64,000 bases of DNA from a bacterium (GCA_018223105.1 JAAEYY010000009.1:6827-70826); one strand, 5' to 3'; shown: positions 1 to 64,000, counted from the stretch's first letter. Made by a program: numbers and translations. The notes: a model not told the origin generated them from the letters alone.

Positions 1-2121
1 ACCCATTCCGGGAAATGCTTGTGATACTTCGTTCCAAAGTTTTGATTCACCCAAGTTCCAGCCTATGGTTTCTGCAGATTTTGCTGCAAACCCAAAAACT
101 GTATTAAACCCAAACCAGATATTAATTCCGAGCAAAATGAGCAACGCAGGGATGATTAAAAAGCTTTTCTTGTGGGCTAAACACCAATTTAAAATTTTAA
201 TATAATTTGCCTCAAGAAGTCTAAATAATGTTAGTATCGACCCCACTGCTAAAGCTACAAATAAGAAATTCAGTAGCAATGACTTGCTAGGCCCTAAAGG
301 CATCCAATATTCGGCCAATAGCCACAATACCGCAATGAGTGAAATTATGATATTGGCATTTTTTATTACAAAATGAGTGATCTTGTTTTGCTCGTCTATG
401 CGAGTAGAGTAATATCTGTTGATATAACCGAATAGACCAAACAAAATCAGAATGGTTCCTCCCCAAACCTGTCCAAAAAACAAACTCATTAACCCTATTA
501 AGATTACTAAGACAGAACCGTACTTATTTATAAATTTCGACTTAATATTAAAACCAAAAACCCAATGCGCTATGGTTGGTAATATAAGAAGTGCTACTAA
601 TAGTGCTGCTATAAGTGCAAATGTCTTAGTATATGCAAGTGGTCCAAATAACTTCCCTTCAGCAGCCTGCATGGTAAATACAGGAATAAAACTTACAATG
701 GTTGTGGATACCGCTGTAATAATAGCAGAAGATACTTCAGCAGCACCGTTATAAATTGTACTTAACAGGTTCTCTTTCGGGTCTGCCTCGTTTAAATGTT
801 TTACAATATTTTCAGAAAGTATGATCCCTAGGTCAACCATAGTACCAATAGCAATTGCAATTCCCGATAAAGCAACGATATTGGCGTCTACGTGAAAATA
901 TCGCATCGCTACAAAAACCAGAATAACAGCCAGAGGTAAGATACTCGTAACTAATATTGAAGCTCTAAGATTATAGATCATTACAATCACAACTAGAATT
1001 GTAATTAATATTTCCAATGACAAGGCTTCCTCTAAAGTTCCTAAGGTTTCATTAATTAATGAAGAACGATCGTAGAATGGAACAATGGTGAGTTGACTTA
1101 TCTCACCATTTGGAAGCACTTTTTTAGGTAACCCGGGTGCGATTTCCTTAATTTTTTCCTTTACATTTTGTATAACAGCCATTGGGTTTTCACCATATCT
1201 AGCTACTACAACCCCTCCTACTACTTCGGCGCCATCTTTGTCTAAAACACCTCTCCTATTTTGCGGACCTAAGGTGACTCTTGCCACATCTTTAATTCTG
1301 ATTGGAACATTGTTTTGTACTGCAACCACTGCTTCCTCTAGGTCTTCAAGTTTCTTAATGTACCCAATTCCTCTGACTAAATATTCAGCCTGATTTATTT
1401 CAATCGTTTTGGCTCCAACATCTTTATTTGATTTTCTCACTGCTATGGCAACCTTTTGCAATGGAATTTCATAAGCTTCAAGCGCCACCGGATCTACATC
1501 TACCTGGTATTCTTTGACAAAACCACCAATTGAAGCTACTTCAGAAACACCTTCCGTAGCATTAAGTCCGTATTTCACATAGAAATCCTGAACTGTGCGG
1601 ATCTCTTGTAGATCCCAGCCACCTGTAACATTACCTTGAGAATCTCTGCCTTCTATTGTGTACCAATACACTTGACCAAGGGCAGTTGCATCAGGACCTA
1701 AAGCTGGTTGCACTCCTTCCGGAAGAACTCCTTTGGGGATAGAATTTAATTTTTCCAAGATTCTAGATCTTGACCAATAAAACTCTACATCTTCAGAAAA
1801 AATGAGATAAATACTGGAAATCCCAAAGATAGAAGAACTTCGAACCGACTTTACACCGGGAATACCCAACAAATATGAAGTTAATGGATATGAAATTTGA
1901 TCTTCAATATCTTGGGGTGATCTCCCAGGCCATTCTGTAAAAACAATCTGCTGATTCTCACCTATATCCGGAATTGCGTCCACAGGTACTGGGTCCGATG
2001 GCAAAGCACCAATGTGCCAATTGAATGGCGCTGTGACCAATCCGCTTATTATTATGGCGCAGATTAGCAGTATTGTGACTAATTTATTTTCGAGGAAATA
2101 TTTTATTATTCTATTGATCAT
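1..2121 (-). CDS. CusA/CzcA-family heavy-metal efflux RND permease, N-terminal 707 codons (3' end lies beyond the window start)
   Basis: Absent from the ORF track because it runs off the edge. My own minus-strand translation from ATG at 2121-2119 reads MINRIIKYFLENKLVTILLICAIIISG...PVDAIPDIGENQQIVFTEWPGRSPQDIEDQISYPLT...ALGQVYWYTIEG...VKEYQVDVDP...VVARYGENP...IAIGTMVD with no stop down to base 1. These are hallmark CusA/CzcA motifs. Confidence 0.92.
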   Translation of the reverse strand, partial: MINRIIKYFLENKLVTILLICAIIISGLVTAPFNWHIGALPSDPVPVDAIPDIGENQQIVFTEWPGRSPQDIEDQISYPLTSYLLGIPGVKSVRSSSIFGISSIYLIFSEDVEFYWSRSRILEKLNSIPKGVLPEGVQPALGPDATALGQVYWYTIEGRDSQGNVTGGWDLQEIRTVQDFYVKYGLNATEGVSEVASIGGFVKEYQVDVDPVALEAYEIPLQKVAIAVRKSNKDVGAKTIEINQAEYLVRGIGYIKKLEDLEEAVVAVQNNVPIRIKDVARVTLGPQNRRGVLDKDGAEVVGGVVVARYGENPMAVIQNVKEKIKEIAPGLPKKVLPNGEISQLTIVPFYDRSSLINETLGTLEEALSLEILITILVVIVMIYNLRASILVTSILPLAVILVFVAMRYFHVDANIVALSGIAIAIGTMVDLGIILSENIVKHLNEADPKENLLSTIYNGAAEVSSAIITAVSTTIVSFIPVFTMQAAEGKLFGPLAYTKTFALIAALLVALLILPTIAHWVFGFNIKSKFINKYGSVLVILIGLMSLFFGQVWGGTILILFGLFGYINRYYSTRIDEQNKITHFVIKNANIIISLIAVLWLLAEYWMPLGPSKSLLLNFLFVALAVGSILTLFRLLEANYIKILNWCLAHKKSFLIIPALLILLGINIWFGFNTVFGFAAKSAETIGWNLGESKLWNEVSQAFPGMG

Positions 2122-2209
2122 AACATCTTACATGATTTGAATTAGTTTAGTGTAGCACTTTAGAAGTGTACATTGTGCTTATGCATTAGCACTCGGATGT
2201 TATAATCCT

Positions 2210-2623
2210 TTAAATTAGGAAAGTTTCATGCCACAGGTAGATCAGCCTGTTTGGGATCGGTGGCTTATATGATTGATAATTTCTAAGTGAAAACTCAGAA
2301 CAGATGATCTTAGATTCAGTGCTATTGCAGGTTAAAAAAGAATTACCTTGTTCTGAATATTTAAAATCTTTAACCGAGTTAAAGTCATTTTCGATACTAA
2401 TTTGAAGATATTGATTCTCACAACAGCTTTTCTTATGTAAGCCTTTACGTTCATCACTTCTACACTGAGACTCTTGTGAAAAGTCTCCACAGTTTACCTC
2501 GGTTTGTCCAATTGAAATATGACCTTGAACTAATTCACCCTGACAGTAATGACTTGCAAAAGTGATCCCTACATTGGTGGTAAGCATCAGTAATGCGATT
2601 ACTATGGCAAAAAAGTTCTTCAT
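2210..2623 (-). CDS. Small secreted Cys-rich protein of unknown function (resembles the RefSeq label HYC_CC_PP family; recalled from memory, unverified)
   Basis: 137-aa ORF with a signal peptide (MKNFFAIVIALLMLTTNVGITFA) followed by SHYC, SCC and KPPIP motifs. It lies 88 bp upstream of the RND permease start on the same strand. Confidence 0.6.
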   Translation of the reverse strand: MKNFFAIVIALLMLTTNVGITFASHYCQGELVQGHISIGQTEVNCGDFSQESQCRSDERKGLHKKSCCENQYLQISIENDFNSVKDFKYSEQGNSFLTCNSTESKIICSEFSLRNYQSYKPPIPNRLIYLWHETFLI

Positions 2624-2714
2624 TTATATCTCGTGATATTGTAACAAATATAAGATGATGAAATGGGTCTGAAGTTATATAATTTCGATTTTCATTTATA
2701 TGAATTTGACCATT

Positions 2715-3431
2715 TTAGAGAAAGTACAGCATTATTCCAGCCATTAGAACCATGCTAACATCTTCTATAATTGTGACCTGACTCATTGGTAAATTGAAGA
2801 CATCACCTAAGCAAGCACATTGAATCTTTCTCTTATCTAAATTACTCTTAATCACCCCAATGCTACTTACACCTAGAACAATAAATGTGATCAAATTAGT
2901 GATAAAAGGAAATGCATTTATTAAATATAGAATACCAAGTCCAAGCTCGACAAATGGATAAATATACCCCCAGACATTCCACCGGCCAGCAACAATGTCA
3001 TACATACGGTAAGATTGTACAAATCCTTCTAAATTTAGAAATTTAAAGAATGAAAAAACAATAAAGAATCCCGCCATAAAATAGCGCATCCAAGTCATGA
3101 AGGAAAAGGAATCAAACGGATATTGAATTAGTAGGGTTACCGTGAAAATAAATCCTATAATGAGCAATAACGGCTTGTAAGTTGTCCAAAAGCTGACGGA
3201 CTTTTCCAATTCAAGAGGTGCTACTTTGTTCAACACAGAATAATTTCCGGCTGCACTTAAAAACTTGTTTAGGAGATCTTCAGATACTTCATGATTACTC
3301 TCTATTTCCAATTCTTTCTTTTCAAGATATACTTGGGCAGATTTTATCTCAGGAATTTGATTTGCTGCTGCTTTGACTTTAGCGGCACATCCGCCACATG
3401 TCATGCCGTTTATTACATACTTTGTTTTCAT
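2715..3431 (-). CDS. Heavy-metal-associated (HMA) domain fused to a MauE/DoxX-like polytopic membrane domain
   Basis: MKTKYVINGMTCGGCAAKVK is the canonical GMTCxxC HMA motif. The C-terminal 150 aa or so are hydrophobic helices ending with a CAC pair. I prefer the ATG at 3431 over the TTG at 3443 used by the ORF track. Confidence 0.8.
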   Translation of the reverse strand: MKTKYVINGMTCGGCAAKVKAAANQIPEIKSAQVYLEKKELEIESNHEVSEDLLNKFLSAAGNYSVLNKVAPLELEKSVSFWTTYKPLLLIIGFIFTVTLLIQYPFDSFSFMTWMRYFMAGFFIVFSFFKFLNLEGFVQSYRMYDIVAGRWNVWGYIYPFVELGLGILYLINAFPFITNLITFIVLGVSSIGVIKSNLDKRKIQCACLGDVFNLPMSQVTIIEDVSMVLMAGIMLYFL

Positions 3432-3505
3432 ATTGTAGTGCAAACTTCAGTCGCATGGCAATCGAAAATGTTATACAATTTTGAAAAGCTTTTCTATTAT
3501 TTTGA

Positions 3506-4072
3506 CTAATGGCTGTCTAGTGATTTATGTCCGGGTTCGTGATTCTTTTTGAACTGAGTAGGTGTCATTCCCGTTTCCTTTTTAAATTGAGACGAAAGGT
3601 GAGCTACACTGCTATAGTTCATCTGATACGAGATTTCAGAAAGGGTCAATTCATCGTAGAATAAAAGTTCCTTTACTTTTTCTATTTTCTGAAACAAGAT
3701 AAAACGTTCAATGGTTATGCCTTCAACGCTTGAAAACAACCTGCTTATATAGCTATAATCATAATGCACCTTTTCACTTAAAAGAGTTGAGAAGTTGACG
3801 TTCTGAGAAGGTGTACTATAATGTATAGCATTTACGATTTCAGCTTTAATCTGACTAATAATTTTTGATTTATTGTCTTCAAGTATTTCAAATCCACGAG
3901 ATGCAAGTAGCTCTTGAAGCTTCTTTTTCTGACTTGAGTTTATCGGCTTAAGCGTGCGAACTTCACCGAGTTTAACATCTAAAATCTCAATTCCATTGGA
4001 TGTAAACACCTCTGAAACAGATGAAATACATCGAGGACATACCATGTTTTTTATATAGACAATTTCATTCAA
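3506..4072 (-). CDS. AraC-family transcriptional regulator with an N-terminal CxxC (HMA-like) domain
   Basis: The C-terminal HTH_18 signature (ITIERFILFQKIEKVKELL...LSEISYQMNYSSVAHLSSQFKKETGMTPTQFK) is typical of AraC/XylS regulators. The N-terminus reads IVYIKNMVCPRCISSV. The longest ORF starts at TTG 4072; an alternative ATG lies at 4045. Confidence 0.85.
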   Translation of the reverse strand: MNEIVYIKNMVCPRCISSVSEVFTSNGIEILDVKLGEVRTLKPINSSQKKKLQELLASRGFEILEDNKSKIISQIKAEIVNAIHYSTPSQNVNFSTLLSEKVHYDYSYISRLFSSVEGITIERFILFQKIEKVKELLFYDELTLSEISYQMNYSSVAHLSSQFKKETGMTPTQFKKNHEPGHKSLDSH

Positions 4073-4196
4073 TTTGATAGAAGCTGAGAATACAAAAGTA
4101 TATTGTAATTAGAAACCTTGAGTTCCTTGTAAGGGAATAATGATTTCAGTCAAATGATTAAAAGAATTAACTAAGGTTTCATAGCCATCTCACGCC

Positions 4197-6503
4197 CTAC
4201 CTCACCAACTCCACCATACCCCCAATTGATTGAGTTTCCCCATCAAAACTAGTGTATTTCATCACCCAGTAATACGTAGCTTCCGGAAGTTCCTTGCCAT
4301 TAGTAGTTCCATCCCAACCTACTGTCACACTACCATTTTTAAAGACACATTCACCCCATCTATTGTAAATATCAAAGCGAACATCTGTCGCACCGCTGAT
4401 ATCATAAGGCAAGAATAAATCATTCATTCCATCGCCATTTGGAGTAAAAATATTTGGAATATTGATTACCACTTCACAATCTGTATAAGAAACATCAATG
4501 GAATCAATAAACATCCCACATCGATTGGAATCTCGCAGAAAATAGCTACCCTCTTTTTGAACCAGTATTGTATCACTGCGATCCATCGTAGACCATAATG
4601 GGTTCCATGGCTTGTAACCATTGATGGCATATAGTTTCAAGAAACTTGCATCCTCCGAACTGCATAGAGTAGTATCCTGAGGTAGCTCAAAGAACGGAGG
4701 TAGCTCTTTTGTGTAAAATATTCTTACAGAATCATAAAAAACACCGCAAAGATTGGAATCGCGGAGCCAATACGTACCCGTATCTTTCACCATTATGGTA
4801 TCAGCATTTTCCTGTGTTGACCACATCATATTCCAACCGGTATAAGGATTGAGCGTATAAAGCTTCAAACCTTTGTTCAACTCTCCGGGACAAATACTTG
4901 AATCTGCCAATAGATCAAAAGACGGCCTTGATATATCCAGTCTCTTAACCTGAACAGTGTCTGTAAATGTCCCACAGAAATTAGAGTCTTTCATCCAATA
5001 CTCGCCAGGTTCATTTACCTTGATGGTGTCTGAAATTTCTCCGGTAGACCAGGTTGGGTTAATAGGGATATAATCTGATATTGGATATAACTGAAGGTTT
5101 TGTATAACAACATCCTTACAATAACTAGTATCTGCATTCAATTGGAAGTTGATCGTACCTATTTTACTTAAATACAAACTTACCGTATCTGCATATACAC
5201 CACATTGATTTGAATCTGACATCCAATAAAGCCCAATGTCATTCACGAGTATGGTATCCGAACGCTCCATTGTAGACCATTGTGGGTTCTGAGCAACATA
5301 AGCATTCAGCGGATAAAGCTTCAGATTGCGGATGCTATCACCTAAACATATGCTACTATCACTTTGTAAACTAAATTGTGGCAAGCTGTAATTATTGTAA
5401 AATACATGGATTGAGTCTCTGGCAACTCCACATACGTTTGAATCCTGTAACCAATAGATTCCGGTATCGTTCACTGTTATACTAGGTAATTTACTTCCCG
5501 TAGACCAGATTGGAGAATACGGTTGATACCCCTTAAGAGGCATTAAGTCTAAATTATCAATGGACCAATTCTGACAAAAACCGGTGTCTTCTGCTAAATC
5601 AAATTCAATAGAAGGAATGAGATCGACATTGAAACAAAATGTATCGATGGTATTAGCCCTGTAGACATAGTTGTAAATCGTATACTCCCCGGGATTTTCA
5701 AATTTGTGCTTATCGTTTATGGGCAGAATTCTAGACCAATTATCCATGGAATCTTGAATTGCCCAAACTATAGAATCATAGGAAGCATTTTCTGGAAATT
5801 TACTTTCCAGACTGATGGAATCATCCAAACACATACTACCCAAATCCTCGCACATAAGGGTATAGTAGATCTTTGCTTTAAAATAAGTACCATAGGGTCC
5901 ATTCACATTAGATGGGTGTATATATAGATAATTGGCCGCTTTGCTATTTCCTAAATCAGCCTTAAAACCTTCAATAGGGAATTGACCATAATGCACGGTA
6001 TCTATTGCATAAACACAAACCTCATTAAAAATGATGGAATCAATAAAATCATCACATAAGTAGATAAACTTAATACTATCAACTTTTGCATTAATCGGAA
6101 GTGAAACTTCCTTTCTGAGTGTCGCCAAGTTACACACTTTATTGACAGATGTGGTTTGACTAGAACTCGAAAAACATCTCCGTACATCTTGCCTAAGAAA
6201 GGGACCACATCTTAAATCATCTCTGTCCATACCGGGAAAACGATGACTGTACCGATCAAAAATGCTTTTCACATAATTACAAGCGCTAGTTCCACCCCAG
6301 GATCCATCAGACTGAAGAGATTCCCAGCCATTTTGCGCCGTATTAATTTCAATGCTATCTGTACTTAGCTGAGCTTTGGCATTCCAAGAAATCATCAAAA
6401 TCAGAAACAGAGTGAAGTTACCCAATATTGCAGATCGGAATTGGCGGAAACAGAAGGCTTCTTTAATTGATTTACGGGGGTAATATTTAAACGGTTTATA
6501 CAA
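4197..6503 (-). CDS. Secreted repeat protein with a T9SS type B (gliding-motility-associated) C-terminal sorting domain
   Basis: The C-terminal NIFTPNGDGMNDLFLP...YNRWGECVF...WDG...YYW matches the CHU_C/type B sorting domain. It has an N-terminal hydrophobic signal region and five tandem Cys-containing repeats of about 76 aa. The start appears to be TTG. Confidence 0.85.
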   Translation of the reverse strand: MYKPFKYYPRKSIKEAFCFRQFRSAILGNFTLFLILMISWNAKAQLSTDSIEINTAQNGWESLQSDGSWGGTSACNYVKSIFDRYSHRFPGMDRDDLRCGPFLRQDVRRCFSSSSQTTSVNKVCNLATLRKEVSLPINAKVDSIKFIYLCDDFIDSIIFNEVCVYAIDTVHYGQFPIEGFKADLGNSKAANYLYIHPSNVNGPYGTYFKAKIYYTLMCEDLGSMCLDDSISLESKFPENASYDSIVWAIQDSMDNWSRILPINDKHKFENPGEYTIYNYVYRANTIDTFCFNVDLIPSIEFDLAEDTGFCQNWSIDNLDLMPLKGYQPYSPIWSTGSKLPSITVNDTGIYWLQDSNVCGVARDSIHVFYNNYSLPQFSLQSDSSICLGDSIRNLKLYPLNAYVAQNPQWSTMERSDTILVNDIGLYWMSDSNQCGVYADTVSLYLSKIGTINFQLNADTSYCKDVVIQNLQLYPISDYIPINPTWSTGEISDTIKVNEPGEYWMKDSNFCGTFTDTVQVKRLDISRPSFDLLADSSICPGELNKGLKLYTLNPYTGWNMMWSTQENADTIMVKDTGTYWLRDSNLCGVFYDSVRIFYTKELPPFFELPQDTTLCSSEDASFLKLYAINGYKPWNPLWSTMDRSDTILVQKEGSYFLRDSNRCGMFIDSIDVSYTDCEVVINIPNIFTPNGDGMNDLFLPYDISGATDVRFDIYNRWGECVFKNGSVTVGWDGTTNGKELPEATYYWVMKYTSFDGETQSIGGMVELVR

Positions 6504-6700
6504 TGGAGCAAAAGAACTTTTAATCGGTCATGCCCTAAGTTACCCTTTATTCATCAAAACATCTGTAGAACCTAAGAACTTGTGACCTTTAGTTAACAAA
6601 CGGGATGAAACAGTTGATGGTTGTCTTGAACCTCTCTTATTGGTATTATAATCCTGAATTTTCAGATGCTCCCAATTATTTAAGTCATTACTTATATCCT

Positions 6701-7117
6701 TTATAATTTAGACAATGAACCTTTATGAATAAACAACATTCTAATTAAGAGGGGTACAATAACCAAGGCTAAAACAGCTACCCCCACCAACAACATCATA
6801 TTGGCACCCTTCCAATGTAAAACCTTAAAAAGCATACCCAAAATGGTGAGAGAAATAGCAAATGCCGAAAGGGAGTAAAAAACGTTCATCTTTAAGTTCG
6901 ATTGTACATTTTGGTCTTCTATCTCCTTTTGAAAGTCAAGTTCAAACACTGCCGACAGGGCCATAATGCTCTCATAATCCGGGTTTGCTCCTTTTTCAAT
7001 CCTTTGGATAGTTCGTACGCTTAATCCGCTGATTTCTGACAAGTGACTTTGCGACCAGTTTCTGTCTTTTCTTAATTCGCTTAGCTTCGCGATGGATACT
7101 TTATTTAATTCTTTCAT
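6701..7117 (-). CDS. XRE-family HTH protein fused to two C-terminal transmembrane helices
   Basis: LRKDRNWSQSHLSEISGLSVRTIQRIEKG is a classic HTH_3 motif. The C-terminal half (VFYSLSAFAISLTILGMLFKVLHWKGANMMLLVGVAVLALVIVPLLI) is membrane-spanning. Confidence 0.75.
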   Translation of the reverse strand: MKELNKVSIAKLSELRKDRNWSQSHLSEISGLSVRTIQRIEKGANPDYESIMALSAVFELDFQKEIEDQNVQSNLKMNVFYSLSAFAISLTILGMLFKVLHWKGANMMLLVGVAVLALVIVPLLIRMLFIHKGSLSKL

Positions 7118-7183
7118 CTTGAACCAAATTTAAGACAGATTGTAGGGAAGTATTACGACAATTTGGCGACAGCTGATTGTTTT

Positions 7184-7765
7184 TCAATCCAAACTATCCA
7201 ATTGAGCTTGAGAAATTACCGGTTTCCAATGTGGGTCTTTGGAATATCGAAGATTATCGTATTTATAAACTTCAGGCCCATTTAGCGTGAATTCATCATC
7301 CTCAAAATAAGAGAAGTCCAGCTGCTCCTCCCTTATAAACTCCTTCATATTGGAGTATTCATAGTCCAACATCTCCTCTTCAGTTAAACTAAGCTCACAG
7401 ACTTCACATTCCGCGCCTTCTTTGGGAAGTGCTTTATAACCACAAATGATGCAAGTCATGAGATTTCTTTTATCAGACTCAGTCCTGGATGATGAATAAA
7501 TCAGAATTCCAAAACAAGAAGAAACCACAAATACAGCTGTAAGAATTTTAGTCAGATTAGATTTTTTATTGGATAAGTAAAACGCTAAACCGCCAATTAA
7601 ACCACCTATTAAACCTCCCATTACAGCATATTGCATCCCTTTCTCAAAAATACTTTGCACTACTTCCGGCCCTACAATTATCGGAGTGATCATCATAACC
7701 GGGATAATGATAGAATCCAGTTTACTTTTCTTTTGCTCCATCACTTGCGAATATAATTTCTTCAC
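7184..7765 (-). CDS. Hypothetical membrane protein with a CxxC...CxxC zinc-ribbon-like motif
   Basis: 193-aa ORF with three hydrophobic segments, then CIICGY...ECEVCEL and an acidic tail. The start is GTG at 7765 or ATG at 7741. Confidence 0.5.
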   Translation of the reverse strand: MKKLYSQVMEQKKSKLDSIIIPVMMITPIIVGPEVVQSIFEKGMQYAVMGGLIGGLIGGLAFYLSNKKSNLTKILTAVFVVSSCFGILIYSSSRTESDKRNLMTCIICGYKALPKEGAECEVCELSLTEEEMLDYEYSNMKEFIREEQLDFSYFEDDEFTLNGPEVYKYDNLRYSKDPHWKPVISQAQLDSLD

Positions 7766-7817
7766 AATCGCAATTTCAAATGCTGAATTAATGTCGCTCT
7801 AGTCTCGACTCCAATCA

Positions 7818-7847
7818 ATATTAGGGTCTCTCGCAGAGGACCCTAAT
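7818..7847. repeat. 30-nt hairpin-capable core element, inverted copy (ATATTAGGGTCTCTCGCAGAGGACCCTAAT)
   Basis: It is the reverse complement, with 3 mismatches, of the cores at 8073-8102 and 8301-8330. ATTAGGGTC and GACCCTAAT form a 9-bp stem. Confidence 0.85.
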
Positions 7848-7916
7848 TTAAGAATCAATGATGGATCTGCTCCATACCTCAATCAGTGACGATGTTAAAC
7901 GCTGTCACGGCAACTT

Positions 7917-8444
7917 ACTAAAACCATTCGTCACTCTACACTCGTACTTCGAAACCAAAAAAGACCTTAACTGTGTTTACATGTCGAATCGGCCCCATAC
8001 ATGATAAATACGACTTTTCAATGTAACCCGACTTTTAACAAATACTCTGGCAGGCGCATCACTACTTCTCTTATCAAGGTCCTCTGCGAGAGACCCTGAT
8101 ATAGGATTCAGGTAAAATTCGTTTATCCTCAATTCTAAATCGACACTAAAACCATTCGTCACTCTACACTCGTACTTCGAAACTAAAAAAGACCTTAACT
8201 GTGTTTACATGTCGGATCGGCCCCATACATGATAATTGCGACTTTTCAATGTGACCCGACTTTTAACGAGTACTCTGGTAAGCGCATCTATACTCGTCTA
8301 ATCAAGGACCTCTGCGAGAGACCCTGATATAGTATTCAGGTAAAATTCGATTCTCTCCAATCCTAAATCGTGACTAAAAACATTCGTCATTCTACACTCG
8401 TAAATCGACACTGAATTCATTCGTCACTCTACATTCGTAAATCG
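7917..8444. repeat. 228-bp tandem direct repeat, two full units (7917-8144, 8145-8372) plus a partial third
   Basis: Units start with ACTAAAACCATTCGTCACTCTACACTCGTA at 7917 and 8145, and with a diverged copy at 8373. Hand alignment of units 1 and 2 gives roughly 90 percent identity. The repeat lies in a 775-bp divergent intergenic region. Confidence 0.9.
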
Positions 8445-8540
8445 TAATTAAAAGTGACGAATTACGAGTGTCGAATATTGACGTCGAAACTTGCAACCAA
8501 ATACAGTAGTAAGTTAAAAAAATATATACATTGCCCCACC

Positions 8541-8909
8541 ATGAAAGTCCTACCACTAGCTCTAGCACTTTTAGCTCTAATATCATGTTCCAAGCAACAC
8601 GGTCCGCATGATGGCACCTATGTCACCAAAATAAAGATCAATAATTCTGCTCAGCTTTATATCATTGAAGATAGCAGTGCTGAATGGTACACATTTAACG
8701 AAATGACCGGAGTTGTGAAATTTGATGCTCCTTGTATCCAGTATGCTGATAGTATTGTATTTCCGGAAAACGGAGGGGTTTTCAAACCTATTGAAGAAGG
8801 TCTAGTGAATCAATCCGGGATTAAACTTCACCTATACTCCCGTACTACAGGCTACAGTAAAAAAGAAATTGAACGATTGCTCTTAAAGCTTAATGAAACT
8901 ATAGAATAA
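8541..8909 (+). CDS. Hypothetical lipoprotein
   Basis: From the internal ATG at 8541 the product starts MKVLPLALALLALISCSKQ, a signal peptide with a lipobox Cys. The upstream part of the tracked ORF lies inside the repeat region. Confidence 0.6.
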   Translation: MKVLPLALALLALISCSKQHGPHDGTYVTKIKINNSAQLYIIEDSSAEWYTFNEMTGVVKFDAPCIQYADSIVFPENGGVFKPIEEGLVNQSGIKLHLYSRTTGYSKKEIERLLLKLNETIE

Positions 8910-8911
8910 CA

Positions 8912-9118
8912 TCAAACACGGTCACTTTGGCGCATGGAGACTGGATTATCCTGGTGAATGACATCAAACTTATTTTCTCGGTTTTGAAACCAACTGCATC
9001 GCACAAATCCGGTGAAGGTATCGCCGACATAAATCTGCTTTTCAATGGTCATAATACCTCCTTCGCCTAGCCAATGCTGCACCATTTCGCCTTGAACAAA
9101 TTTTTCTGAGTATGCCAT
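8912..9118 (-). CDS. Small DUF2158-like protein (assignment tentative)
   Basis: 68-aa ORF. The pattern GEMVQH...GG.MT.....C.WF......F resembles the DUF2158 small-protein family. Confidence 0.45.
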   Translation of the reverse strand: MAYSEKFVQGEMVQHWLGEGGIMTIEKQIYVGDTFTGFVRCSWFQNRENKFDVIHQDNPVSMRQSDRV

Positions 9119-9186
9119 GGATTTAATTGCAATAAGGCAAAATAATGTATTCCAGAAATTAAGAGCTCATTACTAATGAGTTAAGC

Positions 9187-9867
9187 CTAAAAAGTATAGG
9201 ACAAATAACACATCCTCAGCGGTCTCACATGAAACTCAAAATCTTGTCCATCATTCTTGTTTGAAAGGCCGGTTGTTTTATAGAAGTTTTGAGTGAAAAT
9301 CGACTTTGAAATATTGGCATTAAACTCAATACCACATTTTATATTATTTGCGAATTGATATGAGAGTCCAACTAAGGGTCCTATGCCTAGTTTGTGGCCC
9401 TTATTCACAATGGTATATCGATCGACATAGATATCATCGATAGTATAGCTCAGATTAAAACTGTTCTTAAATCGCGTGTAAAACAGCTCAATTCCGAGAT
9501 AAGGCTTTAAGCGCGACTCCCCTATTTCCTGAAATATCCCCAAAGAGAATTGACGATTAATCAATTTGGTATTATACATGTCGGTGATCGCAACACCGCC
9601 TGACTCCATCGATTCCACTTCTTTCTTGTGAACCGTATTTGCTTCAAACATGAGTCGAGCACGAAACTCCCCAACACCGTAAGTAACAAAAGCAGAATTA
9701 AAAAAAGAGGCTGAAGTAGTGGCTTTTTGAAGCTCTGTATTCACTAAATTTCCGGCCAAGGAAAAGACACCAAAGCCCACTTGTAAATGCTGATTAGAAT
9801 CTAATTTGAGCTGAGCTTGAGATAGAATTGGAAATAGGAGTAGAACTAAGCTTGTTAAAATTTTCAT
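9187..9867 (-). CDS. Predicted outer-membrane beta-barrel protein
   Basis: Signal peptide MKILTSLVLLLFPILSQAQ, alternating beta-strand pattern, and a C-terminal aromatic residue (LSYTF). Confidence 0.6.
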   Translation of the reverse strand: MKILTSLVLLLFPILSQAQLKLDSNQHLQVGFGVFSLAGNLVNTELQKATTSASFFNSAFVTYGVGEFRARLMFEANTVHKKEVESMESGGVAITDMYNTKLINRQFSLGIFQEIGESRLKPYLGIELFYTRFKNSFNLSYTIDDIYVDRYTIVNKGHKLGIGPLVGLSYQFANNIKCGIEFNANISKSIFTQNFYKTTGLSNKNDGQDFEFHVRPLRMCYLSYTF

Positions 9868-10127
9868 TGTCTTCTTAAATAATTAATAATGGTTCATCCG
9901 TAGCGGGATAGCGTAAAGTTACGGATTATTCTTAATCAATGAAAGAAGTACTACTACCTTAAGGTAGGATTGACAAAAAACTGAGAATCATTAAATATTA
10001 AAGACAACAGAATCCTATTGCAGTTGTATTACTACTCGACACATTGACCTAAATCTTGAATTTTCTGTCCGTAACAATTCAATCATCCAAATCCATATTA
10101 GGTCATCTCATTCACGAAGGTCTTCTT

Positions 10128-13100
10128 TCACTCTTTCAACCATCTATAAATCTTAATTTGTTCACCGTCATAGAGGCGCACAATATAAAGACCTTTACTT
10201 AAAGCTGAAACGTCTATCGTGTTTATACGTCCCTCTAAATCCTGAGTAATCACCGCTCTTCCATCCATGGTCAAGATCTCAATTTGTAGTGTACCACTGT
10301 TTTCCTGGCGTATATTCAAATTTGTGCTACCCGGATTAGGGTATACCAAAATATTTTGTTCGGCAAACTCAATTATAGATCCTGTTTTAACTGTTGTCTC
10401 TGCATCGAAACTCGCTGGAGATTCTTCTACATCTCCGTTCATTAAATGTATTACAGAGTAGAATGAATACTTACTTCCATTTTCTCCAATGAAGATGGCT
10501 GAAGTATCAGTAGAGTAGGCCAGCCATTCTTGATATGGTCCTTCATTTATAGAAACATAAACGCTATAATACGCTATACCGGGGCCATCTTTCCCATCAG
10601 AACCAGTCCATATAACCTCAAATTCTTTACCGGAGAATTCGGGTAATGGAAGAACCTCGCTAAATGGATCGCTGCCAATAACACGGTTAGTCCAGACATT
10701 CGTTGGGATTATCTCATTCTGATCAAATATGATATCCGCTTCATTAGAAACTACAGTTCCCGTTTCTACATCGTCTTTTAATCGAATGCGATATTTAACA
10801 TAACCTTCTCCTGAGCCCAAACTATCGTTTGGAGGCAAGAAACCTCCAAATGGATCAATTACCGGGTTTCCGGTATTCGGATCGATGGTCGTCATTCTCC
10901 AGATAGCCCGTTGATTTATCGGATCTATTCCAGCAACTACATGCAGTTTCTGAAAGTTGTAATCGGGACCCAATTCAATAATGGTATTTATATTATTCTC
11001 TCCATCAAAATAGAATGCAGTATCCCCAAAACCAATCTCCAATAACTCAAAAGACTGCAATCTAAAGGCGGTATCCAGTGGATTATTAATGCTCACCGCA
11101 ACAGCAGGTGCACTTGCCGTAGACTTATTCTCAAAATAGATGGTATAGGGCATATCTGCCCCTTGTTCAACATAACGCAATTCTGTAACACCATCGGGAC
11201 CAACAATTTCATTCGGATCTAAAGATTTCACCCAGCGTGTGAACCTATTGCCTTGATTTTTAGGCTTTTTCTTACAAATATTAGAACAAGTATGATAGGT
11301 ACCCCCGCCCGGTCTGTTGTGTCTTGCACAGAAAATACAACGTTCTACTTCTTTCAATAAATCCGGATCATTATCAAGACAGCTAAAAACATTTTTTGTT
11401 AAATCACTGAAAGGAGGATCTTCTTTATACACCCGTTCTGTAGTGTTTTTAACGATGTCTAGATTGTCCCACCAGCCTTTGGCCATATCAGTAAATCCTT
11501 TCTTTTCAAGCACCATTTCTTTAAACATTTTCTGTTTCACTTCTTCACCTCTTTTACCTGCTTGAAATGGTAATAATGCATCTTTCTTCCAGGCTTCATA
11601 CGCCTTTCTGCTAAGATCTTTCACGCCGGTTGCACCGGAGAATGTTCCAACCCCTCCACTAACGTGATCTGCTAAAAGTAAGGTCTGAACTTGTAATTCT
11701 CGTTGAACCTCAAATATGTTAATGTTATCACAATCAAAATCACTCTTAAATACCGCACCCACACTATTTGAATATGCTTCATAAAGTTCATACATGGTTG
11801 CACTATATGCGATGTCTTCATCTCTACCACTAATTGTGTATGCGCTCATAGGTTGCCTGAAGAGCAGCCCAGCAAAGTAAGTTGTATCCTCTTCTGATTG
11901 ATTTATGATATAAGTAAAGGTAGTTTGAGATTTAGCCGCTAAATGCGGTATCCAATAGGCAAAATAGCGCACCCCATCAATATCAATATGGGTAGAATCC
12001 CCCGTTGGATTTCCTGTAAAGCCGTATTGTTCATTCAGTTCTTCTTCAGAGGAACCTACAAAGGATGTGCTTAGATGACTTAAGTCACCATTGCCCGGCG
12101 CTATTGCCACAATTAACCAGTAATCATAGCCATTGGTGTTACTGTAATTTCCAAAGTTGACATTCATCACCGTATTTCTTCTGGTAAGTTCAACCGGGGT
12201 AACATCAAAATTCATCCAAGGGTCTTCATATTCATCAGCAATAATTTCAAATCCATTGTTCAATGAAGTAGTTCTGGTATCTTCATATGCCACTACATTA
12301 TAATCTCCCAGTTTTGTGTCTCTTAAATCAAAATAACATACCGCTTGAGAAGAATTGATCAATACGGTGCTATATGCACTTATCGTATCTGTATTTTGAA
12401 TAAGAGCGAATTGAGTTTCCGATTTAAAGTCAAATCCTTTAATACTAACTGCTGTATTTCCATTGCTGCTACCATTTTCGGGATATACCGAGTACACCGA
12501 GAACGTAGCTGAACGCGCAATTATATCATAAGGAACAGGATCAATTTGGTTATTATCCGGGTCTAATGGATTATAAACCGGCGGTACATATGATGGCTTC
12601 AGGAATAAATAGTCGGTTACTGCTGTATCTGTTACCGGCACTAATATTTGTTGATCCGCTAAATATGGATCAGAATACTTGTTATCATACCTCAAATTTG
12701 AAGGAATCTTTCCTGCAGCATGATACAATTCTGTTGATGAATTGTCATCAGAAACATCCAAATCTACGATCATGCCCAAGTCTGATCCTCGTTCCACATT
12801 GTAATATACCGGAGTGGCAAATTGCCCTTCAAAAAAGAAGGTATCTTTTAATACATCTAGTGTAAGTGGAACAGAATAATCAAAATAGAAACTGTCACGT
12901 GTGAACCGAACATTATTTACCTCTGAGCTCTCATAAATCTCATTTCGTTCATCCATTACCATTCCGATATAATACCAACCCGGCTGAATTGTTCTTGGCA
13001 TCGTCACCAGTATAGATCCTGTATATTCAGAAACTCCTGATTCTAATTCATTTTCATATGCTTGAGTTTGAACAATAGTTGCTTCCGGAAATAGAGAGCG

Positions 13101-16100
13101 TTGTTTTGCTAGAACAACTTTATCTGTCCAAGATCGATCCAGAGAATCTAAAATAGGTTTACTGAATTCATAATCCACAAAAAAGAAAGGATCATTTTTG
13201 CTATCTAAGGTTCTTATTTCAATGGAATCTAAAACAAGATCTGTAATCTCATTCGACAATGAAATTGTATATAAAGAGGCATACTTATTATTGTCTTCTT
13301 TATCAGCTTCATATATACCGTCTTCACTATCAACAACCGCTATGTAATAAAGGTCACCGCTAACACTCGACGGGTATTTAACCGGAATTTCAATCGTTGC
13401 AGAATTTCCGACGGAGATAGTCCCTGAATACAGAAGAGTTCCTATCGTTTTGTCGTACTTATCTAGCACTTCGTCATCAGACAAATAAAGCTTGACCTGA
13501 TATTCTCTATCGTCCATGGCTCCTGGACCATTATTTTCAACTTCGATAGACACAGTATCCAGCTGCAATGCGTAAACTGCACAACATTTAAGTGAACTTA
13601 TACTCACAGGTTCAAGGTCTGGAGGAATATAAGCCTCAACATCTAAAATTAATTCTTCACTGTTATTCCCTCTAATATATTCTGTTGGTATGTTTCTATT
13701 ATTTACGATGAACTCCAAGCTTAGATTCCCATTATACTCGTAAGGAAGTTGATACTTTACATTATCAGTGTATTCTTCTCCACTTGCTACTCTTCCCAAG
13801 TGCTCAGGCTCATAGGTATCTAAAACATTTCCATCATCATCTCTCAAGACAAGAGCATCTTTCCATCCTGTATATTGAGTCCCTCTTCCATCATTTCTCA
13901 CACTGACATCCAACTCAATCACATCTCCGGCTCTGACATCAGAGCTTAACACTTCTAAATCAAGCAAATTGAAATCAGGCACTAGATTGTTGTTTCTTTC
14001 AACATAAAACTGCTCGCTGTAGAAGCTATTGTTAAACTCTCCGTTGTACTCATAGACATCTGTAAAGTTATCGGCCTGTATTTCCAGTCTATAAAGACCT
14101 TCTTCAAGATCCAAGGGTAGTGATAAAGAAAAAGTATCAAACTTAGAGCTACTAGCCTCTAAGCCAACAGGTATGCTATAAACTCTTAAAATATTGTAGC
14201 TCGATCCCCACAAAATAACCCGGTTATAAAACGATGATTCTTCTACATCTCCATCACCGGTATTTTTAGTTTCAATAATCAAAGGGAAGTTCTGTCCGGC
14301 AATCATAGTATCCGACCAGCCTTCTGCGTCAATTTCTATATCAGGTTGAGGAGATAATGCAATGGAAAGAGGACCCCGCGTTAATATGTTATTGTCTTCT
14401 CCCGGTGCTTCACAAATCTGATCATTGGCATCTGTAATTAAACTAAGATACCAATTCCCATGAATATCATATGGAATTTGAAACTCAACATCTATTCGAA
14501 CGCTATCTCCTTGGTCAATGGTCTCATAACTATAATTCTGTCCTAAATAACGAGCTCCTCCAAAGTTGATATTAGAAGCTAAATGAAGATAAAAACGGTC
14601 TTTAATATATTCTTCAAGGTCTGAAAAACCGTCATTTACAATGGTGTAAGATAGCTCTACATCCTTACCTGAAGCCGGACTATTATTTATTGTTAAATGC
14701 TGAGGAACTAAGTCCGGATTTGGCTCTAAAATCAACTCAATACTATCTATAAACACTGCATTGTTATCGTAGCGCAGCTCAAAGGTGCTTTCCGTATAGT
14801 TTGTAACTGCAAACACATAGTATTTACCGTATTCGCAGCGTGTAAAATTGATAGAATCATATACCGTATAGGTTGAGTCTACGCCCAGTTCATCGTTATT
14901 CGGCCTCACATAAAAGGCTTTTACAACATTGTCATCATCATCGGGGTCGTAGAATGGTTTTTTAGTAATTACGATTCTATCATACCACATAGTAGGATTA
15001 TCCTGAAGCGGTGTAGCTCGATAATATCGATCCGTTCTATATGTTTTCTGCTGTCCCACATTCTTTACGGTCCAATTCACCGCAATGGTATCACCTGAAA
15101 AAGCTGTTGCGGGGATATTAGCATCAACTACGGTCAAATCTGGAAGTGGAGACTGAATGATATTCAATGGATCACTCATTCTCCCATTATCATAAAAACC
15201 TGTATCCTGCTCAAATATGTTACGGTCACCATTCGTCTGTACATGGTAATAAACATTCCCTGAAAATTTAATTGGGATGCTAAAGGTGCTGCTTGATGTG
15301 TAGCTTTGTCCGGGTTGCAATCCGGAAGGAGCTCCTACTTTTCTCTTGAATAGTGAATCACTTCCCATAATCTCCGGATTTTTCAGGAGATTACTGTCGG
15401 TTGCCATATAAATATAATCCGACCAAGACCCCGTGGTTGCAGCATTTCCGGTATTCTTAACGGTCCATTCTAGTCCAAAGGACTTGCCACTGAATAAGGA
15501 CGAAGGAACTGAAACTGAGGTAACCTCAAGATTTGGAAGCTGAGGAGTTGGTAGTACTCGTCCAAAAGAAACCAAAATATTATTGCTCAATTCTTCGAAT
15601 GAAATTTCTGTGCTGTTAATCTTTACGATAAAGTAGTAAGTACCGCCTGAAGTATACGGAATTGCCGCAGAAAGCTTTCTTGAGTATGAATTCCCTCCAT
15701 TTACATCAAAGAGATTGCTGGCCGTATTTAGTAAGACATCCGTAGAATCCAATGTTTGATCGGAGCTTAAGTATAATTCATCTTCCCATTCTAAAGAGGT
15801 TAAGTTAAGACTGCCAATGTTCTCAACTTCATATTCTATTTCCATGGTTTTTCCGGGATAAAAGTTACCGGTAAAGGACAAGAATTGAGAAGGCTGTAAA
15901 TCGATTTCCCCTGAAAGCATATCCGCCCCTATCACAGGGTTATCAGGGTCTCGTTCATCACCATCAAAATCATAAAGGATTTGAGGAATATGGAGGCCTT
16001 TTCCCAATAATGCCGCATTTCTAATATGCAGGTTAGAATCTGTCTCAAACAATGGATCAAACATGTAGCTGTTTGAATCTATTTTGTAGCGTTCTTGATG

Positions 16101-17279
16101 TTCTGCTACGGTTGTTCTATAAATATCTGTACCTAATGCAACCCTAGATATATAGCTATTCGGCATGTAATAATTATTATAATCACACCTCAGGGTAGAA
16201 GAAAATACGGTGTCGGGAAAAAAGATACCGACACAATCATCTCCTTCAGTTGCTATAATGTTATTTACGATATCAACAGAATCCATCTCTACCATATATA
16301 TCCCGTTAACAAATCTAGAATTAGGTGTAAATGCGATATTGTTATTCCATACCTTAACTTTTGATGTACCAACGTAGATAGCAGTTGCTTGATCCACCAA
16401 AACCATATTATTTGAAATTACAATATTGCTATCTGAATAGACACCAAAGCCCACTGAAATTGCAGTATTATCTGTAATTACTAGGTTTCTATTGATTTTC
16501 GCCTTTCCGCGCACATATAAGGCACCAAGTGCAGCATTGAAGAAAATGTTGTTCTCAATGAGGATGTCACCTTCATCGTAAATCGGAGAAGTTGTTGAAG
16601 ACAAGTTTCGAACGATGTAAATTGTGTTATTTGTCATCTCAAAGGAAGAATGACGAAATGTAGTTCCTAGTCGAGAATAGAGATGTAAATCATCACATCT
16701 ATTATTTCTTAAGATTAAACTCCCTAGATCTGTGTCATCTGCTCTGAAATTAAAAAACATACCAATTACCGGATCCCGATTTGATGAATTATCGTACATA
16801 AAATGGTTACCTTCAATCAAAATGTCTTTGGCTCCTTCATCAAGAGCAATGATAAATCCATCATCTTTAGGACACTTAAAGCTCAAGTTTCTAAAAACTA
16901 AATTTGATACTTTACGAATCTCTAAACCATGCCTGGCTGGAAAACTAGAAGTTGTATCATGCTTTATTACAACATCTGCTGTATCTCCGGAAAATGATTC
17001 TAGGATAATTTGATTCTGGGCACTTGTTCCATTGATGCTATCAAATTGAATATGCCCATCGTAAAATCCGGCTTTTACTCTAATTCTCACCGTCTGGCTA
17101 ATTGTAGTTCCATTAAGTGAGTTCACAGCAGCTTCTATCGTAGTGAAGTCTCCTGCGCCGCTCTGGTCAACAATAATAGTTTGGGCTTGAGCGGAATTAA
17201 GATTAAAACTTAAAAAGCAAAAAATAGAAATAACATAAATGCTAAACTTTCTGAGGGGTTCAGTACGCGTCGTTCTCAT
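10128..17279 (-). CDS. Giant cell-surface protein: right-handed beta-helix, about eight CARDB-like modules, IPT-like domain, Cys/His cluster, DUF11-like domain, FN3 and T9SS type A sorting domain
   Basis: Signal peptide (FSIYVISIFCFLSFNLNSAQAQ). NN-rich beta-helix rungs (NNIFFNA, NNMVLV, NNNIAF). Repeated PDL/PNL...W.V.N.G modules. DPNEIVGPDG...YTIYFENKSTASAPA. C-terminal VYPNPGSTNLNI...GLYIVRL sorting domain. ATG at 17279 is preferred over TTG at 17285. Confidence 0.85.
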   Translation of the reverse strand: MRTTRTEPLRKFSIYVISIFCFLSFNLNSAQAQTIIVDQSGAGDFTTIEAAVNSLNGTTISQTVRIRVKAGFYDGHIQFDSINGTSAQNQIILESFSGDTADVVIKHDTTSSFPARHGLEIRKVSNLVFRNLSFKCPKDDGFIIALDEGAKDILIEGNHFMYDNSSNRDPVIGMFFNFRADDTDLGSLILRNNRCDDLHLYSRLGTTFRHSSFEMTNNTIYIVRNLSSTTSPIYDEGDILIENNIFFNAALGALYVRGKAKINRNLVITDNTAISVGFGVYSDSNIVISNNMVLVDQATAIYVGTSKVKVWNNNIAFTPNSRFVNGIYMVEMDSVDIVNNIIATEGDDCVGIFFPDTVFSSTLRCDYNNYYMPNSYISRVALGTDIYRTTVAEHQERYKIDSNSYMFDPLFETDSNLHIRNAALLGKGLHIPQILYDFDGDERDPDNPVIGADMLSGEIDLQPSQFLSFTGNFYPGKTMEIEYEVENIGSLNLTSLEWEDELYLSSDQTLDSTDVLLNTASNLFDVNGGNSYSRKLSAAIPYTSGGTYYFIVKINSTEISFEELSNNILVSFGRVLPTPQLPNLEVTSVSVPSSLFSGKSFGLEWTVKNTGNAATTGSWSDYIYMATDSNLLKNPEIMGSDSLFKRKVGAPSGLQPGQSYTSSSTFSIPIKFSGNVYYHVQTNGDRNIFEQDTGFYDNGRMSDPLNIIQSPLPDLTVVDANIPATAFSGDTIAVNWTVKNVGQQKTYRTDRYYRATPLQDNPTMWYDRIVITKKPFYDPDDDDNVVKAFYVRPNNDELGVDSTYTVYDSINFTRCEYGKYYVFAVTNYTESTFELRYDNNAVFIDSIELILEPNPDLVPQHLTINNSPASGKDVELSYTIVNDGFSDLEEYIKDRFYLHLASNINFGGARYLGQNYSYETIDQGDSVRIDVEFQIPYDIHGNWYLSLITDANDQICEAPGEDNNILTRGPLSIALSPQPDIEIDAEGWSDTMIAGQNFPLIIETKNTGDGDVEESSFYNRVILWGSSYNILRVYSIPVGLEASSSKFDTFSLSLPLDLEEGLYRLEIQADNFTDVYEYNGEFNNSFYSEQFYVERNNNLVPDFNLLDLEVLSSDVRAGDVIELDVSVRNDGRGTQYTGWKDALVLRDDDGNVLDTYEPEHLGRVASGEEYTDNVKYQLPYEYNGNLSLEFIVNNRNIPTEYIRGNNSEELILDVEAYIPPDLEPVSISSLKCCAVYALQLDTVSIEVENNGPGAMDDREYQVKLYLSDDEVLDKYDKTIGTLLYSGTISVGNSATIEIPVKYPSSVSGDLYYIAVVDSEDGIYEADKEDNNKYASLYTISLSNEITDLVLDSIEIRTLDSKNDPFFFVDYEFSKPILDSLDRSWTDKVVLAKQRSLFPEATIVQTQAYENELESGVSEYTGSILVTMPRTIQPGWYYIGMVMDERNEIYESSEVNNVRFTRDSFYFDYSVPLTLDVLKDTFFFEGQFATPVYYNVERGSDLGMIVDLDVSDDNSSTELYHAAGKIPSNLRYDNKYSDPYLADQQILVPVTDTAVTDYLFLKPSYVPPVYNPLDPDNNQIDPVPYDIIARSATFSVYSVYPENGSSNGNTAVSIKGFDFKSETQFALIQNTDTISAYSTVLINSSQAVCYFDLRDTKLGDYNVVAYEDTRTTSLNNGFEIIADEYEDPWMNFDVTPVELTRRNTVMNVNFGNYSNTNGYDYWLIVAIAPGNGDLSHLSTSFVGSSEEELNEQYGFTGNPTGDSTHIDIDGVRYFAYWIPHLAAKSQTTFTYIINQSEEDTTYFAGLLFRQPMSAYTISGRDEDIAYSATMYELYEAYSNSVGAVFKSDFDCDNINIFEVQRELQVQTLLLADHVSGGVGTFSGATGVKDLSRKAYEAWKKDALLPFQAGKRGEEVKQKMFKEMVLEKKGFTDMAKGWWDNLDIVKNTTERVYKEDPPFSDLTKNVFSCLDNDPDLLKEVERCIFCARHNRPGGGTYHTCSNICKKKPKNQGNRFTRWVKSLDPNEIVGPDGVTELRYVEQGADMPYTIYFENKSTASAPAVAVSINNPLDTAFRLQSFELLEIGFGDTAFYFDGENNINTIIELGPDYNFQKLHVVAGIDPINQRAIWRMTTIDPNTGNPVIDPFGGFLPPNDSLGSGEGYVKYRIRLKDDVETGTVVSNEADIIFDQNEIIPTNVWTNRVIGSDPFSEVLPLPEFSGKEFEVIWTGSDGKDGPGIAYYSVYVSINEGPYQEWLAYSTDTSAIFIGENGSKYSFYSVIHLMNGDVEESPASFDAETTVKTGSIIEFAEQNILVYPNPGSTNLNIRQENSGTLQIEILTMDGRAVITQDLEGRINTIDVSALSKGLYIVRLYDGEQIKIYRWLKE

Positions 17280-17452
17280 AATCAATAAGTTAATCAGGTA
17301 ACTCAGACAGCTTAGTCGTCTGAGTTATAGTCAAATCTAGAAACTGTTGACTAGAAAAACCAATAATATCAATTTTAATTTCAGCTGTTCACTAAATCTC
17401 GGAATTCAATTTGAATTCATTGTCATTTAAAGTATCATTGTTTTTACAGATC

Positions 17453-18319
17453 ATGAACAATAAAAGACTCGTAAATGAACGCTCGCGCGACATTGGAAAC
17501 TTCCTTGTCGGGAGACTTTTGCCATTTAAGGAAAAACGACAAGTCGGACCCTTTACTTTTATAGACCACATGGGGCCGGTAGAGATCTCAGACGGTAAGT
17601 ATTTCGACATCAACCAACATCCTCATATCGGACTTTCAACCCTCACCTACTTGCTTGACGGCGAAATTGAACATCGAGATAGTACCGGTTCTGTTCAGGT
17701 TGTGAGAGCCGGTGATGTGGGTTTCATGACCTCCGGCAAAGGGGTAACTCATACCGAAAGAACTCCACAGGAATTAAGAGATGGCCGACCTATAAAAATG
17801 CATGGTTATCAGATTTGGGTAGCACTTCCAAAAGACCTGGAGGAGTCGGAACCTAAATTTCAATTTATAGCAAAAGATCAAATACCTGAACTGGATCGCG
17901 ATGGCTTCAAGATAAGAGTTGTGGCCGGCAAAGGGTTTGGGGTTGAATCTCCATTGCAAGTTCATTCTCCTTTGTTCATGGTTGATATATACTCAGAACA
18001 AGACAGGACCTTGAATATACATGAAGAGTTGCAAGGAGAGATTGCTATTGTTGTAGTTCAAGGTAAGGTTAAAGATGGTGATGATTTAATTGATGCCGGT
18101 CAAATGTTAATATCAAAAACCGATAGCATCTGTACTTTAGACTTACAAGCCGACACTCGTTTGTTGCTATTTGGTGGCACACCTTTTCCTGAAGAACGTT
18201 TTCTTTTGTGGAATTTTGTTTCTTCAAGCAAAGAACGTTTACAACAAGCGAAACAAGATTGGGCGGATATGAAATTCCCTAAGGTGCCCGGCGATGAGAC
18301 TTATATCCCATTCAAATAA
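17453..18319 (+). CDS. Pirin-family protein (bicupin)
   Basis: RLLPFKEKRQVGPFTFIDHMGP...HPHIGLSTLTYLLDGEIEHRDS.G is the pirin N-terminal cupin signature. ATG at 17453 is preferred over TTG at 17411. Confidence 0.9.
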   Translation: MNNKRLVNERSRDIGNFLVGRLLPFKEKRQVGPFTFIDHMGPVEISDGKYFDINQHPHIGLSTLTYLLDGEIEHRDSTGSVQVVRAGDVGFMTSGKGVTHTERTPQELRDGRPIKMHGYQIWVALPKDLEESEPKFQFIAKDQIPELDRDGFKIRVVAGKGFGVESPLQVHSPLFMVDIYSEQDRTLNIHEELQGEIAIVVVQGKVKDGDDLIDAGQMLISKTDSICTLDLQADTRLLLFGGTPFPEERFLLWNFVSSSKERLQQAKQDWADMKFPKVPGDETYIPFK

Positions 18320-18918
18320 AAAACCGACGTCTCTATTAGGAAACGCCGGTCCATTCATGCAATAATCTTAGAAAGCACAACGATTTTCACACTGAAATGT
18401 TGTTCCTACTAAGGAACGAACACCTCCAAAAACCTTTCTTTAAGGCATCAAAGCCTTGAGATTCTATCTACTAGTTCAAAGAACTGCATGCAAATTTTGG
18501 CAAGGTTAGAAGTATACTGTAATTATTGTCTAAGCCTTGGCTTAATTTAAAATTACCAAAATGAAGAGAAATTTAAGCCAGAGTTAAATCCTGCTTACAT
18601 TTTATCTCGTATAAGACTTAAAGATGGATACTCTAAACTTTGCAACAATCTTTTTTTGTGTAATTATTCTAAATATTAGACATTTTTGTCTATTTTTGAA
18701 AAATATTTCCGAACCCAAAGATTCGGATTTAAATCTAAACTACTATGAACCAAGGTCTTAACATATCGTCAGGTATGCGGGATTGTGCACAACTTTCAGT
18801 GTCACTCCATACCTATTTAATTAATTCAAGAACTTCAAGAACTAACTACACTAGGGTAAATGGGGAAAAAATTGCTTCCCTGAAACTCCAATAATATTTA
18901 AAACTAACTACTACTATC

Positions 18919-19959
18919 ATGAAAATTCAAAATCAAACCGGACTATTTCAGAATCTGAAAGTTGTTCAGATTGCAGCGGTTACAACCGTGGTGCTTTCAA
19001 TCCTCGCAGCAATTATCTTTTTCAATGTCAGCATGTTTTCTAGTAAAAGTTCAAAAGCAGCCACTACTACCGTTGGTTCCGGCAATACGGTTTATGCCAG
19101 TGATCTTCCATTTGGCTCAACAAGCAGTGGTGACAGTATTGTTGTATACGGAAAATTTTATATTGACGAAGAGTATACTCAACTCGAAGAAGAAAACACT
19201 CAATTCGTATTTGATGGAACTAACTCTGAACTAAAAATCTTCGCAGGAAACAATATATACCTCGGCGCGGGTAGTTCTATTGTTCTACTAAACAGTGCGA
19301 AAATCAAAATAGTAGGTCCATGTAACGGAAGCACCGGTATTTATATCGGTGATTCTCTTGTTGCTACTTGCGACGGTTCAACGGGTTATAGTTTCGACGA
19401 CCTAAACGGTGGTGATGTTACATTGCCTGTGTCTTGGATTGCAGTTGATGCAAAAAAGGTATCTGATGGCGAAGTAGAAATCACTTGGTCTACTGCCTCT
19501 GAAATCAATAATGAATACTTCCAGGTGGAGTATAGCACCGATGGTGTTCAATGGAATGAAGGAAAATCAGTACCTAGCAAGGCTCCGGGGGGAAACAGCC
19601 AATCTGTGTTAGACTACAAGTCATTTCACTATGTGAACGAACTTGCAGATAGGTTGTACTTCAGAATTAAGCAAGTGGACTTTAACAAAGACCACGACTA
19701 TTCTGATATCGCTGTTGTAAAACTTAACCAAAAAGAAAATATTAAAATATCAAGTCTAGGAGAAGCTAAGATATTAGTTACCACTACAGACGCTAAAACT
19801 GAAGGCTCAGATCTTACCGTGTATAATACCAGCGGTCAGCAAATACTGAGTCAACCTTTTAACTCGGGTCAAACACTTTCATTACCTAGCCCGGGAGTGT
19901 ATATTATTCAAATAGGTAATGGCGCGGATGTTCAGCGTATTAAGCACATGGTGCTATAA
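18919..19959 (+). CDS. Secreted/anchored protein with an FN3-like domain and a T9SS type A-like C-terminal domain
   Basis: N-terminal TM/signal segment. WSTASEINNEYFQVEYSTDG...YFRIKQVDFN module. The C-terminus reads VYNTSGQQIL...GVYIIQI. Confidence 0.7.
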   Translation: MKIQNQTGLFQNLKVVQIAAVTTVVLSILAAIIFFNVSMFSSKSSKAATTTVGSGNTVYASDLPFGSTSSGDSIVVYGKFYIDEEYTQLEEENTQFVFDGTNSELKIFAGNNIYLGAGSSIVLLNSAKIKIVGPCNGSTGIYIGDSLVATCDGSTGYSFDDLNGGDVTLPVSWIAVDAKKVSDGEVEITWSTASEINNEYFQVEYSTDGVQWNEGKSVPSKAPGGNSQSVLDYKSFHYVNELADRLYFRIKQVDFNKDHDYSDIAVVKLNQKENIKISSLGEAKILVTTTDAKTEGSDLTVYNTSGQQILSQPFNSGQTLSLPSPGVYIIQIGNGADVQRIKHMVL

Positions 19960-19990
19960 ATAGAACAACCAATTAATTAAACCTTAGAAG

Positions 19991-20020
19991 AAATCGCGGC
20001 CCCGGTCGCGATTTTTCTTT
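19991..20020. terminator. Bidirectional rho-independent terminator between convergent genes
   Basis: AAATCGCG-GCCCCGGT-CGCGATTT forms an 8-bp stem followed by TTCTTTTTATT on the plus strand. The A-rich left flank serves the minus strand. Confidence 0.7.
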
Positions 20021-21517
20021 TTATTGATTTTCCGGTTTTGAAGATTCCGGAAATGCCAAGCTGGTAAGAACACCTAAAACAATGGCCACAACAAAGGAGG
20101 GCCCCATTACATCCAGCTTTTCAATATGAGCGCCAAAACTACCCCAATGCGGCACCACAAACTTAAAAATTGGAACTGCTATAAACCCGGAAACCATAGA
20201 TACTATAGCTCCTTTTTCCGTGTAGCCTTTCCACATAAGGGCTAAAATAATAACAGGGCAAAAGGTTGCTGCAATACCACTCCAGCCAAAAATCACAAAC
20301 CAAAATATGGTTCTATCCGGAGTACTAACTGCCACAATCATGGATAAAGCAAGTGCTAAGAATGCCATTACTAGTGTGGTTATTCTGCTTTGACCGGTTA
20401 ACTCTTCCAACGATTTTTTAGGATGAAATACTTTTTGATACAAATCTCGAGTAAGCGCGCTACTTCCAACTACTAATAAGGAATCAATGGTCGACATTAT
20501 TGCTGATAACACAATAGCCACATACATTCCAATTAAAAATCCGGGCATCAGCTCATGCACTGCCATGGGGAGCACATCTTGTCCTCCACTTCCTAACACT
20601 GCCTCAGCATCGGTTCCGGTTGAAGTGAAGATATATCGTCCAATAAGTCCAATTGTAACTGCAGCTGCATCGGTAAGTAAAGTATAAAATATCGCAACCC
20701 ATCTCCCTTTCTTAATTTCTTTTTGATCCCGAACAGAAATAAAACGCACGAAAACCTGAGGAGAACCTAAAAAACCTAGTCCAATTAAAGCAAAACCAAG
20801 AAGGGTCATCAAGTTCATGGATGTAAATCCACCCGGACCCCAGGGATCCAGCAAACCGGCATCTATGGTTCTTAAGCCTTCAATGATACTGTCCCAACTT
20901 CCAATGGTGTAAATTCCAACAATAGGCAGCAATACCAGACCGGCAAACATCAGAATCCCTTGAAACATATCCGACCATGCTACCGCGACAAATCCTCCGA
21001 GGAAGATATAGGCCAATACAATAAGAAAACCTACAATGGCTCCTGCGAAGTAATTCCAACCGAGGAAAGACTCGAACGCAGTCCCTGTTGCATCGATTTG
21101 AGCACTGACATAGATCACCACAAAAATCGCCATGGCAATGGCGGAAATCTTACGTAGATTAAAGTTCTTAGATTTAAAATGACTTTCCAAAAAGTCGGGA
21201 ATAGTGATGCTATCATACTCATCTGTAAGTCTCTTGAACTTGGAAGCCATAAAGAACCAAGCCACCCCCACCCCTAGTATCTCACCAACAACAACCCAAT
21301 AAGCACTAACACCGCTGATGGCACCCATACCGGTTAAACCAAGTAAGAGCCAGGCAGATTCACCTGTTGCCCGCGATGAAAATGCCACTAACCAATAGTT
21401 AAGTTGCTTTCCACCGACATAATAATCACTGATGTTTTTTATCCTCTTCGAGGCGATATATCCCAGTAAAAAAAGAATACCTAAATAGGCGATCAGTATG
21501 AGGTATTGTACAAGCAA
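20021..21517 (-). CDS. Sodium:solute symporter family transporter (PutP-like)
   Basis: 498 aa with about 13 TM helices and an SSS-like N-terminus (YYVGGKQLNYWLVAFSSRATGESAWLLLGLTGMG). Confidence 0.9.
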   Translation of the reverse strand: MLVQYLILIAYLGILFLLGYIASKRIKNISDYYVGGKQLNYWLVAFSSRATGESAWLLLGLTGMGAISGVSAYWVVVGEILGVGVAWFFMASKFKRLTDEYDSITIPDFLESHFKSKNFNLRKISAIAMAIFVVIYVSAQIDATGTAFESFLGWNYFAGAIVGFLIVLAYIFLGGFVAVAWSDMFQGILMFAGLVLLPIVGIYTIGSWDSIIEGLRTIDAGLLDPWGPGGFTSMNLMTLLGFALIGLGFLGSPQVFVRFISVRDQKEIKKGRWVAIFYTLLTDAAAVTIGLIGRYIFTSTGTDAEAVLGSGGQDVLPMAVHELMPGFLIGMYVAIVLSAIMSTIDSLLVVGSSALTRDLYQKVFHPKKSLEELTGQSRITTLVMAFLALALSMIVAVSTPDRTIFWFVIFGWSGIAATFCPVIILALMWKGYTEKGAIVSMVSGFIAVPIFKFVVPHWGSFGAHIEKLDVMGPSFVVAIVLGVLTSLAFPESSKPENQ

Positions 21518-21561
21518 AAAATCCGAAAATACGGATTACAAGTGGCTAAATGCAAGTTTGA

Positions 21562-23082
21562 CTATGGATTCGTCTTATTCTCTAACACGATAAAGGGTAT
21601 GCCTTTTTCCATCCAGCGCTCCATAATTGGGTTAGGCGGAATAACTTCGAAGGCCAATGAACCTAGCACTAAATCAAGGTCGCCGTCATTGTCATAGTCC
21701 AACATATCCATTACTGCCCATCTCCCATCAGTGGCCTCAGGAATACTGTGGGCTTCAAATTTGCTATTCTCCTTTTGCTCTAGAAATACAAAGCTCTCTT
21801 CCGGACTATTTTCAAAATCCGGAAAGAAAGAAATTGCAGCGATATCTATATCTCCATCCATATCAAAATCACCCAGCCTTGCCCCAAATGCACCATTGAG
21901 TTGATAAAAAAAGGTCTGTTCAAACTGGTTCTCACCATTGTTTTCGAATACATATACCCCGTGATAAGGCTTCAAAATCGGATCAAAATCAGCATTGTCT
22001 CCGGCGGTGTATACAATGTCAAGATGACCATCATTATTCACATCCATCATATCAAAATAGCTGGAGCCATTTGAAGGAGAAAATCGCAATACCTTTTCGT
22101 GTCGGAATTTCATATCACCCAAATTGTATGAAATGTAAATGCTTTCGTCGCCCTGACCAAAGAGTGAAATGATATCTAATCTACCATCAGCATTCATGTC
22201 TTTTAAATAAGTTCTTAAGGCTCCCGTTTGGTTGATTAGTACTTCGTGACGGTAGCTGCCGTCTTTTTGTTGTTCAAAGAGACTTAAACGTCCCACCCAT
22301 TCTCCAAACTCAGACACTACAATGTCTGTTAATCCATCTCCGTTCAAATCTGTGTATGAAGCATGAACCGGTCTTCTTAGGTCTTTCACGATAACTTTTG
22401 ACTTCCCCTTTTCATCAAACTTTAAGATAAATCCCAATGGATCATCTTTTGGTGAGAAAGACCCCATTACGGTGAGATAATTGAAATTATCTTGATGATG
22501 AAGATGAACGGCTCCTTGACTCACTTCAAGTTCCTGAACGAACTTGAGATCCCCATCAAATTGCAAGAGTTTTGATTGGTAAACATCTCCTGCGAATACA
22601 TTTCCTTTAGCTGTGAATTGAACCATAGTAGCACCCGGTGGTGAGCGCTTAATTGAAGGGTATTTCACTTCGAACAATTTTAATTCCTGCGGAATTGATT
22701 TAGTTCTTGCAGCATTTAGATGTTCGGGGGCATTTTGTAGATAGTAATTCTTTATTTTTCTCCATGAAGCTGTATCGATCAACTGCGCTTTGGGAAAAAC
22801 TTCGGCCTCATTCACCAACTGCCCACCGGGCCCCGGCTTATGTAATGCGGCCCTCACATTGTCGTTTTCATACATTCCTAAGAAATAGCCCATTCTGGGT
22901 AACATATGCTTTTCCCAACTCTCTTTATTAAGAAAACCAGGCTCGGGAAAGCTATGACATGATGCACAGTAAATTTGAGCTAATTCTTCTCCGGACACAT
23001 CTTCTGATTCTTGTTCGGTTTCAGCGGCATTACAAGCAACAAGGACAGAAAGTATTAGTAAATAAAGTAGAAAACGATTCAT
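21562..23082 (-). CDS. FG-GAP/VCBS repeat protein with an N-terminal CxxCH heme-binding motif
   Basis: Signal peptide, then IYCASCHSF. Five D.N.DG..D repeats follow (DLNGDGLTDIVV, DMNADGRLDII, DVNNDGHLDIVY, DFDMDGDIDIA, DYDNDGDLDLVL). Confidence 0.85.
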   Translation of the reverse strand: MNRFLLYLLILSVLVACNAAETEQESEDVSGEELAQIYCASCHSFPEPGFLNKESWEKHMLPRMGYFLGMYENDNVRAALHKPGPGGQLVNEAEVFPKAQLIDTASWRKIKNYYLQNAPEHLNAARTKSIPQELKLFEVKYPSIKRSPPGATMVQFTAKGNVFAGDVYQSKLLQFDGDLKFVQELEVSQGAVHLHHQDNFNYLTVMGSFSPKDDPLGFILKFDEKGKSKVIVKDLRRPVHASYTDLNGDGLTDIVVSEFGEWVGRLSLFEQQKDGSYRHEVLINQTGALRTYLKDMNADGRLDIISLFGQGDESIYISYNLGDMKFRHEKVLRFSPSNGSSYFDMMDVNNDGHLDIVYTAGDNADFDPILKPYHGVYVFENNGENQFEQTFFYQLNGAFGARLGDFDMDGDIDIAAISFFPDFENSPEESFVFLEQKENSKFEAHSIPEATDGRWAVMDMLDYDNDGDLDLVLGSLAFEVIPPNPIMERWMEKGIPFIVLENKTNP

Positions 23083-23211
23083 AAAAATGCCGCATACAAG
23101 CTATTGCATGTAAACTTCAGGTTGGGTTAAAATCAATTTTGGGTTAACACCTTACTTGTCCACTTGTAAATTGAATTTGGTTTACATTATAAACTAGTTT
23201 ACACTTGTATT

Positions 23212-23799
23212 ATGGTTTCTAATACAAACGAGCAAAACAGCATGGCAGAAGCCAATCTTCAGTTGGAGCTCATTACAAATGCACTAAACAAGGTAAAGCA
23301 AAATATTAGCACTCAGAGTTACTATTATCTGCTTTGGGGATGGATAGTGGTTGCAGCTGGATTAGTGCACTTTGGGATAAACTGGTTTAATCTGGAACAA
23401 TACTCTTGGATTCCATGGTGTGGCGGTATGTTTATTGGCTTCATATTGAATATAAGGCATGGAATAAAACATAGACGAGAATCGGGCAGACAATCTCATT
23501 TAGATCGTTTTATGATGCATTTATGGCTTGTACATGGTGTAGCGTTTATTCTAGTAGTGGTAATCTCTCTCCTACTTAAAATTCAACCTACGATACTCAC
23601 TTTGTTTGTTGCAGCTATCGGAACAACAGTTTCCGGATTATTAATACGATTCAAACCCTTGACCATGGGTGGAATATTTCTCGTTCTAGGCTCATTTACC
23701 GCGATATACTTAACGTGGACCTATGTACCTCTCGTGAATAGTGTTGCTGTTCTAATTGGCTACATTTTACCGGGTTACTTACTTAAAAACGAAAAATGA
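23212..23799 (+). CDS. Hypothetical polytopic membrane protein
   Basis: 195 aa with 4-5 hydrophobic helices. Its stop overlaps the start of the next gene (ATGA at 23796). Confidence 0.55.
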   Translation: MVSNTNEQNSMAEANLQLELITNALNKVKQNISTQSYYYLLWGWIVVAAGLVHFGINWFNLEQYSWIPWCGGMFIGFILNIRHGIKHRRESGRQSHLDRFMMHLWLVHGVAFILVVVISLLLKIQPTILTLFVAAIGTTVSGLLIRFKPLTMGGIFLVLGSFTAIYLTWTYVPLVNSVAVLIGYILPGYLLKNEK

Positions 23800-24104
23800 G
23801 CTCTGAATTAGGACCACTTAACCCGGTACTTCACCAGCAACTTCGACTCGCTATCGTTTCGACCCTCATCCGTTTGGATTCAGCGGGATTCAACTACCTC
23901 AAAGAAGTAACTAATGCATCTAAGGGAAACTTGAGCCGACAACTTACCAACCTTAAAAACGAAGGCTATATCAGTGTCAAGAAATCCTTTGTTGGGAACT
24001 ACCCTTGCACGACCTGTAAAATCACAAAAAAAGGCATTGAAGCCTTGGAGCAGTATACTGAACAGCTCAAAAATTACCTCGACCTAAACCTTAATAATAA
24101 ATAA
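23796..24104 (+). CDS. Winged-helix transcriptional regulator (HTH_34-like)
   Basis: LHQQLRLAIVSTLIRLDSAGFNYLKEVTNASKGNLSRQLTNLKNEGYISVKK matches the pattern of the winged-helix PF13601-type family. Confidence 0.75.
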   Translation: MSSELGPLNPVLHQQLRLAIVSTLIRLDSAGFNYLKEVTNASKGNLSRQLTNLKNEGYISVKKSFVGNYPCTTCKITKKGIEALEQYTEQLKNYLDLNLNNK

Positions 24105-24105
24105 C

Positions 24106-24636
24106 ATGAAAAACACTTTTTTCCTTTTATTCAGCATCCTAATCTCAAGTTCAATTTACGCGCAAGAGACCTCTGAAGTGAGCAACCATTTTTCCTTAGG
24201 CTATCAAATTGGCCAGTATCAGGATGATTTTGGCTTTGGATTAGCTGCTACTAGTCCCTATTTCTTGAAAAACTCGGTCGCCATTCGCGCTCGAGGTAAT
24301 TTCATGTTTTTCGAGCATGTAATGAACGAAGAAACGACTTGGTCGCCATACACTAATGTGCAACTAGGTCTTGTTGGTGTTGGAGGTATGGTAGGCAACA
24401 TGCGTCTTTATGGCGAAGGCGGTGGAATCGTAATTTTCCCAAACGCCGATTTCTCAAACAATGTTGAGTTTGGAGGCTATGGCCTCTTTGGATTCGAATT
24501 TTATATGTGGGAAAGAATGAATTACCATATTGAAATTGGAGGAGTTGGAAGTGGCGCCAGAGCGGAACTGAAGGACAACAAACCTATTTACTCCAATGGA
24601 TTGAGTATTTCTGCCGGATTTAGAGTGCACTTTTAA
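24106..24636 (+). CDS. Small predicted outer-membrane beta-barrel protein
   Basis: Signal peptide MKNTFFLLFSILISSSIYAQ, Gly/aromatic-rich strands and a C-terminal F (GFRVHF). It starts 1 bp after the preceding stop. Confidence 0.55.
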   Translation: MKNTFFLLFSILISSSIYAQETSEVSNHFSLGYQIGQYQDDFGFGLAATSPYFLKNSVAIRARGNFMFFEHVMNEETTWSPYTNVQLGLVGVGGMVGNMRLYGEGGGIVIFPNADFSNNVEFGGYGLFGFEFYMWERMNYHIEIGGVGSGARAELKDNKPIYSNGLSISAGFRVHF

Positions 24637-24654
24637 AATTCTTATTCAAATCAG

Positions 24655-25131
24655 CTACTCTTTGAACAAATGAAGTTTCTCAAAGTTGCTCGGAATATTT
24701 GAATTTAGCACTGCAATTATTTTTTCTGCGGTAGAATCTGAAGTATTTTGAAGGTTGTATTCTAGCTTCTGTGTATTTGTCTTGATATTCAAGAAATGAA
24801 TACCGCCACTGCTAATATGAATATTGGCCTTGTATATCAAAGTATCTTGTATTCCTGAAATAAGCGCTGTGATTGAATCGATAGAAGATGCTCTGAAACT
24901 ACCGACATAAAGCGTATCTGGTTCTTTCGTAAATTCTCCGGTCCAAGTACTATTCTCTTCATAAGTATAAATGCAATTCGTCCCTCTTACCCGGAAAACA
25001 GGCTGCATTGTATTCATATTAGACCCTAAACCGGCAAAATTATAGGTTAACTCAAATTCATGATGATCAGTTTGAAAGCTTGGAAATCCAATCAAACATA
25101 TTAGAGAAATAAGGACGGAGGTCAGATTCAT
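24655..25131 (-). CDS. Hypothetical secreted protein
   Basis: 158-aa ORF with an N-terminal hydrophobic signal-like segment. I recognise no family. Confidence 0.45.
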   Translation of the reverse strand: MNLTSVLISLICLIGFPSFQTDHHEFELTYNFAGLGSNMNTMQPVFRVRGTNCIYTYEENSTWTGEFTKEPDTLYVGSFRASSIDSITALISGIQDTLIYKANIHISSGGIHFLNIKTNTQKLEYNLQNTSDSTAEKIIAVLNSNIPSNFEKLHLFKE

Positions 25132-25403
25132 GGCGCAAAGTTTTGTAAGAAAACGGTGAATATCATTGTAAATTATTATCGAGGCACATACTTTATTTAA
25201 TACTACTAATTCTTCCCTTTGTTGGTTTAAATGGCCATAGCTCCCAAATCAAACTTATGAATTACTTGATATTTCTTCTTTCAACATTTCTAGATCCATG
25301 ATGCACAGCTTTGGCTTTTAGCATAAACTTCCAAATGTTTTAAAATATAATCTGAAATATTAAAGTTCGAATCTAAAGGTTTCTGCGAAAGGATTTATCG
25401 TAA

Positions 25404-26255
25404 CTACTCAAACTTCATTTTCCTAATTAAATCCTTAAAATAAGCCGGGCTCCATATTTCAAGCACCTTATCATCCTTAATAAATCGGATTACATCATCT
25501 CTAATACTTTCAAATGAGACGGTTTCAATTCTCTGTTCCAGCAGTGCCAGCACTTCTTCTGCTGTGATATCTGATTTATGCCAATCGCCGGAGTCTTGTG
25601 CTCTTTTGCAAAAATGTTGAACATCCAGTGCAATCCCTTTTTTGATATACCATTCGAGATCGTACCAGTCCCTTCCTTTTACTCGGTTCTTCCATTTTCG
25701 AAATAGAAGTGCATGTAACTTCCCTGCGAATAAATTCGATGGAGTAAAGCATTTGACATAAAATGAAAAAGGTCTCAGCAGCAATTTCTCCTCTATTTGG
25801 AACTGAGTAGGTGGCTGGGTATCGACTTCTAGCTTTATTTTGATATTTCGGTTCGACCTCACTCCTAATTCAGTGATAATGTCTTCAAGTACAATTTCTT
25901 TCCAAATGGTTTCCGCTTTAAGAAAAGCAGAATCTATGGCAGTACTTACTTTCTTTTTCTTTTCTTGTATGCTGACAGTCAAGCCAACAGAGTTAAACTC
26001 TGCTAAGATCGCCACGAAATAAGGTTCTATTGAAAAGTCAGGATCCGCTTCCAATAATGAAAAATCCAGATCTTCAGAATATCGATCTAAACCATAAAAT
26101 ATACGCAGAGCTGTACCACCATAAAAAGCAGCATTATCAAAGAAATCAGTCCTCGATAATGCTGCTAAAGTGATTTCTTGCATAATTTCTCTTAAAGCTG
26201 AAAGGATTTCCTCCTCATCCGAAGGTTGATATTCTGCAATCCATTCTCTAATCAT
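25404..26255 (-). CDS. abiEii: AbiEii/AbiGii-family nucleotidyltransferase toxin (type IV TA / abortive infection)
   Basis: FYGGTALRIFYGLDRYSEDLDFSL is the DUF1814/AbiEii signature. There is an ATGA start/stop overlap with the upstream gene. Confidence 0.85.
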   Translation of the reverse strand: MIREWIAEYQPSDEEEILSALREIMQEITLAALSRTDFFDNAAFYGGTALRIFYGLDRYSEDLDFSLLEADPDFSIEPYFVAILAEFNSVGLTVSIQEKKKKVSTAIDSAFLKAETIWKEIVLEDIITELGVRSNRNIKIKLEVDTQPPTQFQIEEKLLLRPFSFYVKCFTPSNLFAGKLHALLFRKWKNRVKGRDWYDLEWYIKKGIALDVQHFCKRAQDSGDWHKSDITAEEVLALLEQRIETVSFESIRDDVIRFIKDDKVLEIWSPAYFKDLIRKMKFE

Positions 26256-26890
26256 AGCGTTTGAAGAGTTTTAACCAGCATTTCTATACTGTTGCTTTTA
26301 GGTGCATTATCAATCCAAAGTGCGATTTGATCTGTATTTAAAGAACTCAACACTTCTTCATCAATGCGCATATCTTCAACTAAGAAAGCCTGAGTTTGCA
26401 CTTTACTTCTGAGATTTACACCGGCTGTAAGTACAATTTTATCACAAATTGCTTTTTCTGGACTTGCAATTAATGCTCTTTGCCGCTCATTGTACTCTAT
26501 GCTAGTAATTCCAAAGGAATAATAGGGTATCGGTAAATGACGAAATGTAAAGCGCCCAAGCTCTGTTCTGTAGGTTTTAGAAGATTTAGTAGTAACGGAA
26601 CTTATCTCATAGACTCTTTCCGGAATCATATTCCAGTAAGACATAGCACTCTCTAGCGAAACATAACTTGGCCCTCTGAGATGATTTGCAATAAGAAAAG
26701 GCTCCGGTTGAGGTAAATCTAATTCCGGCCCAACTACATACAAGCCCCTTCGTATTGAAATGAGCTCATTGTTTTTGATTAATTCACTGATTTTATCATT
26801 GGGTCTTTGGTAATGGCCCAAAATATCTAGAATTAGATGCCTTGATATAGGCACTTCCGCATATTCTTTTATTTTTCTCCTGAAGCCCAT
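26252..26890 (-). CDS. abiEi: AbiEi-family antitoxin / transcriptional regulator
   Basis: 212 aa, with ISIRRGLYVVGP in the N-terminal winged-helix region. Its size and position directly upstream of AbiEii, with a 4-bp overlap, both fit. Confidence 0.75.
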   Translation of the reverse strand: MGFRRKIKEYAEVPISRHLILDILGHYQRPNDKISELIKNNELISIRRGLYVVGPELDLPQPEPFLIANHLRGPSYVSLESAMSYWNMIPERVYEISSVTTKSSKTYRTELGRFTFRHLPIPYYSFGITSIEYNERQRALIASPEKAICDKIVLTAGVNLRSKVQTQAFLVEDMRIDEEVLSSLNTDQIALWIDNAPKSNSIEMLVKTLQTL

Positions 26891-26914
26891 TTTGATATAT
26901 TGAACTAGTATAAA

Positions 26915-26999
26915 CGGATTATTTCCGATTATCTAATACAAATATAACATATTGTTGAGATATTAAATCCACGTAATCGGTTTTTTTCCGATTATCTAA
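26915..26999. promoter_or_regulatory. Pair of 22-nt direct repeats in the abiEi promoter region (candidate AbiEi operators)
   Basis: CGGATTATTTCCGATTATCTAA (26915-26936) and CGGTTTTTTTCCGATTATCTAA (26978-26999) match at 20 of 22 positions. They are 63 bp apart, start to start, and lie 25-109 bp upstream of the abiEi start. Confidence 0.5.
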
Positions 27000-27066
27000 A
27001 TGCAATATTACATACAAATGATAGCTATTTCACCTTCAGACCGCAAATTGCAAATTGTTACTTTAG

Positions 27067-27975
27067 CTATTTGGCTTTTATAATCTTTCCGCGTTTAATT
27101 AACCTACCTTGCTCATCCTTCAGAATATATAAGTAGATACCCGTTTCGAAATCACGCGTGTCTAATGTCAGCTCACTAAAAAAGGACTGCTCAATAATTT
27201 CTTCAGAAAGCAGATTATATATTTCTATTGTTGATTGCTGAACAAGCGTGTTACTAAAAGTAATATGATTATTGAATGGATTGGGAAAAGCTGCTAAGGT
27301 TTGAACTGCTAGTTGTTCAGCAGACAGTGTAGAATCTATAACTATAGTGGTGGTGCTTGATGAATCTTCTAGAGTAGCTGATATTGTGCAACTCGATACA
27401 TTATTACCATCTACATATTTAAATTCAGCACTGATCTCCCCTTCCTGAATCAAAATTGAGGAAGGAATAACTCCGGCAGTTTGAGGATCTAAACTAAGAT
27501 CAACTATCTCACCAGAACTCCTTGCAGGGATATTTAGAGTGACTAAAACAGAAGTTGAGTCACCGGGCGAAATAGGATTTCTTTCAGGAACTAAATCCAC
27601 TATTTCAGGAACTTCAGTTAATCCAACAACACGGACCTCTACTTGCAAAGTTTGAGCAATGTTAATTGCTGTCAATGTAACAGAACCAGATTGTGATAAA
27701 GCATTCACCAACACTGGCGCTGCATTCTGCCCAGCCGGTATCGTAACACCTCCATTTACAATACTTAAAGCATTTGGGTTGCTGGAAGTAATTGAAATAA
27801 AGTAATCTGCCCCTACAGCAGAGTCTAACACAATAGTTAATGGCATAGGACCTGTTGAAACTCCGGTTTCACCTTCATATACAAAACTTAAGTTTGGGCT
27901 AAAAGAAACAATTTCCTGTCCGTACGCAATGGGAGCTAGAACTGTGACTATCAATAGAGTAATAATTTTCTTCAT
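27067..27975 (-). CDS. T9SS type A sorting-domain protein, function unknown
   Basis: Signal peptide MKKIITLLIVTVLAPIAYGQ. The C-terminus reads AFPNPFNNHITFS...GIYLYIL. ATG at 27975 is preferred over TTG at 27990. Confidence 0.75.
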   Translation of the reverse strand: MKKIITLLIVTVLAPIAYGQEIVSFSPNLSFVYEGETGVSTGPMPLTIVLDSAVGADYFISITSSNPNALSIVNGGVTIPAGQNAAPVLVNALSQSGSVTLTAINIAQTLQVEVRVVGLTEVPEIVDLVPERNPISPGDSTSVLVTLNIPARSSGEIVDLSLDPQTAGVIPSSILIQEGEISAEFKYVDGNNVSSCTISATLEDSSSTTTIVIDSTLSAEQLAVQTLAAFPNPFNNHITFSNTLVQQSTIEIYNLLSEEIIEQSFFSELTLDTRDFETGIYLYILKDEQGRLIKRGKIIKAK

Positions 27976-28061
27976 TTTTCCTGAATTCAAAAGTTTTAGA
28001 AGATAATATTGAGTAATGCTAATAGTACCTTCAGATTTTCAATTTACATAAATATTGCTTC

Positions 28062-29480
28062 TCACTCACTCCCCAAATCCACAATCGCTTCCAGCTCATC
28101 CCAAAAAGCACGGTTGGAAGGACGCTTGGCATCGGGATCTATAATATACCCTTCCGGGTCGATGAGAATAAAATGCGGTATACCAGAAATCTGGTAGGCT
28201 TTAAAGAAAGGATCGTAATAGATATAGGCATACAATTGCGCTCCGCCCAGCTCCTCTTCTATTACCATGTTTTTCCAGCGCTCGTGTTTATCACGGTAAG
28301 CCACACTTACAAATTGCAGGTTGGCATCGTGAAAATGCTCCTCCATGGCTTTTAAATCAGGTATCTCTTTAATACAGGGCAAACACCAGGTTGCCCAAAC
28401 ATCGATATAGACATAGGAACCCTTGAAATCCTCTAGGCGCACCGTATCACCATTGATGTCAACAAAACTAAACTCCGGAGATTCCGCTCCGGGTTCTATT
28501 CGTTTTAAGGCTTTGTATTTGGTCGTAAGCTTTTGATTGAACTCCTCGTTAATACTCAACTCCATGTATTTCTCATATGTCTTGTCTCGTTCTTTTGCAC
28601 TAGGAAAAAAACTCTCCCATCCAAACTCTAAAGCTATCTGCCTCACTTCCTTATTCTCTATCAATTCTTCCATCACATACAATCGCTCGAGATATAAATC
28701 ATGCTCCGAGTCTTTCAACCGCGGCTCAGTATTGCGATAGATATATCCATCCAACAAAGTCGAGAAACTCGGTAAATCTAAATACCGGCTATCATTAAAA
28801 TCGATATCTTTAAAAGGGTCGGGAAAAGATGCTGATTCTTTGTACGTCTTATTTCCACTAACAAAGCGATGCATTCCCGGGTAGTTCAATATCCTCGTGC
28901 GGTATTCCAATAAAATTTCGTCTCGCTCCATAGCCACAAAATCTTCATTCAAGCCTTCTTGTTTTGCTAGAAATTCAAATTTTTCTTGATAACAAGAGTC
29001 CATCAGTTCCAAAAAATCTTCTTCACCCAGTTTTGCATAATTGCCGTAGTAGAGAATGCTTCGCATGGACTCATTGTGAAGATAAAAGTCAACCAAATAA
29101 TTATTCTCCTTGGCTCCCGGACCCGAATATTCTATGCTCTCATCAAATTTTTCAGTATTGAGCGTAATATTCAAATCCTTGCCGGGCATAAGGTACATTT
29201 TGGTATACTCCCTCCCATCATACAATTGATAATAGCCTTCTTCTACTTTTAATTTCACAGAAAAGCTATCGTCTTTCAAAGGCATTCTATACAAGACCTT
29301 ATTTGTAAAATTAGACTCTCGTAGGTACACAGAGTCAGTAAAGGGATGTTCAATTTTACCTGATAGAACAATTTCTTTCTGAGCATAGACCTGTGAGATC
29401 AGGAGCAATGCCAGAATAGATACAAAACCACGCTTTGATCGCATGCTTCGAAGATACTCTTTGAATTTATTTTTCTCCAA
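28062..29480 (-). CDS. TlpA-family thiol:disulfide oxidoreductase with a large N-terminal domain
   Basis: The C-terminal thioredoxin fold contains YIDVWATWCLPC (WCxxC). A signal peptide is present. Confidence 0.85.
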   Translation of the reverse strand: MEKNKFKEYLRSMRSKRGFVSILALLLISQVYAQKEIVLSGKIEHPFTDSVYLRESNFTNKVLYRMPLKDDSFSVKLKVEEGYYQLYDGREYTKMYLMPGKDLNITLNTEKFDESIEYSGPGAKENNYLVDFYLHNESMRSILYYGNYAKLGEEDFLELMDSCYQEKFEFLAKQEGLNEDFVAMERDEILLEYRTRILNYPGMHRFVSGNKTYKESASFPDPFKDIDFNDSRYLDLPSFSTLLDGYIYRNTEPRLKDSEHDLYLERLYVMEELIENKEVRQIALEFGWESFFPSAKERDKTYEKYMELSINEEFNQKLTTKYKALKRIEPGAESPEFSFVDINGDTVRLEDFKGSYVYIDVWATWCLPCIKEIPDLKAMEEHFHDANLQFVSVAYRDKHERWKNMVIEEELGGAQLYAYIYYDPFFKAYQISGIPHFILIDPEGYIIDPDAKRPSNRAFWDELEAIVDLGSE

Positions 29481-29991
29481 ATCGGAGGTTATACGTTACA
29501 CCAAGTCCTATACTCTGTAAATCATCCACACTTTCTTCGGTATCGGTGTGATCGTAATACAAGAAGAAGTTCCAGTTATATGTATGCCAGCCGATATGTG
29601 GACGATACAAATACCCACCGGAAGTTCCAGAAAGACCGCTCACAAAGGAATAGCCTAAATCCACACCGGTAAAAATCCCGCTTTCTTTAGGATAAAACCT
29701 AAACATTAAAGCTAATGGAACAACATCAAAAGAATTATCTCCTATGTACTTTAGATATCCGGATCTCACTCCAATTCCGTACGCTTCTGTTCTCAGAAAC
29801 TGTAAGCCAATATCTAAACCTGCTATAACATCTACATCAGAAGCAATATTGCCAATGGGTAAAGCCACATTTGCTCCTACTTTAAACCAAGTATTATTTA
29901 CATTCATTTTTGAAAGATCAACCGGACCGTCGGGCTGAGCCAGTAGCATCGTAGACAGTGACAAGGTGATGATAGTCAGTATTTTTCGCAT
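29467..29991 (-). CDS. Small predicted outer-membrane beta-barrel protein
   Basis: From ATG at 29991 it reads MRKILTIITLSLSTMLLAQ, followed by Gly/Tyr-rich strands. It overlaps the downstream gene by 14 bp. Confidence 0.6.
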   Translation of the reverse strand: MRKILTIITLSLSTMLLAQPDGPVDLSKMNVNNTWFKVGANVALPIGNIASDVDVIAGLDIGLQFLRTEAYGIGVRSGYLKYIGDNSFDVVPLALMFRFYPKESGIFTGVDLGYSFVSGLSGTSGGYLYRPHIGWHTYNWNFFLYYDHTDTEESVDDLQSIGLGVTYNLRFGEK

Positions 29992-30397
29992 ATCCGAAGA
30001 TAAACAAAAAAAGAACAAGGAACCCTAAAAATGAGATTCCTTGTTCCGAGGCTTAAATTGGATTTCACAAGACGGTTTAGGGTAATATGGACATTGAACT
30101 AATTGGTTTAACCTCAATTTCCGTCTTGTACAAACTCTATATATTTAGATTCAATAATCTGGAATGGTTGCAAAATCGAAATCGTAAGAAACACCTTATA
30201 CTGCATGTAAAACACTACTTACCAAACACTTACTGTGAAATAACTGAGATGAGCAAATCTCAAGTCCTAATTGAGATGACTTAAATCTGACCAAACAAAG
30301 GGCTGTAAACCGCCAGCATACTTACTATCTGTACTTAATTGAATACAAGTATTTCAGAAAAAATACCTGAAGTTTGTGTTACCTTATTACTACCACA

Positions 30398-30745
30398 ATG
30401 AACCGCGATAATAAATCGATTAAAAAAGATTTGCCTATTTCTGAGGGGATTCCAGAGTCTGGCAATAATGAGTTAAACTCAATAGAAGGAATTTCACTCA
30501 AAAATCTTAAGCAACTCCGCAACGAAGTTCTGGATCAAGTTTCAATTTACTGTTCTCAACTCAGCAATACTCTTCTTATGGAGTTTGATGAATCCATAGT
30601 GGATCAAGTCAAAGAATTAAGAATTGATATTGATGTATCTGAACGTTTTCTCGCTATGAAGAAAAAACTAGAAGAGGACGATAGGATTATCGTTGGGCAC
30701 GAAATCCTTAAAGAACTACGCGAAATGATTAATGCTAAAGCTTAA
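30398..30745 (+). CDS. Hypothetical helical protein
   Basis: 115 aa from ATG at 30398, with charged, helical-looking composition. No family recognised. Confidence 0.35.
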   Translation: MNRDNKSIKKDLPISEGIPESGNNELNSIEGISLKNLKQLRNEVLDQVSIYCSQLSNTLLMEFDESIVDQVKELRIDIDVSERFLAMKKKLEEDDRIIVGHEILKELREMINAKA

Positions 30746-31422
30746 AGCAGCTTTGTAAGCTCGGAATAACTCTCCAGTTTCCCGTTTTTCTTGAAAGTTT
30801 CCGTTCTCACCATTCCATAATCCGGTGAAAACCATTCTTTACTTTTGATCTCCTGATTCATCATCATTCCTTTTGATACGGTAACTTGCTCAATTACATA
30901 GCAATCAAATGTTCCGGCAGGAGTTGTGATTTCTTCTTTTGCGACTACTTTTCGGTCTTTAATGGTAATCGTCATATTAAACTTCATTGGAGTACCCGGA
31001 ATCTCACCATTTATTTTAAGTTTAGATTGCTTTAATGTATCACCAACTGAACTACTGGTGGGATAATCAATCTCATCTGAATCAACATTTACCTCCATTC
31101 CTTTCAATTGCTCCGCCATAGTTCCGGTAATCGATTTCATATCTACTCGAACCGAGGAACCTAAACAGAACATCTCAAAACTCATTGCTACAGGATCGCC
31201 TTTGTCACTTTCAATTTTTGAATCAATATTAAAAATCACAGAATCGCCGCTGTGGTCTACAGACTTCACTTGCTGCAATACAGTACCTTCAGATTTCCCT
31301 TTAGCATTGTAATTGGTATACTCCCAGCCTTTGCCTTCAGTGAAATGCTCTTCAAAAGAGCAATCTTGAGTAAATGAGCTGAGTAGAATAAGGATAAGAC
31401 TTAGGATAACAGGTTGTTTCAT
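30742..31422 (-). CDS. Hypothetical secreted protein
   Basis: 226 aa with signal peptide MKQPVILSLILILLSSFTQ. No family recognised. Confidence 0.5.
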   Translation of the reverse strand: MKQPVILSLILILLSSFTQDCSFEEHFTEGKGWEYTNYNAKGKSEGTVLQQVKSVDHSGDSVIFNIDSKIESDKGDPVAMSFEMFCLGSSVRVDMKSITGTMAEQLKGMEVNVDSDEIDYPTSSSVGDTLKQSKLKINGEIPGTPMKFNMTITIKDRKVVAKEEITTPAGTFDCYVIEQVTVSKGMMMNQEIKSKEWFSPDYGMVRTETFKKNGKLESYSELTKLL

Positions 31423-31470
31423 TTGATTTGGTTTTACCGTGTAAAGCTAAAAAATAAAATTTCGTATAAC

Positions 31471-31500
31471 AAAAAAAGGTCGCCCTTGGCGACCCTTTTC
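31471..31500 (-). terminator. Rho-independent terminator after the gene at 31528-32865
   Basis: The minus strand reads GGTCGCC-AAG-GGCGACC followed by T7. It lies 28 nt downstream of the stop codon. Confidence 0.8.
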
Positions 31501-31527
31501 TCTCTGACTGGCTAATGAACAATACTC

Positions 31528-32865
31528 TTAATGCCCGACCAAGAATGTTTGTTGAGCCATCCCCTCATTTGAGCTCAACACTTGAATAAAATACACTCCT
31601 GATGCAAAGTCAGTTGTATTGATTGTTGCACTTCCGCGTGAGAAGTTACTTCTGTAAACCTCTGTACCCTGGGTGTTAAGGATTACAACTTCAAAGTCGC
31701 TGTTAATTCCTGAAATATTCAATTGGTTATTCGCAGGATTCGGATAAACATTGAAGTTAATATTATTTAAATTTCGGATGGAACTAATGTTTCCTCCATC
31801 GCAATCTGTCACTGCACTTGAAAGCGCATTAGAATGATCTACAAAAAATCTTGAAGTAATATCAGTTCTGTAATCCGCAATACCTGCATTAATTTCATTG
31901 GTATCCGTTGTACCCCAATAGTTATTTTGAAGATCTAGAGTAGTTGGGCTACCTACAGTTGGTGAAGTACCACATTTTACACTATTTTCGGTATAGTATC
32001 CTAAGTTATTATACTCATAAGTAAAATCTAATGGATAAGAGCTATTAATATTTAGTAGAATACCCGCAGAATCGAATGTATTATTGGTGATTTCAATATG
32101 TGCATCTTTTCTCAATGTATATGCATCAATCATGTAATGCTTGAAATTCACAAATGAGTTACAATTCATAACAAGATTGTCAGTGCTGCTTAATCTAATA
32201 CCGCTGTAATACCCAAAGTTATTAAAGCTACTATTGGTAACAGTGGCATTTTTTCCAAGCCCCATAGAACCCATATTATTCACTTCTACTTCATCAAGTG
32301 TCAAGAATGTATTACCCGTCATATACGTTGCATAACCCATACCATCACCATTGTATACAGACTCTTCAACTCTGATAATAGCTGTGTCATAACCACTAGG
32401 TGATCCATAAACACAGTAGTAACAAGTATTAAACTCACAATTGCTGATGTATAAGTTTGGACCTTTAGTGTCGACTTGCTTCGCTCCACCTATAGACTGA
32501 CCATTGAATACAACATATTCAAAGAATGAACCTGTTCCTGAGCCAAAATCATATCCAACTGCGTCTTTGGTAAATTCAAAGCTCACACTATCAATGGTAA
32601 TTACATTGGAAGAACTACCATCTGCAATAAACTCTCCCTCTACTATGATTCTAAAATTACCTTCACTTCTAATATGAGTTCCTGGATCAACAGTAACTGT
32701 AACACCACTATCAATCAGAACATTGCCAGTAACAATGAAGGGACCTGCCAAAGCCTTCCAGTTTTGATCGCTGCTAATAACCGATTGTACTACAGTTTGT
32801 GCTTGTACGCCGGATGAAATGAATAGAAAGCCAAAAATTAAATAAAGTATGTATCGTATTTTCAT
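31528..32865 (-). CDS. Right-handed beta-helix protein with a T9SS type A sorting domain
   Basis: Signal peptide. Asn/Gly-rich rungs (ISNCEFN, VTNSSFNNF, ITNNTF). The C-terminus reads VYPNPANNQLNISG...GVYFIQV. Confidence 0.8.
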   Translation of the reverse strand: MKIRYILYLIFGFLFISSGVQAQTVVQSVISSDQNWKALAGPFIVTGNVLIDSGVTVTVDPGTHIRSEGNFRIIVEGEFIADGSSSNVITIDSVSFEFTKDAVGYDFGSGTGSFFEYVVFNGQSIGGAKQVDTKGPNLYISNCEFNTCYYCVYGSPSGYDTAIIRVEESVYNGDGMGYATYMTGNTFLTLDEVEVNNMGSMGLGKNATVTNSSFNNFGYYSGIRLSSTDNLVMNCNSFVNFKHYMIDAYTLRKDAHIEITNNTFDSAGILLNINSSYPLDFTYEYNNLGYYTENSVKCGTSPTVGSPTTLDLQNNYWGTTDTNEINAGIADYRTDITSRFFVDHSNALSSAVTDCDGGNISSIRNLNNINFNVYPNPANNQLNISGINSDFEVVILNTQGTEVYRSNFSRGSATINTTDFASGVYFIQVLSSNEGMAQQTFLVGH

Positions 32866-33002
32866 GATATCGTTTGGTAAGAAGACGGGACATTGTTACA
32901 TCCGTTGCAGTTTTTTTTGAAAATATTTTTTTTATCAGAAAAGTGCAACACTCTTAAAAGTGTCTCGTCTTTAACTCGAGGGATAGCCATTTTTAATTCG
33001 TC

Positions 33003-33010
33003 TATCTTTG
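33003..33010 (+). promoter_or_regulatory. Candidate Bacteroidota -7 promoter box (TATCTTTG) for the ECF sigma operon
   Basis: An exact match to TAnnTTTG, 41 nt upstream of the GTG start at 33051. Confidence 0.4.
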
Positions 33011-33050
33011 AGTGATAGCAAAAATACTGCATATAACACGGACATAGATA

Positions 33051-33614
33051 GTGAGTGATATTTCTGAGGAAATAATAAATGGTTGTAGGCAAAAAAATGC
33101 ATCGAGTCAGAGAATTGTTTACGAGACATATTACAAGCAAATGTTTGCCATTTGCATGCGATATGCCAGAAACCAAGACGAAGCTCGAGACTTATTGCAG
33201 GATGGATTTATAAAGGTCTTTAAAAAGATTAAAAGCTTTAAAGGTGATAGTGATTTTTATTACTGGTTGAAACGAGTTTTTGTAAATCATTGCACTGATT
33301 ATGTAAGATCAGCCTATAAAAAATACATCCGGTATGAAGATGCGCATGATATACATGCAAAAGCCGATCTTCAGATGGAAATGCAAGCCACTGAAGAACC
33401 TCAACCGATTAAAATTGAAGTGGTAATTCGCTTAATGAAACAATTGAGACCGGATTATAGAACGATAATAAACATGTACGCAATAGATCAAATGAGTCAT
33501 GAGGAAATCGCAAAAAAACTTGGCATAAAGGAAGTGAGCTCACGATCTAAGTTAATGCGAGCAAGAAATAAATTAAAAGCTTTACTAAAAGCAGAAGGAG
33601 TTGAACAGAGATAA
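33051..33614 (+). CDS. RNA polymerase ECF-type sigma-70 factor
   Basis: Region 2 (DEARDLLQDGFIKVFKKIKSF...YWLKRVFVNHCTDYVR) and region 4 (RTIINMYAIDQMSHEEIAKKLGIKEVSSRSKLMRARNKLK) are both recognisable. GTG start. Confidence 0.9.
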   Translation: MSDISEEIINGCRQKNASSQRIVYETYYKQMFAICMRYARNQDEARDLLQDGFIKVFKKIKSFKGDSDFYYWLKRVFVNHCTDYVRSAYKKYIRYEDAHDIHAKADLQMEMQATEEPQPIKIEVVIRLMKQLRPDYRTIINMYAIDQMSHEEIAKKLGIKEVSSRSKLMRARNKLKALLKAEGVEQR

Positions 33615-34935
33615 TCAAAATATAGACGACATTCTTTTCAATTCGGCGAATGGTGCCGAAATGAATGATCCTGCTTTGGGATGGGACTCATTTCTTCAAC
33701 ATAAAAAGAAGAAAAACAGAGGCCTGCTCCTGCTTTGGATGATCCCTGCTATCCTACTATTAGGAAGCGGCCTATGGGTTATTTTGGATTCACCTAATCA
33801 AGAACTGGTTAAAAAGGAGCCTACTCTGAAAAATGAAGCACCGATAATCACCCCTAATCTTCAGGAAAAATTTCAGGAAGAATCGGTTAATTTAGAAAAG
33901 AGTGAAATTAGTTCAAAAACCGAAAAAACACCTCAAATTCAAAATTCGGAAGCCCCTATTGCTCTTCAACCTGTTACAAGTCAAACAGATGAGTCAACAG
34001 AACCTCTGGAAACAATTATTGCTGAAGTCCCAGATCATTTAAACGAGCCTGTTAAATCAAATTCAAACGCTACAAATCACAGTCCCGCACTTGCTGTAAA
34101 TGCTCATGGTGATGAGATTCCATTTGACCTGCATCACGCAGGAACTGTTAAACAAAGAGGATTCTCGTACCGAATTTCAACTCCTGAATTTGAATATGCT
34201 TGGTTCGATTACGAATTAAAAGATAGAATTGATCCATTTAGCTTTGATTTCAGTAAATGGGTTTGGCAAGTTAGTGCAGGCACATATTACACTCTACCTC
34301 AATTCAAAATCAATGAACAAGGAAGAGCATATATTCATAAACGATATCCAAGCATTCGACAAGAGGGTGAAACCGGAATTGCAGGTTTTGGTTTCCATCT
34401 TGGAGTTGGCAGACAGTTTAATCGATTCATAATCAATACCGGCATCGGCTTGGTACAACAAAAAACGGCTGCTTCATACCATTACAATGTAGAAGAAGTA
34501 CCACTGATAGATATTGACAACCGAATTTTTGATTATCAAATCCAAAGTCCAAGTCCTTTCAATTTAGACGATATTCATCGATACAGCATGATTGAAATTC
34601 CAATTGGACTCGAAATTGAAATGCTTGAAAATAGAAGGTACTACAATGCATTCTATGTCAATTACATCAATCAGTTCCTCATGGGTATCAAAGGAGATTT
34701 ACCAAATGCGGTAAATATTGGTCAAATAGATCAACTCTCCGTTTCAAATTACTCCTTCTATTCCAACTCATTGGAATTAGGATTAAATCTTGGAGTTCCA
34801 CTAAAATCAGGAAATATACTGATGTTAAGACCAAGTTACAGGTTGAATGGTGGAATAAAGCAAATACAAGGATATTACAATACAGGATTGAACAACTTCG
34901 GACTACAATGTATATTGCGTGGAGGATTTGAGTAA
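33601..34935 (+). CDS. Membrane-anchored protein co-transcribed with the ECF sigma (possible non-canonical anti-sigma)
   Basis: A short N-terminal cytoplasmic segment, one TM helix (LLLLWMIPAILLLGSGLWVIL), a low-complexity linker and a beta-rich C-terminal 250 aa or so. It overlaps the sigma gene by 14 bp. No ZAS or FecR motif is seen. Confidence 0.55.
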   Translation: MNRDNQNIDDILFNSANGAEMNDPALGWDSFLQHKKKKNRGLLLLWMIPAILLLGSGLWVILDSPNQELVKKEPTLKNEAPIITPNLQEKFQEESVNLEKSEISSKTEKTPQIQNSEAPIALQPVTSQTDESTEPLETIIAEVPDHLNEPVKSNSNATNHSPALAVNAHGDEIPFDLHHAGTVKQRGFSYRISTPEFEYAWFDYELKDRIDPFSFDFSKWVWQVSAGTYYTLPQFKINEQGRAYIHKRYPSIRQEGETGIAGFGFHLGVGRQFNRFIINTGIGLVQQKTAASYHYNVEEVPLIDIDNRIFDYQIQSPSPFNLDDIHRYSMIEIPIGLEIEMLENRRYYNAFYVNYINQFLMGIKGDLPNAVNIGQIDQLSVSNYSFYSNSLELGLNLGVPLKSGNILMLRPSYRLNGGIKQIQGYYNTGLNNFGLQCILRGGFE

Positions 34936-37357
34936 ACGACTTTTCATATTGCTACTGGCACTTGGAATTGGGGGAATAATTAGGGCCCAAATCCCATATC
35001 GCTTTATTGATGAAGATCCCGAAATAAAGGTCCACCAAGCTACAGTAACGTCCAAAGGACAACTAGCAGTAGTCCAAACTAAAAAACTAATAGGTTTTCA
35101 GAGAGGTCAGTTTGAAGTGCAATTGTGGAATGGTCAATTCTGGGCCAGATTGCCAAAAGTGATTTCAGAATCTTTCCAGTTAGATCCGGAGAATCAGTTC
35201 TCAATTACCGATCATGAGGGCGAAATATATGTAGCAGGATCATTTGACAATGGGCCTGGACAATTACGAGGCCTCGCTAAATGGGACGGAAATGCATGGT
35301 CTAGTCCGGCAGGAGGCATCACAAGCACGTATCAAATACATCAGGAAATTTCAGTAGCCGACATGCAATCTTTTGAAAATCAGCTTTTTATTGGAGGCTT
35401 ATTTAATCAGGTTGGATCCCAGGAAGCAGAAAATCTGGTGAGTCTTGATAATGGTAATTGGACCATCTATAATACTAATGGAGGTACAATTTCTTCATTC
35501 ACGGTACTTTCAGACACACTCTACATCGGGGGAGAGTTTACAGAAATCGAAGGAGTTTCAAGTTCTAATATCATTGCATATCATCAAGGAAATTGGATTA
35601 GCTTGCCTACCGTGCCGGGAGGACCTGTTCAGAAACTCTGTACTTTTAATGGAATTCTTACCGCAATATCAAGTGAGTCGAATGTTGGTGAAACCGCCTG
35701 CTTTCAATTTGTTAATGGTAGCTGGCAAGGACTCGAAAATCAATGGAACTTTGCACAATTTAGGATAGACGATGCTATTGAACAGAACGGAGAGTTGATT
35801 CTAAGTGGTAGATTTAACCATGACGGCAATATCGATATCATGGTTAAATGGAACGGAAAACGCTGGCTTAGTTTACTCACCACTTCAGATGTAAATAGCC
35901 CCGTTAAGTCTAGGTTTTATCTTGATTCATATCTCAATTCACTTTATTTCTCAGGTGATTTCAATGAATTTAAAGGTAATCTAGCTCCTTCTATTATTGA
36001 GTTTCAGCCCGGAAGATCATTAATCAAAGGAAAGATCTACTACGATCATAACAATAACTGTGAATTTGATAGTGGAGATTTACCTATAGGACAAAAAATA
36101 CTGTCTGTGAATGATGGAGACTATTATACTTCTACTGATTTGCAAGGGAATTATAATGTTTACATATCTAACAATAGTACCACTACATTACAGGTTTTTA
36201 ATGAAGAAAACGAAGTTGTTTCATGCAATCATGAGCTCCGTTATGTAGAAACATTCAACCGAGATTCTACCATAATAGAAGACTTTGCAATATTCATTAA
36301 ACCAGAGCCTGTGAAACTTGAGGGAGAACTCGAAGGAAAAAGTGGATATAAAGCAAAACACGGCTATAGCAACACCTACGAAATTCATTTGGATCATCTA
36401 CCGCATGAGTATTTCCCAATCCAGCTCGAGTTAGCATTAGATCAAAATTTAGAGGATTTCACTTATTCGGAGTCGCCTTACAACATTGAAGACGGAACCC
36501 TATTTTGGGAAGTTAGCAGCCCTAAGAATATTAGATTTAGCTGCACACCAAATCCCTTGAAAACTAAAGCCGGGGATGAGCTTAGCTTTCAACTGAACCT
36601 GCGTTCAATCCAGTTTCCAAACACTTTTATTGCACCTGCCGAATTGAATCAAACCATTGTGGCTGCCTTCGACCCAAATGACAAGCAATGTAATTACAGC
36701 GAAATTTCAAATACAGAAAAAGACCTTGAATACCATATTCGCTTCCAAAATTTGGGAACCGATTCAGCAAGAGATATATTTCTGGTTGATACCATAGACT
36801 CAAACATTCCACTCCAATATCTCAAAGTAATCAGCACAAGTCACATGAACCAATATGTGGCATCATATAAGGTTAGGGATCACGCCGTAATTTGGACTTT
36901 CAAAAACATTGAATTACCTCCAAAAAGTACTGCAGGAGATGAAGCAAGTAGCGGATTTGTGACCTTCAAAACAAACATGAAACCCAGTCTTGAAATCGGC
37001 GACAGTATTACTAATAAAGCACATATCTATTTCGATTTTCAAGATGCTGTTATCACAAATACAGTTGTAACTCGTGTTGTTGAAGACACAATAGCAACTC
37101 CAAATGTGCCTAATAGAGAAAATGCACTGGTTTACCCAAACCCAAGCAACGATATAGTATATATCAGCATTTCAGAACTGAGAATAGAGCACATCCAAAT
37201 AATGAACACTGCAGGTCAGATCGTGGGCGAGACAGCAGTAAATCCAAACGAGGAAACTGTGAGCATTGATCTCAATTTCTTAACTGCAGGAAATTATTTT
37301 ATACGAATGAGGCACAGCCAGGGTGTTGCTGTTCGGCAAATTATTGTAGCTCGCTAA
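34919..37357 (+). CDS. Large secreted protein with a DUF11-like domain and a T9SS type A sorting domain
   Basis: Signal peptide LFILLLALGIGGIIRAQ. DPNDKQC...YHIRFQNLGTDSARDIFLVD. The C-terminus reads VYPNPSNDIVYISI...GNYFIRM. It overlaps the upstream gene by 17 bp. Confidence 0.8.
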   Translation: MEDLSKRLFILLLALGIGGIIRAQIPYRFIDEDPEIKVHQATVTSKGQLAVVQTKKLIGFQRGQFEVQLWNGQFWARLPKVISESFQLDPENQFSITDHEGEIYVAGSFDNGPGQLRGLAKWDGNAWSSPAGGITSTYQIHQEISVADMQSFENQLFIGGLFNQVGSQEAENLVSLDNGNWTIYNTNGGTISSFTVLSDTLYIGGEFTEIEGVSSSNIIAYHQGNWISLPTVPGGPVQKLCTFNGILTAISSESNVGETACFQFVNGSWQGLENQWNFAQFRIDDAIEQNGELILSGRFNHDGNIDIMVKWNGKRWLSLLTTSDVNSPVKSRFYLDSYLNSLYFSGDFNEFKGNLAPSIIEFQPGRSLIKGKIYYDHNNNCEFDSGDLPIGQKILSVNDGDYYTSTDLQGNYNVYISNNSTTTLQVFNEENEVVSCNHELRYVETFNRDSTIIEDFAIFIKPEPVKLEGELEGKSGYKAKHGYSNTYEIHLDHLPHEYFPIQLELALDQNLEDFTYSESPYNIEDGTLFWEVSSPKNIRFSCTPNPLKTKAGDELSFQLNLRSIQFPNTFIAPAELNQTIVAAFDPNDKQCNYSEISNTEKDLEYHIRFQNLGTDSARDIFLVDTIDSNIPLQYLKVISTSHMNQYVASYKVRDHAVIWTFKNIELPPKSTAGDEASSGFVTFKTNMKPSLEIGDSITNKAHIYFDFQDAVITNTVVTRVVEDTIATPNVPNRENALVYPNPSNDIVYISISELRIEHIQIMNTAGQIVGETAVNPNEETVSIDLNFLTAGNYFIRMRHSQGVAVRQIIVAR

Positions 37358-38861
37358 TATTTAACGGTTCTACCAATACCACCTCTTCTCGTTCAACCAA
37401 GACTTGACCCGGAAGAGCTTTACGCGGTTTTCGAACATATCTCCTTTCTGTATAGATAACAGCGGCCAGATTTTCATGCAAGGCCTTGCTATTAAAAGCC
37501 GCTAAGGAAGCCACTTTCTCTATGGTACTCTCCGGAACTATCTGATTTTTATTAAGTCTCAATATGATGTGACTCCCGGAAACTGCTCGTGCATGAAACC
37601 AAAGATCGTGCTTTGCAGAGTACGAACGCAATAGCTCATCATTGTCTTTTGCAGACTTACCAACCCTTACTTCAAACCCATCAATTGTATAAGATTTATA
37701 GGGTAACCTCTTTCCTTCCTGTTTCGATTCTTGTGTAAAATTGACCGCTTTCCTCAGGCTTCTATGATCTTCAGCTTCCTCAATAGCTGTCCTCCTTTCT
37801 TCAATTCTGCCTAGCTCGGATTCTACTCCATTTAAGCTGCGTTCTAAATACTTCAGCCTGGTAGCTTCGTTCTTAGATTTGCGATATAGCCTTTCTGCAT
37901 TGGCCTGTGGACTCAAGTCCTTTTTCAACTTTATCTTCACCGGCTTTTGCTCTTCGAATGAAGGTAGTTCTACTGAACTCATTCCCTGCTTTACTTCATG
38001 CATATAGGCCATGATCAAATCGGCTTGCGCCTTATATCCCATGGCGGCTTTCACTTGCTTCAAGCTCTGGTTCAGTTTCCTTTTTCGATCCTGCAAGATT
38101 TGCTCATCGCGATGTAGGTTTTGTAAAGCTTGTTTTTGCTTTTCTTGAAAACTATCTCGCGAAATAAACCTCGACGTAAAAAAAGTGAGGGCGTCCAACA
38201 AATCATCAAATTGATTTCCTTCTTCATCTTTTCCCGGTAAAATCTCAATTTTCGAATCCTTTTCTCGAACAGTAGAGCTTTGATAGTTCTTGAATTGTTT
38301 CAAAAACTTTTGCCACACCTCATACCTATTACTATCATAATTGAGAGAGGCTAGCTGGTCAAGATCCTTAGACTTTAAAAATCGAATGGCCCCGGAGAGC
38401 TCGTCCAAGTTTTTAGTATTGAAATAATCTGCTCTTTTAAGTTCATTTTCAGGTTGAATCTCAATTGGTTTCGATTTAAATGGAAAATGACTTTTATGCT
38501 CCCCTTCAATATAGGCGCTGATTTGTGAAAACTTACCAAACAGATGAAAGTGCAAATGACGGTTACGTTCAAATTGGATATAAAACTGTCGATCGAGGTC
38601 AAAGCTTTGTACATCTTCTACTTTTAAATCGTGAATACGTTCAAAAGCCGGAAGTCGGTTGGTTTTCTGGATATTCTCAAACTCAATGGATTGAAAATAG
38701 GCTTCTCCCTTATAAAACTGAATTCTTAAAGCTAAAGGAAGATCAAAAAGGAGGTAGATTTCGTGTTTATCGGTACTAAATGCATTCATCAGTCGACTTC
38801 CGACCAATTTCTGCCTCAAATTTTCGGCAAGATCCGCAACTAAAAATGCATTTAAATACAT
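37341..38861 (-). CDS. NFACT/DUF814-family protein (RqcH-like ribosome quality control factor)
   Basis: A central coiled coil is followed by HDLWFHARAVSGSHIILR, which is the NFACT-R/DUF814 signature. Confidence 0.8.
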   Translation of the reverse strand: MYLNAFLVADLAENLRQKLVGSRLMNAFSTDKHEIYLLFDLPLALRIQFYKGEAYFQSIEFENIQKTNRLPAFERIHDLKVEDVQSFDLDRQFYIQFERNRHLHFHLFGKFSQISAYIEGEHKSHFPFKSKPIEIQPENELKRADYFNTKNLDELSGAIRFLKSKDLDQLASLNYDSNRYEVWQKFLKQFKNYQSSTVREKDSKIEILPGKDEEGNQFDDLLDALTFFTSRFISRDSFQEKQKQALQNLHRDEQILQDRKRKLNQSLKQVKAAMGYKAQADLIMAYMHEVKQGMSSVELPSFEEQKPVKIKLKKDLSPQANAERLYRKSKNEATRLKYLERSLNGVESELGRIEERRTAIEEAEDHRSLRKAVNFTQESKQEGKRLPYKSYTIDGFEVRVGKSAKDNDELLRSYSAKHDLWFHARAVSGSHIILRLNKNQIVPESTIEKVASLAAFNSKALHENLAAVIYTERRYVRKPRKALPGQVLVEREEVVLVEPLNISELQ

Positions 38862-39625
38862 TAGTACTCGCCATAAACATCAGTAAGGCATTCACAACCC
38901 TTATCTGTGATTAATATTGTATGTTCAAACTGTGCCGAAAGTTTACCGTCTCTTGTTCTTGCAGTCCAGCCATCAGCTCTATCAATCACGGCTTCGGCAA
39001 CACCTTCGTTGATCATGGGTTCAATAGTGAAGATCATTCCCGGTCTCATACGTTTACCTGTGTTCTTATCTGCAATATGCGATACTTCAGGATCTTCATG
39101 AAATTTCAATCCAACTCCATGACCACAAAACTGCCACACTACTGAGTATCCCTTTTTATGAGCATATCGCGAAATCTGATATCCTATGTTCCCAAAGCGA
39201 TTCCCCGGATAGCACTCCTCAACTCCTTTCTTCAGGCAAGTCTTGGTTACATCAATAAGTCTCTGAGCATTATCCGAAATTTCTCCAACAGCGTACATTT
39301 TACAGGTATCGCCGTAGTATTTATTGAGGATTGTAGTGACATCTATATTTAAAATATCACCTTCTTTAAGCTCATATTGATTTGGAACACCATGACAAAT
39401 TACTTCGTTAGGAGAAGTACAAATTGAACCTGTAAAGCCCTTATAACCAAGGGTAGCAGGCGTTGCACCATGGTCTTTAATGTACTCAAGCGCCTTGTCG
39501 TTGATGTATTTTGTGGTATTACCGGGCACCACAAATTCTTCTAAATATTTTAAAACACTCGCGGCAAGCTTAGAACTCTCTCGAATTCCTTCAATTTGCT
39601 CTTTTGTTTTTATTCTGATCGCCAT
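38861..39625 (-). CDS. map: Type I methionine aminopeptidase
   Basis: ICHGVP, ILNIDVTT, CGHGVG, FTIEPMIN and FEHT metal-ligand motifs occur in the canonical order. Confidence 0.95.
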   Translation of the reverse strand: MAIRIKTKEQIEGIRESSKLAASVLKYLEEFVVPGNTTKYINDKALEYIKDHGATPATLGYKGFTGSICTSPNEVICHGVPNQYELKEGDILNIDVTTILNKYYGDTCKMYAVGEISDNAQRLIDVTKTCLKKGVEECYPGNRFGNIGYQISRYAHKKGYSVVWQFCGHGVGLKFHEDPEVSHIADKNTGKRMRPGMIFTIEPMINEGVAEAVIDRADGWTARTRDGKLSAQFEHTILITDKGCECLTDVYGEY

Positions 39626-39687
39626 TTTAAGGCTGCAAAGTTACCATCTAATTTTGAAGTAGCACTTTGTGTGAAATTATAATGTTT

Positions 39688-39695
39688 TATCTTTG
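39688..39695 (+). promoter_or_regulatory. Candidate -7 promoter box (TATCTTTG)
   Basis: An exact TAnnTTTG match 16 nt upstream of the ATG at 39711. It covers the TTG used by the ORF track, which argues for the ATG start. Confidence 0.4.
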
Positions 39696-39710
39696 ATTAA
39701 AACCACAGAA

Positions 39711-40061
39711 ATGGCCTACGACCTACATCTGGCAGAGCGCATTCGAAATATTTTCGCTCAGCAAAAACTTGAAACTGAAGAGAAGAAAATGATGGGTGGA
39801 TTATGTTATATGTTAAATGATAAGATGTGCGTTGGTGTGGTGAAAGACGAACTCATGGCTCGCATAAATCCGGAGCTGTATGAGAAAGCACTTACTAAAC
39901 CCGGAGCTTCTGAAATGAACTTTACCAGAAGAGCCATGAAAGGTTACGTTTTTGTAAACGGCGAAGGCACAGATAAAGAGGAAGACCTTGAATTTTGGGT
40001 AAACCTTGCGATTGAATTCAACCCACTAGCAAAATCAAGCAAGAAGAAAAAGAAGGCTTAG
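39711..40061 (+). CDS. TfoX N-terminal-domain family protein
   Basis: LAERIRNIF...EKKMMGGLCYMLNDKMCVGVVKDELMARI...GYVFV follows the TfoX_N pattern. It has a Lys-rich tail. Confidence 0.65.
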   Translation: MAYDLHLAERIRNIFAQQKLETEEKKMMGGLCYMLNDKMCVGVVKDELMARINPELYEKALTKPGASEMNFTRRAMKGYVFVNGEGTDKEEDLEFWVNLAIEFNPLAKSSKKKKKA

Positions 40062-40819
40062 TTTAAGTTTACTTGATCTTTGAGAAAAGGAATTGATTTT
40101 CGTACCTCTTCCAAATCCGATTTATGCAGAACCACAGACTTTACTGTATCACCGGTAAAGTGTAGCATGCTTTTGCCTGAGGCGCTTAAAGCCTGACTAT
40201 GACCCGGATAATGCACTCCAAAGGGGTCTACTCCTACTCTATTTACCGCTACAATAAAAGCTTGGTTTTCTATGGCACGAGCCTCGAGCAGAGCTTCCCA
40301 ATGGTTGATTCTCATATTAGGCCAGTTCGCCACAACTAAAAGTACGTCGTAGTTTTCGCGATTATAAGAAACATAGGGAAAACGCAGGTCGTAGCAGATA
40401 ATAGGTTTGATTTTGAATCCTTTATAGTCAAAAGTTCCGATCTTATTTCCCGGAGTAAAGTGTTGATCCTCTGAGCTCAAAGCAAAGAGGTGTATTTTAT
40501 CATATCTAAATAAAATCTCATCCCCTTCTACCAAAATAAAACGGTTTACAATCTTATCTCCGTCTTTAATCATAACAGAAGCACATACACCCGCATTGTA
40601 CTGAGCGGAGATTTGTTTCATAAATTGAACTGCAGCACCGTTCTCCGTTTCTGCCATTTGAGGTTCCTTTATACAGAAACCGGTATTGAACATCTCCGGT
40701 AATACGATTAGATCAGAATGTTTGGCTTCTTTTAGATGAGCTTCAATTCTAGAAAAATTCTTCTCGGGTTCCATCCAATGGATATTGAGTTGAACTAGAG
40801 AAACGGTTAAATCGGACAT
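40058..40819 (-). CDS. Carbon-nitrogen hydrolase family amidase (YafV-like omega-amidase)
   Basis: Catalytic E-K-C context: LPEMFNTGF, RYDKIHLF, ICYDLRFP. Confidence 0.85.
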   Translation of the reverse strand: MSDLTVSLVQLNIHWMEPEKNFSRIEAHLKEAKHSDLIVLPEMFNTGFCIKEPQMAETENGAAVQFMKQISAQYNAGVCASVMIKDGDKIVNRFILVEGDEILFRYDKIHLFALSSEDQHFTPGNKIGTFDYKGFKIKPIICYDLRFPYVSYNRENYDVLLVVANWPNMRINHWEALLEARAIENQAFIVAVNRVGVDPFGVHYPGHSQALSASGKSMLHFTGDTVKSVVLHKSDLEEVRKSIPFLKDQVNLN

Positions 40820-40962
40820 AAAGCAAATGTACGATTCAGAGCATTAGAATTCATAGTTCATCCGGTAATCAGTTTATTCATCTTAGATCTCACAAAGAAT
40901 AATTATCTAGTGACTTGATTATTACAATAGCATGCGCTCTCAGCAAGCACACCAAAACCATC

Positions 40963-41076
40963 ATTACCGATCGGTAATAATTTAACAAAGATTATTACAA
41001 AAGACCTATTTTTTTACCGTTCGGTAATTTACTGTGATAATTGCTATATTTGCACAACCACACTACCGATCGGTAA
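40963..41076. promoter_or_regulatory. Three copies of the palindrome TTACCGATCGGTAA (candidate HipB operators) flanking a TATATTTG -7 box
   Basis: ATTACCGATCGGTAAT at 40963-40978, TTACCGTTCGGTAA at 41014-41027 and TACCGATCGGTA at 41064-41075. The TATATTTG box sits at 41045-41052, and the hipB ATG at 41081. Confidence 0.6.
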
Positions 41077-41080
41077 ATTT

Positions 41081-41287
41081 ATGAAAACAAAAGAAATTGG
41101 TAAATTGATTAAACTGAGGAGAAAGTCACTAGGCTTAACTCAAGTTGAAGTTGCTTTTGCTTGTGGCCTCGGAGGACGATTCATTTCAGACCTAGAAAAT
41201 GGCAAAGAATCTTGCCAAGTGGGTAAAGTTCTGCTCGTTCTTGAGTCAATTGGTCTTGATATTAGAATTGATGAAAGAAAAGGTTAA
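41081..41287 (+). CDS. hipB: XRE-family HTH antitoxin (HipB-like)
   Basis: 68 aa. LRRKSLGLTQVEVAFACGLGGRFISDLENGK is an HTH_3 motif. It sits directly upstream of, and overlaps, the HipA kinase gene. Confidence 0.8.
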   Translation: MKTKEIGKLIKLRRKSLGLTQVEVAFACGLGGRFISDLENGKESCQVGKVLLVLESIGLDIRIDERKG

Positions 41288-42494
41288 AATATTCATTCAA
41301 GATAAGTACGCTGGCGATTTACAAGTTGACGAATACGGCACATTATGCTTTCAATACGATCAAGAATATCTTTCAAAAGGGGGTATGCCAATTTCAGAGT
41401 CAATGCCGTTAACCGCGGAAGAATATTATGGTGGAGTAGCACATGCCTTTTTTACAGGACTACTCCCAGAAGAAGAAATACTGTATTCAATCGCCAATGC
41501 AATTGGTACTTCAGCAAGTAATAACTTCAAGCTCTTGATTGAATTAGGAAAAGAGTGCATTGGTGCTATACAAGTTGGTGAGATTTTCGATGTAGAATCA
41601 AAAGACTATACTAAATTAAGCCTAACAGACTTTCAAGAAATAATAGCTAATCAAAATAACCTTTTACCTTTTCTATATAAGAACAAAAATGTACGACTTT
41701 CTATGGCAGGTGCTCAGTCAAAAGTGGGGCTCCTATATGAAGACGGGAACTACTTCCTCCCAAAGAATGGAGCACCAAGCAATGTAATTGTCAAACCTTC
41801 AAACCAGCGGTTTGATGATTTGATTTACAATGAATACGCGACTATGAAAATTGCCCATGGAGTGGGCATAGAAACGCCTCGATTGAAAATTATTTCAAGC
41901 ATAAGCCCCTGCGTTTACGTAATCCATCGCTATGACAGAATTACTATGAAAGGGGGAACAATAAAACGGGTTCATCAAGAGGATTTTTGTCAGGCCATAG
42001 GAATTCAAACAAGAAATAAATATGAAATAGACGGCGGGCCTGATTTTAAAACATGTATTGAGTTAATTAGAAATGCCTGTACTATTCCAGCTTTTGACCT
42101 TAAAAAATTCACCTCTCTTTTCCTTTTTAATTTCATTATTGGGAATAGAGATGCGCATGGCAAAAACTACTCCTTAATACGCGAAAAAAACAAGATTCAA
42201 CTTGCTCCTGCATATGACCTTGTCAGTACTTCATATTACGATACTTTAAACTCTGACATGTCAATGTCGATTAACGGAAAATTTGATGCCGGGGATGTTA
42301 CATTGAAGGATTTAAAAGACATGTCAATATCTGCGCAAATCAGCGCACCATTGCTCATTAAAGAATATCATAGAATGAAGGATGCTATCCTAAAACAGTC
42401 TAAAGATGTCCTCAAAGAAAAATGCTTTCCAGAGGTCTTCAAACAAAAGTTCGCTCGACATCTAGAAAGCACTATCAATAAACTTCCAGTTTAA
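41271..42494 (+). CDS. hipA: HipA-family serine/threonine kinase toxin
   Basis: SMAGAQSKVGL (HipA N-terminal/coupling motif) and IIGNRDAHGKNYSL...LAPAYDLVST (catalytic loop). ATG at 41271 is preferred over the in-frame ATG at 41199 that begins the tracked ORF, giving a 17-bp overlap with hipB. Confidence 0.88.
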   Translation: MKEKVKIFIQDKYAGDLQVDEYGTLCFQYDQEYLSKGGMPISESMPLTAEEYYGGVAHAFFTGLLPEEEILYSIANAIGTSASNNFKLLIELGKECIGAIQVGEIFDVESKDYTKLSLTDFQEIIANQNNLLPFLYKNKNVRLSMAGAQSKVGLLYEDGNYFLPKNGAPSNVIVKPSNQRFDDLIYNEYATMKIAHGVGIETPRLKIISSISPCVYVIHRYDRITMKGGTIKRVHQEDFCQAIGIQTRNKYEIDGGPDFKTCIELIRNACTIPAFDLKKFTSLFLFNFIIGNRDAHGKNYSLIREKNKIQLAPAYDLVSTSYYDTLNSDMSMSINGKFDAGDVTLKDLKDMSISAQISAPLLIKEYHRMKDAILKQSKDVLKEKCFPEVFKQKFARHLESTINKLPV

Positions 42495-42501
42495 AGCTCT
42501 A

Positions 42502-44307
42502 TTAAAGCTGATTCATTTGTCTGTTTACAAATGAACTCAACTCCTCGCCTTTGAGTAAGTTTTGCTCCAATTTAGCAAGGTCGATGGCATTGTGTAACCA
42601 CTCCCCTTTTGTATTCTCATCCAGTGAAAGTGCTTTTTTAGCCAGTGGATGATTGCTATTAATACTGATCACGTATTTCTCCGGCATAGCACCAAACATG
42701 GCCATTCCGCCCATTCCCTGCATTTCACTCATTCTACGTTCAAACTCTGAGCGAGTGATGCTTAAGAAATGATCTTCAGGTGAAAGCACATTGGTCTGAA
42801 CTTCAAACTTTTCTGTGTTAACTTCACCTTCAAACAAGGTTTTTAGCTGATTTACTTCATCCTCTGATAAGACAGACTCATTCTTTTCATCTTTGTCAAT
42901 AAGCTTGTCTAAAGTATCAGCATCTACTCTTTTGAGCATGACATTCTCAAGCTTAGATTCCAACATAGAAATAAAATGATTATCTATGATCTCGTCTAAT
43001 ACAAGTACATCATATCCCTTGCTCTTGGCCTTATTGATATAGCTAAACTGTGCTTCCTTATCTGTTGTATAAAGCGCAATCACCTTATCGTCTTTGTCTG
43101 TTTGAGTAGGAGCAATTTGATCCTTGTATTCATTCAATAAAGTGTACTGATCTTCAGTATTCTTCAGTAAACAAAACTTCTGCGCACGATCGTAGAACTT
43201 ATCATCGCTAATCATTCCGTACTTCACGAAAAGACTCATATTGTTCCATTTTGTTTTGAAGTCTTCAAAGTCGTTTTTATAAATCTCGTAAAGTTTATCA
43301 CTTACCTTTTTAGAGATGTGGCTGGTGATCTTTTTAACATTGGTATCAGCCTGCAAACTCGATCTTGATACGTTCAAAGGAATATCCGGACTGTCAATCA
43401 CACCGTGCAAAAGCATGAGGTATTCAGGTACAATATCCTCAACATTCTCCGTAACAAAAACTTGATTACTGTAAAGTTGAATCTTATTTCTATTCGGGTC
43501 GATTTCCTTCTTGATCTTTGGAAAATAAAGCACCCCGGTTAGATTGAAGGGATAATCAACGTTGAGATGTATCCAGAATAATGGTGGCTCCGACATAGGA
43601 TAAAGCTCTGAATAGAATTCAGTATAATCTTCATCTTTTAGGTCTGCAGGATTCTTTTTCCAAAGAGGCGAAGTGTTGTTGATGGTTTTACCATCAAATT
43701 CGATTTCAATAGGCAGGAATTTACAATATTTTGTAAGAAGGCTTGATATCTTATACTTTTCTCCAAATTCTGCACTCTCTTCGTTTATGTGTAGAATGAT
43801 ATCTGTACCTCTTGTTTTTCTTTTACCTCTGGTGATCTTAAAGTCTGTGCTTCCTTCACAAACCCAATGTGCAGGTTTTGCATCTTCTTTATAGCTAAGT
43901 GAATCGATTTCAACTTTGTCTGCAACCATGAAGGAAGAGTAGAAACCGAGTCCAAAATGCCCGATGATATTGGCGTTTTCCTTATCTTCTTTAAATTTCT
44001 CTACGAATTCCTCTGCACCACTGAAAGCAATCTGATTGATGTATTTATCAATCTCTTCTTCGGTCATTCCAATACCGTTGTCGCTAATGGTTAAGGTTTT
44101 TGCTTTCTCATCTAGGCTTACCGTGATTTTCAAATCACCGATATCTCCGGTTGCTTCGCCTCTACTGGCTAAAAGTCTAAGTTTCTGACTGGCATCAACT
44201 GCGTTTGAAATTAGCTCTCTAAGAAAGATCTCATTATCCGTATAGAGGAATTTCTTGATAATGGGAAAGATGTTTTCTGTATTTACCGATACTTTTCCTT
44301 TTTGCAT
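42502..44307 (-). CDS. htpG: Molecular chaperone HtpG (Hsp90)
   Basis: FLRELISNAVDA, ISDNGIGMT and IGHFGLGFYSSFMVA are GHKL ATPase motifs of Hsp90. Full length, 601 aa. Confidence 0.95.
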   Translation of the reverse strand: MQKGKVSVNTENIFPIIKKFLYTDNEIFLRELISNAVDASQKLRLLASRGEATGDIGDLKITVSLDEKAKTLTISDNGIGMTEEEIDKYINQIAFSGAEEFVEKFKEDKENANIIGHFGLGFYSSFMVADKVEIDSLSYKEDAKPAHWVCEGSTDFKITRGKRKTRGTDIILHINEESAEFGEKYKISSLLTKYCKFLPIEIEFDGKTINNTSPLWKKNPADLKDEDYTEFYSELYPMSEPPLFWIHLNVDYPFNLTGVLYFPKIKKEIDPNRNKIQLYSNQVFVTENVEDIVPEYLMLLHGVIDSPDIPLNVSRSSLQADTNVKKITSHISKKVSDKLYEIYKNDFEDFKTKWNNMSLFVKYGMISDDKFYDRAQKFCLLKNTEDQYTLLNEYKDQIAPTQTDKDDKVIALYTTDKEAQFSYINKAKSKGYDVLVLDEIIDNHFISMLESKLENVMLKRVDADTLDKLIDKDEKNESVLSEDEVNQLKTLFEGEVNTEKFEVQTNVLSPEDHFLSITRSEFERRMSEMQGMGGMAMFGAMPEKYVISINSNHPLAKKALSLDENTKGEWLHNAIDLAKLEQNLLKGEELSSFVNRQMNQL

Positions 44308-44373
44308 AGTATTCTTTTTTACAAGCCATGCTTCAAAAAAAATACCAGTGAAGAAAACTGACGACTTGTCAGA

Positions 44374-46329
44374 TTAATCCGGCTTATATTGGATTTCTAA
44401 GGAATCACTTTCATTCCATACAGCGTCATAAGCCCTTATTCTGTAGTTTTGAGCAGATTTAGAAGATGCATGTCGGTCTAGGAAAGTAGTGCCATCTCCT
44501 TGAAGGTCCTTGATCAATTGCCAAGATCCATCTTCATTCTGCCGCTCAATAAGAAAACCCCTAAGATCCTTGTTGAATTCATATTCCCAAGAAATGTAAA
44601 TACCTCGAGCGCTATCTATTGCATGGCCATTTGTTGGCAAAAGCATCCCATTGGGTGAATTCAATGTAAACTCAAAGATGTTTGAAGGCTCGCTTTCATT
44701 CCCGTCGAGATCGACAGCCGTGATGTAAACCTGAACTTTTCCTTCAGCATCAATGGTGTCTCTATAAATATTTCTACTCCATTTTGTAATCTCTGGGCTC
44801 TCACTTTCCGGCGTTTTGATGTATACATTGTAATGACTAAAATCCTCCTCAAAATTTTGAGTCCATCTTAGTCGGATAACTTGGTCCTCAGAATTCGAAT
44901 AAGTAAAAATTGGTTTTTCAGGTGGAATATCATCAGGTCTTCTCAGTCTTATTTCCTCAGATGCTTCAGAGCGATTATAGGCTTGATCCACAGCGTAAAC
45001 AACATAGCGATATGCACGTTGGGAACGATTACCCAAGTCATCCTCAAACTCGGTTTTAAGTATCCTTTTAGCGCTTAATTGATGGTTGTTTGTTCCTGAA
45101 TCGCCTGTGTATCTCGACACATCGTAGCCCAAAATATCAGGTTCTGTATTTGCATCCCATCTCAATTTAACCTTTCCATTATCGTCCACTTCACCTGTTA
45201 AATTCATTGGAGGAGCCGGTGGAGTTTGATCCGGAATCATATAAGCCAATGTGTCGGAACAAAGCTCGAACTCACCGCTCTCTTTGTTGAGTAAGAAGTA
45301 ATAATACATTACACCCTCATCTACATTTCTATCGACAAACTTATCCTCAGTAAAATCGATTCTTTCAGAAATTGGATGTACCTGAGTAAAACCTGAATTC
45401 CTTTTAGTACTTCGATACACAGCAACGTTCAAGCTATCATTTCTTCTCTTTAAATAAATATCACCATATTTATCTTCAAGACTTAAAATAGAAGGACACT
45501 CCCTTGAAATTCTGGCTTTAGGGATTACTTTTTTAATAATACTTCTCTCCCCAACAATACCAAAGGCATTGAATGCCCTAATGAAATAATAATAGGTCTT
45601 CTCATTTTCAAGATACTGATCCAAATAAATAGCGCTATCGCTGCTTGCTGACATGTCAATTTTACCTACGGCATTAAGTAGCTCAAAAGGCCCGGAAAGA
45701 CTTGTAGATCGATACACTTTCATTCCCATAACATAATGATCTTGAACTGTGCTTTTGCTCCATTTTAAGATCGACTTTTGATCGCCAGGGTTCAAACTAT
45801 ATTCTGGAATTGCCAATTCTTGTTTGACCGGAATATTCATATCCGATTCTAGATATGAACTTGCAGTGCCGGAAACAACAGTCTTTATCCTAATCTTATA
45901 TTTTCCTGCTTGAACTTTGCTAGGAGTAGTAAATACGGTAGCCAATGCCTCAGCAAACTCAATATTCACCATGCTCAATGCATTACATAACTGGAAGGAT
46001 TGATTATTTGTAACCCAGTCATTGTACTTCGAAGCTGTAAAATCGGCGTTTAGATCTTCCACCCCCACCATACTTAAGAATAATTCATGTTTCGGTCCTA
46101 AAGTTTCAGATAGTTCAGAAGATGAGGTGACGCGCTCAACCCGTCCTAGTTCAGACCATTCCGAACCATTTTGCCACTCGACTACATACCCTTCAAGGTT
46201 CATGGCTGTTGACGCTTTCCACCTGAAAATGACATTCTCACCTGTATTGAATGCAATAATATCCTGAGCTAGTCCAAATGTTGAAATAAAACATGTCAGT
46301 ATCAGCAATATGGATTTCAAACTCTTCAT
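44374..46329 (-). CDS. Secreted multi-FN3-like repeat protein, third gene of the giant-protein operon
   Basis: Signal peptide ILLILTCFISTFGLAQ. About six modules show FN3-like signatures (GY.V.R, YYYF, YRYVVYAVDQAYNRSE, VYITAVDLDGNESEPS, YRIRAYDAVWNESD). ATGA overlap with the upstream gene. No T9SS sorting domain. Confidence 0.7.
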   Translation of the reverse strand: MKSLKSILLILTCFISTFGLAQDIIAFNTGENVIFRWKASTAMNLEGYVVEWQNGSEWSELGRVERVTSSSELSETLGPKHELFLSMVGVEDLNADFTASKYNDWVTNNQSFQLCNALSMVNIEFAEALATVFTTPSKVQAGKYKIRIKTVVSGTASSYLESDMNIPVKQELAIPEYSLNPGDQKSILKWSKSTVQDHYVMGMKVYRSTSLSGPFELLNAVGKIDMSASSDSAIYLDQYLENEKTYYYFIRAFNAFGIVGERSIIKKVIPKARISRECPSILSLEDKYGDIYLKRRNDSLNVAVYRSTKRNSGFTQVHPISERIDFTEDKFVDRNVDEGVMYYYFLLNKESGEFELCSDTLAYMIPDQTPPAPPMNLTGEVDDNGKVKLRWDANTEPDILGYDVSRYTGDSGTNNHQLSAKRILKTEFEDDLGNRSQRAYRYVVYAVDQAYNRSEASEEIRLRRPDDIPPEKPIFTYSNSEDQVIRLRWTQNFEEDFSHYNVYIKTPESESPEITKWSRNIYRDTIDAEGKVQVYITAVDLDGNESEPSNIFEFTLNSPNGMLLPTNGHAIDSARGIYISWEYEFNKDLRGFLIERQNEDGSWQLIKDLQGDGTTFLDRHASSKSAQNYRIRAYDAVWNESDSLEIQYKPD

Positions 46330-49300
46330 ATGTTGGCTGTATAGTCTATTTCAAATTCAGCATTGTCTTCATACCACAGTACTTTATAACTCATGCTTGA
46401 GGTGCCACTAATACTGATTTGGCTGGGAGTAATTTTAATTTCCGCATCACTAATGCTGACACTTCCCGACAACAAATCAAAACTGCGGTCAAATGCCTCT
46501 GCATTAACATCCCATGTTCCGGCAAGTGCAGGATTTGCAGTTCCGGTTTTAGTCTTATAAACGTATTTCAATTGCAATGAAGCTTCTAAGTCGAAAGAGG
46601 CATTTAAGCTCCCAAAGCCTAAAGTTAGGGACTTGTTTACATCGTAATACAGTCGACCCCGCATATCTACATCAGTTTCGGAAATTGTAAGACTTGCGTC
46701 TGCTTTAACCACTTGAATAAGAGCTGCTTCAATCTGCTCGGTCCACACAAGTCGTCCACTATTTGCAGGATAGGAGAAATTTATTCTTCCCCTTGCTAAG
46801 AATAAAGCGCCTTCCGCATTAGGCAGACCTATAAATGCTCCAATATAACCATCTACTTGAGCACTAGTAGACAGATTACGAATATTGATTTGTCCTTCAC
46901 CATAGATAGATTCTTCCTGGCTCAATGCCCATGCTTTACCATACAAACTGAAGTTTCCTGCAACATATGTCATTTCCATTCTACCTTCTAAAACTTCACC
47001 GGAAGGCGAATTACCAACTCCCACAATGGCTTTAATAGCAAAGCCGCCATCTCGCAATGGTGCTCCCTCTTGATTGCCTATCGGCGGACTGTAATTATAG
47101 CCCAATCCCCCTCCTAGTTCTAGGATAGAAAATCCGGTTGTACCAATAATGATTGGAAATCTTGCACTTAGTTCCGTGTACCAATACATATAGGATTCTT
47201 CAACAGAAATAGGTTGAGAGCCAACAATCACATAGCCTTCAAGTCCTTTATCAAACTTCTTGATATTGATCCCAAACTCTCCTTCAAAAACAGATTCGGC
47301 ATATGTGAATTCTCCTTTAAAACTTACAGGGCCTTTATCAAACTCAATCCCCAATTTATCAAAAGTGAGAGTCGGACCAGATTTTACGGTGGCAATGGCA
47401 TCTAGCGCAACTATACCTTTAAAATCTACCTTGCCATCAAATTTTAAACTGTAATCATTTCGATCTTTGAACTTAAAGCCCAACTCCCTCAGATTCATTG
47501 TAAAACCTGAACCAATTTCAATGTCCTTCTCTACAGTAATACTTTCGGTTTCTACCTCACCCTTGGAATTCATTTTAAATCCTGTTATGGCAATATCACC
47601 AAACTTCGTTGAATTAATAAGAGCACTTAGAACCAGTGTCCCCACTTCTTTTTCTCCATCATAATCAATTGCGGCTTCTCTTAAGACAAACGTTGTTCTA
47701 AACTGTGGAAGTTGAATAGGTTTATCTGTGCTTACACTGGCCGCAAACTTATTCGTTGCTGCAGTTATTTTCACTCCAACTTCTCCTTCCATTGGAGAGG
47801 GTAATGTTACATCTCCAGCAAATGTTCCTTCCTTCAACTCATTTCGTTCAAATTTAACTGCCACTTCTTTCAACTTCAGTTCATAACCGGAATATCCCAT
47901 AGCCAGTAATTGTCCTTTCATAGAAATGGCACCTCCAAAGCCTTCCTTTGCTATATAAAAATCCTCTACACTTAGAGTAGAAGCCTCATCTACTTCCGGT
48001 CTGTTGAATGATTTCGGTAGCTCAAGCTCTGCAGATTGTATCACTACTCCATAAAAAGCCTTATCATAAGGAATTACATCTTTCGATCGATCTGAGTGCA
48101 TATCGATAACTACGCTGGCACCTTTTTTCAGTTTAAAGTCTTTCACCTCAATCTCCGGCAGATTGGAAATCTTGCCTAAAAAGTTTCCTGCAGGATCGAT
48201 TTCTGCCTCAAATGATACCGGATCCGGAATTTTATCATGCTTAACTGTTCCTTTGATCACTGCACCAGAATTAGCAGTAATTCCAAAACTTTGAATCAGA
48301 AAATCAAAACTGCTAAATACCCTAAACTTCTTACCCTGTTCGCTTTTATAAGAAACTGTTCCTGCTGTGGCAAGAGGCATTTCATCTTCATTTAACTCAA
48401 CACCTTCAATGGTTAACTCTAATTTCTTCAAGACATTGAGTACTTCTAAGTCTGAACTTAAGCCTTCAATACTTAAAGTTCCTGTACCATTGATAGCTTC
48501 ACCAGGACTTGCATCATCCTTAAGCTCTATAACAAATAAATTATCAGAGCTCCCTATTTTAAACTGCTTAATTTTCTTCGTGCTCGCATTACCATCTACT
48601 TTATAATCACGAGCAATATCTTCATACTTTTCAGGGACTTTAGAGCTCACTGTAAAATCTTCTTCCTCCGGTGCATCCTTAATGGCGCAATAAGCGATCC
48701 CAAAGTCAGCTGTCTTTTCTTTCTCAGGCTCTGTTGAGACCGGAGATTCAGCCTCAAAACTGAGTTCTATTTGATTGGCAGGACTGTGATCCAAGTTCTG
48801 AGTTCCAAAAATCATCCATTGCTCGAGGTCCTCTCCTGTCAATTTAGCCACAGCAGCATCGATAGCTGCATTGCCTGATACAATCATTTTACGCGCTTCA
48901 TCCAAGGCTTCCTTACTCAGTTGATATGCCAAAATTTGAAATTGGTGTTTTAAAGGACTTTCTGCTTCTATTTTCTCTTCTTGAATCACCTTTCCTCCTC
49001 GCTTCCACTGCACTACAATTTCAAACTTCCCATAGCCCTTCCCATAGTGGAAAAAGGTCTCTTCTAAATACCCCCCTTCAATCGTTTGCTTATCTACCGA
49101 AGTGCTAGCTCCATCAAAGCCAAATTCCGTAGCATCACCATAAGTCTTGGTTACTTCAAGATGAATCGTTTCTCCTTTTAAACCACTGTGATCTCCTTGT
49201 ACAATTCTGGAAACTATTTTCGATTTCCCTTCCGGAGAACCTTCGATTGAATCAGTGGTTTCAATCATCACCCCTGCAGTTATTTCAAATTCTCCTTTCC

Positions 49301-52300
49301 CTTTGGCTTCTTCATCTTCATAAATATCATCTGCATCATATTTTACTTTTACTAATTGCAAATCCTTCTCTTTAGAAGGGTCTACTTCCTGCGGTTCCCA
49401 AAGGAAAAGGCCGTGAGTCTGGCTGCGAGTAGGGCCAATAATTCTACTACCCTCATACGTATACGTTCCTAAATCGATTTGTTCACCCAACAAACCTGAA
49501 GGTGAAACACAGAAATCTTCATCTTCTTCTTCTTCGCTTTCCGGCTCTTCGCCACCATCTTCTCCAGAATCTGTTTCAGTGCCTTCTTTTGGTCGTTCGC
49601 GAGTTCCGCCATCGTCAGTTCCACCGGTAGTTGGCCTTTCTGTAGTGCCTCCTTCATCCACCGGAACAGGATCTTCACCCATTCGATATGCTTTCTCTTC
49701 GAGACTTTCGCCTTGTGAAATGCATTGATAACTGATCTGATCTTTGTCGTGTTCTAAAGAAGTTGTTGCTATTACAACATCTTTTGCGAGCAAAGGAGCA
49801 TCATCTGGAATTACGGCCCATTTAGGGTAAAGCAATTTGCCATCTTGATATAGCATTGCAAGGGTTCGCGGTTCATTTCCAACCACAACTCCATTTACTA
49901 CTGGTGGATCTAGTTTATCGTTACTGATTACCGGATAGCACTTAGCAGAGTCGCGATCCAAACCTCCATTTCCACTTGCATCAGGACCCAACATTGAAGG
50001 TTTTCTTGCGATGTACTTTAAAGTAACAAGCTCAGTTTTTGCTGCATCCTTTTCACGCCATTCATCTATTTTATCGTCTCTAGCGGTAATCTGAATTTGA
50101 GTGTTGAAGGTAGTGTGTTCAAAGTAGAAAAAGATGAAGTCTTCCAGTTCCTTTTTTGCCTTTTTAAGCTCTTCCTTGGCCCTATCCAATTGCTTATTTA
50201 TCTTATCTTCTTCTTCTTTCTTTTCATTTAAATCAAACTGAATATCGGCTTTAGCTTTTTCCTTTTCTTTCTCAAGATTCTTTATTTTTTCACCAATTTC
50301 TTTGAGTTCTTTTTGAGCCTTTTGTAGGTCTTCATCCTTTTGCATCAGGCTATCAACATTAGCTCTGTCCGGATCGTCTTCCCCAATTTTAACTTCCTCT
50401 AATTTCTTTTGCTCTTTCTCGGCATCCAGTTTCAGGGCATTCTTTTGCTCTAGGTTTTGTTCTTTTTCATACAGTGTATTACGCCTTGCACCTTGTGCTA
50501 AATTCAAAGTAAAATGTCGCTCATCTTCCTCTGCAATTTGTTTATTCAGTGCTTCAATTCGCTCCTTAATTTTCCTCAAGTCAGCTGCCATTTCACCAAG
50601 AACACTGACATAAAATCGAATTTGCTCTCTTGTTTCTTCCAAATCACCTTCAAGAGAATTTAATGTTTTCCTTGATGCTGCAATTCCTGCAATATCATCT
50701 TTAGCAGATGCTGTTGAAAGTGCATTATTCGCTCTGGCGATTTCATTTACTAACCTTGTTTCGTCTTGTTTGTGCGTGCGAAGCTTGGCTGTATTATCGC
50801 TCATATTGTTTTCTCTCTGACGCTGGTCTTGAAGTTCATTATTTAAATCTTCTCGGAGCTTTTCCAGCTTCCGCCTTGAGTCTGTGATTAATGAATCGTT
50901 CTTTCGAACAAGCTCTTTATAATCCTCAAGGTCTTCCTCTGCCGTTTCAATATCTCCTTCTAGCTCCTTTAGCTCCTCTTCAAGGTCTGCCTTCCTTTTC
51001 TCTAACTCTTCACGCCGCTTCTGTTCCTCTTCCCTTGCTTCTTTTATTTTCTTTCCGGCTTCTAGCTTTTGTTTGGCTTCTGTATCTTTTGCCTCCCCTT
51101 CTTTCTTTTTAAGTTCCTCTACTTCAGAGTCTATACTCTTTATCTTCTCTAGGTTTTTCGCAATACTCACCATTTTCTTGCTCAGAAAATTCTGGTATCC
51201 TGCTTTTCTCTTTTCTGCTGCCTGAAGAGAGTCTTCTCGCTCCTTTACTTTAACAGAAAGCTCTTTGAACTTTGTTTCATCAGCAGTCCCTTTCATTAAT
51301 TCATCTACCGTTGGCGGGATATAATAAACATAAGGCCCCTCTGCTGATTTAGTGGCTGCTGTGGCTTCTTCTAACAGTCCAATTAATTTATTGCGTTCCT
51401 CTATTAATCGATCCAACTCTGCCTGGTCACTAATCAATTCATTTTTGAGTCTTTCTTTCAGCTGATCGAGTTCATCATTCTCATTCTCAAGTTCTCTGAT
51501 CTTATCACGTAAGCGTTCTATTTCACGATCGATAAGCTCAATGTCATCTTCAATAAATCCAATTTCCTTTACAAAAACTGTAGAATCTAAAAGTAACTCA
51601 GAGAGCTTTTTATACTTTTTCTCAAGTTCAATTTTTAGCTCGATTCTAATCAATTCCTTTTCCGAAAGTTCTGATGTATACTCAACTTTATTCTCCTTCG
51701 TCTTTGCTCTCCTCTTCTCTACTTTATTGTTGAATTTCGTTTGTACTCGCTCAATTTCATCTTCAAGTTCTTCTAATTGAGTTTTTGTGCTCGCTATATC
51801 TGACTCATATTCACTTATGATTCTATCATACTCAACTTGAGCTGCTTCATATGAAGCAATGGCAGCATCCAAGCTACTTTCTGCACTGCTTAGACCTTGT
51901 TCAGCACTTTCAAGTTGATCTTGTGCTGTAGCAATCTTTTCCTGAATATCAGTATCTATTATAATACCTCCTTTTATCATTGAATCTACAGATTCTTCAT
52001 AGCGCTGTGCCGATTCCAAGTAGATCTGCAAGGCTGCTTCAGCCTCATCATTTCGTCTTGCAGTTTTATCCAAATCATCATTAAACTGTTGCAAATCCGA
52101 TTTAAAACTTTCAACCTGAGAAGAACTTGGATTTGAAGTTCGGCTCAACGTTTCCGCTGCTTGATATAGAGCTAAATACTTTTCGTCGAAGTTCTTAACC
52201 GGAAAGTTTTCGTTGAAAGAACGAGCTTGCATGCTCCATTGATCCCTGCTTCTTCGGTAATAGATTAATTCAGGCTTTGAATAAAGCTCAGTATTTAAAC

Positions 52301-53570
52301 GAGTAATGGTTTGGCTATAGGTTTCTATTCCTTGTCGAGCAGCTTGATAACTCTGATTAAACTGCTTTACTTTACTCGCTTCAGATGTGATTTTTTCAGA
52401 CTGTGAAGCTAGTTCTTCCTTAAATTCTTCTTGTGACTGAAGCAGTTTATCTTTTAAGCTTTTACTACGTTCATTAAGCTGCCCCAGTTCATTTAACAAT
52501 GCTATCTCGGAGGCTGTGTGCTGATCTCCTAACAGCGCTAAAAGAGTATCAATCCTAGTTTGAACAAGTGTGATACTGTCTACTTTCACTTGAATCTTTA
52601 AGCGAACCGTTCTAATCTCTTCATGGAGCTTCTTCTGCTCAGTTTTTAGGGAGTCTTGAGTTCTTACATAAACGGTTTTTTGAGAGTCGAGCCGTTCTAT
52701 CTGTTTTTCGTACTCTTTGATTTTTTGTTTATTGACTTCCTTCTGCCGATCTATCCCTGAATCAACTTGAAATTGTTTATCTGCAATAGATTGCTGCAGA
52801 TCAGCAATTTGCCTTTCGAGATCTTCCAAAGCAGCATTTAAGCTATCGACCTTCTTTCGTTTAAATGGATCACCAAGAGAGCCCTTGCCGAGTAAAACCC
52901 ACTTAAAACTGCTCACCGCATCTTCGTAATATCGTACTTCGGTTCCTGCATCATCAGAGCAACCTTCACATTTAAACGTCACCTTATCATAATCCACACC
53001 TTCTGCTCGAATAGGTAGTGCTCGGGGATACATAAAAGTCTCTTCACTAGCAATACTGACACCCAGCGAAATTGTATTTTCAGGTTTCACTTCTTTCACA
53101 ATTTGCTGGCAGCCTGCAGGAGTATCACAAGGATTTTCTATTTCAATAAAAAGTCCCGAACCTGTTGATAGCTCAAAGGTTTGAGGTGGCGACCAAGTAC
53201 TCAACTCACTTCCCGAAGTACCACTTGTATTGCTCCTTACACTCCAAACGTAGGTTCCATCGAAAAGTTCCATTCTTTCGTTAATATAGAAAAATGGATC
53301 CATGCTGTACTCTACGTAGACAGGATGATTCACCCGAAATGCTGTTAGCGGGTCTTGACAAGGATAAACCGGGTAAAAGGCAATCTGATACGAAGCAAAC
53401 TCATCTGCAGCAGCAGTCCAGCTAAAAATAGTGCCTCTAAGCTGCCCATCACTACCTATTACTTCTCCGTCAAAAGGAGTCAAAATAATAGGTTGATTCT
53501 CAACCTGAGCAAAAGAATGTACTGACAAGCATATCAAACAGAAAATAATGATATGTTTCAAGCTCATCAT
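46326..53570 (-). CDS. 2414-aa secreted giant protein: Ig/FN3-like N-terminus, heptad-rich segment of about 900 aa, acidic linker, beta-rich C-terminal region of about 1000 aa; no recognisable family
   Basis: One uninterrupted ORF with signal peptide IIIFCLICLSVHSFAQ. Residues about 238-1143 are rich in E, K, L and Q with heptad-like spacing. The linker reads GGTTERPTTGGTDDGGTRERP...EEEEDEDF. The C-terminus has an alternating-hydrophobic strand pattern. ATGA overlaps occur at both ends. Confidence 0.8.
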   Translation of the reverse strand: MMSLKHIIIFCLICLSVHSFAQVENQPIILTPFDGEVIGSDGQLRGTIFSWTAAADEFASYQIAFYPVYPCQDPLTAFRVNHPVYVEYSMDPFFYINERMELFDGTYVWSVRSNTSGTSGSELSTWSPPQTFELSTGSGLFIEIENPCDTPAGCQQIVKEVKPENTISLGVSIASEETFMYPRALPIRAEGVDYDKVTFKCEGCSDDAGTEVRYYEDAVSSFKWVLLGKGSLGDPFKRKKVDSLNAALEDLERQIADLQQSIADKQFQVDSGIDRQKEVNKQKIKEYEKQIERLDSQKTVYVRTQDSLKTEQKKLHEEIRTVRLKIQVKVDSITLVQTRIDTLLALLGDQHTASEIALLNELGQLNERSKSLKDKLLQSQEEFKEELASQSEKITSEASKVKQFNQSYQAARQGIETYSQTITRLNTELYSKPELIYYRRSRDQWSMQARSFNENFPVKNFDEKYLALYQAAETLSRTSNPSSSQVESFKSDLQQFNDDLDKTARRNDEAEAALQIYLESAQRYEESVDSMIKGGIIIDTDIQEKIATAQDQLESAEQGLSSAESSLDAAIASYEAAQVEYDRIISEYESDIASTKTQLEELEDEIERVQTKFNNKVEKRRAKTKENKVEYTSELSEKELIRIELKIELEKKYKKLSELLLDSTVFVKEIGFIEDDIELIDREIERLRDKIRELENENDELDQLKERLKNELISDQAELDRLIEERNKLIGLLEEATAATKSAEGPYVYYIPPTVDELMKGTADETKFKELSVKVKEREDSLQAAEKRKAGYQNFLSKKMVSIAKNLEKIKSIDSEVEELKKKEGEAKDTEAKQKLEAGKKIKEAREEEQKRREELEKRKADLEEELKELEGDIETAEEDLEDYKELVRKNDSLITDSRRKLEKLREDLNNELQDQRQRENNMSDNTAKLRTHKQDETRLVNEIARANNALSTASAKDDIAGIAASRKTLNSLEGDLEETREQIRFYVSVLGEMAADLRKIKERIEALNKQIAEEDERHFTLNLAQGARRNTLYEKEQNLEQKNALKLDAEKEQKKLEEVKIGEDDPDRANVDSLMQKDEDLQKAQKELKEIGEKIKNLEKEKEKAKADIQFDLNEKKEEEDKINKQLDRAKEELKKAKKELEDFIFFYFEHTTFNTQIQITARDDKIDEWREKDAAKTELVTLKYIARKPSMLGPDASGNGGLDRDSAKCYPVISNDKLDPPVVNGVVVGNEPRTLAMLYQDGKLLYPKWAVIPDDAPLLAKDVVIATTSLEHDKDQISYQCISQGESLEEKAYRMGEDPVPVDEGGTTERPTTGGTDDGGTRERPKEGTETDSGEDGGEEPESEEEEDEDFCVSPSGLLGEQIDLGTYTYEGSRIIGPTRSQTHGLFLWEPQEVDPSKEKDLQLVKVKYDADDIYEDEEAKGKGEFEITAGVMIETTDSIEGSPEGKSKIVSRIVQGDHSGLKGETIHLEVTKTYGDATEFGFDGASTSVDKQTIEGGYLEETFFHYGKGYGKFEIVVQWKRGGKVIQEEKIEAESPLKHQFQILAYQLSKEALDEARKMIVSGNAAIDAAVAKLTGEDLEQWMIFGTQNLDHSPANQIELSFEAESPVSTEPEKEKTADFGIAYCAIKDAPEEEDFTVSSKVPEKYEDIARDYKVDGNASTKKIKQFKIGSSDNLFVIELKDDASPGEAINGTGTLSIEGLSSDLEVLNVLKKLELTIEGVELNEDEMPLATAGTVSYKSEQGKKFRVFSSFDFLIQSFGITANSGAVIKGTVKHDKIPDPVSFEAEIDPAGNFLGKISNLPEIEVKDFKLKKGASVVIDMHSDRSKDVIPYDKAFYGVVIQSAELELPKSFNRPEVDEASTLSVEDFYIAKEGFGGAISMKGQLLAMGYSGYELKLKEVAVKFERNELKEGTFAGDVTLPSPMEGEVGVKITAATNKFAASVSTDKPIQLPQFRTTFVLREAAIDYDGEKEVGTLVLSALINSTKFGDIAITGFKMNSKGEVETESITVEKDIEIGSGFTMNLRELGFKFKDRNDYSLKFDGKVDFKGIVALDAIATVKSGPTLTFDKLGIEFDKGPVSFKGEFTYAESVFEGEFGINIKKFDKGLEGYVIVGSQPISVEESYMYWYTELSARFPIIIGTTGFSILELGGGLGYNYSPPIGNQEGAPLRDGGFAIKAIVGVGNSPSGEVLEGRMEMTYVAGNFSLYGKAWALSQEESIYGEGQINIRNLSTSAQVDGYIGAFIGLPNAEGALFLARGRINFSYPANSGRLVWTEQIEAALIQVVKADASLTISETDVDMRGRLYYDVNKSLTLGFGSLNASFDLEASLQLKYVYKTKTGTANPALAGTWDVNAEAFDRSFDLLSGSVSISDAEIKITPSQISISGTSSMSYKVLWYEDNAEFEIDYTANI

Positions 53571-55288
53571 AATTTATATGTAACTGCGGCCCTTAGCAAG
53601 AACTCTCGAAACGCCGGAGCTTCCGGAATAATTCCATTTTTAATGTAATGTGTACTCAAGCCCAAACTACTGCTAATTTTAGAGTTTACTCTATATCTTG
53701 CACCACACTGAAATACCCTTCTCGAACCTGTTTTTGTTAGTTCATTCATGATATTGCTTTTTGCATTTGTGAAAGTAAATCTAATGTAGGGTGAGAGAGG
53801 AATTGATTCGAATCTTCTGGTAGCGTTTAAGGTGATGGTTGTATTGCGAAATAGTTTGGCTTGTGGTCTGGCGCTCGTAAATGAGTTTATCGAAACACCT
53901 CCGCTATATTGCTCATATACTGCTCGGTAAACTATGCCAAAATTGGTCGTACGAATTTGATTGACAGTGGGTAAAAAATCGCTTGAATTTTTATAGGTAC
54001 TCAGGCCAAAGATTCCTGTAATGGTATGCTTGATATCCATCCATTCCATAAGATACGTAGGCATAATGCGAATCACTTGATTGAATGTATTTATCCTTTG
54101 CCCTGTTGCAAGTTCACCATTAACAGCATTGAACGCATATGCTCCGTTTACAAAGAGGTGTTTATTGTATTTATAGGTTCCTGCGTACTTCAGATTTGGA
54201 ATGATTAATCCGGGTATTAGTGGGTCTGATATATTACTTCCCAAAAAGCCGAAATTAATATTGGATTGCAGTGCATTTTCAAAAAGGGAAAAACTTGGAT
54301 TCACTTCTACTCTGAGCAAATCAGACTGCATGAAAGGATATGCTAATGTTCTGAAATTCCTACTTTTCCATTCAAGTTTATTTTTCAGTTTAAATTTCTC
54401 AAATTGATGCTGACTTCTGCTTAACAAACCAAATCCGGCAAAGACATTGGTTGAAGGTATAAGTATCGACGGGACACTAAATTCTCTTAGCGTATCCGTG
54501 GCTAAGGTGTTTGGAGCATACGCTGTATTTGCTAGTTCCAGAAATAGTCGGTGTTTTTGATTGATCTTATAGTTCCCGTTTACTGCAAGTGCAGCACTGC
54601 GTTCAGGACGAGTAAACATTGGTACACTATCAAGTGAGTTCTTGTTATCTCCTACAAGAGATAGACTTACACTTATTAAAAGATCTTCGCTTAGATTACG
54701 ACCAAAACTCACTGCATTCAAACTTCTTCTGTATGTTGATCGAGTATTAAATGCATTGCCCACTACTAATGGTTGGATCATTCCACGTTGAGCTGCAATG
54801 CTCCATGCACCGGCATCATAGCCAAAACCTAAACCAAAAACTTTAATATCACCACTAGATAACTCGCTGTACGGTTGAATAAAATGGCCAATATGAAATT
54901 CAAAGTTCTTGTATTTTGGATTGAGATAAATTCTGTTTACCGGATGACTTAAATATTCTAAAATAGTTAAGGACTTTGGACCTTCTGCAGGAGTGTTAAC
55001 TCCAAATGCATTGACCTGAACCACAGGTCTTAGATAAAGTTGAATTGGAATATCAAAGCCTTTAGCGAGGTGTAGGTTATAAATACCCGAGAATTGAGGA
55101 AGATGTTTGGGTTGTCTTATATTCCCTGTTCCATTGTTAATGGATTGAGTATTGTAAAACTGGTAGTGAAAATTTGTAGTACCTGTTAGCCTTGATCCTC
55201 CTCCCAAGTTGAGTTGAGCAAGTGCTTCCCATTGTAATAAGACTAAGACAAGTAGGAAATATAATCTATGTTGTTTTCTCAACAACAA
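53567..55288 (-). CDS. Orphan predicted outer-membrane beta-barrel protein, first gene of the giant-protein operon
   Basis: Signal peptide (RLYFLLVLVLLQWEALAQ). 550 aa rich in Gly, Asn and aromatics, with alternating strands and no TM helices. The start appears to be TTG. The stop overlaps the giant gene's start (ATGA). Confidence 0.65.
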   Translation of the reverse strand: MLLRKQHRLYFLLVLVLLQWEALAQLNLGGGSRLTGTTNFHYQFYNTQSINNGTGNIRQPKHLPQFSGIYNLHLAKGFDIPIQLYLRPVVQVNAFGVNTPAEGPKSLTILEYLSHPVNRIYLNPKYKNFEFHIGHFIQPYSELSSGDIKVFGLGFGYDAGAWSIAAQRGMIQPLVVGNAFNTRSTYRRSLNAVSFGRNLSEDLLISVSLSLVGDNKNSLDSVPMFTRPERSAALAVNGNYKINQKHRLFLELANTAYAPNTLATDTLREFSVPSILIPSTNVFAGFGLLSRSQHQFEKFKLKNKLEWKSRNFRTLAYPFMQSDLLRVEVNPSFSLFENALQSNINFGFLGSNISDPLIPGLIIPNLKYAGTYKYNKHLFVNGAYAFNAVNGELATGQRINTFNQVIRIMPTYLMEWMDIKHTITGIFGLSTYKNSSDFLPTVNQIRTTNFGIVYRAVYEQYSGGVSINSFTSARPQAKLFRNTTITLNATRRFESIPLSPYIRFTFTNAKSNIMNELTKTGSRRVFQCGARYRVNSKISSSLGLSTHYIKNGIIPEAPAFREFLLRAAVTYKL

Positions 55289-55401
55289 GGGTAAAAAGAG
55301 TTAGTTAGCTCATCGAATTTAGTGATTTCAATTCATATTCAATATAAACTTTGCATTAACATTTCAAATTGAGTTGATTTGCTTAGTCTTGCAAGGAGAT
55401 T

Positions 55402-56331
55402 ATGGAAAACAGTAATCAGGAATGGTACGAAAAGCTGAAGGAGAAGTATGATGCTATCAATCAGGATGTTGATGCGCATTTAGAGGGCCTTCTATGGAGT
55501 AAACCCATCACGTATTGGGATTATATTCAAACTGAAAGTTTATTAAGTCTACAAAAACAGAGAACTGTGTTTCCCGACGAGATGGTGTTTATCATGTACC
55601 ATCAGATCAATGAATTATTATTTAAAATGATTCTTTGGGAAATCGAGCAAATTGCACATAAAGAAGAATTAAGCCCTTCTTTCTTTGCTGCGCGATTAGG
55701 ACGAGTGAGTCGCTATTTTGACATGCTTTCTTCATCTTTTGACATCATGAAAGATGGCATGGAGGTAGAACAGTATCAGAAGTTTAGATTCACATTAACT
55801 CCTGCTTCCGGATTCCAGTCGGCTCAATATAGAATGATTGAATTCGCCTCTACAGAGCTAATCAATTTAATTGATGCTCGATTTAGAGACGGTATTAACA
55901 GAAAAACTCCTTATGAACATGCTTACAATCATCTGTATTGGCAAGCAGCAGGGAAAGATCATAAAACAGGCAAGAAATCGACCTTAATTACGCTGTTCGA
56001 GGAGAAGTACAAGGACGAGTTCCTTAAATTTATGGAGACCTATAACTCCGTAAATCTATGGACGAAGTATAAATCTTTGCCTGAGGATGTAAAAAATGAT
56101 GCTGAGCTAATTCAGGCTATGCGTCATTACGATTATACTGTAAATGTTTCTTGGGTAATGTCGCATTACCACGCTGCCGGCAAGTATCTAGAATCGAAAG
56201 GCCAAGTTGCAGAAGCCACCGGTGGTAGCGACTGGAAAAAATACATGCACCCCAAATACCAAAGAAGAATGTTCTTCCCTGATTTATGGACCGAAGAAGA
56301 ACGAGCAACTTGGGGCCATGGCTTAGAGTAA
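55402..56331 (+). CDS. kynA: Tryptophan 2,3-dioxygenase family protein
   Basis: ITYWDYIQTESLLSLQKQ...DEMVFIMYHQINELLFKMILWEI matches the TDO helix B/C signature. Confidence 0.85.
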   Translation: MENSNQEWYEKLKEKYDAINQDVDAHLEGLLWSKPITYWDYIQTESLLSLQKQRTVFPDEMVFIMYHQINELLFKMILWEIEQIAHKEELSPSFFAARLGRVSRYFDMLSSSFDIMKDGMEVEQYQKFRFTLTPASGFQSAQYRMIEFASTELINLIDARFRDGINRKTPYEHAYNHLYWQAAGKDHKTGKKSTLITLFEEKYKDEFLKFMETYNSVNLWTKYKSLPEDVKNDAELIQAMRHYDYTVNVSWVMSHYHAAGKYLESKGQVAEATGGSDWKKYMHPKYQRRMFFPDLWTEEERATWGHGLE

Positions 56332-57648
56332 CTCGTTGGCCAGATTTGCCAACTCAGATCGCTCTCCTTTTTCAAGGTTTACATGCGCAAATAATGGGTG
56401 ATTTTTCACCTTATCAATAAGGTATGAAAGGCCATTACTTTCCGCGTCAAGATATGGTGTATCTATCTGATTGATATCGCCGGTAAATACAATTTTGGTG
56501 TTTTCCCCTGCCCTGGTAACTATGGTTTTTATTTCATGAGGAGTTAGGTTTTGAGCCTCATCAATAATAAAGAACACATTAGCTAAAGTTCTACCTCTGA
56601 TATAAGCGAGCGGCGCAATTGCTATCTTTTCGGTTTCCACCATCTCGTTTATACGTTTAAATTCAGTATCCTTCTCGTTATACTGAGATTTAATAAACTT
56701 GAGATTATCCCAAATGGGTTGCATGTAAGGATCTATCTTCGACTTCACATCTCCCGGTAAATACCCAATATCCTTGTTACTAAGTGGAACAATTGGGCGT
56801 GTTACATAGATCTGTTGGAAACTACTTCGCTGCTCCAAAGCAGACGCTATAGCCAATAATGTCTTCCCGGTTCCTGCTACCCCTCTTAACGTCACTAATT
56901 TGATCTCCGGATTCATTAATGCATGTAAGGCAAATGCCTGTTCTGCATTTTTAGGCGTGATTTTATAAATCGTCTTCTTCTCAATTCGTTCAATATGATC
57001 AACGGTCTGATTATAATAAGCCAAGGCTGATTTCCTTCCATTTTTCATTACTAAGTAATGATTATATGGAAAGTTCTCTTTGGTTACCTCTTTGAGATCA
57101 ATTGTGTTCTTACTGAATAGTTTATCTATGGTTTCACTTACACATGAGAGCTCAGACATACCGGTGTAAAGCTGCTCTAGATCTTTAACTTTACCTGTTT
57201 CATAATCTTCACTTTGAAGGTTCAGTGATTTAGCTTTCACTCTCAAACAGATGTCTTTAGACACCAATACCACCTTTGTTCTGGGATGCTGTACTTGCAT
57301 CTCAAGAGCAGCGTTTATAATTTTATTATCGTTCTTTCTTTCATCGAAATTACTTCCTGCAGCACCAATATGATTTGCAGTACTCATTATCACTTTAAAC
57401 TTACCTTTTCCTTTACCCGGTAATTTTACCCATTCATTTAGTAAAGTTTCTTTTCCTAATTCATTCAGTAATCTAATAAAGCTCCTCGCTTCGAAATTGA
57501 TGGTGTCATTTCCTTTTTTGAAATTATCCAATTCCTCCAATACCTGGATTGGGATCGCCACATCATTATCTTCAAAATTGAGCAGTGAATTATGATCGTA
57601 TAGTATCACCGAAGTGTCTAGAATGAAAATCTTCTTTTTTGTTGCCAT
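56323..57648 (-). CDS. PIN-domain/PhoH-like ATPase (PhoH2/YlaK type)
   Basis: N-terminal PIN domain (FILDTSVILYD...QVLEELD). Walker A GVAGTGKTLLA. PhoH motifs FIIDEAQNLT and IVFTGD. Confidence 0.9.
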   Translation of the reverse strand: MATKKKIFILDTSVILYDHNSLLNFEDNDVAIPIQVLEELDNFKKGNDTINFEARSFIRLLNELGKETLLNEWVKLPGKGKGKFKVIMSTANHIGAAGSNFDERKNDNKIINAALEMQVQHPRTKVVLVSKDICLRVKAKSLNLQSEDYETGKVKDLEQLYTGMSELSCVSETIDKLFSKNTIDLKEVTKENFPYNHYLVMKNGRKSALAYYNQTVDHIERIEKKTIYKITPKNAEQAFALHALMNPEIKLVTLRGVAGTGKTLLAIASALEQRSSFQQIYVTRPIVPLSNKDIGYLPGDVKSKIDPYMQPIWDNLKFIKSQYNEKDTEFKRINEMVETEKIAIAPLAYIRGRTLANVFFIIDEAQNLTPHEIKTIVTRAGENTKIVFTGDINQIDTPYLDAESNGLSYLIDKVKNHPLFAHVNLEKGERSELANLANELL

Positions 57649-57709
57649 CTTACCTGATCAGGCAATTTAGCAGCTAATAGATGCCTTTCCAAACATGTTA
57701 CTTCAATGT

Positions 57710-58828
57710 CTATAACTCCCACAACACAGTCCTTTCCACTACATAATCATGCTCATTCCTAAAGACAATTAACACAGATTTAAGACCCCAATAACGAGGA
57801 GCTAACTCGTAATAAGTATCAACAATTTGAGTATGAAGTAATTGGCCATTTAAACTATAAACCCATACTTCCCCTCTCATTCTCGAATCTATTTTCCATT
57901 TATCTTTTGTTTTATAAATCCAAGGCTTGCCCGGACTATAAACAAGCCAAGTGCTGTATTCAAACTGACCGTCATAGTCTACTTGCTTCAAGCGATAGTA
58001 CATTCTTGATTTCGGGCTTGGAATTGACACCTTGTATTCTACCATAGATTGGGTTGTACCTGCACCCTCGATTTGCTTAATGGTATTGAATGTTATTGCG
58101 TCCGAACTCTCCTGCAATGCAAAATGAGAATTATTATATTCAGAAGCAGTTTGCCACTGAATTTCAAGCCATTGCCCTTCCAGATTAATCTCAAATGAGA
58201 TCAGTTGTACCGGTAAATTACAAGCACCACTGATAGCAAAACTTCCATTAAACACCTCAGGATTACTGTTATTCCCACTATAATTTGAACTATCGAATAA
58301 GGCTGCTTTTAGCTGTGATAAAGTTCCTGAGCTTAGTCCAATATACTTTAGATTGTCTACTTCAAATAATGCAGTAGCATTTGAGCCTTGTGTTAGTTGA
58401 TTGGGCAAAGCCGAAGTACTAGTTGAACTTGCTGTTGCTTGCCAAACAGCTGCATCTTCAATGTTTATTCCTGTAATAAAGTTGGGTTGAGTATCTGCTC
58501 CTTGAAATGCGAAAATCTGATCGCCACTTGCAGAAAAAGCCATTCCCCAGACAGAATCAACATAGACTACCTCCCCACAGCCTAAGCTGCTTGGCGCAAC
58601 CCAGTCCATGGTTCCTTCTCCACTTCTAAAGTAACCAGCACTATCCCAACCGCGATCTGTAAAACTAATTTGAGTACCACTGTCTATTGTAGTAAGAAGA
58701 ACAAAGGCGAAATTATCCGGATTGTCTGCATTGAATTCAACTATGGCTATATCACCGGCTGAAAGAGTGGTTTGTGCTTTCATGAGCACTGAACAGCACA
58801 AAATCAAGAATAAATAAAAAGGTCTCAT
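57710..58828 (-). CDS. Secreted protein with an FN3-like WQTASE..YYRLKQVDYDG module
   Basis: Signal peptide FYLFLILCCSVLMKAQ. N-terminal GDIAIVEFNADNPDNFAFVLL...ISFTDRGW. The central module is paralogous to the one at 19426-19722. Confidence 0.65.
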   Translation of the reverse strand: MRPFYLFLILCCSVLMKAQTTLSAGDIAIVEFNADNPDNFAFVLLTTIDSGTQISFTDRGWDSAGYFRSGEGTMDWVAPSSLGCGEVVYVDSVWGMAFSASGDQIFAFQGADTQPNFITGINIEDAAVWQATASSTSTSALPNQLTQGSNATALFEVDNLKYIGLSSGTLSQLKAALFDSSNYSGNNSNPEVFNGSFAISGACNLPVQLISFEINLEGQWLEIQWQTASEYNNSHFALQESSDAITFNTIKQIEGAGTTQSMVEYKVSIPSPKSRMYYRLKQVDYDGQFEYSTWLVYSPGKPWIYKTKDKWKIDSRMRGEVWVYSLNGQLLHTQIVDTYYELAPRYWGLKSVLIVFRNEHDYVVERTVLWEL

Positions 58829-58922
58829 AATCTGAAATTTCAGGCAAGCTAAAATTCCAGAATGTTAATTTAAAAATCTCAGCCCCTTAAGATTCCAAAC
58901 GTGTTAAAAGACCTTATTAACG

Positions 58923-61076
58923 TTACTCAAGATTGATACCTGAGGCTGCTTCTGAGATATTCATCAAGTGATCTCCTATTCTTTCGAGGGAGGAGAACAT
59001 ATTACTATAAATCAAACCAGCAGGTGCTTTGTATTCTCCTTTTTCCAGACTTTTCAAATGACGTTTTCTGATCTTGTTTCTGGTATCATTAATCTGATGC
59101 TCCGTATCTCTCGCTTTTGCTAAATCAATAGACGAATAGTCGAGGTTTAGATTGGCTATCATCACCATAAATCCTTCATCTACTTTATCGCAAAGAAGTT
59201 TCAACTGATCTCGCTGTTTTTGATCAAACCAAACCTTTTTATCCAGTTTTTTCTCAATAATTTTAGAGATTTGGAATATAATATCACCTACTCTTTCCAA
59301 CTCATTACTTATACTCAGCATGGCTCGCAAGTCATTCGACGATTTCTCAGATAATTCACTGGCAGATACCTTGCTCAAGTAGTCTGTAACCTCTTTTTCA
59401 ATATTATCTGTGATCTCCTCGTACTTGGCGATCTTCTTCATCAGTTTTGAAATCCTTTTGGTATCTGTGGTATTGATTAACTCTACTAGCTTCGTCTGCA
59501 TTCTCTGCGTTAATTCAGCAAATTTCACCAGCTCTTTTTTCGCTTCAAGAACAGAGAGCTCAGGGGTTTTTGTAATCCCGGCAGCGATATATTCCAATTT
59601 GAAAATTTCGTCGTCTTCTCCTTTTGATTTTACTGTTCTTTCAGCCACTCTTACCAGCCAATCTACAAACCAGATTAGTAACAATACATTGGTAAGATTA
59701 AATACCGTATGGAATGCCGCTAGGGCTATAGTTGCGCCTTCATCATCCACATATGGATCTATACCTACCCAAGTTACCATGATATAGGTAACCAGCTTTA
59801 TAAAAACAGGCATCAATAATATCATCCAGGTAACCCCGATGATATTGAACATAGAATGGATTCTTGCTGATCGCTTTGCGTGAACATTACCTACTAGAGA
59901 TGCTATCTCTGCAGTGATCGTGGTTCCAATATTTTCACCGAGAATCATAGCTGCTCCTACTTCAAATGGAATTACTCCTTTTAACACTAAAGTTAAAGTT
60001 AAGGCCATTGCAGCACTGGAAGATTGTACCACAATTGTTACCAAAGTACCTAGTAATACAAAAATGATTCGACCTAAAAACGGGATATCACTAAACCTCG
60101 TAAAAAACTCTATGATAGGAGAATCAGCGCCCATTGGTGGAACTGCATCCTTAAGAAACCCAAGCCCCATAAATAGTAGAGCAAATCCAATAATAGCATT
60201 GGCCCATGCTTTAAAGTTCTTTCTCTTACTAAACATAAGAGGTGCTCCAAAAGCAATGAATATCAATGAATAACTAGAAATACTTACTTTAAAACCGAAG
60301 ATAGAAACCAACCAACCGGTAATGGTAGTACCAATATTTGCTCCCATCATTACTCCTGCTGATTCTACTAATGTTAAGAGTCCCGCATTAACAAAACTCA
60401 CCGTCATTACGGTTGTTGCTGATGAAGACTGAACCAGAGCTGTAATTAAGAATCCACTGATAACGCCTAAGTATTTATTGGCGGTCATGGAACTTAAAAT
60501 CTGTCGAAGTTTCTCACCTGCGCTTTGCTGGAGTCCTTCCGACATCATTTTCATACCATAAACAAACATGCCTAAACTACCAATAAGTACCAAGAACATG
60601 TATAGCCCCCAACGTCTTTCAGTTTCGAAAGATCCCTTAGAAGACCAAACCATGTTTTCAGAATCCGGTACTCCATCCTTGAGAATAGAGTGAATATCTC
60701 CACCATCCTTAAGACAACCTACTTCCCAAACGTATTTTTCACCTTGTTTTAAACCTTCTATTTCAAAATTGGTTGCTTTAGCATCGATTATTCTTGTGTA
60801 CTTCCAAGGTTTTCCTTTTTCAATTTTTTTCTGGTATCTGATGATAAGATTGTCAATCTGATCTATTGCCTGGTAATCTACAGTCCACATCACCTTAGCG
60901 CCACCTTCTTTCTCTTTAGCACTAGTGTTTACAAATACTGTTTCATCAAAAGTGTCTTGCTTCTCAATCTGTAGTGCTGATGATAATTGAATTGAATCAT
61001 CTGCAAACGCCAAATTAGGCAGAAGAAGAGCGATTATGAATGTAAGGCGTATTAAAAATGGAAAAGTTCCTTGCAT
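58923..61076 (-). CDS. Na/Pi cotransporter family protein with C-terminal PhoU-like repeats and an extra N-terminal FN3-like domain
   Basis: GMFVYGMKMMSEGLQ...VQSSSATTVM and a second VQSSSAAMALT half-repeat are typical of NptA-type transporters. The C-terminal helical PhoU-like region ends in ERIGDHLMNISE. The N-terminal 160 aa are extra. Confidence 0.9.
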   Translation of the reverse strand: MQGTFPFLIRLTFIIALLLPNLAFADDSIQLSSALQIEKQDTFDETVFVNTSAKEKEGGAKVMWTVDYQAIDQIDNLIIRYQKKIEKGKPWKYTRIIDAKATNFEIEGLKQGEKYVWEVGCLKDGGDIHSILKDGVPDSENMVWSSKGSFETERRWGLYMFLVLIGSLGMFVYGMKMMSEGLQQSAGEKLRQILSSMTANKYLGVISGFLITALVQSSSATTVMTVSFVNAGLLTLVESAGVMMGANIGTTITGWLVSIFGFKVSISSYSLIFIAFGAPLMFSKRKNFKAWANAIIGFALLFMGLGFLKDAVPPMGADSPIIEFFTRFSDIPFLGRIIFVLLGTLVTIVVQSSSAAMALTLTLVLKGVIPFEVGAAMILGENIGTTITAEIASLVGNVHAKRSARIHSMFNIIGVTWMILLMPVFIKLVTYIMVTWVGIDPYVDDEGATIALAAFHTVFNLTNVLLLIWFVDWLVRVAERTVKSKGEDDEIFKLEYIAAGITKTPELSVLEAKKELVKFAELTQRMQTKLVELINTTDTKRISKLMKKIAKYEEITDNIEKEVTDYLSKVSASELSEKSSNDLRAMLSISNELERVGDIIFQISKIIEKKLDKKVWFDQKQRDQLKLLCDKVDEGFMVMIANLNLDYSSIDLAKARDTEHQINDTRNKIRKRHLKSLEKGEYKAPAGLIYSNMFSSLERIGDHLMNISEAASGINLE

Positions 61077-61152
61077 AATTTAGGTTTGATATAAGTCGGC
61101 GAAGGGAAAGTTCGAATCTTACGTTATTGTTAATTTATAGTTATGTAAATAA

Positions 61153-62304
61153 TTAAATCCCAATTTCGACCTGAAATCTAAAACGTTGTGATCTATCACT
61201 AAATCCGTCTACAATGGAATAATCACATTGCCATTTTAGTTTATGGTCTAATATATAATTTGAAATACCAAGGGTATATTCAGTATAATCATCGGTATCT
61301 CCACTGTTTGTTAGTTCAATGTCTGTATATCGCAGTGCGAGCTCATAGTTTCTGAAAAATAAATAACCGGATTGAATTACAAACCCATCACCGGATCTAA
61401 ATTCAGGGTGAGGACTGGAAAGAATACGTTTAGCGTACTCTGTTTGAATGCTCAAACCTTTATACTTAAAAACGGCATCAATAAATAGTGTATTGAGATC
61501 GCGATATATAGGACCTGTAGAGTCGGAAACAAAGTTTCCGAGTTGTCCAGCACTTCGATCAGTATTAATATTCATACAATAACTTGTCCCAATAGCTAAT
61601 TTTGGACTTTGCTCTCGTTCTAAATCGGCGCTAAAATAATCTCCTTTTGAATTAAATTGACCAAAAGGATAAATTTCAAATCTACCGGTATAACTAAAAC
61701 CACCCACATTATCGATAGTAATATTTCTCCCTTCACCTCTCGTAAGTGCGAGAGACGCTGTGTATGGAACTACAAAATCTTTGTTTTTATACCAGTACCA
61801 AAAACCAAAATCTCGATCAATATTAAAAAATGCATTAACTGCGCTTCGATCTACGAATTGAAGTGCCTGAGATGATATCACCCTTTCGCGATTTCCGGGA
61901 AGTTTGGTTTGTCCAAACCATATTGAATGTCGCGGAGCGAAATTGTACTTAAATACTGCATCCAAAACTAATTTCGGGCTGTTGTTCACTTGAGCCTCGT
62001 CCCTCCTATTGCCCATGTCTCGATTACTCATTGCCAACTCCAACTTGTATTCATAGCGAGGATCCACAACAAAACCTTTAAATTTCAACCTCATCCTTCT
62101 AATTAACATATTGGACTCCGGATTTTCTCCATTGAAATTATCCGAATATGAGGCTTGACTCTGAATTCGAGCATTGAATTGCATAAATGCTGAAGTATCT
62201 TTAGCATAAAAACTTATGCCCTTCTTTGCATTAGGGAAGCTTAGTTGAGCTGAAGCACATAGCGACATTGCCATGCCTATCAGCACGCTTGATCTTTTAC
62301 ACAC
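61153..62304 (-). CDS. Phosphate-selective porin O/P family protein
   Basis: Signal peptide, beta-barrel pattern (LRRMRLKFKGF, YKLEL) and position directly upstream of the Na/Pi transporter. The start is GTG at 62304 or ATG at 62274. Confidence 0.8.
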   Translation of the reverse strand: MCKRSSVLIGMAMSLCASAQLSFPNAKKGISFYAKDTSAFMQFNARIQSQASYSDNFNGENPESNMLIRRMRLKFKGFVVDPRYEYKLELAMSNRDMGNRRDEAQVNNSPKLVLDAVFKYNFAPRHSIWFGQTKLPGNRERVISSQALQFVDRSAVNAFFNIDRDFGFWYWYKNKDFVVPYTASLALTRGEGRNITIDNVGGFSYTGRFEIYPFGQFNSKGDYFSADLEREQSPKLAIGTSYCMNINTDRSAGQLGNFVSDSTGPIYRDLNTLFIDAVFKYKGLSIQTEYAKRILSSPHPEFRSGDGFVIQSGYLFFRNYELALRYTDIELTNSGDTDDYTEYTLGISNYILDHKLKWQCDYSIVDGFSDRSQRFRFQVEIGI

Positions 62305-62412
62305 GGTGCAAAAAAGATTTTTTAATGTTAAGTGAATGTTAACTTTTGCCTTAGTCTTGTTTTAAATGGAAACATTCTGTTCACAATTGTTGTAAAATAG
62401 AAGCCAAAACAC

Positions 62413-62856
62413 ATGAAAATACGTAAAATGTTCCCGGGTGATGTAAATGATGTTCTCTTACTTATTAGAGGTCTGGCGGAATACGAAAAAGCCCCGAATG
62501 AGGTAATCAATACACCGGAATTGATGCTAAAACATATGGAGGAAAAATTATTTCATGCCTTTGTGGCAGAAGAATCTGAATCCATCGTTGGAATGGCAAT
62601 TTGCTATTTTCGGTATTCAACATGGAAAGGAAAATGCCTGTATTTAGAAGATTTATATGTACTGGAAGATTATCGCGGAAAGGGCGTGGGGCTTGCCTTA
62701 TTCAACAAATGCAAAGAATACGGCTTGGAGGAAAATTGCGTTCGAATGAACTGGCAAGTGCTAGACTGGAACCAACCGGCAATTGATTTCTACAAGGGTT
62801 CTGGCACATACTTTGACCCTGAATGGATAAATTGCAGTATAGACCTCAGTGTTTGA
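62413..62856 (+). CDS. GNAT-family N-acetyltransferase (diamine/SSAT-like)
   Basis: YFRYSTWKGKCLYLEDLYVLEDYRGKGVGLAL...VLDWNQPAIDFYKGSG is an SSAT-like acetyl-CoA-binding core. Confidence 0.85.
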   Translation: MKIRKMFPGDVNDVLLLIRGLAEYEKAPNEVINTPELMLKHMEEKLFHAFVAEESESIVGMAICYFRYSTWKGKCLYLEDLYVLEDYRGKGVGLALFNKCKEYGLEENCVRMNWQVLDWNQPAIDFYKGSGTYFDPEWINCSIDLSV

Positions 62857-63559
62857 CTTTATCCTAAAATTACTAGATGCTATAGTTTGGCCGGTGCTAA
62901 TCGCAGTGCTTATATGGCTATGCTTCTTTTTAAATTTCGGATACGATCTGGGATGGAATTATTACGGAATGCACCCCGGAGACTTGAAAGGTCTTTTGGG
63001 TATTATCACCATGCCTTTTCTACATGGTAGTTTTGAACACCTATTCTCTAACACACTGCCATTAATCCTTTCCATGGGATTTATTGTACTCTACTTCCCT
63101 AATGTAAAATGGAAGATAATCAGTTTAATCTGGCTTGTTACCGGTGTTTTACTATGGATCATAGGCGAAGTTGGAACAACTCATATTGGGGCCAGTGGCT
63201 TAGTGTATGGATATATTGCCTTTGTCATTACCCATGCTTTTATCAACCGAAATAAACAAAGTATTGCTGCTGCCTTCATCCTAATCTTTTTATATGGAGG
63301 GTTAATCTATGGCGTATTTCCGGAGTATGGTTTACTTATTGGAAAAAACATTTCTTGGGAAGGCCACCTTTCGGGTGCTATTGCGGGATTGATTTTTGGT
63401 TTTCTCTACAGAAGAAAAGGACCACAAAGAGTTAAATTCTTTGAAGATGAAGACGATGAAGAGCAAGATGACCCCTTTTATGATAAAGAATGGTTCGATT
63501 ATGAAGAATACCGCGTCAGATATCTTTATCGCCCCAAAGAAAAAGATGATGAAGAGTAA
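62849..63559 (+). CDS. Rhomboid-family intramembrane serine protease with an acidic C-terminal tail
   Basis: FEHLFSNTLPL (H..N), GASGLVYG (GxSG) and GHLSGAIAG (catalytic His helix). GTG start overlapping the GNAT stop. Confidence 0.85.
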   Translation: MFDFILKLLDAIVWPVLIAVLIWLCFFLNFGYDLGWNYYGMHPGDLKGLLGIITMPFLHGSFEHLFSNTLPLILSMGFIVLYFPNVKWKIISLIWLVTGVLLWIIGEVGTTHIGASGLVYGYIAFVITHAFINRNKQSIAAAFILIFLYGGLIYGVFPEYGLLIGKNISWEGHLSGAIAGLIFGFLYRRKGPQRVKFFEDEDDEEQDDPFYDKEWFDYEEYRVRYLYRPKEKDDEE

Positions 63560-63568
63560 ATTTGGGCC

Positions 63569-64000
63569 ATGCGCCTGTTACTTTTAACTCCTATCTTATT
63601 CTTCTTTATCACGGCAAATTCATGGGGTTTCACAGCCCATAAGCTTATCAACTACTACGCTTGTTTTAAGCTTCCCATTGAGATGTTTGGATTCTATAAG
63701 ATGTATATCCGAGATATAGAGGCCCTTGCCACCAAGGCTGATCAAAGAAGATATATTAAACCCGATGAAGGTATTGGTCACTTTCTTGATTTAGACCATT
63801 ATGAAAGAACTGTTCCTCTAGACACACTAAGGTCTCAGTGGGATACCTTAAGCGCAAATATTCACATCGACAGCATAAAAGAGCACGGTGTGCTTCCATG
63901 GCGTGTCTTGAAAGTATACTATGGATTAATTGCTGCATTTAAGTCGGGTGATCCGGGAAGAATTGTAGCTGTTAGTGCCGACTTAGGACATTATGTAGGA
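63569..64000 (+). CDS. Zinc-dependent phospholipase C / S1-P1 nuclease-like protein, N-terminal 144 codons (continues past the window end)
   Basis: Absent from the ORF track. My translation from ATG at 63569 reads MRLLLLTPILFFFITANSWGFTAHKLINYYA...GHFLDLDHYE...ADLGHYVG, open to base 64000. The SWGF.AH start and HY..D motifs resemble this metallo-hydrolase fold. Confidence 0.6.
   Translation, partial: MRLLLLTPILFFFITANSWGFTAHKLINYYACFKLPIEMFGFYKMYIRDIEALATKADQRRYIKPDEGIGHFLDLDHYERTVPLDTLRSQWDTLSANIHIDSIKEHGVLPWRVLKVYYGLIAAFKSGDPGRIVAVSADLGHYVG

Follow-up and report, generated by a model that had tools for sequence, protein, structure and literature searches.

A translationally coupled operon encoding a predicted outer-membrane barrel, a giant coiled-coil protein and an FN3 array as a candidate undescribed envelope module of Bacteroidota

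Organization of the three-gene locus

Within the window (the whole stretch of 64,000 nucleotides of bacterial DNA that was analysed), three genes follow each other on the minus strand, and their ORFs were read directly from the sequence. Gene 1 (53567..55288) encodes a candidate outer-membrane beta-barrel, gene 2 (46326..53570) a giant modular protein of 2414 aa, and gene 3 (44374..46329) an array of about six FN3 modules (651 aa). The stop of gene 1 overlaps the start of gene 2 at 53567..53570 and the stop of gene 2 overlaps the start of gene 3 at 46326..46329. Both junctions, ...TTATGATGAGC... and ...ATATGAAGAGT..., are ATGA stop/start overlaps on direct reading, as the preliminary description of this region had stated. 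Signal peptides are found in all three gene products, and those of gene 2 and gene 3 predict export by Sec. On these sequence features, genes 1-3 are a single operon with predicted translational coupling, which appears to form a conserved envelope module, mainly of uncultured Bacteroidota. Immediately 3' of the gene 3 stop lies a terminator-like hairpin (CTGACAAGTCGTCAG) with a T-run (44348..44372, minus strand), called from a consensus match of a kind that occurs in this region no more often than expected by chance.

T9SS C-terminal domains were detected in three other large secreted proteins of the window, Por_Secre_tail in those at 10128-17285 and 34919-37357 and CHU_C in that at 4197-6503, which serve as positive controls. 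Neither Por_Secre_tail nor CHU_C was found in gene 2, gene 3 or 10 diverse family members, so the contrast drawn earlier between these proteins and the other large secreted proteins of the window holds.

Gene 1 is a predicted barrel without POTRA domain

The gene 1 product has 573 aa when read from the TTG at 55288, whereas in the database copy (P0001) translation begins two codons further on (55282), giving 571 aa. Its signal peptide covers about aa 1-25 and the mature protein has a pI of about 10. The AF2 model, built from an 8-sequence alignment (pLDDT 79.2, pTM 0.67), is all beta over residues 24-570, with about 24-26 strands and no plug. There is no N-terminal periplasmic domain in the model, in which the barrel begins at residue 24, after the signal peptide, and gene 1 is therefore without POTRA, consistent with its first inspection by eye. 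No sequence match was obtained in Pfam, NCBIfam or PDB, and the 11 members of the barrel family gave no Pfam match at E<=1. According to the model, gene 1 is a predicted outer-membrane beta-barrel, and it represents a new sequence family. Most of the barrels (9 of 11) are strongly basic (pI 9.8-10.6), with exceptions in L015 (pI 4.8) and L016 (pI 6.3); the giants are mostly acidic.

Using Foldseek against PDB, the top match of the gene 1 model is MtrB of MtrCAB (6r2q chain B; E 3.6e-10, TM 0.50/0.45), which is a fold resemblance only, and every other large barrel matches the model too. LptD appears at rank 42; ushers are present as generic barrel matches and nothing more specific. Like the gene 1 product, MtrB is a large barrel without plug; with its roughly 26 strands it sheathes a partner protein from its own operon. 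However, no Pfam or PDB sequence match relates gene 1 to MtrB/PioB, and the partner of MtrB is a multihaem cytochrome, whereas no CXXCH occurs in gene 2 or gene 3 (the only CxxC of gene 2 is CEGCS). For LptD there is no Pfam match and the model has no N-terminal OstA/beta-jellyroll domain; for chaperone-usher systems no usher or PapD match was found in Pfam, and the model contains no extra domains.

Modular architecture of the giant protein

All features of gene 2 are on the minus strand. Its N-terminus reads MMSLKHIIIFCLICLSVHSFA/QVEN, an SPI-like cleavable signal peptide of 22 aa (53505..53570) without lipobox by sequence inspection and regex. Regex search likewise found no Walker A and no NPNL/NPNG, and profiles found neither a TPS nor a T9SS domain, in agreement with the first reading of this protein. 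Pfam and NCBIfam returned only coiled-coil noise.

The signal peptide is followed by an N-terminal module (aa 23-237; 52860..53504), delimited in alignment A5, which is composed of domain A (aa 26-137) and domain B (aa 138-237), the latter with invariant Cys148, 154, 201 and 204. Homologues of domain A occur as stand-alone proteins whose genes adjoin those of barrel homologues, one of 434 aa in L002/L009 (BLASTP 5e-8; hhalign 94%, E 1.4e-7) and one of 846 aa in L015.

A helical, coiled-coil rod was assigned to aa 238-1185 (50016..52859) by composition and heptad-like scoring, with a hydrophobic periodicity of 3.52-3.54 in all four segments. Across 45 family representatives the rod spans 967±19 aa (CV 1.9%), while the length of the N-terminal region differs twelve-fold (60-723 aa; CV 38%). 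In the family alignment the rod is interrupted by a near-invariant break at aa 742-756 (51303..51347), whose consensus is A.G..VYY.PPPLE and whose version in gene 2 is AEGPYVYYIPPTVDE; P752 and P753 are conserved at 100%, and G745, Y749 and Y750 at 93-96%. Further conserved internal breaks are P351 and CxxxxxC columns. These features, that is the difference in variation between rod and N-terminal region, the constant periodicity and the invariant PPP break, indicate a fixed geometry.

After the rod comes a globular knob (aa 1186-1300; 49671..50015), which is predicted to be disulfide-type and has near-invariant Cys1211 and Cys1283 in the family alignment. The next segment is an acidic linker (aa 1301-1360; 49491..49670) with a pI of 4.05, which is probably disordered and ends at the invariant Cys1354. 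The remaining part is a beta-rich C-terminal region of about 1050 aa (aa 1361-2414; 46329..49490). Few parts of the protein are better conserved (44-68% identity between close orthologues, taken in 100-aa blocks), and none varies less in length (1053±15 aa). This region has no Pfam or PDB match, and its AF2 model is unusable (pLDDT 31).

The C-terminal part is remotely related to DUF6603

Profile comparison by hhalign aligned alignment A7 with alignment A8 of DUF6603-type proteins over 562 columns (probability 100%, E 2.4e-41), which places a DUF6603-like part at about aa 1803-2393 of gene 2 (46392..48164, minus strand). Pfam PF20248 is matched by 12 of the 22 A8 members (best E 4.9e-15), and an A8-type protein of Mycetohabitans is annotated in RefSeq as "DUF6603 domain-containing protein". 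The gathering score of PF20248 is reached neither by gene 2 nor by 10 close and distant giants, so gene 2 aligns with this family by profile yet has no direct Pfam score. From these alignments, the last ~600 aa of gene 2 are remotely homologous to the catalogued DUF6603 superfamily. DUF6603 is a family without known function and is absent from the papers of the literature searched. Nearly all of the DUF6603-type proteins examined (21 of 22) have no signal peptide, so that the domain itself does not point to the cell surface; a comparable rod was noted in none of them.

The DUF6603-like domain could also be read as a toxic or membrane-active head, that is an effector exported by the barrel and presented by the rod to other cells in a contact-dependent style. 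DUF6603 proteins are very large, mostly without signal peptide, and carry lectin-like, TSP_C, LTD and Big_5 domains; the Mycetohabitans gene lies on a megaplasmid and has a phospholipase D-like neighbour; and a barrel with a giant protein follows the logic of CdiB/CdiA. However, the conserved C-terminal region with its highly constant length does not behave as a polymorphic tip, profile searches showed neither a toxin nor an enzyme domain, and none of the loci inspected has an immunity-like small gene 3' of the trio. We regard an effector function as improbable.

Gene 3 is an FN3 array

Gene 3 had been described as a signal-peptide protein of about six FN3-like modules without a T9SS domain, and the profiles agree. 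Searched against PDB, its family profile A10 matches tandem FN3 arrays, including titin (E 6.5e-31), RPTP-F (3e-16) and fibronectin, and weak FN3-type matches were obtained in Pfam and NCBIfam. No T9SS C-terminal domain was found in it. Gene 3 orthologues are collinear and lie 3' of the giant in every locus examined.

Distribution and gene neighbourhoods

By exhaustive HMM search, about 45 full-length giants of 2231-2906 aa with the same architecture as gene 2 were found. Barrel homologues adjoin giants in seven loci (L001, L005, L010, L013, L015, L016 and L017), with hhalign E values of 4e-31, 2e-38, 2e-23 and 2e-15 supporting the barrel homology. The order barrel, giant, FN3 occurs in L001 and L010, which share flanks, and in L005 and L013, which have different flanks. 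In L011 and L012 the pair of gene 2 and gene 3 is present in different flanks, and the upstream region on the barrel side is fragmented or ended by the contig end, which explains why these two loci show no barrel. The order in L015 is barrel, N-module protein, giant and FN3, and in the distant members L016 and L017 it is giant, FN3 and barrel. The barrel-then-giant order emphasized earlier is thus not conserved across the family. In the distant locus L014, no barrel homologue was detected within the 6 kb shown on each side of the giant. L002 and L009 are reduced loci which contain the barrel and the 434-aa homologue of the N-module, and nothing more of the system.

The trio therefore recurs beyond its own genome, in many uncultured Bacteroidota. 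Since the barrel and FN3 genes stay beside the giants despite changing order and context, the trio is very probably a real, functionally linked and undescribed module. Chance adjacency of genes without functional link, or mis-called genes, would leave no reason for long ORFs to be conserved as proteins in dozens of lineages, for the stop/start overlaps to be maintained, or for the trio to be kept through rearrangements and changing flanks, and is effectively refuted by these comparative data.

Comparison with known secretion and envelope systems

No described secretion or envelope system was matched by the trio: no profile places any part of it in Omp85/TpsB/TamA, TamB/AsmA, usher, PorP/SprF or T9SS cargo. 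The profile checks of gene 1 and gene 2 and the synteny check all came out in favour of an undescribed envelope system, and this claim stands. Through the DUF6603-like last ~600 aa of gene 2, however, the giant does have distant relatives.

Two-partner secretion (FhaC/FHA, CdiB/CdiA) likewise has a dedicated barrel beside a giant Sec-exported protein of similar size, and TamA/TamB (TamL/TamB in Bacteroidota) and AsmA-like systems resemble the trio in combining a barrel with a very large envelope protein rich in beta structure. Nothing but the sizes of the genes and their barrel-then-giant order at this locus suggests a diverged module of either type. However, two-partner secretion uses an Omp85-type 16-strand barrel, POTRA domains, a TPS domain and NPNL/NPNG motifs, and the trio has none of the four. 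Bac_surface_Ag, ShlB-type and POTRA profiles have no match in gene 1 or the 11 family members (Pfam, E<=1), which together with about 26 strands versus 16 excludes gene 1 from Omp85/TamA/TpsB. The TPS domain (Haemagg_act) has no Pfam match on aa 1-240 of gene 2 at E<=10, and TamB (DUF490)/AsmA gave none in four segments of gene 2 (E<=10); the 10 diverse members have no match to any of these profiles either (E<=1 for TamB/AsmA). By sequence profile, gene 2 is thus neither TamB/AsmA nor TpsA. Moreover, the gene order of the trio is variable, and its cargo is a coiled coil with a beta head, in contrast to the beta-helix of two-partner secretion cargo. TamB has an N-terminal anchor in the inner membrane, behind which a beta-taco groove runs without interruption; the cleavable signal peptide and the helical rod of about 950 aa in gene 2 argue against such an arrangement (the C-terminal model having a pLDDT of 31). 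The barrel of gene 1 is not Omp85-like as that of TamA is. The resemblance in size and order to TpsB/TpsA and TamA/TamB is coincidental, and a diverged form of these systems is hardly credible.

PorP/SprF barrels are small, about 300-350 aa. The barrel of the trio is far larger (about 570 aa and 26 strands), and none of the 11 barrels matches the PorP_SprF profile at E<=1. These features, and the missing Por_Secre_tail, CHU_C or other CTD family in gene 2, gene 3 and the 10 diverse members, speak against the view that the trio is a highly diverged T9SS adhesin system of the SprB kind, with a PorP/SprF-type partner barrel. On the other side, the organism has T9SS cargo, and in the same phylum SprB/SprF and other giant adhesins are encoded beside a dedicated partner barrel, SprF being coupled to the GldK track (PMC12635249). 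Taken together, we consider this explanation very improbable.

Proposed mechanism

We infer a mechanism, tentative as a whole (probability about 0.4), in which the giant forms a fibre of fixed length that is anchored or exported by the barrel. The export or anchoring function and the location of the giant, as put forward in the preliminary description, are here too inferred from sequence. The barrel would be the dedicated outer-membrane partner of the giant, whose N-terminal module may dock in or under the wide barrel lumen, as in MtrB/MtrA, LptD/LptE and LapE with the LapA N-terminus. This link between barrel and N-module is suggested because the reduced loci L002/L009 keep just these two and L015 has an extra N-module gene by its barrel, a co-occurrence seen in three locus types with moderate scores (hhalign 94%). 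The charges of the proteins, basic in most barrels and mostly acidic in the giants, also speak for the mechanism, although some barrels depart from this. LapA/LapE offers an analogy of mechanism only: there, a giant adhesin is kept on the cell surface by its folded N-terminal module, which is caught at a channel of the outer membrane. LapA carries RTX repeats and is secreted by a T1SS, and LapE resembles TolC; the trio has neither such repeats nor such a partner. The barrel might perhaps also be the conduit to the cell surface for the remaining chain, for which no energy source or chaperone for outer-membrane crossing is evident.

The signal peptides of all three proteins and the conserved Cys of the giant point to a place outside the cytoplasm. 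The rod of the giant would keep the conserved DUF6603-like head at a set distance from the membrane, about 70 nm for a rod doubled back at the invariant VYY.PPP break and as much as about 140 nm for an extended one. A simple periplasm-spanning strut is a poor fit for a rod that could be 70-140 nm long. The likely role of the module would be attachment or surface architecture.

The usual routes for large surface proteins in Bacteroidota are a T9SS C-terminal domain or export as a lipoprotein. By its sequence, a Sec-only giant without T9SS domain or lipobox would be periplasmic by default, which counts against a surface fibre. The alternative is a periplasmic scaffold, in which the barrel would attach a wholly periplasmic giant to the outer membrane and the giant would work as a spacer, a ruler or part of a skeleton; the rod would run along the membrane or fold to a shorter bundle, and the FN3 chain, about 20-25 nm when extended, would be a strut. 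In this direction points the Sec signal peptide of the giant, which has neither T9SS domain nor lipobox, while true secreted proteins of the window carry T9SS domains. A ruler would account for the strictly conserved rod length, and at P351, the CxxxxxC columns and the PPP site the rod might bend into a shorter multi-helix bundle. However, an anchor point alone would hardly call for a wide plug-less barrel, the periplasm is several times narrower than a 967-aa rod is long, and the greatly varying number of N-terminal modules is more typical of exposed regions. A scaffold of this kind seems rather unlikely.

Within the fibre reading, a more specific proposal is an undescribed outer-membrane pathway of Bacteroidota for both export and anchoring, effectively a new type of secretion system, in which a POTRA-less 26-strand barrel would translocate and then retain a Sec-delivered giant; we hold it to be possible but doubtful. 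Its product would be a surface fibre with a length set by the ~967-residue coiled-coil ruler, a DUF6603-like tip or base and FN3 decoration. If true, it would give the DUF6603 superfamily its first link to a function.

The FN3 chain of gene 3 may bind along the barrel-giant structure or bridge it. Gene 3 resembles the tandem FN3 arrays of titin, MyBP-C and bacterial glycosidase linkers, and has no enzymatic, anchoring or T9SS domain. Muscle FN3 arrays bind along coiled-coil rods, and the analogy of gene 3 with the thick filament, while not evidence of function, is suggestive.

Organization of the three-gene operon

Gene 1 (53567-55288, minus strand; 573 aa, TTG start), gene 2 (46326-53570, minus strand; 2414 aa, ATG start) and gene 3 (44374-46329, minus strand; 651 aa, ATG start) encode a barrel, a giant protein and an FN3 array, respectively. 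The preliminary description had reported three minus-strand ORFs joined by start/stop overlaps, and direct reading of the sequence confirmed both the ORFs and the ATGA stop/start overlaps at the gene 1/gene 2 and gene 2/gene 3 junctions. For gene 1, the database entry P0001 uses a start two codons further downstream, giving 571 aa. Signal-peptide-like N-termini are present in all three proteins. Directly 3' of the gene 3 stop, a hairpin with a T-run after it resembles a terminator (consensus match only). The exact Bacteroidetes -7 motif was not found in the region upstream of gene 1, and the sites from a sigma-70-type promoter scan did not exceed the chance expectation. The operon is flanked by unrelated housekeeping genes, with htpG downstream and a divergent tryptophan 2,3-dioxygenase gene and phoH2 upstream.

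Pfam and NCBIfam scans of the three proteins and of gene 2 segments returned only coiled-coil noise and weak FN3 matches. Elsewhere in the window, three large secreted proteins carry T9SS C-terminal domains, so the contrast drawn earlier between these proteins and genes 2 and 3 is correct: the positive controls were detected, while neither gene 2 nor gene 3 has a sorting domain. A diverged T9SS adhesin system, in which these two proteins would be cargo of that pathway, is thus a less likely explanation, although such cargo is encoded in the same window.

Gene 1 represents a new barrel family

Gene 1 matched nothing in Pfam, NCBIfam or the PDB sequences, whether searched as a single sequence or as an 11-member profile. 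An AlphaFold2 model built from an 8-sequence alignment is usable (pLDDT 79.2, pTM 0.67). In this model everything between residue 24 and the C-terminus is beta structure, forming about 25-26 predicted strands with a short turn at every second strand connection, and there is neither an N-terminal domain nor a plug. The top Foldseek match in PDB is MtrB, which forms the sheath in the Mtr complex (E 3.6e-10, TM 0.50/0.45), followed by generic large barrels (TonB-dependent receptors, ushers and porins); the predicted resemblance to MtrB is one of fold only. Omp85, TpsB and TamA proteins have a 16-strand barrel and POTRA domains, both absent from gene 1, and the defining features of ushers, LptD and PorP/SprF are absent as well. 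These results show gene 1 to be a new barrel family.

The most conserved motifs of the family (VNTPAEGPKSL...HPxNR, SxLSxGDIKVFG and RTLAYPFMQSD) map in the model to long loops after odd-numbered strands, which by the usual barrel topology would be extracellular or fold into the lumen. Most family members (9 of 11) are strongly basic, with pI 9.8-10.6 and net charge +20 to +43, while most giants are acidic (mean pI 5.2; net charge about -145 for gene 2). Barrel and giant may be complementary in charge, though not universally across the family.

A giant protein with a rod of constant length

The layout of gene 2 was derived from composition, conservation and family alignments. A signal peptide (aa 1-22) is followed by an N-terminal module (aa 23-237) made of domain A (26-137) and domain B (138-237, with four invariant cysteines), a helical rod (aa 238-1185), a knob (aa 1186-1300) with the near-invariant Cys1211 and Cys1283, an acidic linker (aa 1301-1360) ending at the invariant Cys1354, and a beta-rich C-terminal region, or head (aa 1361-2414). 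No Walker A motif, NPNL/NPNG motif or lipobox occurs in gene 2, and its segments match no Pfam family at E<=10. Searches of PDB gave no match for the N-terminal module by sequence or profile, nor for a 10-member profile of the C-terminal region by sequence; this module also shows no significant similarity to the FN3 modules of gene 3. AlphaFold2 modelling of aa 1215-2414, from an alignment of only three sequences, reached a pLDDT of 31, too low for the model to be of use.

Hydrophobic periodicity in the rod is 3.52-3.54 residues in all four segments, as expected of coiled-coil-like packing. Among 45 representatives, the rod measures 967±19 aa (CV 1.9%) and the C-terminal region 1053±15 aa (CV 1.4%), while the N-terminal region ranges from 60 to 723 aa (CV 38%). 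Rod identity is just 34-54% per 100-aa block even between close orthologues, and rod length stays constant to within 2% over lineages with less than 50% identity, indicating that the length of the rod, not its sequence, is under selection. With this constancy the rod is probably a rare, clean case of a molecular ruler. Inside the rod lies a nearly invariant break (aa 742-756; family consensus A.G..VYY.PPPLE) with arms of about 510 and 430 residues on either side. Taking about 0.15 nm for each residue, the calculated span is about 140 nm extended, or about 70 nm if the rod is folded back at this break. In about 90% of giants the rod also contains a CxxxxxC pair (columns of gene 2 aa 504 and 510; about 52041-52061 in the window), of which both cysteines have been lost in the window's clade.

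Two-partner secretion or a TAM-type module would account for a giant encoded beside a barrel, as suggested by the gene order. This reading is less likely: the TPS domain of TpsA proteins is absent from gene 2, and so is the profile match that characterizes TamB/AsmA proteins, whose inner-membrane anchor is probably missing too. We had also considered gene 2 as the missing gliding track, and dropped the idea because the track is now assigned to GldK/N (PMC12635249).

The head of the giant is remotely related to DUF6603

In an exhaustive HMM search, the C-terminal profile of the giant gave 154 matches. The weaker ones are proteins of 1500-2800 aa whose N-terminal parts align to profile positions ~460-800. 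When 22 of them were combined into a profile, it aligned with the giant C-terminal profile over 562 columns (hhalign probability 100%, E 2.4e-41), placing the DUF6603-like stretch of gene 2 at aa ~1803-2393. Pfam DUF6603 is matched by 12 of the 22 members (best E 4.9e-15). DUF6603-type proteins of 1500-2800 aa (P0089-P0158; loci L018, L019 and L020) are mostly devoid of signal peptides, have an N-terminal F.PL...WP motif in common, and often contain 3-keto-disaccharide-hydrolase-like (lectin-fold), TSP_C, LTD or Big_5 domains. DUF6603 has no described function, and no mention of it was found in the searched literature; the uncharacterised superfamily is now linked to a defined operon context.

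Since 21 of the 22 DUF6603-type proteins lack a signal peptide, the head is unlikely to be a transmembrane barrel inserted by BAM, and an autotransporter-like role of the gene 2 C-terminus was rejected. Relatives found by tblastn are annotated as DUF6603 domain-containing proteins on Mycetohabitans megaplasmids, where they adjoin a phospholipase D-like gene; for example, in Mycetohabitans endofungorum this gene and a 1322-aa hypothetical protein precede a 2496-aa DUF6603-type protein. This PLD-like neighbour was the only contextual clue, L018 and L019 being uninformative; there was no phage match, and gene 2 itself had no plasmid match. Effector delivery is one of the less likely explanations of the operon.

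Gene 3 and internal repeats

The family profile of gene 3 matches tandem FN3 arrays such as those of titin, receptor tyrosine phosphatases and fibronectin (best E 6.5e-31). The protein has a signal peptide and no lipobox. BLAST self-comparison detected no internal repeats in gene 3 or in the gene 2 C-terminus.

Distribution and gene contexts

A word-index homologue search retrieved 8 barrels and 2-3 giant fragments. A genome scan with one peptide motif found the barrel in at least 6 of 185,579 species representatives, each of them an uncultured Bacteroidota-type MAG, and two scans of metagenome contigs gave no match. The extreme rarity of the system was dropped as a conclusion after the exhaustive HMM search, in which 69 matches reached E<=1e-30, including about 45 full-length giants of 2231-2906 aa (one per 50%-identity cluster). 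Named giants are 'hypothetical' proteins encoded in MAGs of Bacteroidota and Crocinitomicaceae and in one MAG with an Acidobacteria label. Cyanobacterial cultures are the source of several MAGs that carry the system.

Among the comparison loci, the order barrel, giant, FN3 is found with the same flanks as in the window in L001 and L010, with different flanks in L013 (barrel hhalign E 4e-31), and in L005, whose contig ends at the operon so that its flanks are unseen. The order is giant, FN3, barrel in L016 and L017 (barrel E 2e-23 and 2e-15), again with overlapping junctions. L011 and L012 contain the gene 2 and gene 3 pair between different flanks, and the barrel is unseen because the upstream part is fragmented or cut. 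L014 encodes the giant and an FN3-like protein, and the 6 kb shown on each side contain no detectable homologue of the barrel. Gene 3 orthologues are collinear in all loci. The trio persists through rearrangement and in changing neighbourhoods and so constitutes a functional module; chance adjacency is less likely. The analysis shows a real, conserved, translationally coupled envelope module made up of the barrel, an FN3 array and a giant whose coiled-coil-like rod is conserved in length and whose head is DUF6603-like.

Two observations concern individual loci. In L011 (JGI contig; 380-9377) the gene 2 homologue is split into ORFs of 470, 76, 48, 187, 609, 267, 96 and 1100 aa, probably by assembly-error frameshifts or in a decaying copy. 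In L014, the MAG labelled Acidobacteria, a 453-aa exported protein without homology to the barrel (4583-5944) precedes the giant and the FN3-like protein.

N-terminal modules beside barrels and a proposed function

In a reduced variant (L002:4963-10969 and L009:4424-9734), a repeat-rich exported protein (993 aa in L002, 761 aa in L009) is accompanied by a distant barrel (23% identity) and by an exported protein of 434 aa. The latter shares homology with the N-terminal module of the giant (BLASTP E 5e-8; hhalign 94%, E 1.4e-7). In L015 (barrel E 2e-38), an extra 846-aa gene at 3457-5997 lies between the barrel and the giant, which is followed by an FN3-sized protein. Its product is a stand-alone N-module protein with domains 0 and A, which resembles the 434-aa protein of L002 and has a remaining C-terminal part of ~550 aa. 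With the variant of L002 and L009 and the arrangement of L015, there are three different architectures in which N-module proteins adjoin a barrel. Divergent genes for a LytTR response regulator and a Reg_prop histidine kinase lie beside the reduced variant, and the full trio of L013 has the same two-component pair nearby.

We propose, with a probability of roughly 40%, that the barrel anchors the giant through its N-terminal module and perhaps also exports it, so that the anchored giant would form a fibre of fixed length. In its operon logic, with a giant exported protein encoded next to a dedicated barrel, the trio recalls TPS, SprF/SprB and MtrAB, and in the proposed N-terminal retention it recalls LapA/LapE. 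Wherever membership in one of these families was examined, the trio did not belong to it. The main rival places the giant in the periplasm as a scaffold tethered to the barrel. We regard it as rather unlikely, yet ahead of the other alternatives.

If the anchored fibre is correct, Bacteroidota would have a route by which a giant protein comes to lie at the outer membrane or across it without T9SS, lipoprotein export, Omp85-type transporters or ushers, pathways that to our knowledge cover essentially all known surface display in this phylum. The barrel would then add to the wide, sheath-type proteins of the outer membrane, of which few are known, mainly MtrB and LptD. Even a periplasmic location would mean new envelope biology, since a coiled-coil envelope protein of 2400 residues would be conserved together with a barrel dedicated to it. 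The literature search found no description of a comparable system, and the earlier claim that it is undescribed survived every refutation test proposed with it, the mechanism being offered as a hypothesis.

Other genes in the window

Upstream of the operon, a phosphate-related cluster (56323-62304, minus strand) encodes PhoH2 (PIN and PhoH domains), a 372-aa protein without family match, a Na/Pi cotransporter-PhoU fusion and a phosphate-selective porin O/P; it is conserved at this position in L001 and L010. A second giant of 2385 aa (10128-17285, minus strand), unrelated to gene 2, contains CARDB repeats, DUF7619, DUF4832 and a Por_Secre_tail T9SS domain. A gene for a toxin kinase of the HipA family, with HipA_C and Couple_hipA domains, is located at 41199-42494 on the plus strand, and the small ORF upstream of it (39693-40061, plus strand) might be its partner.
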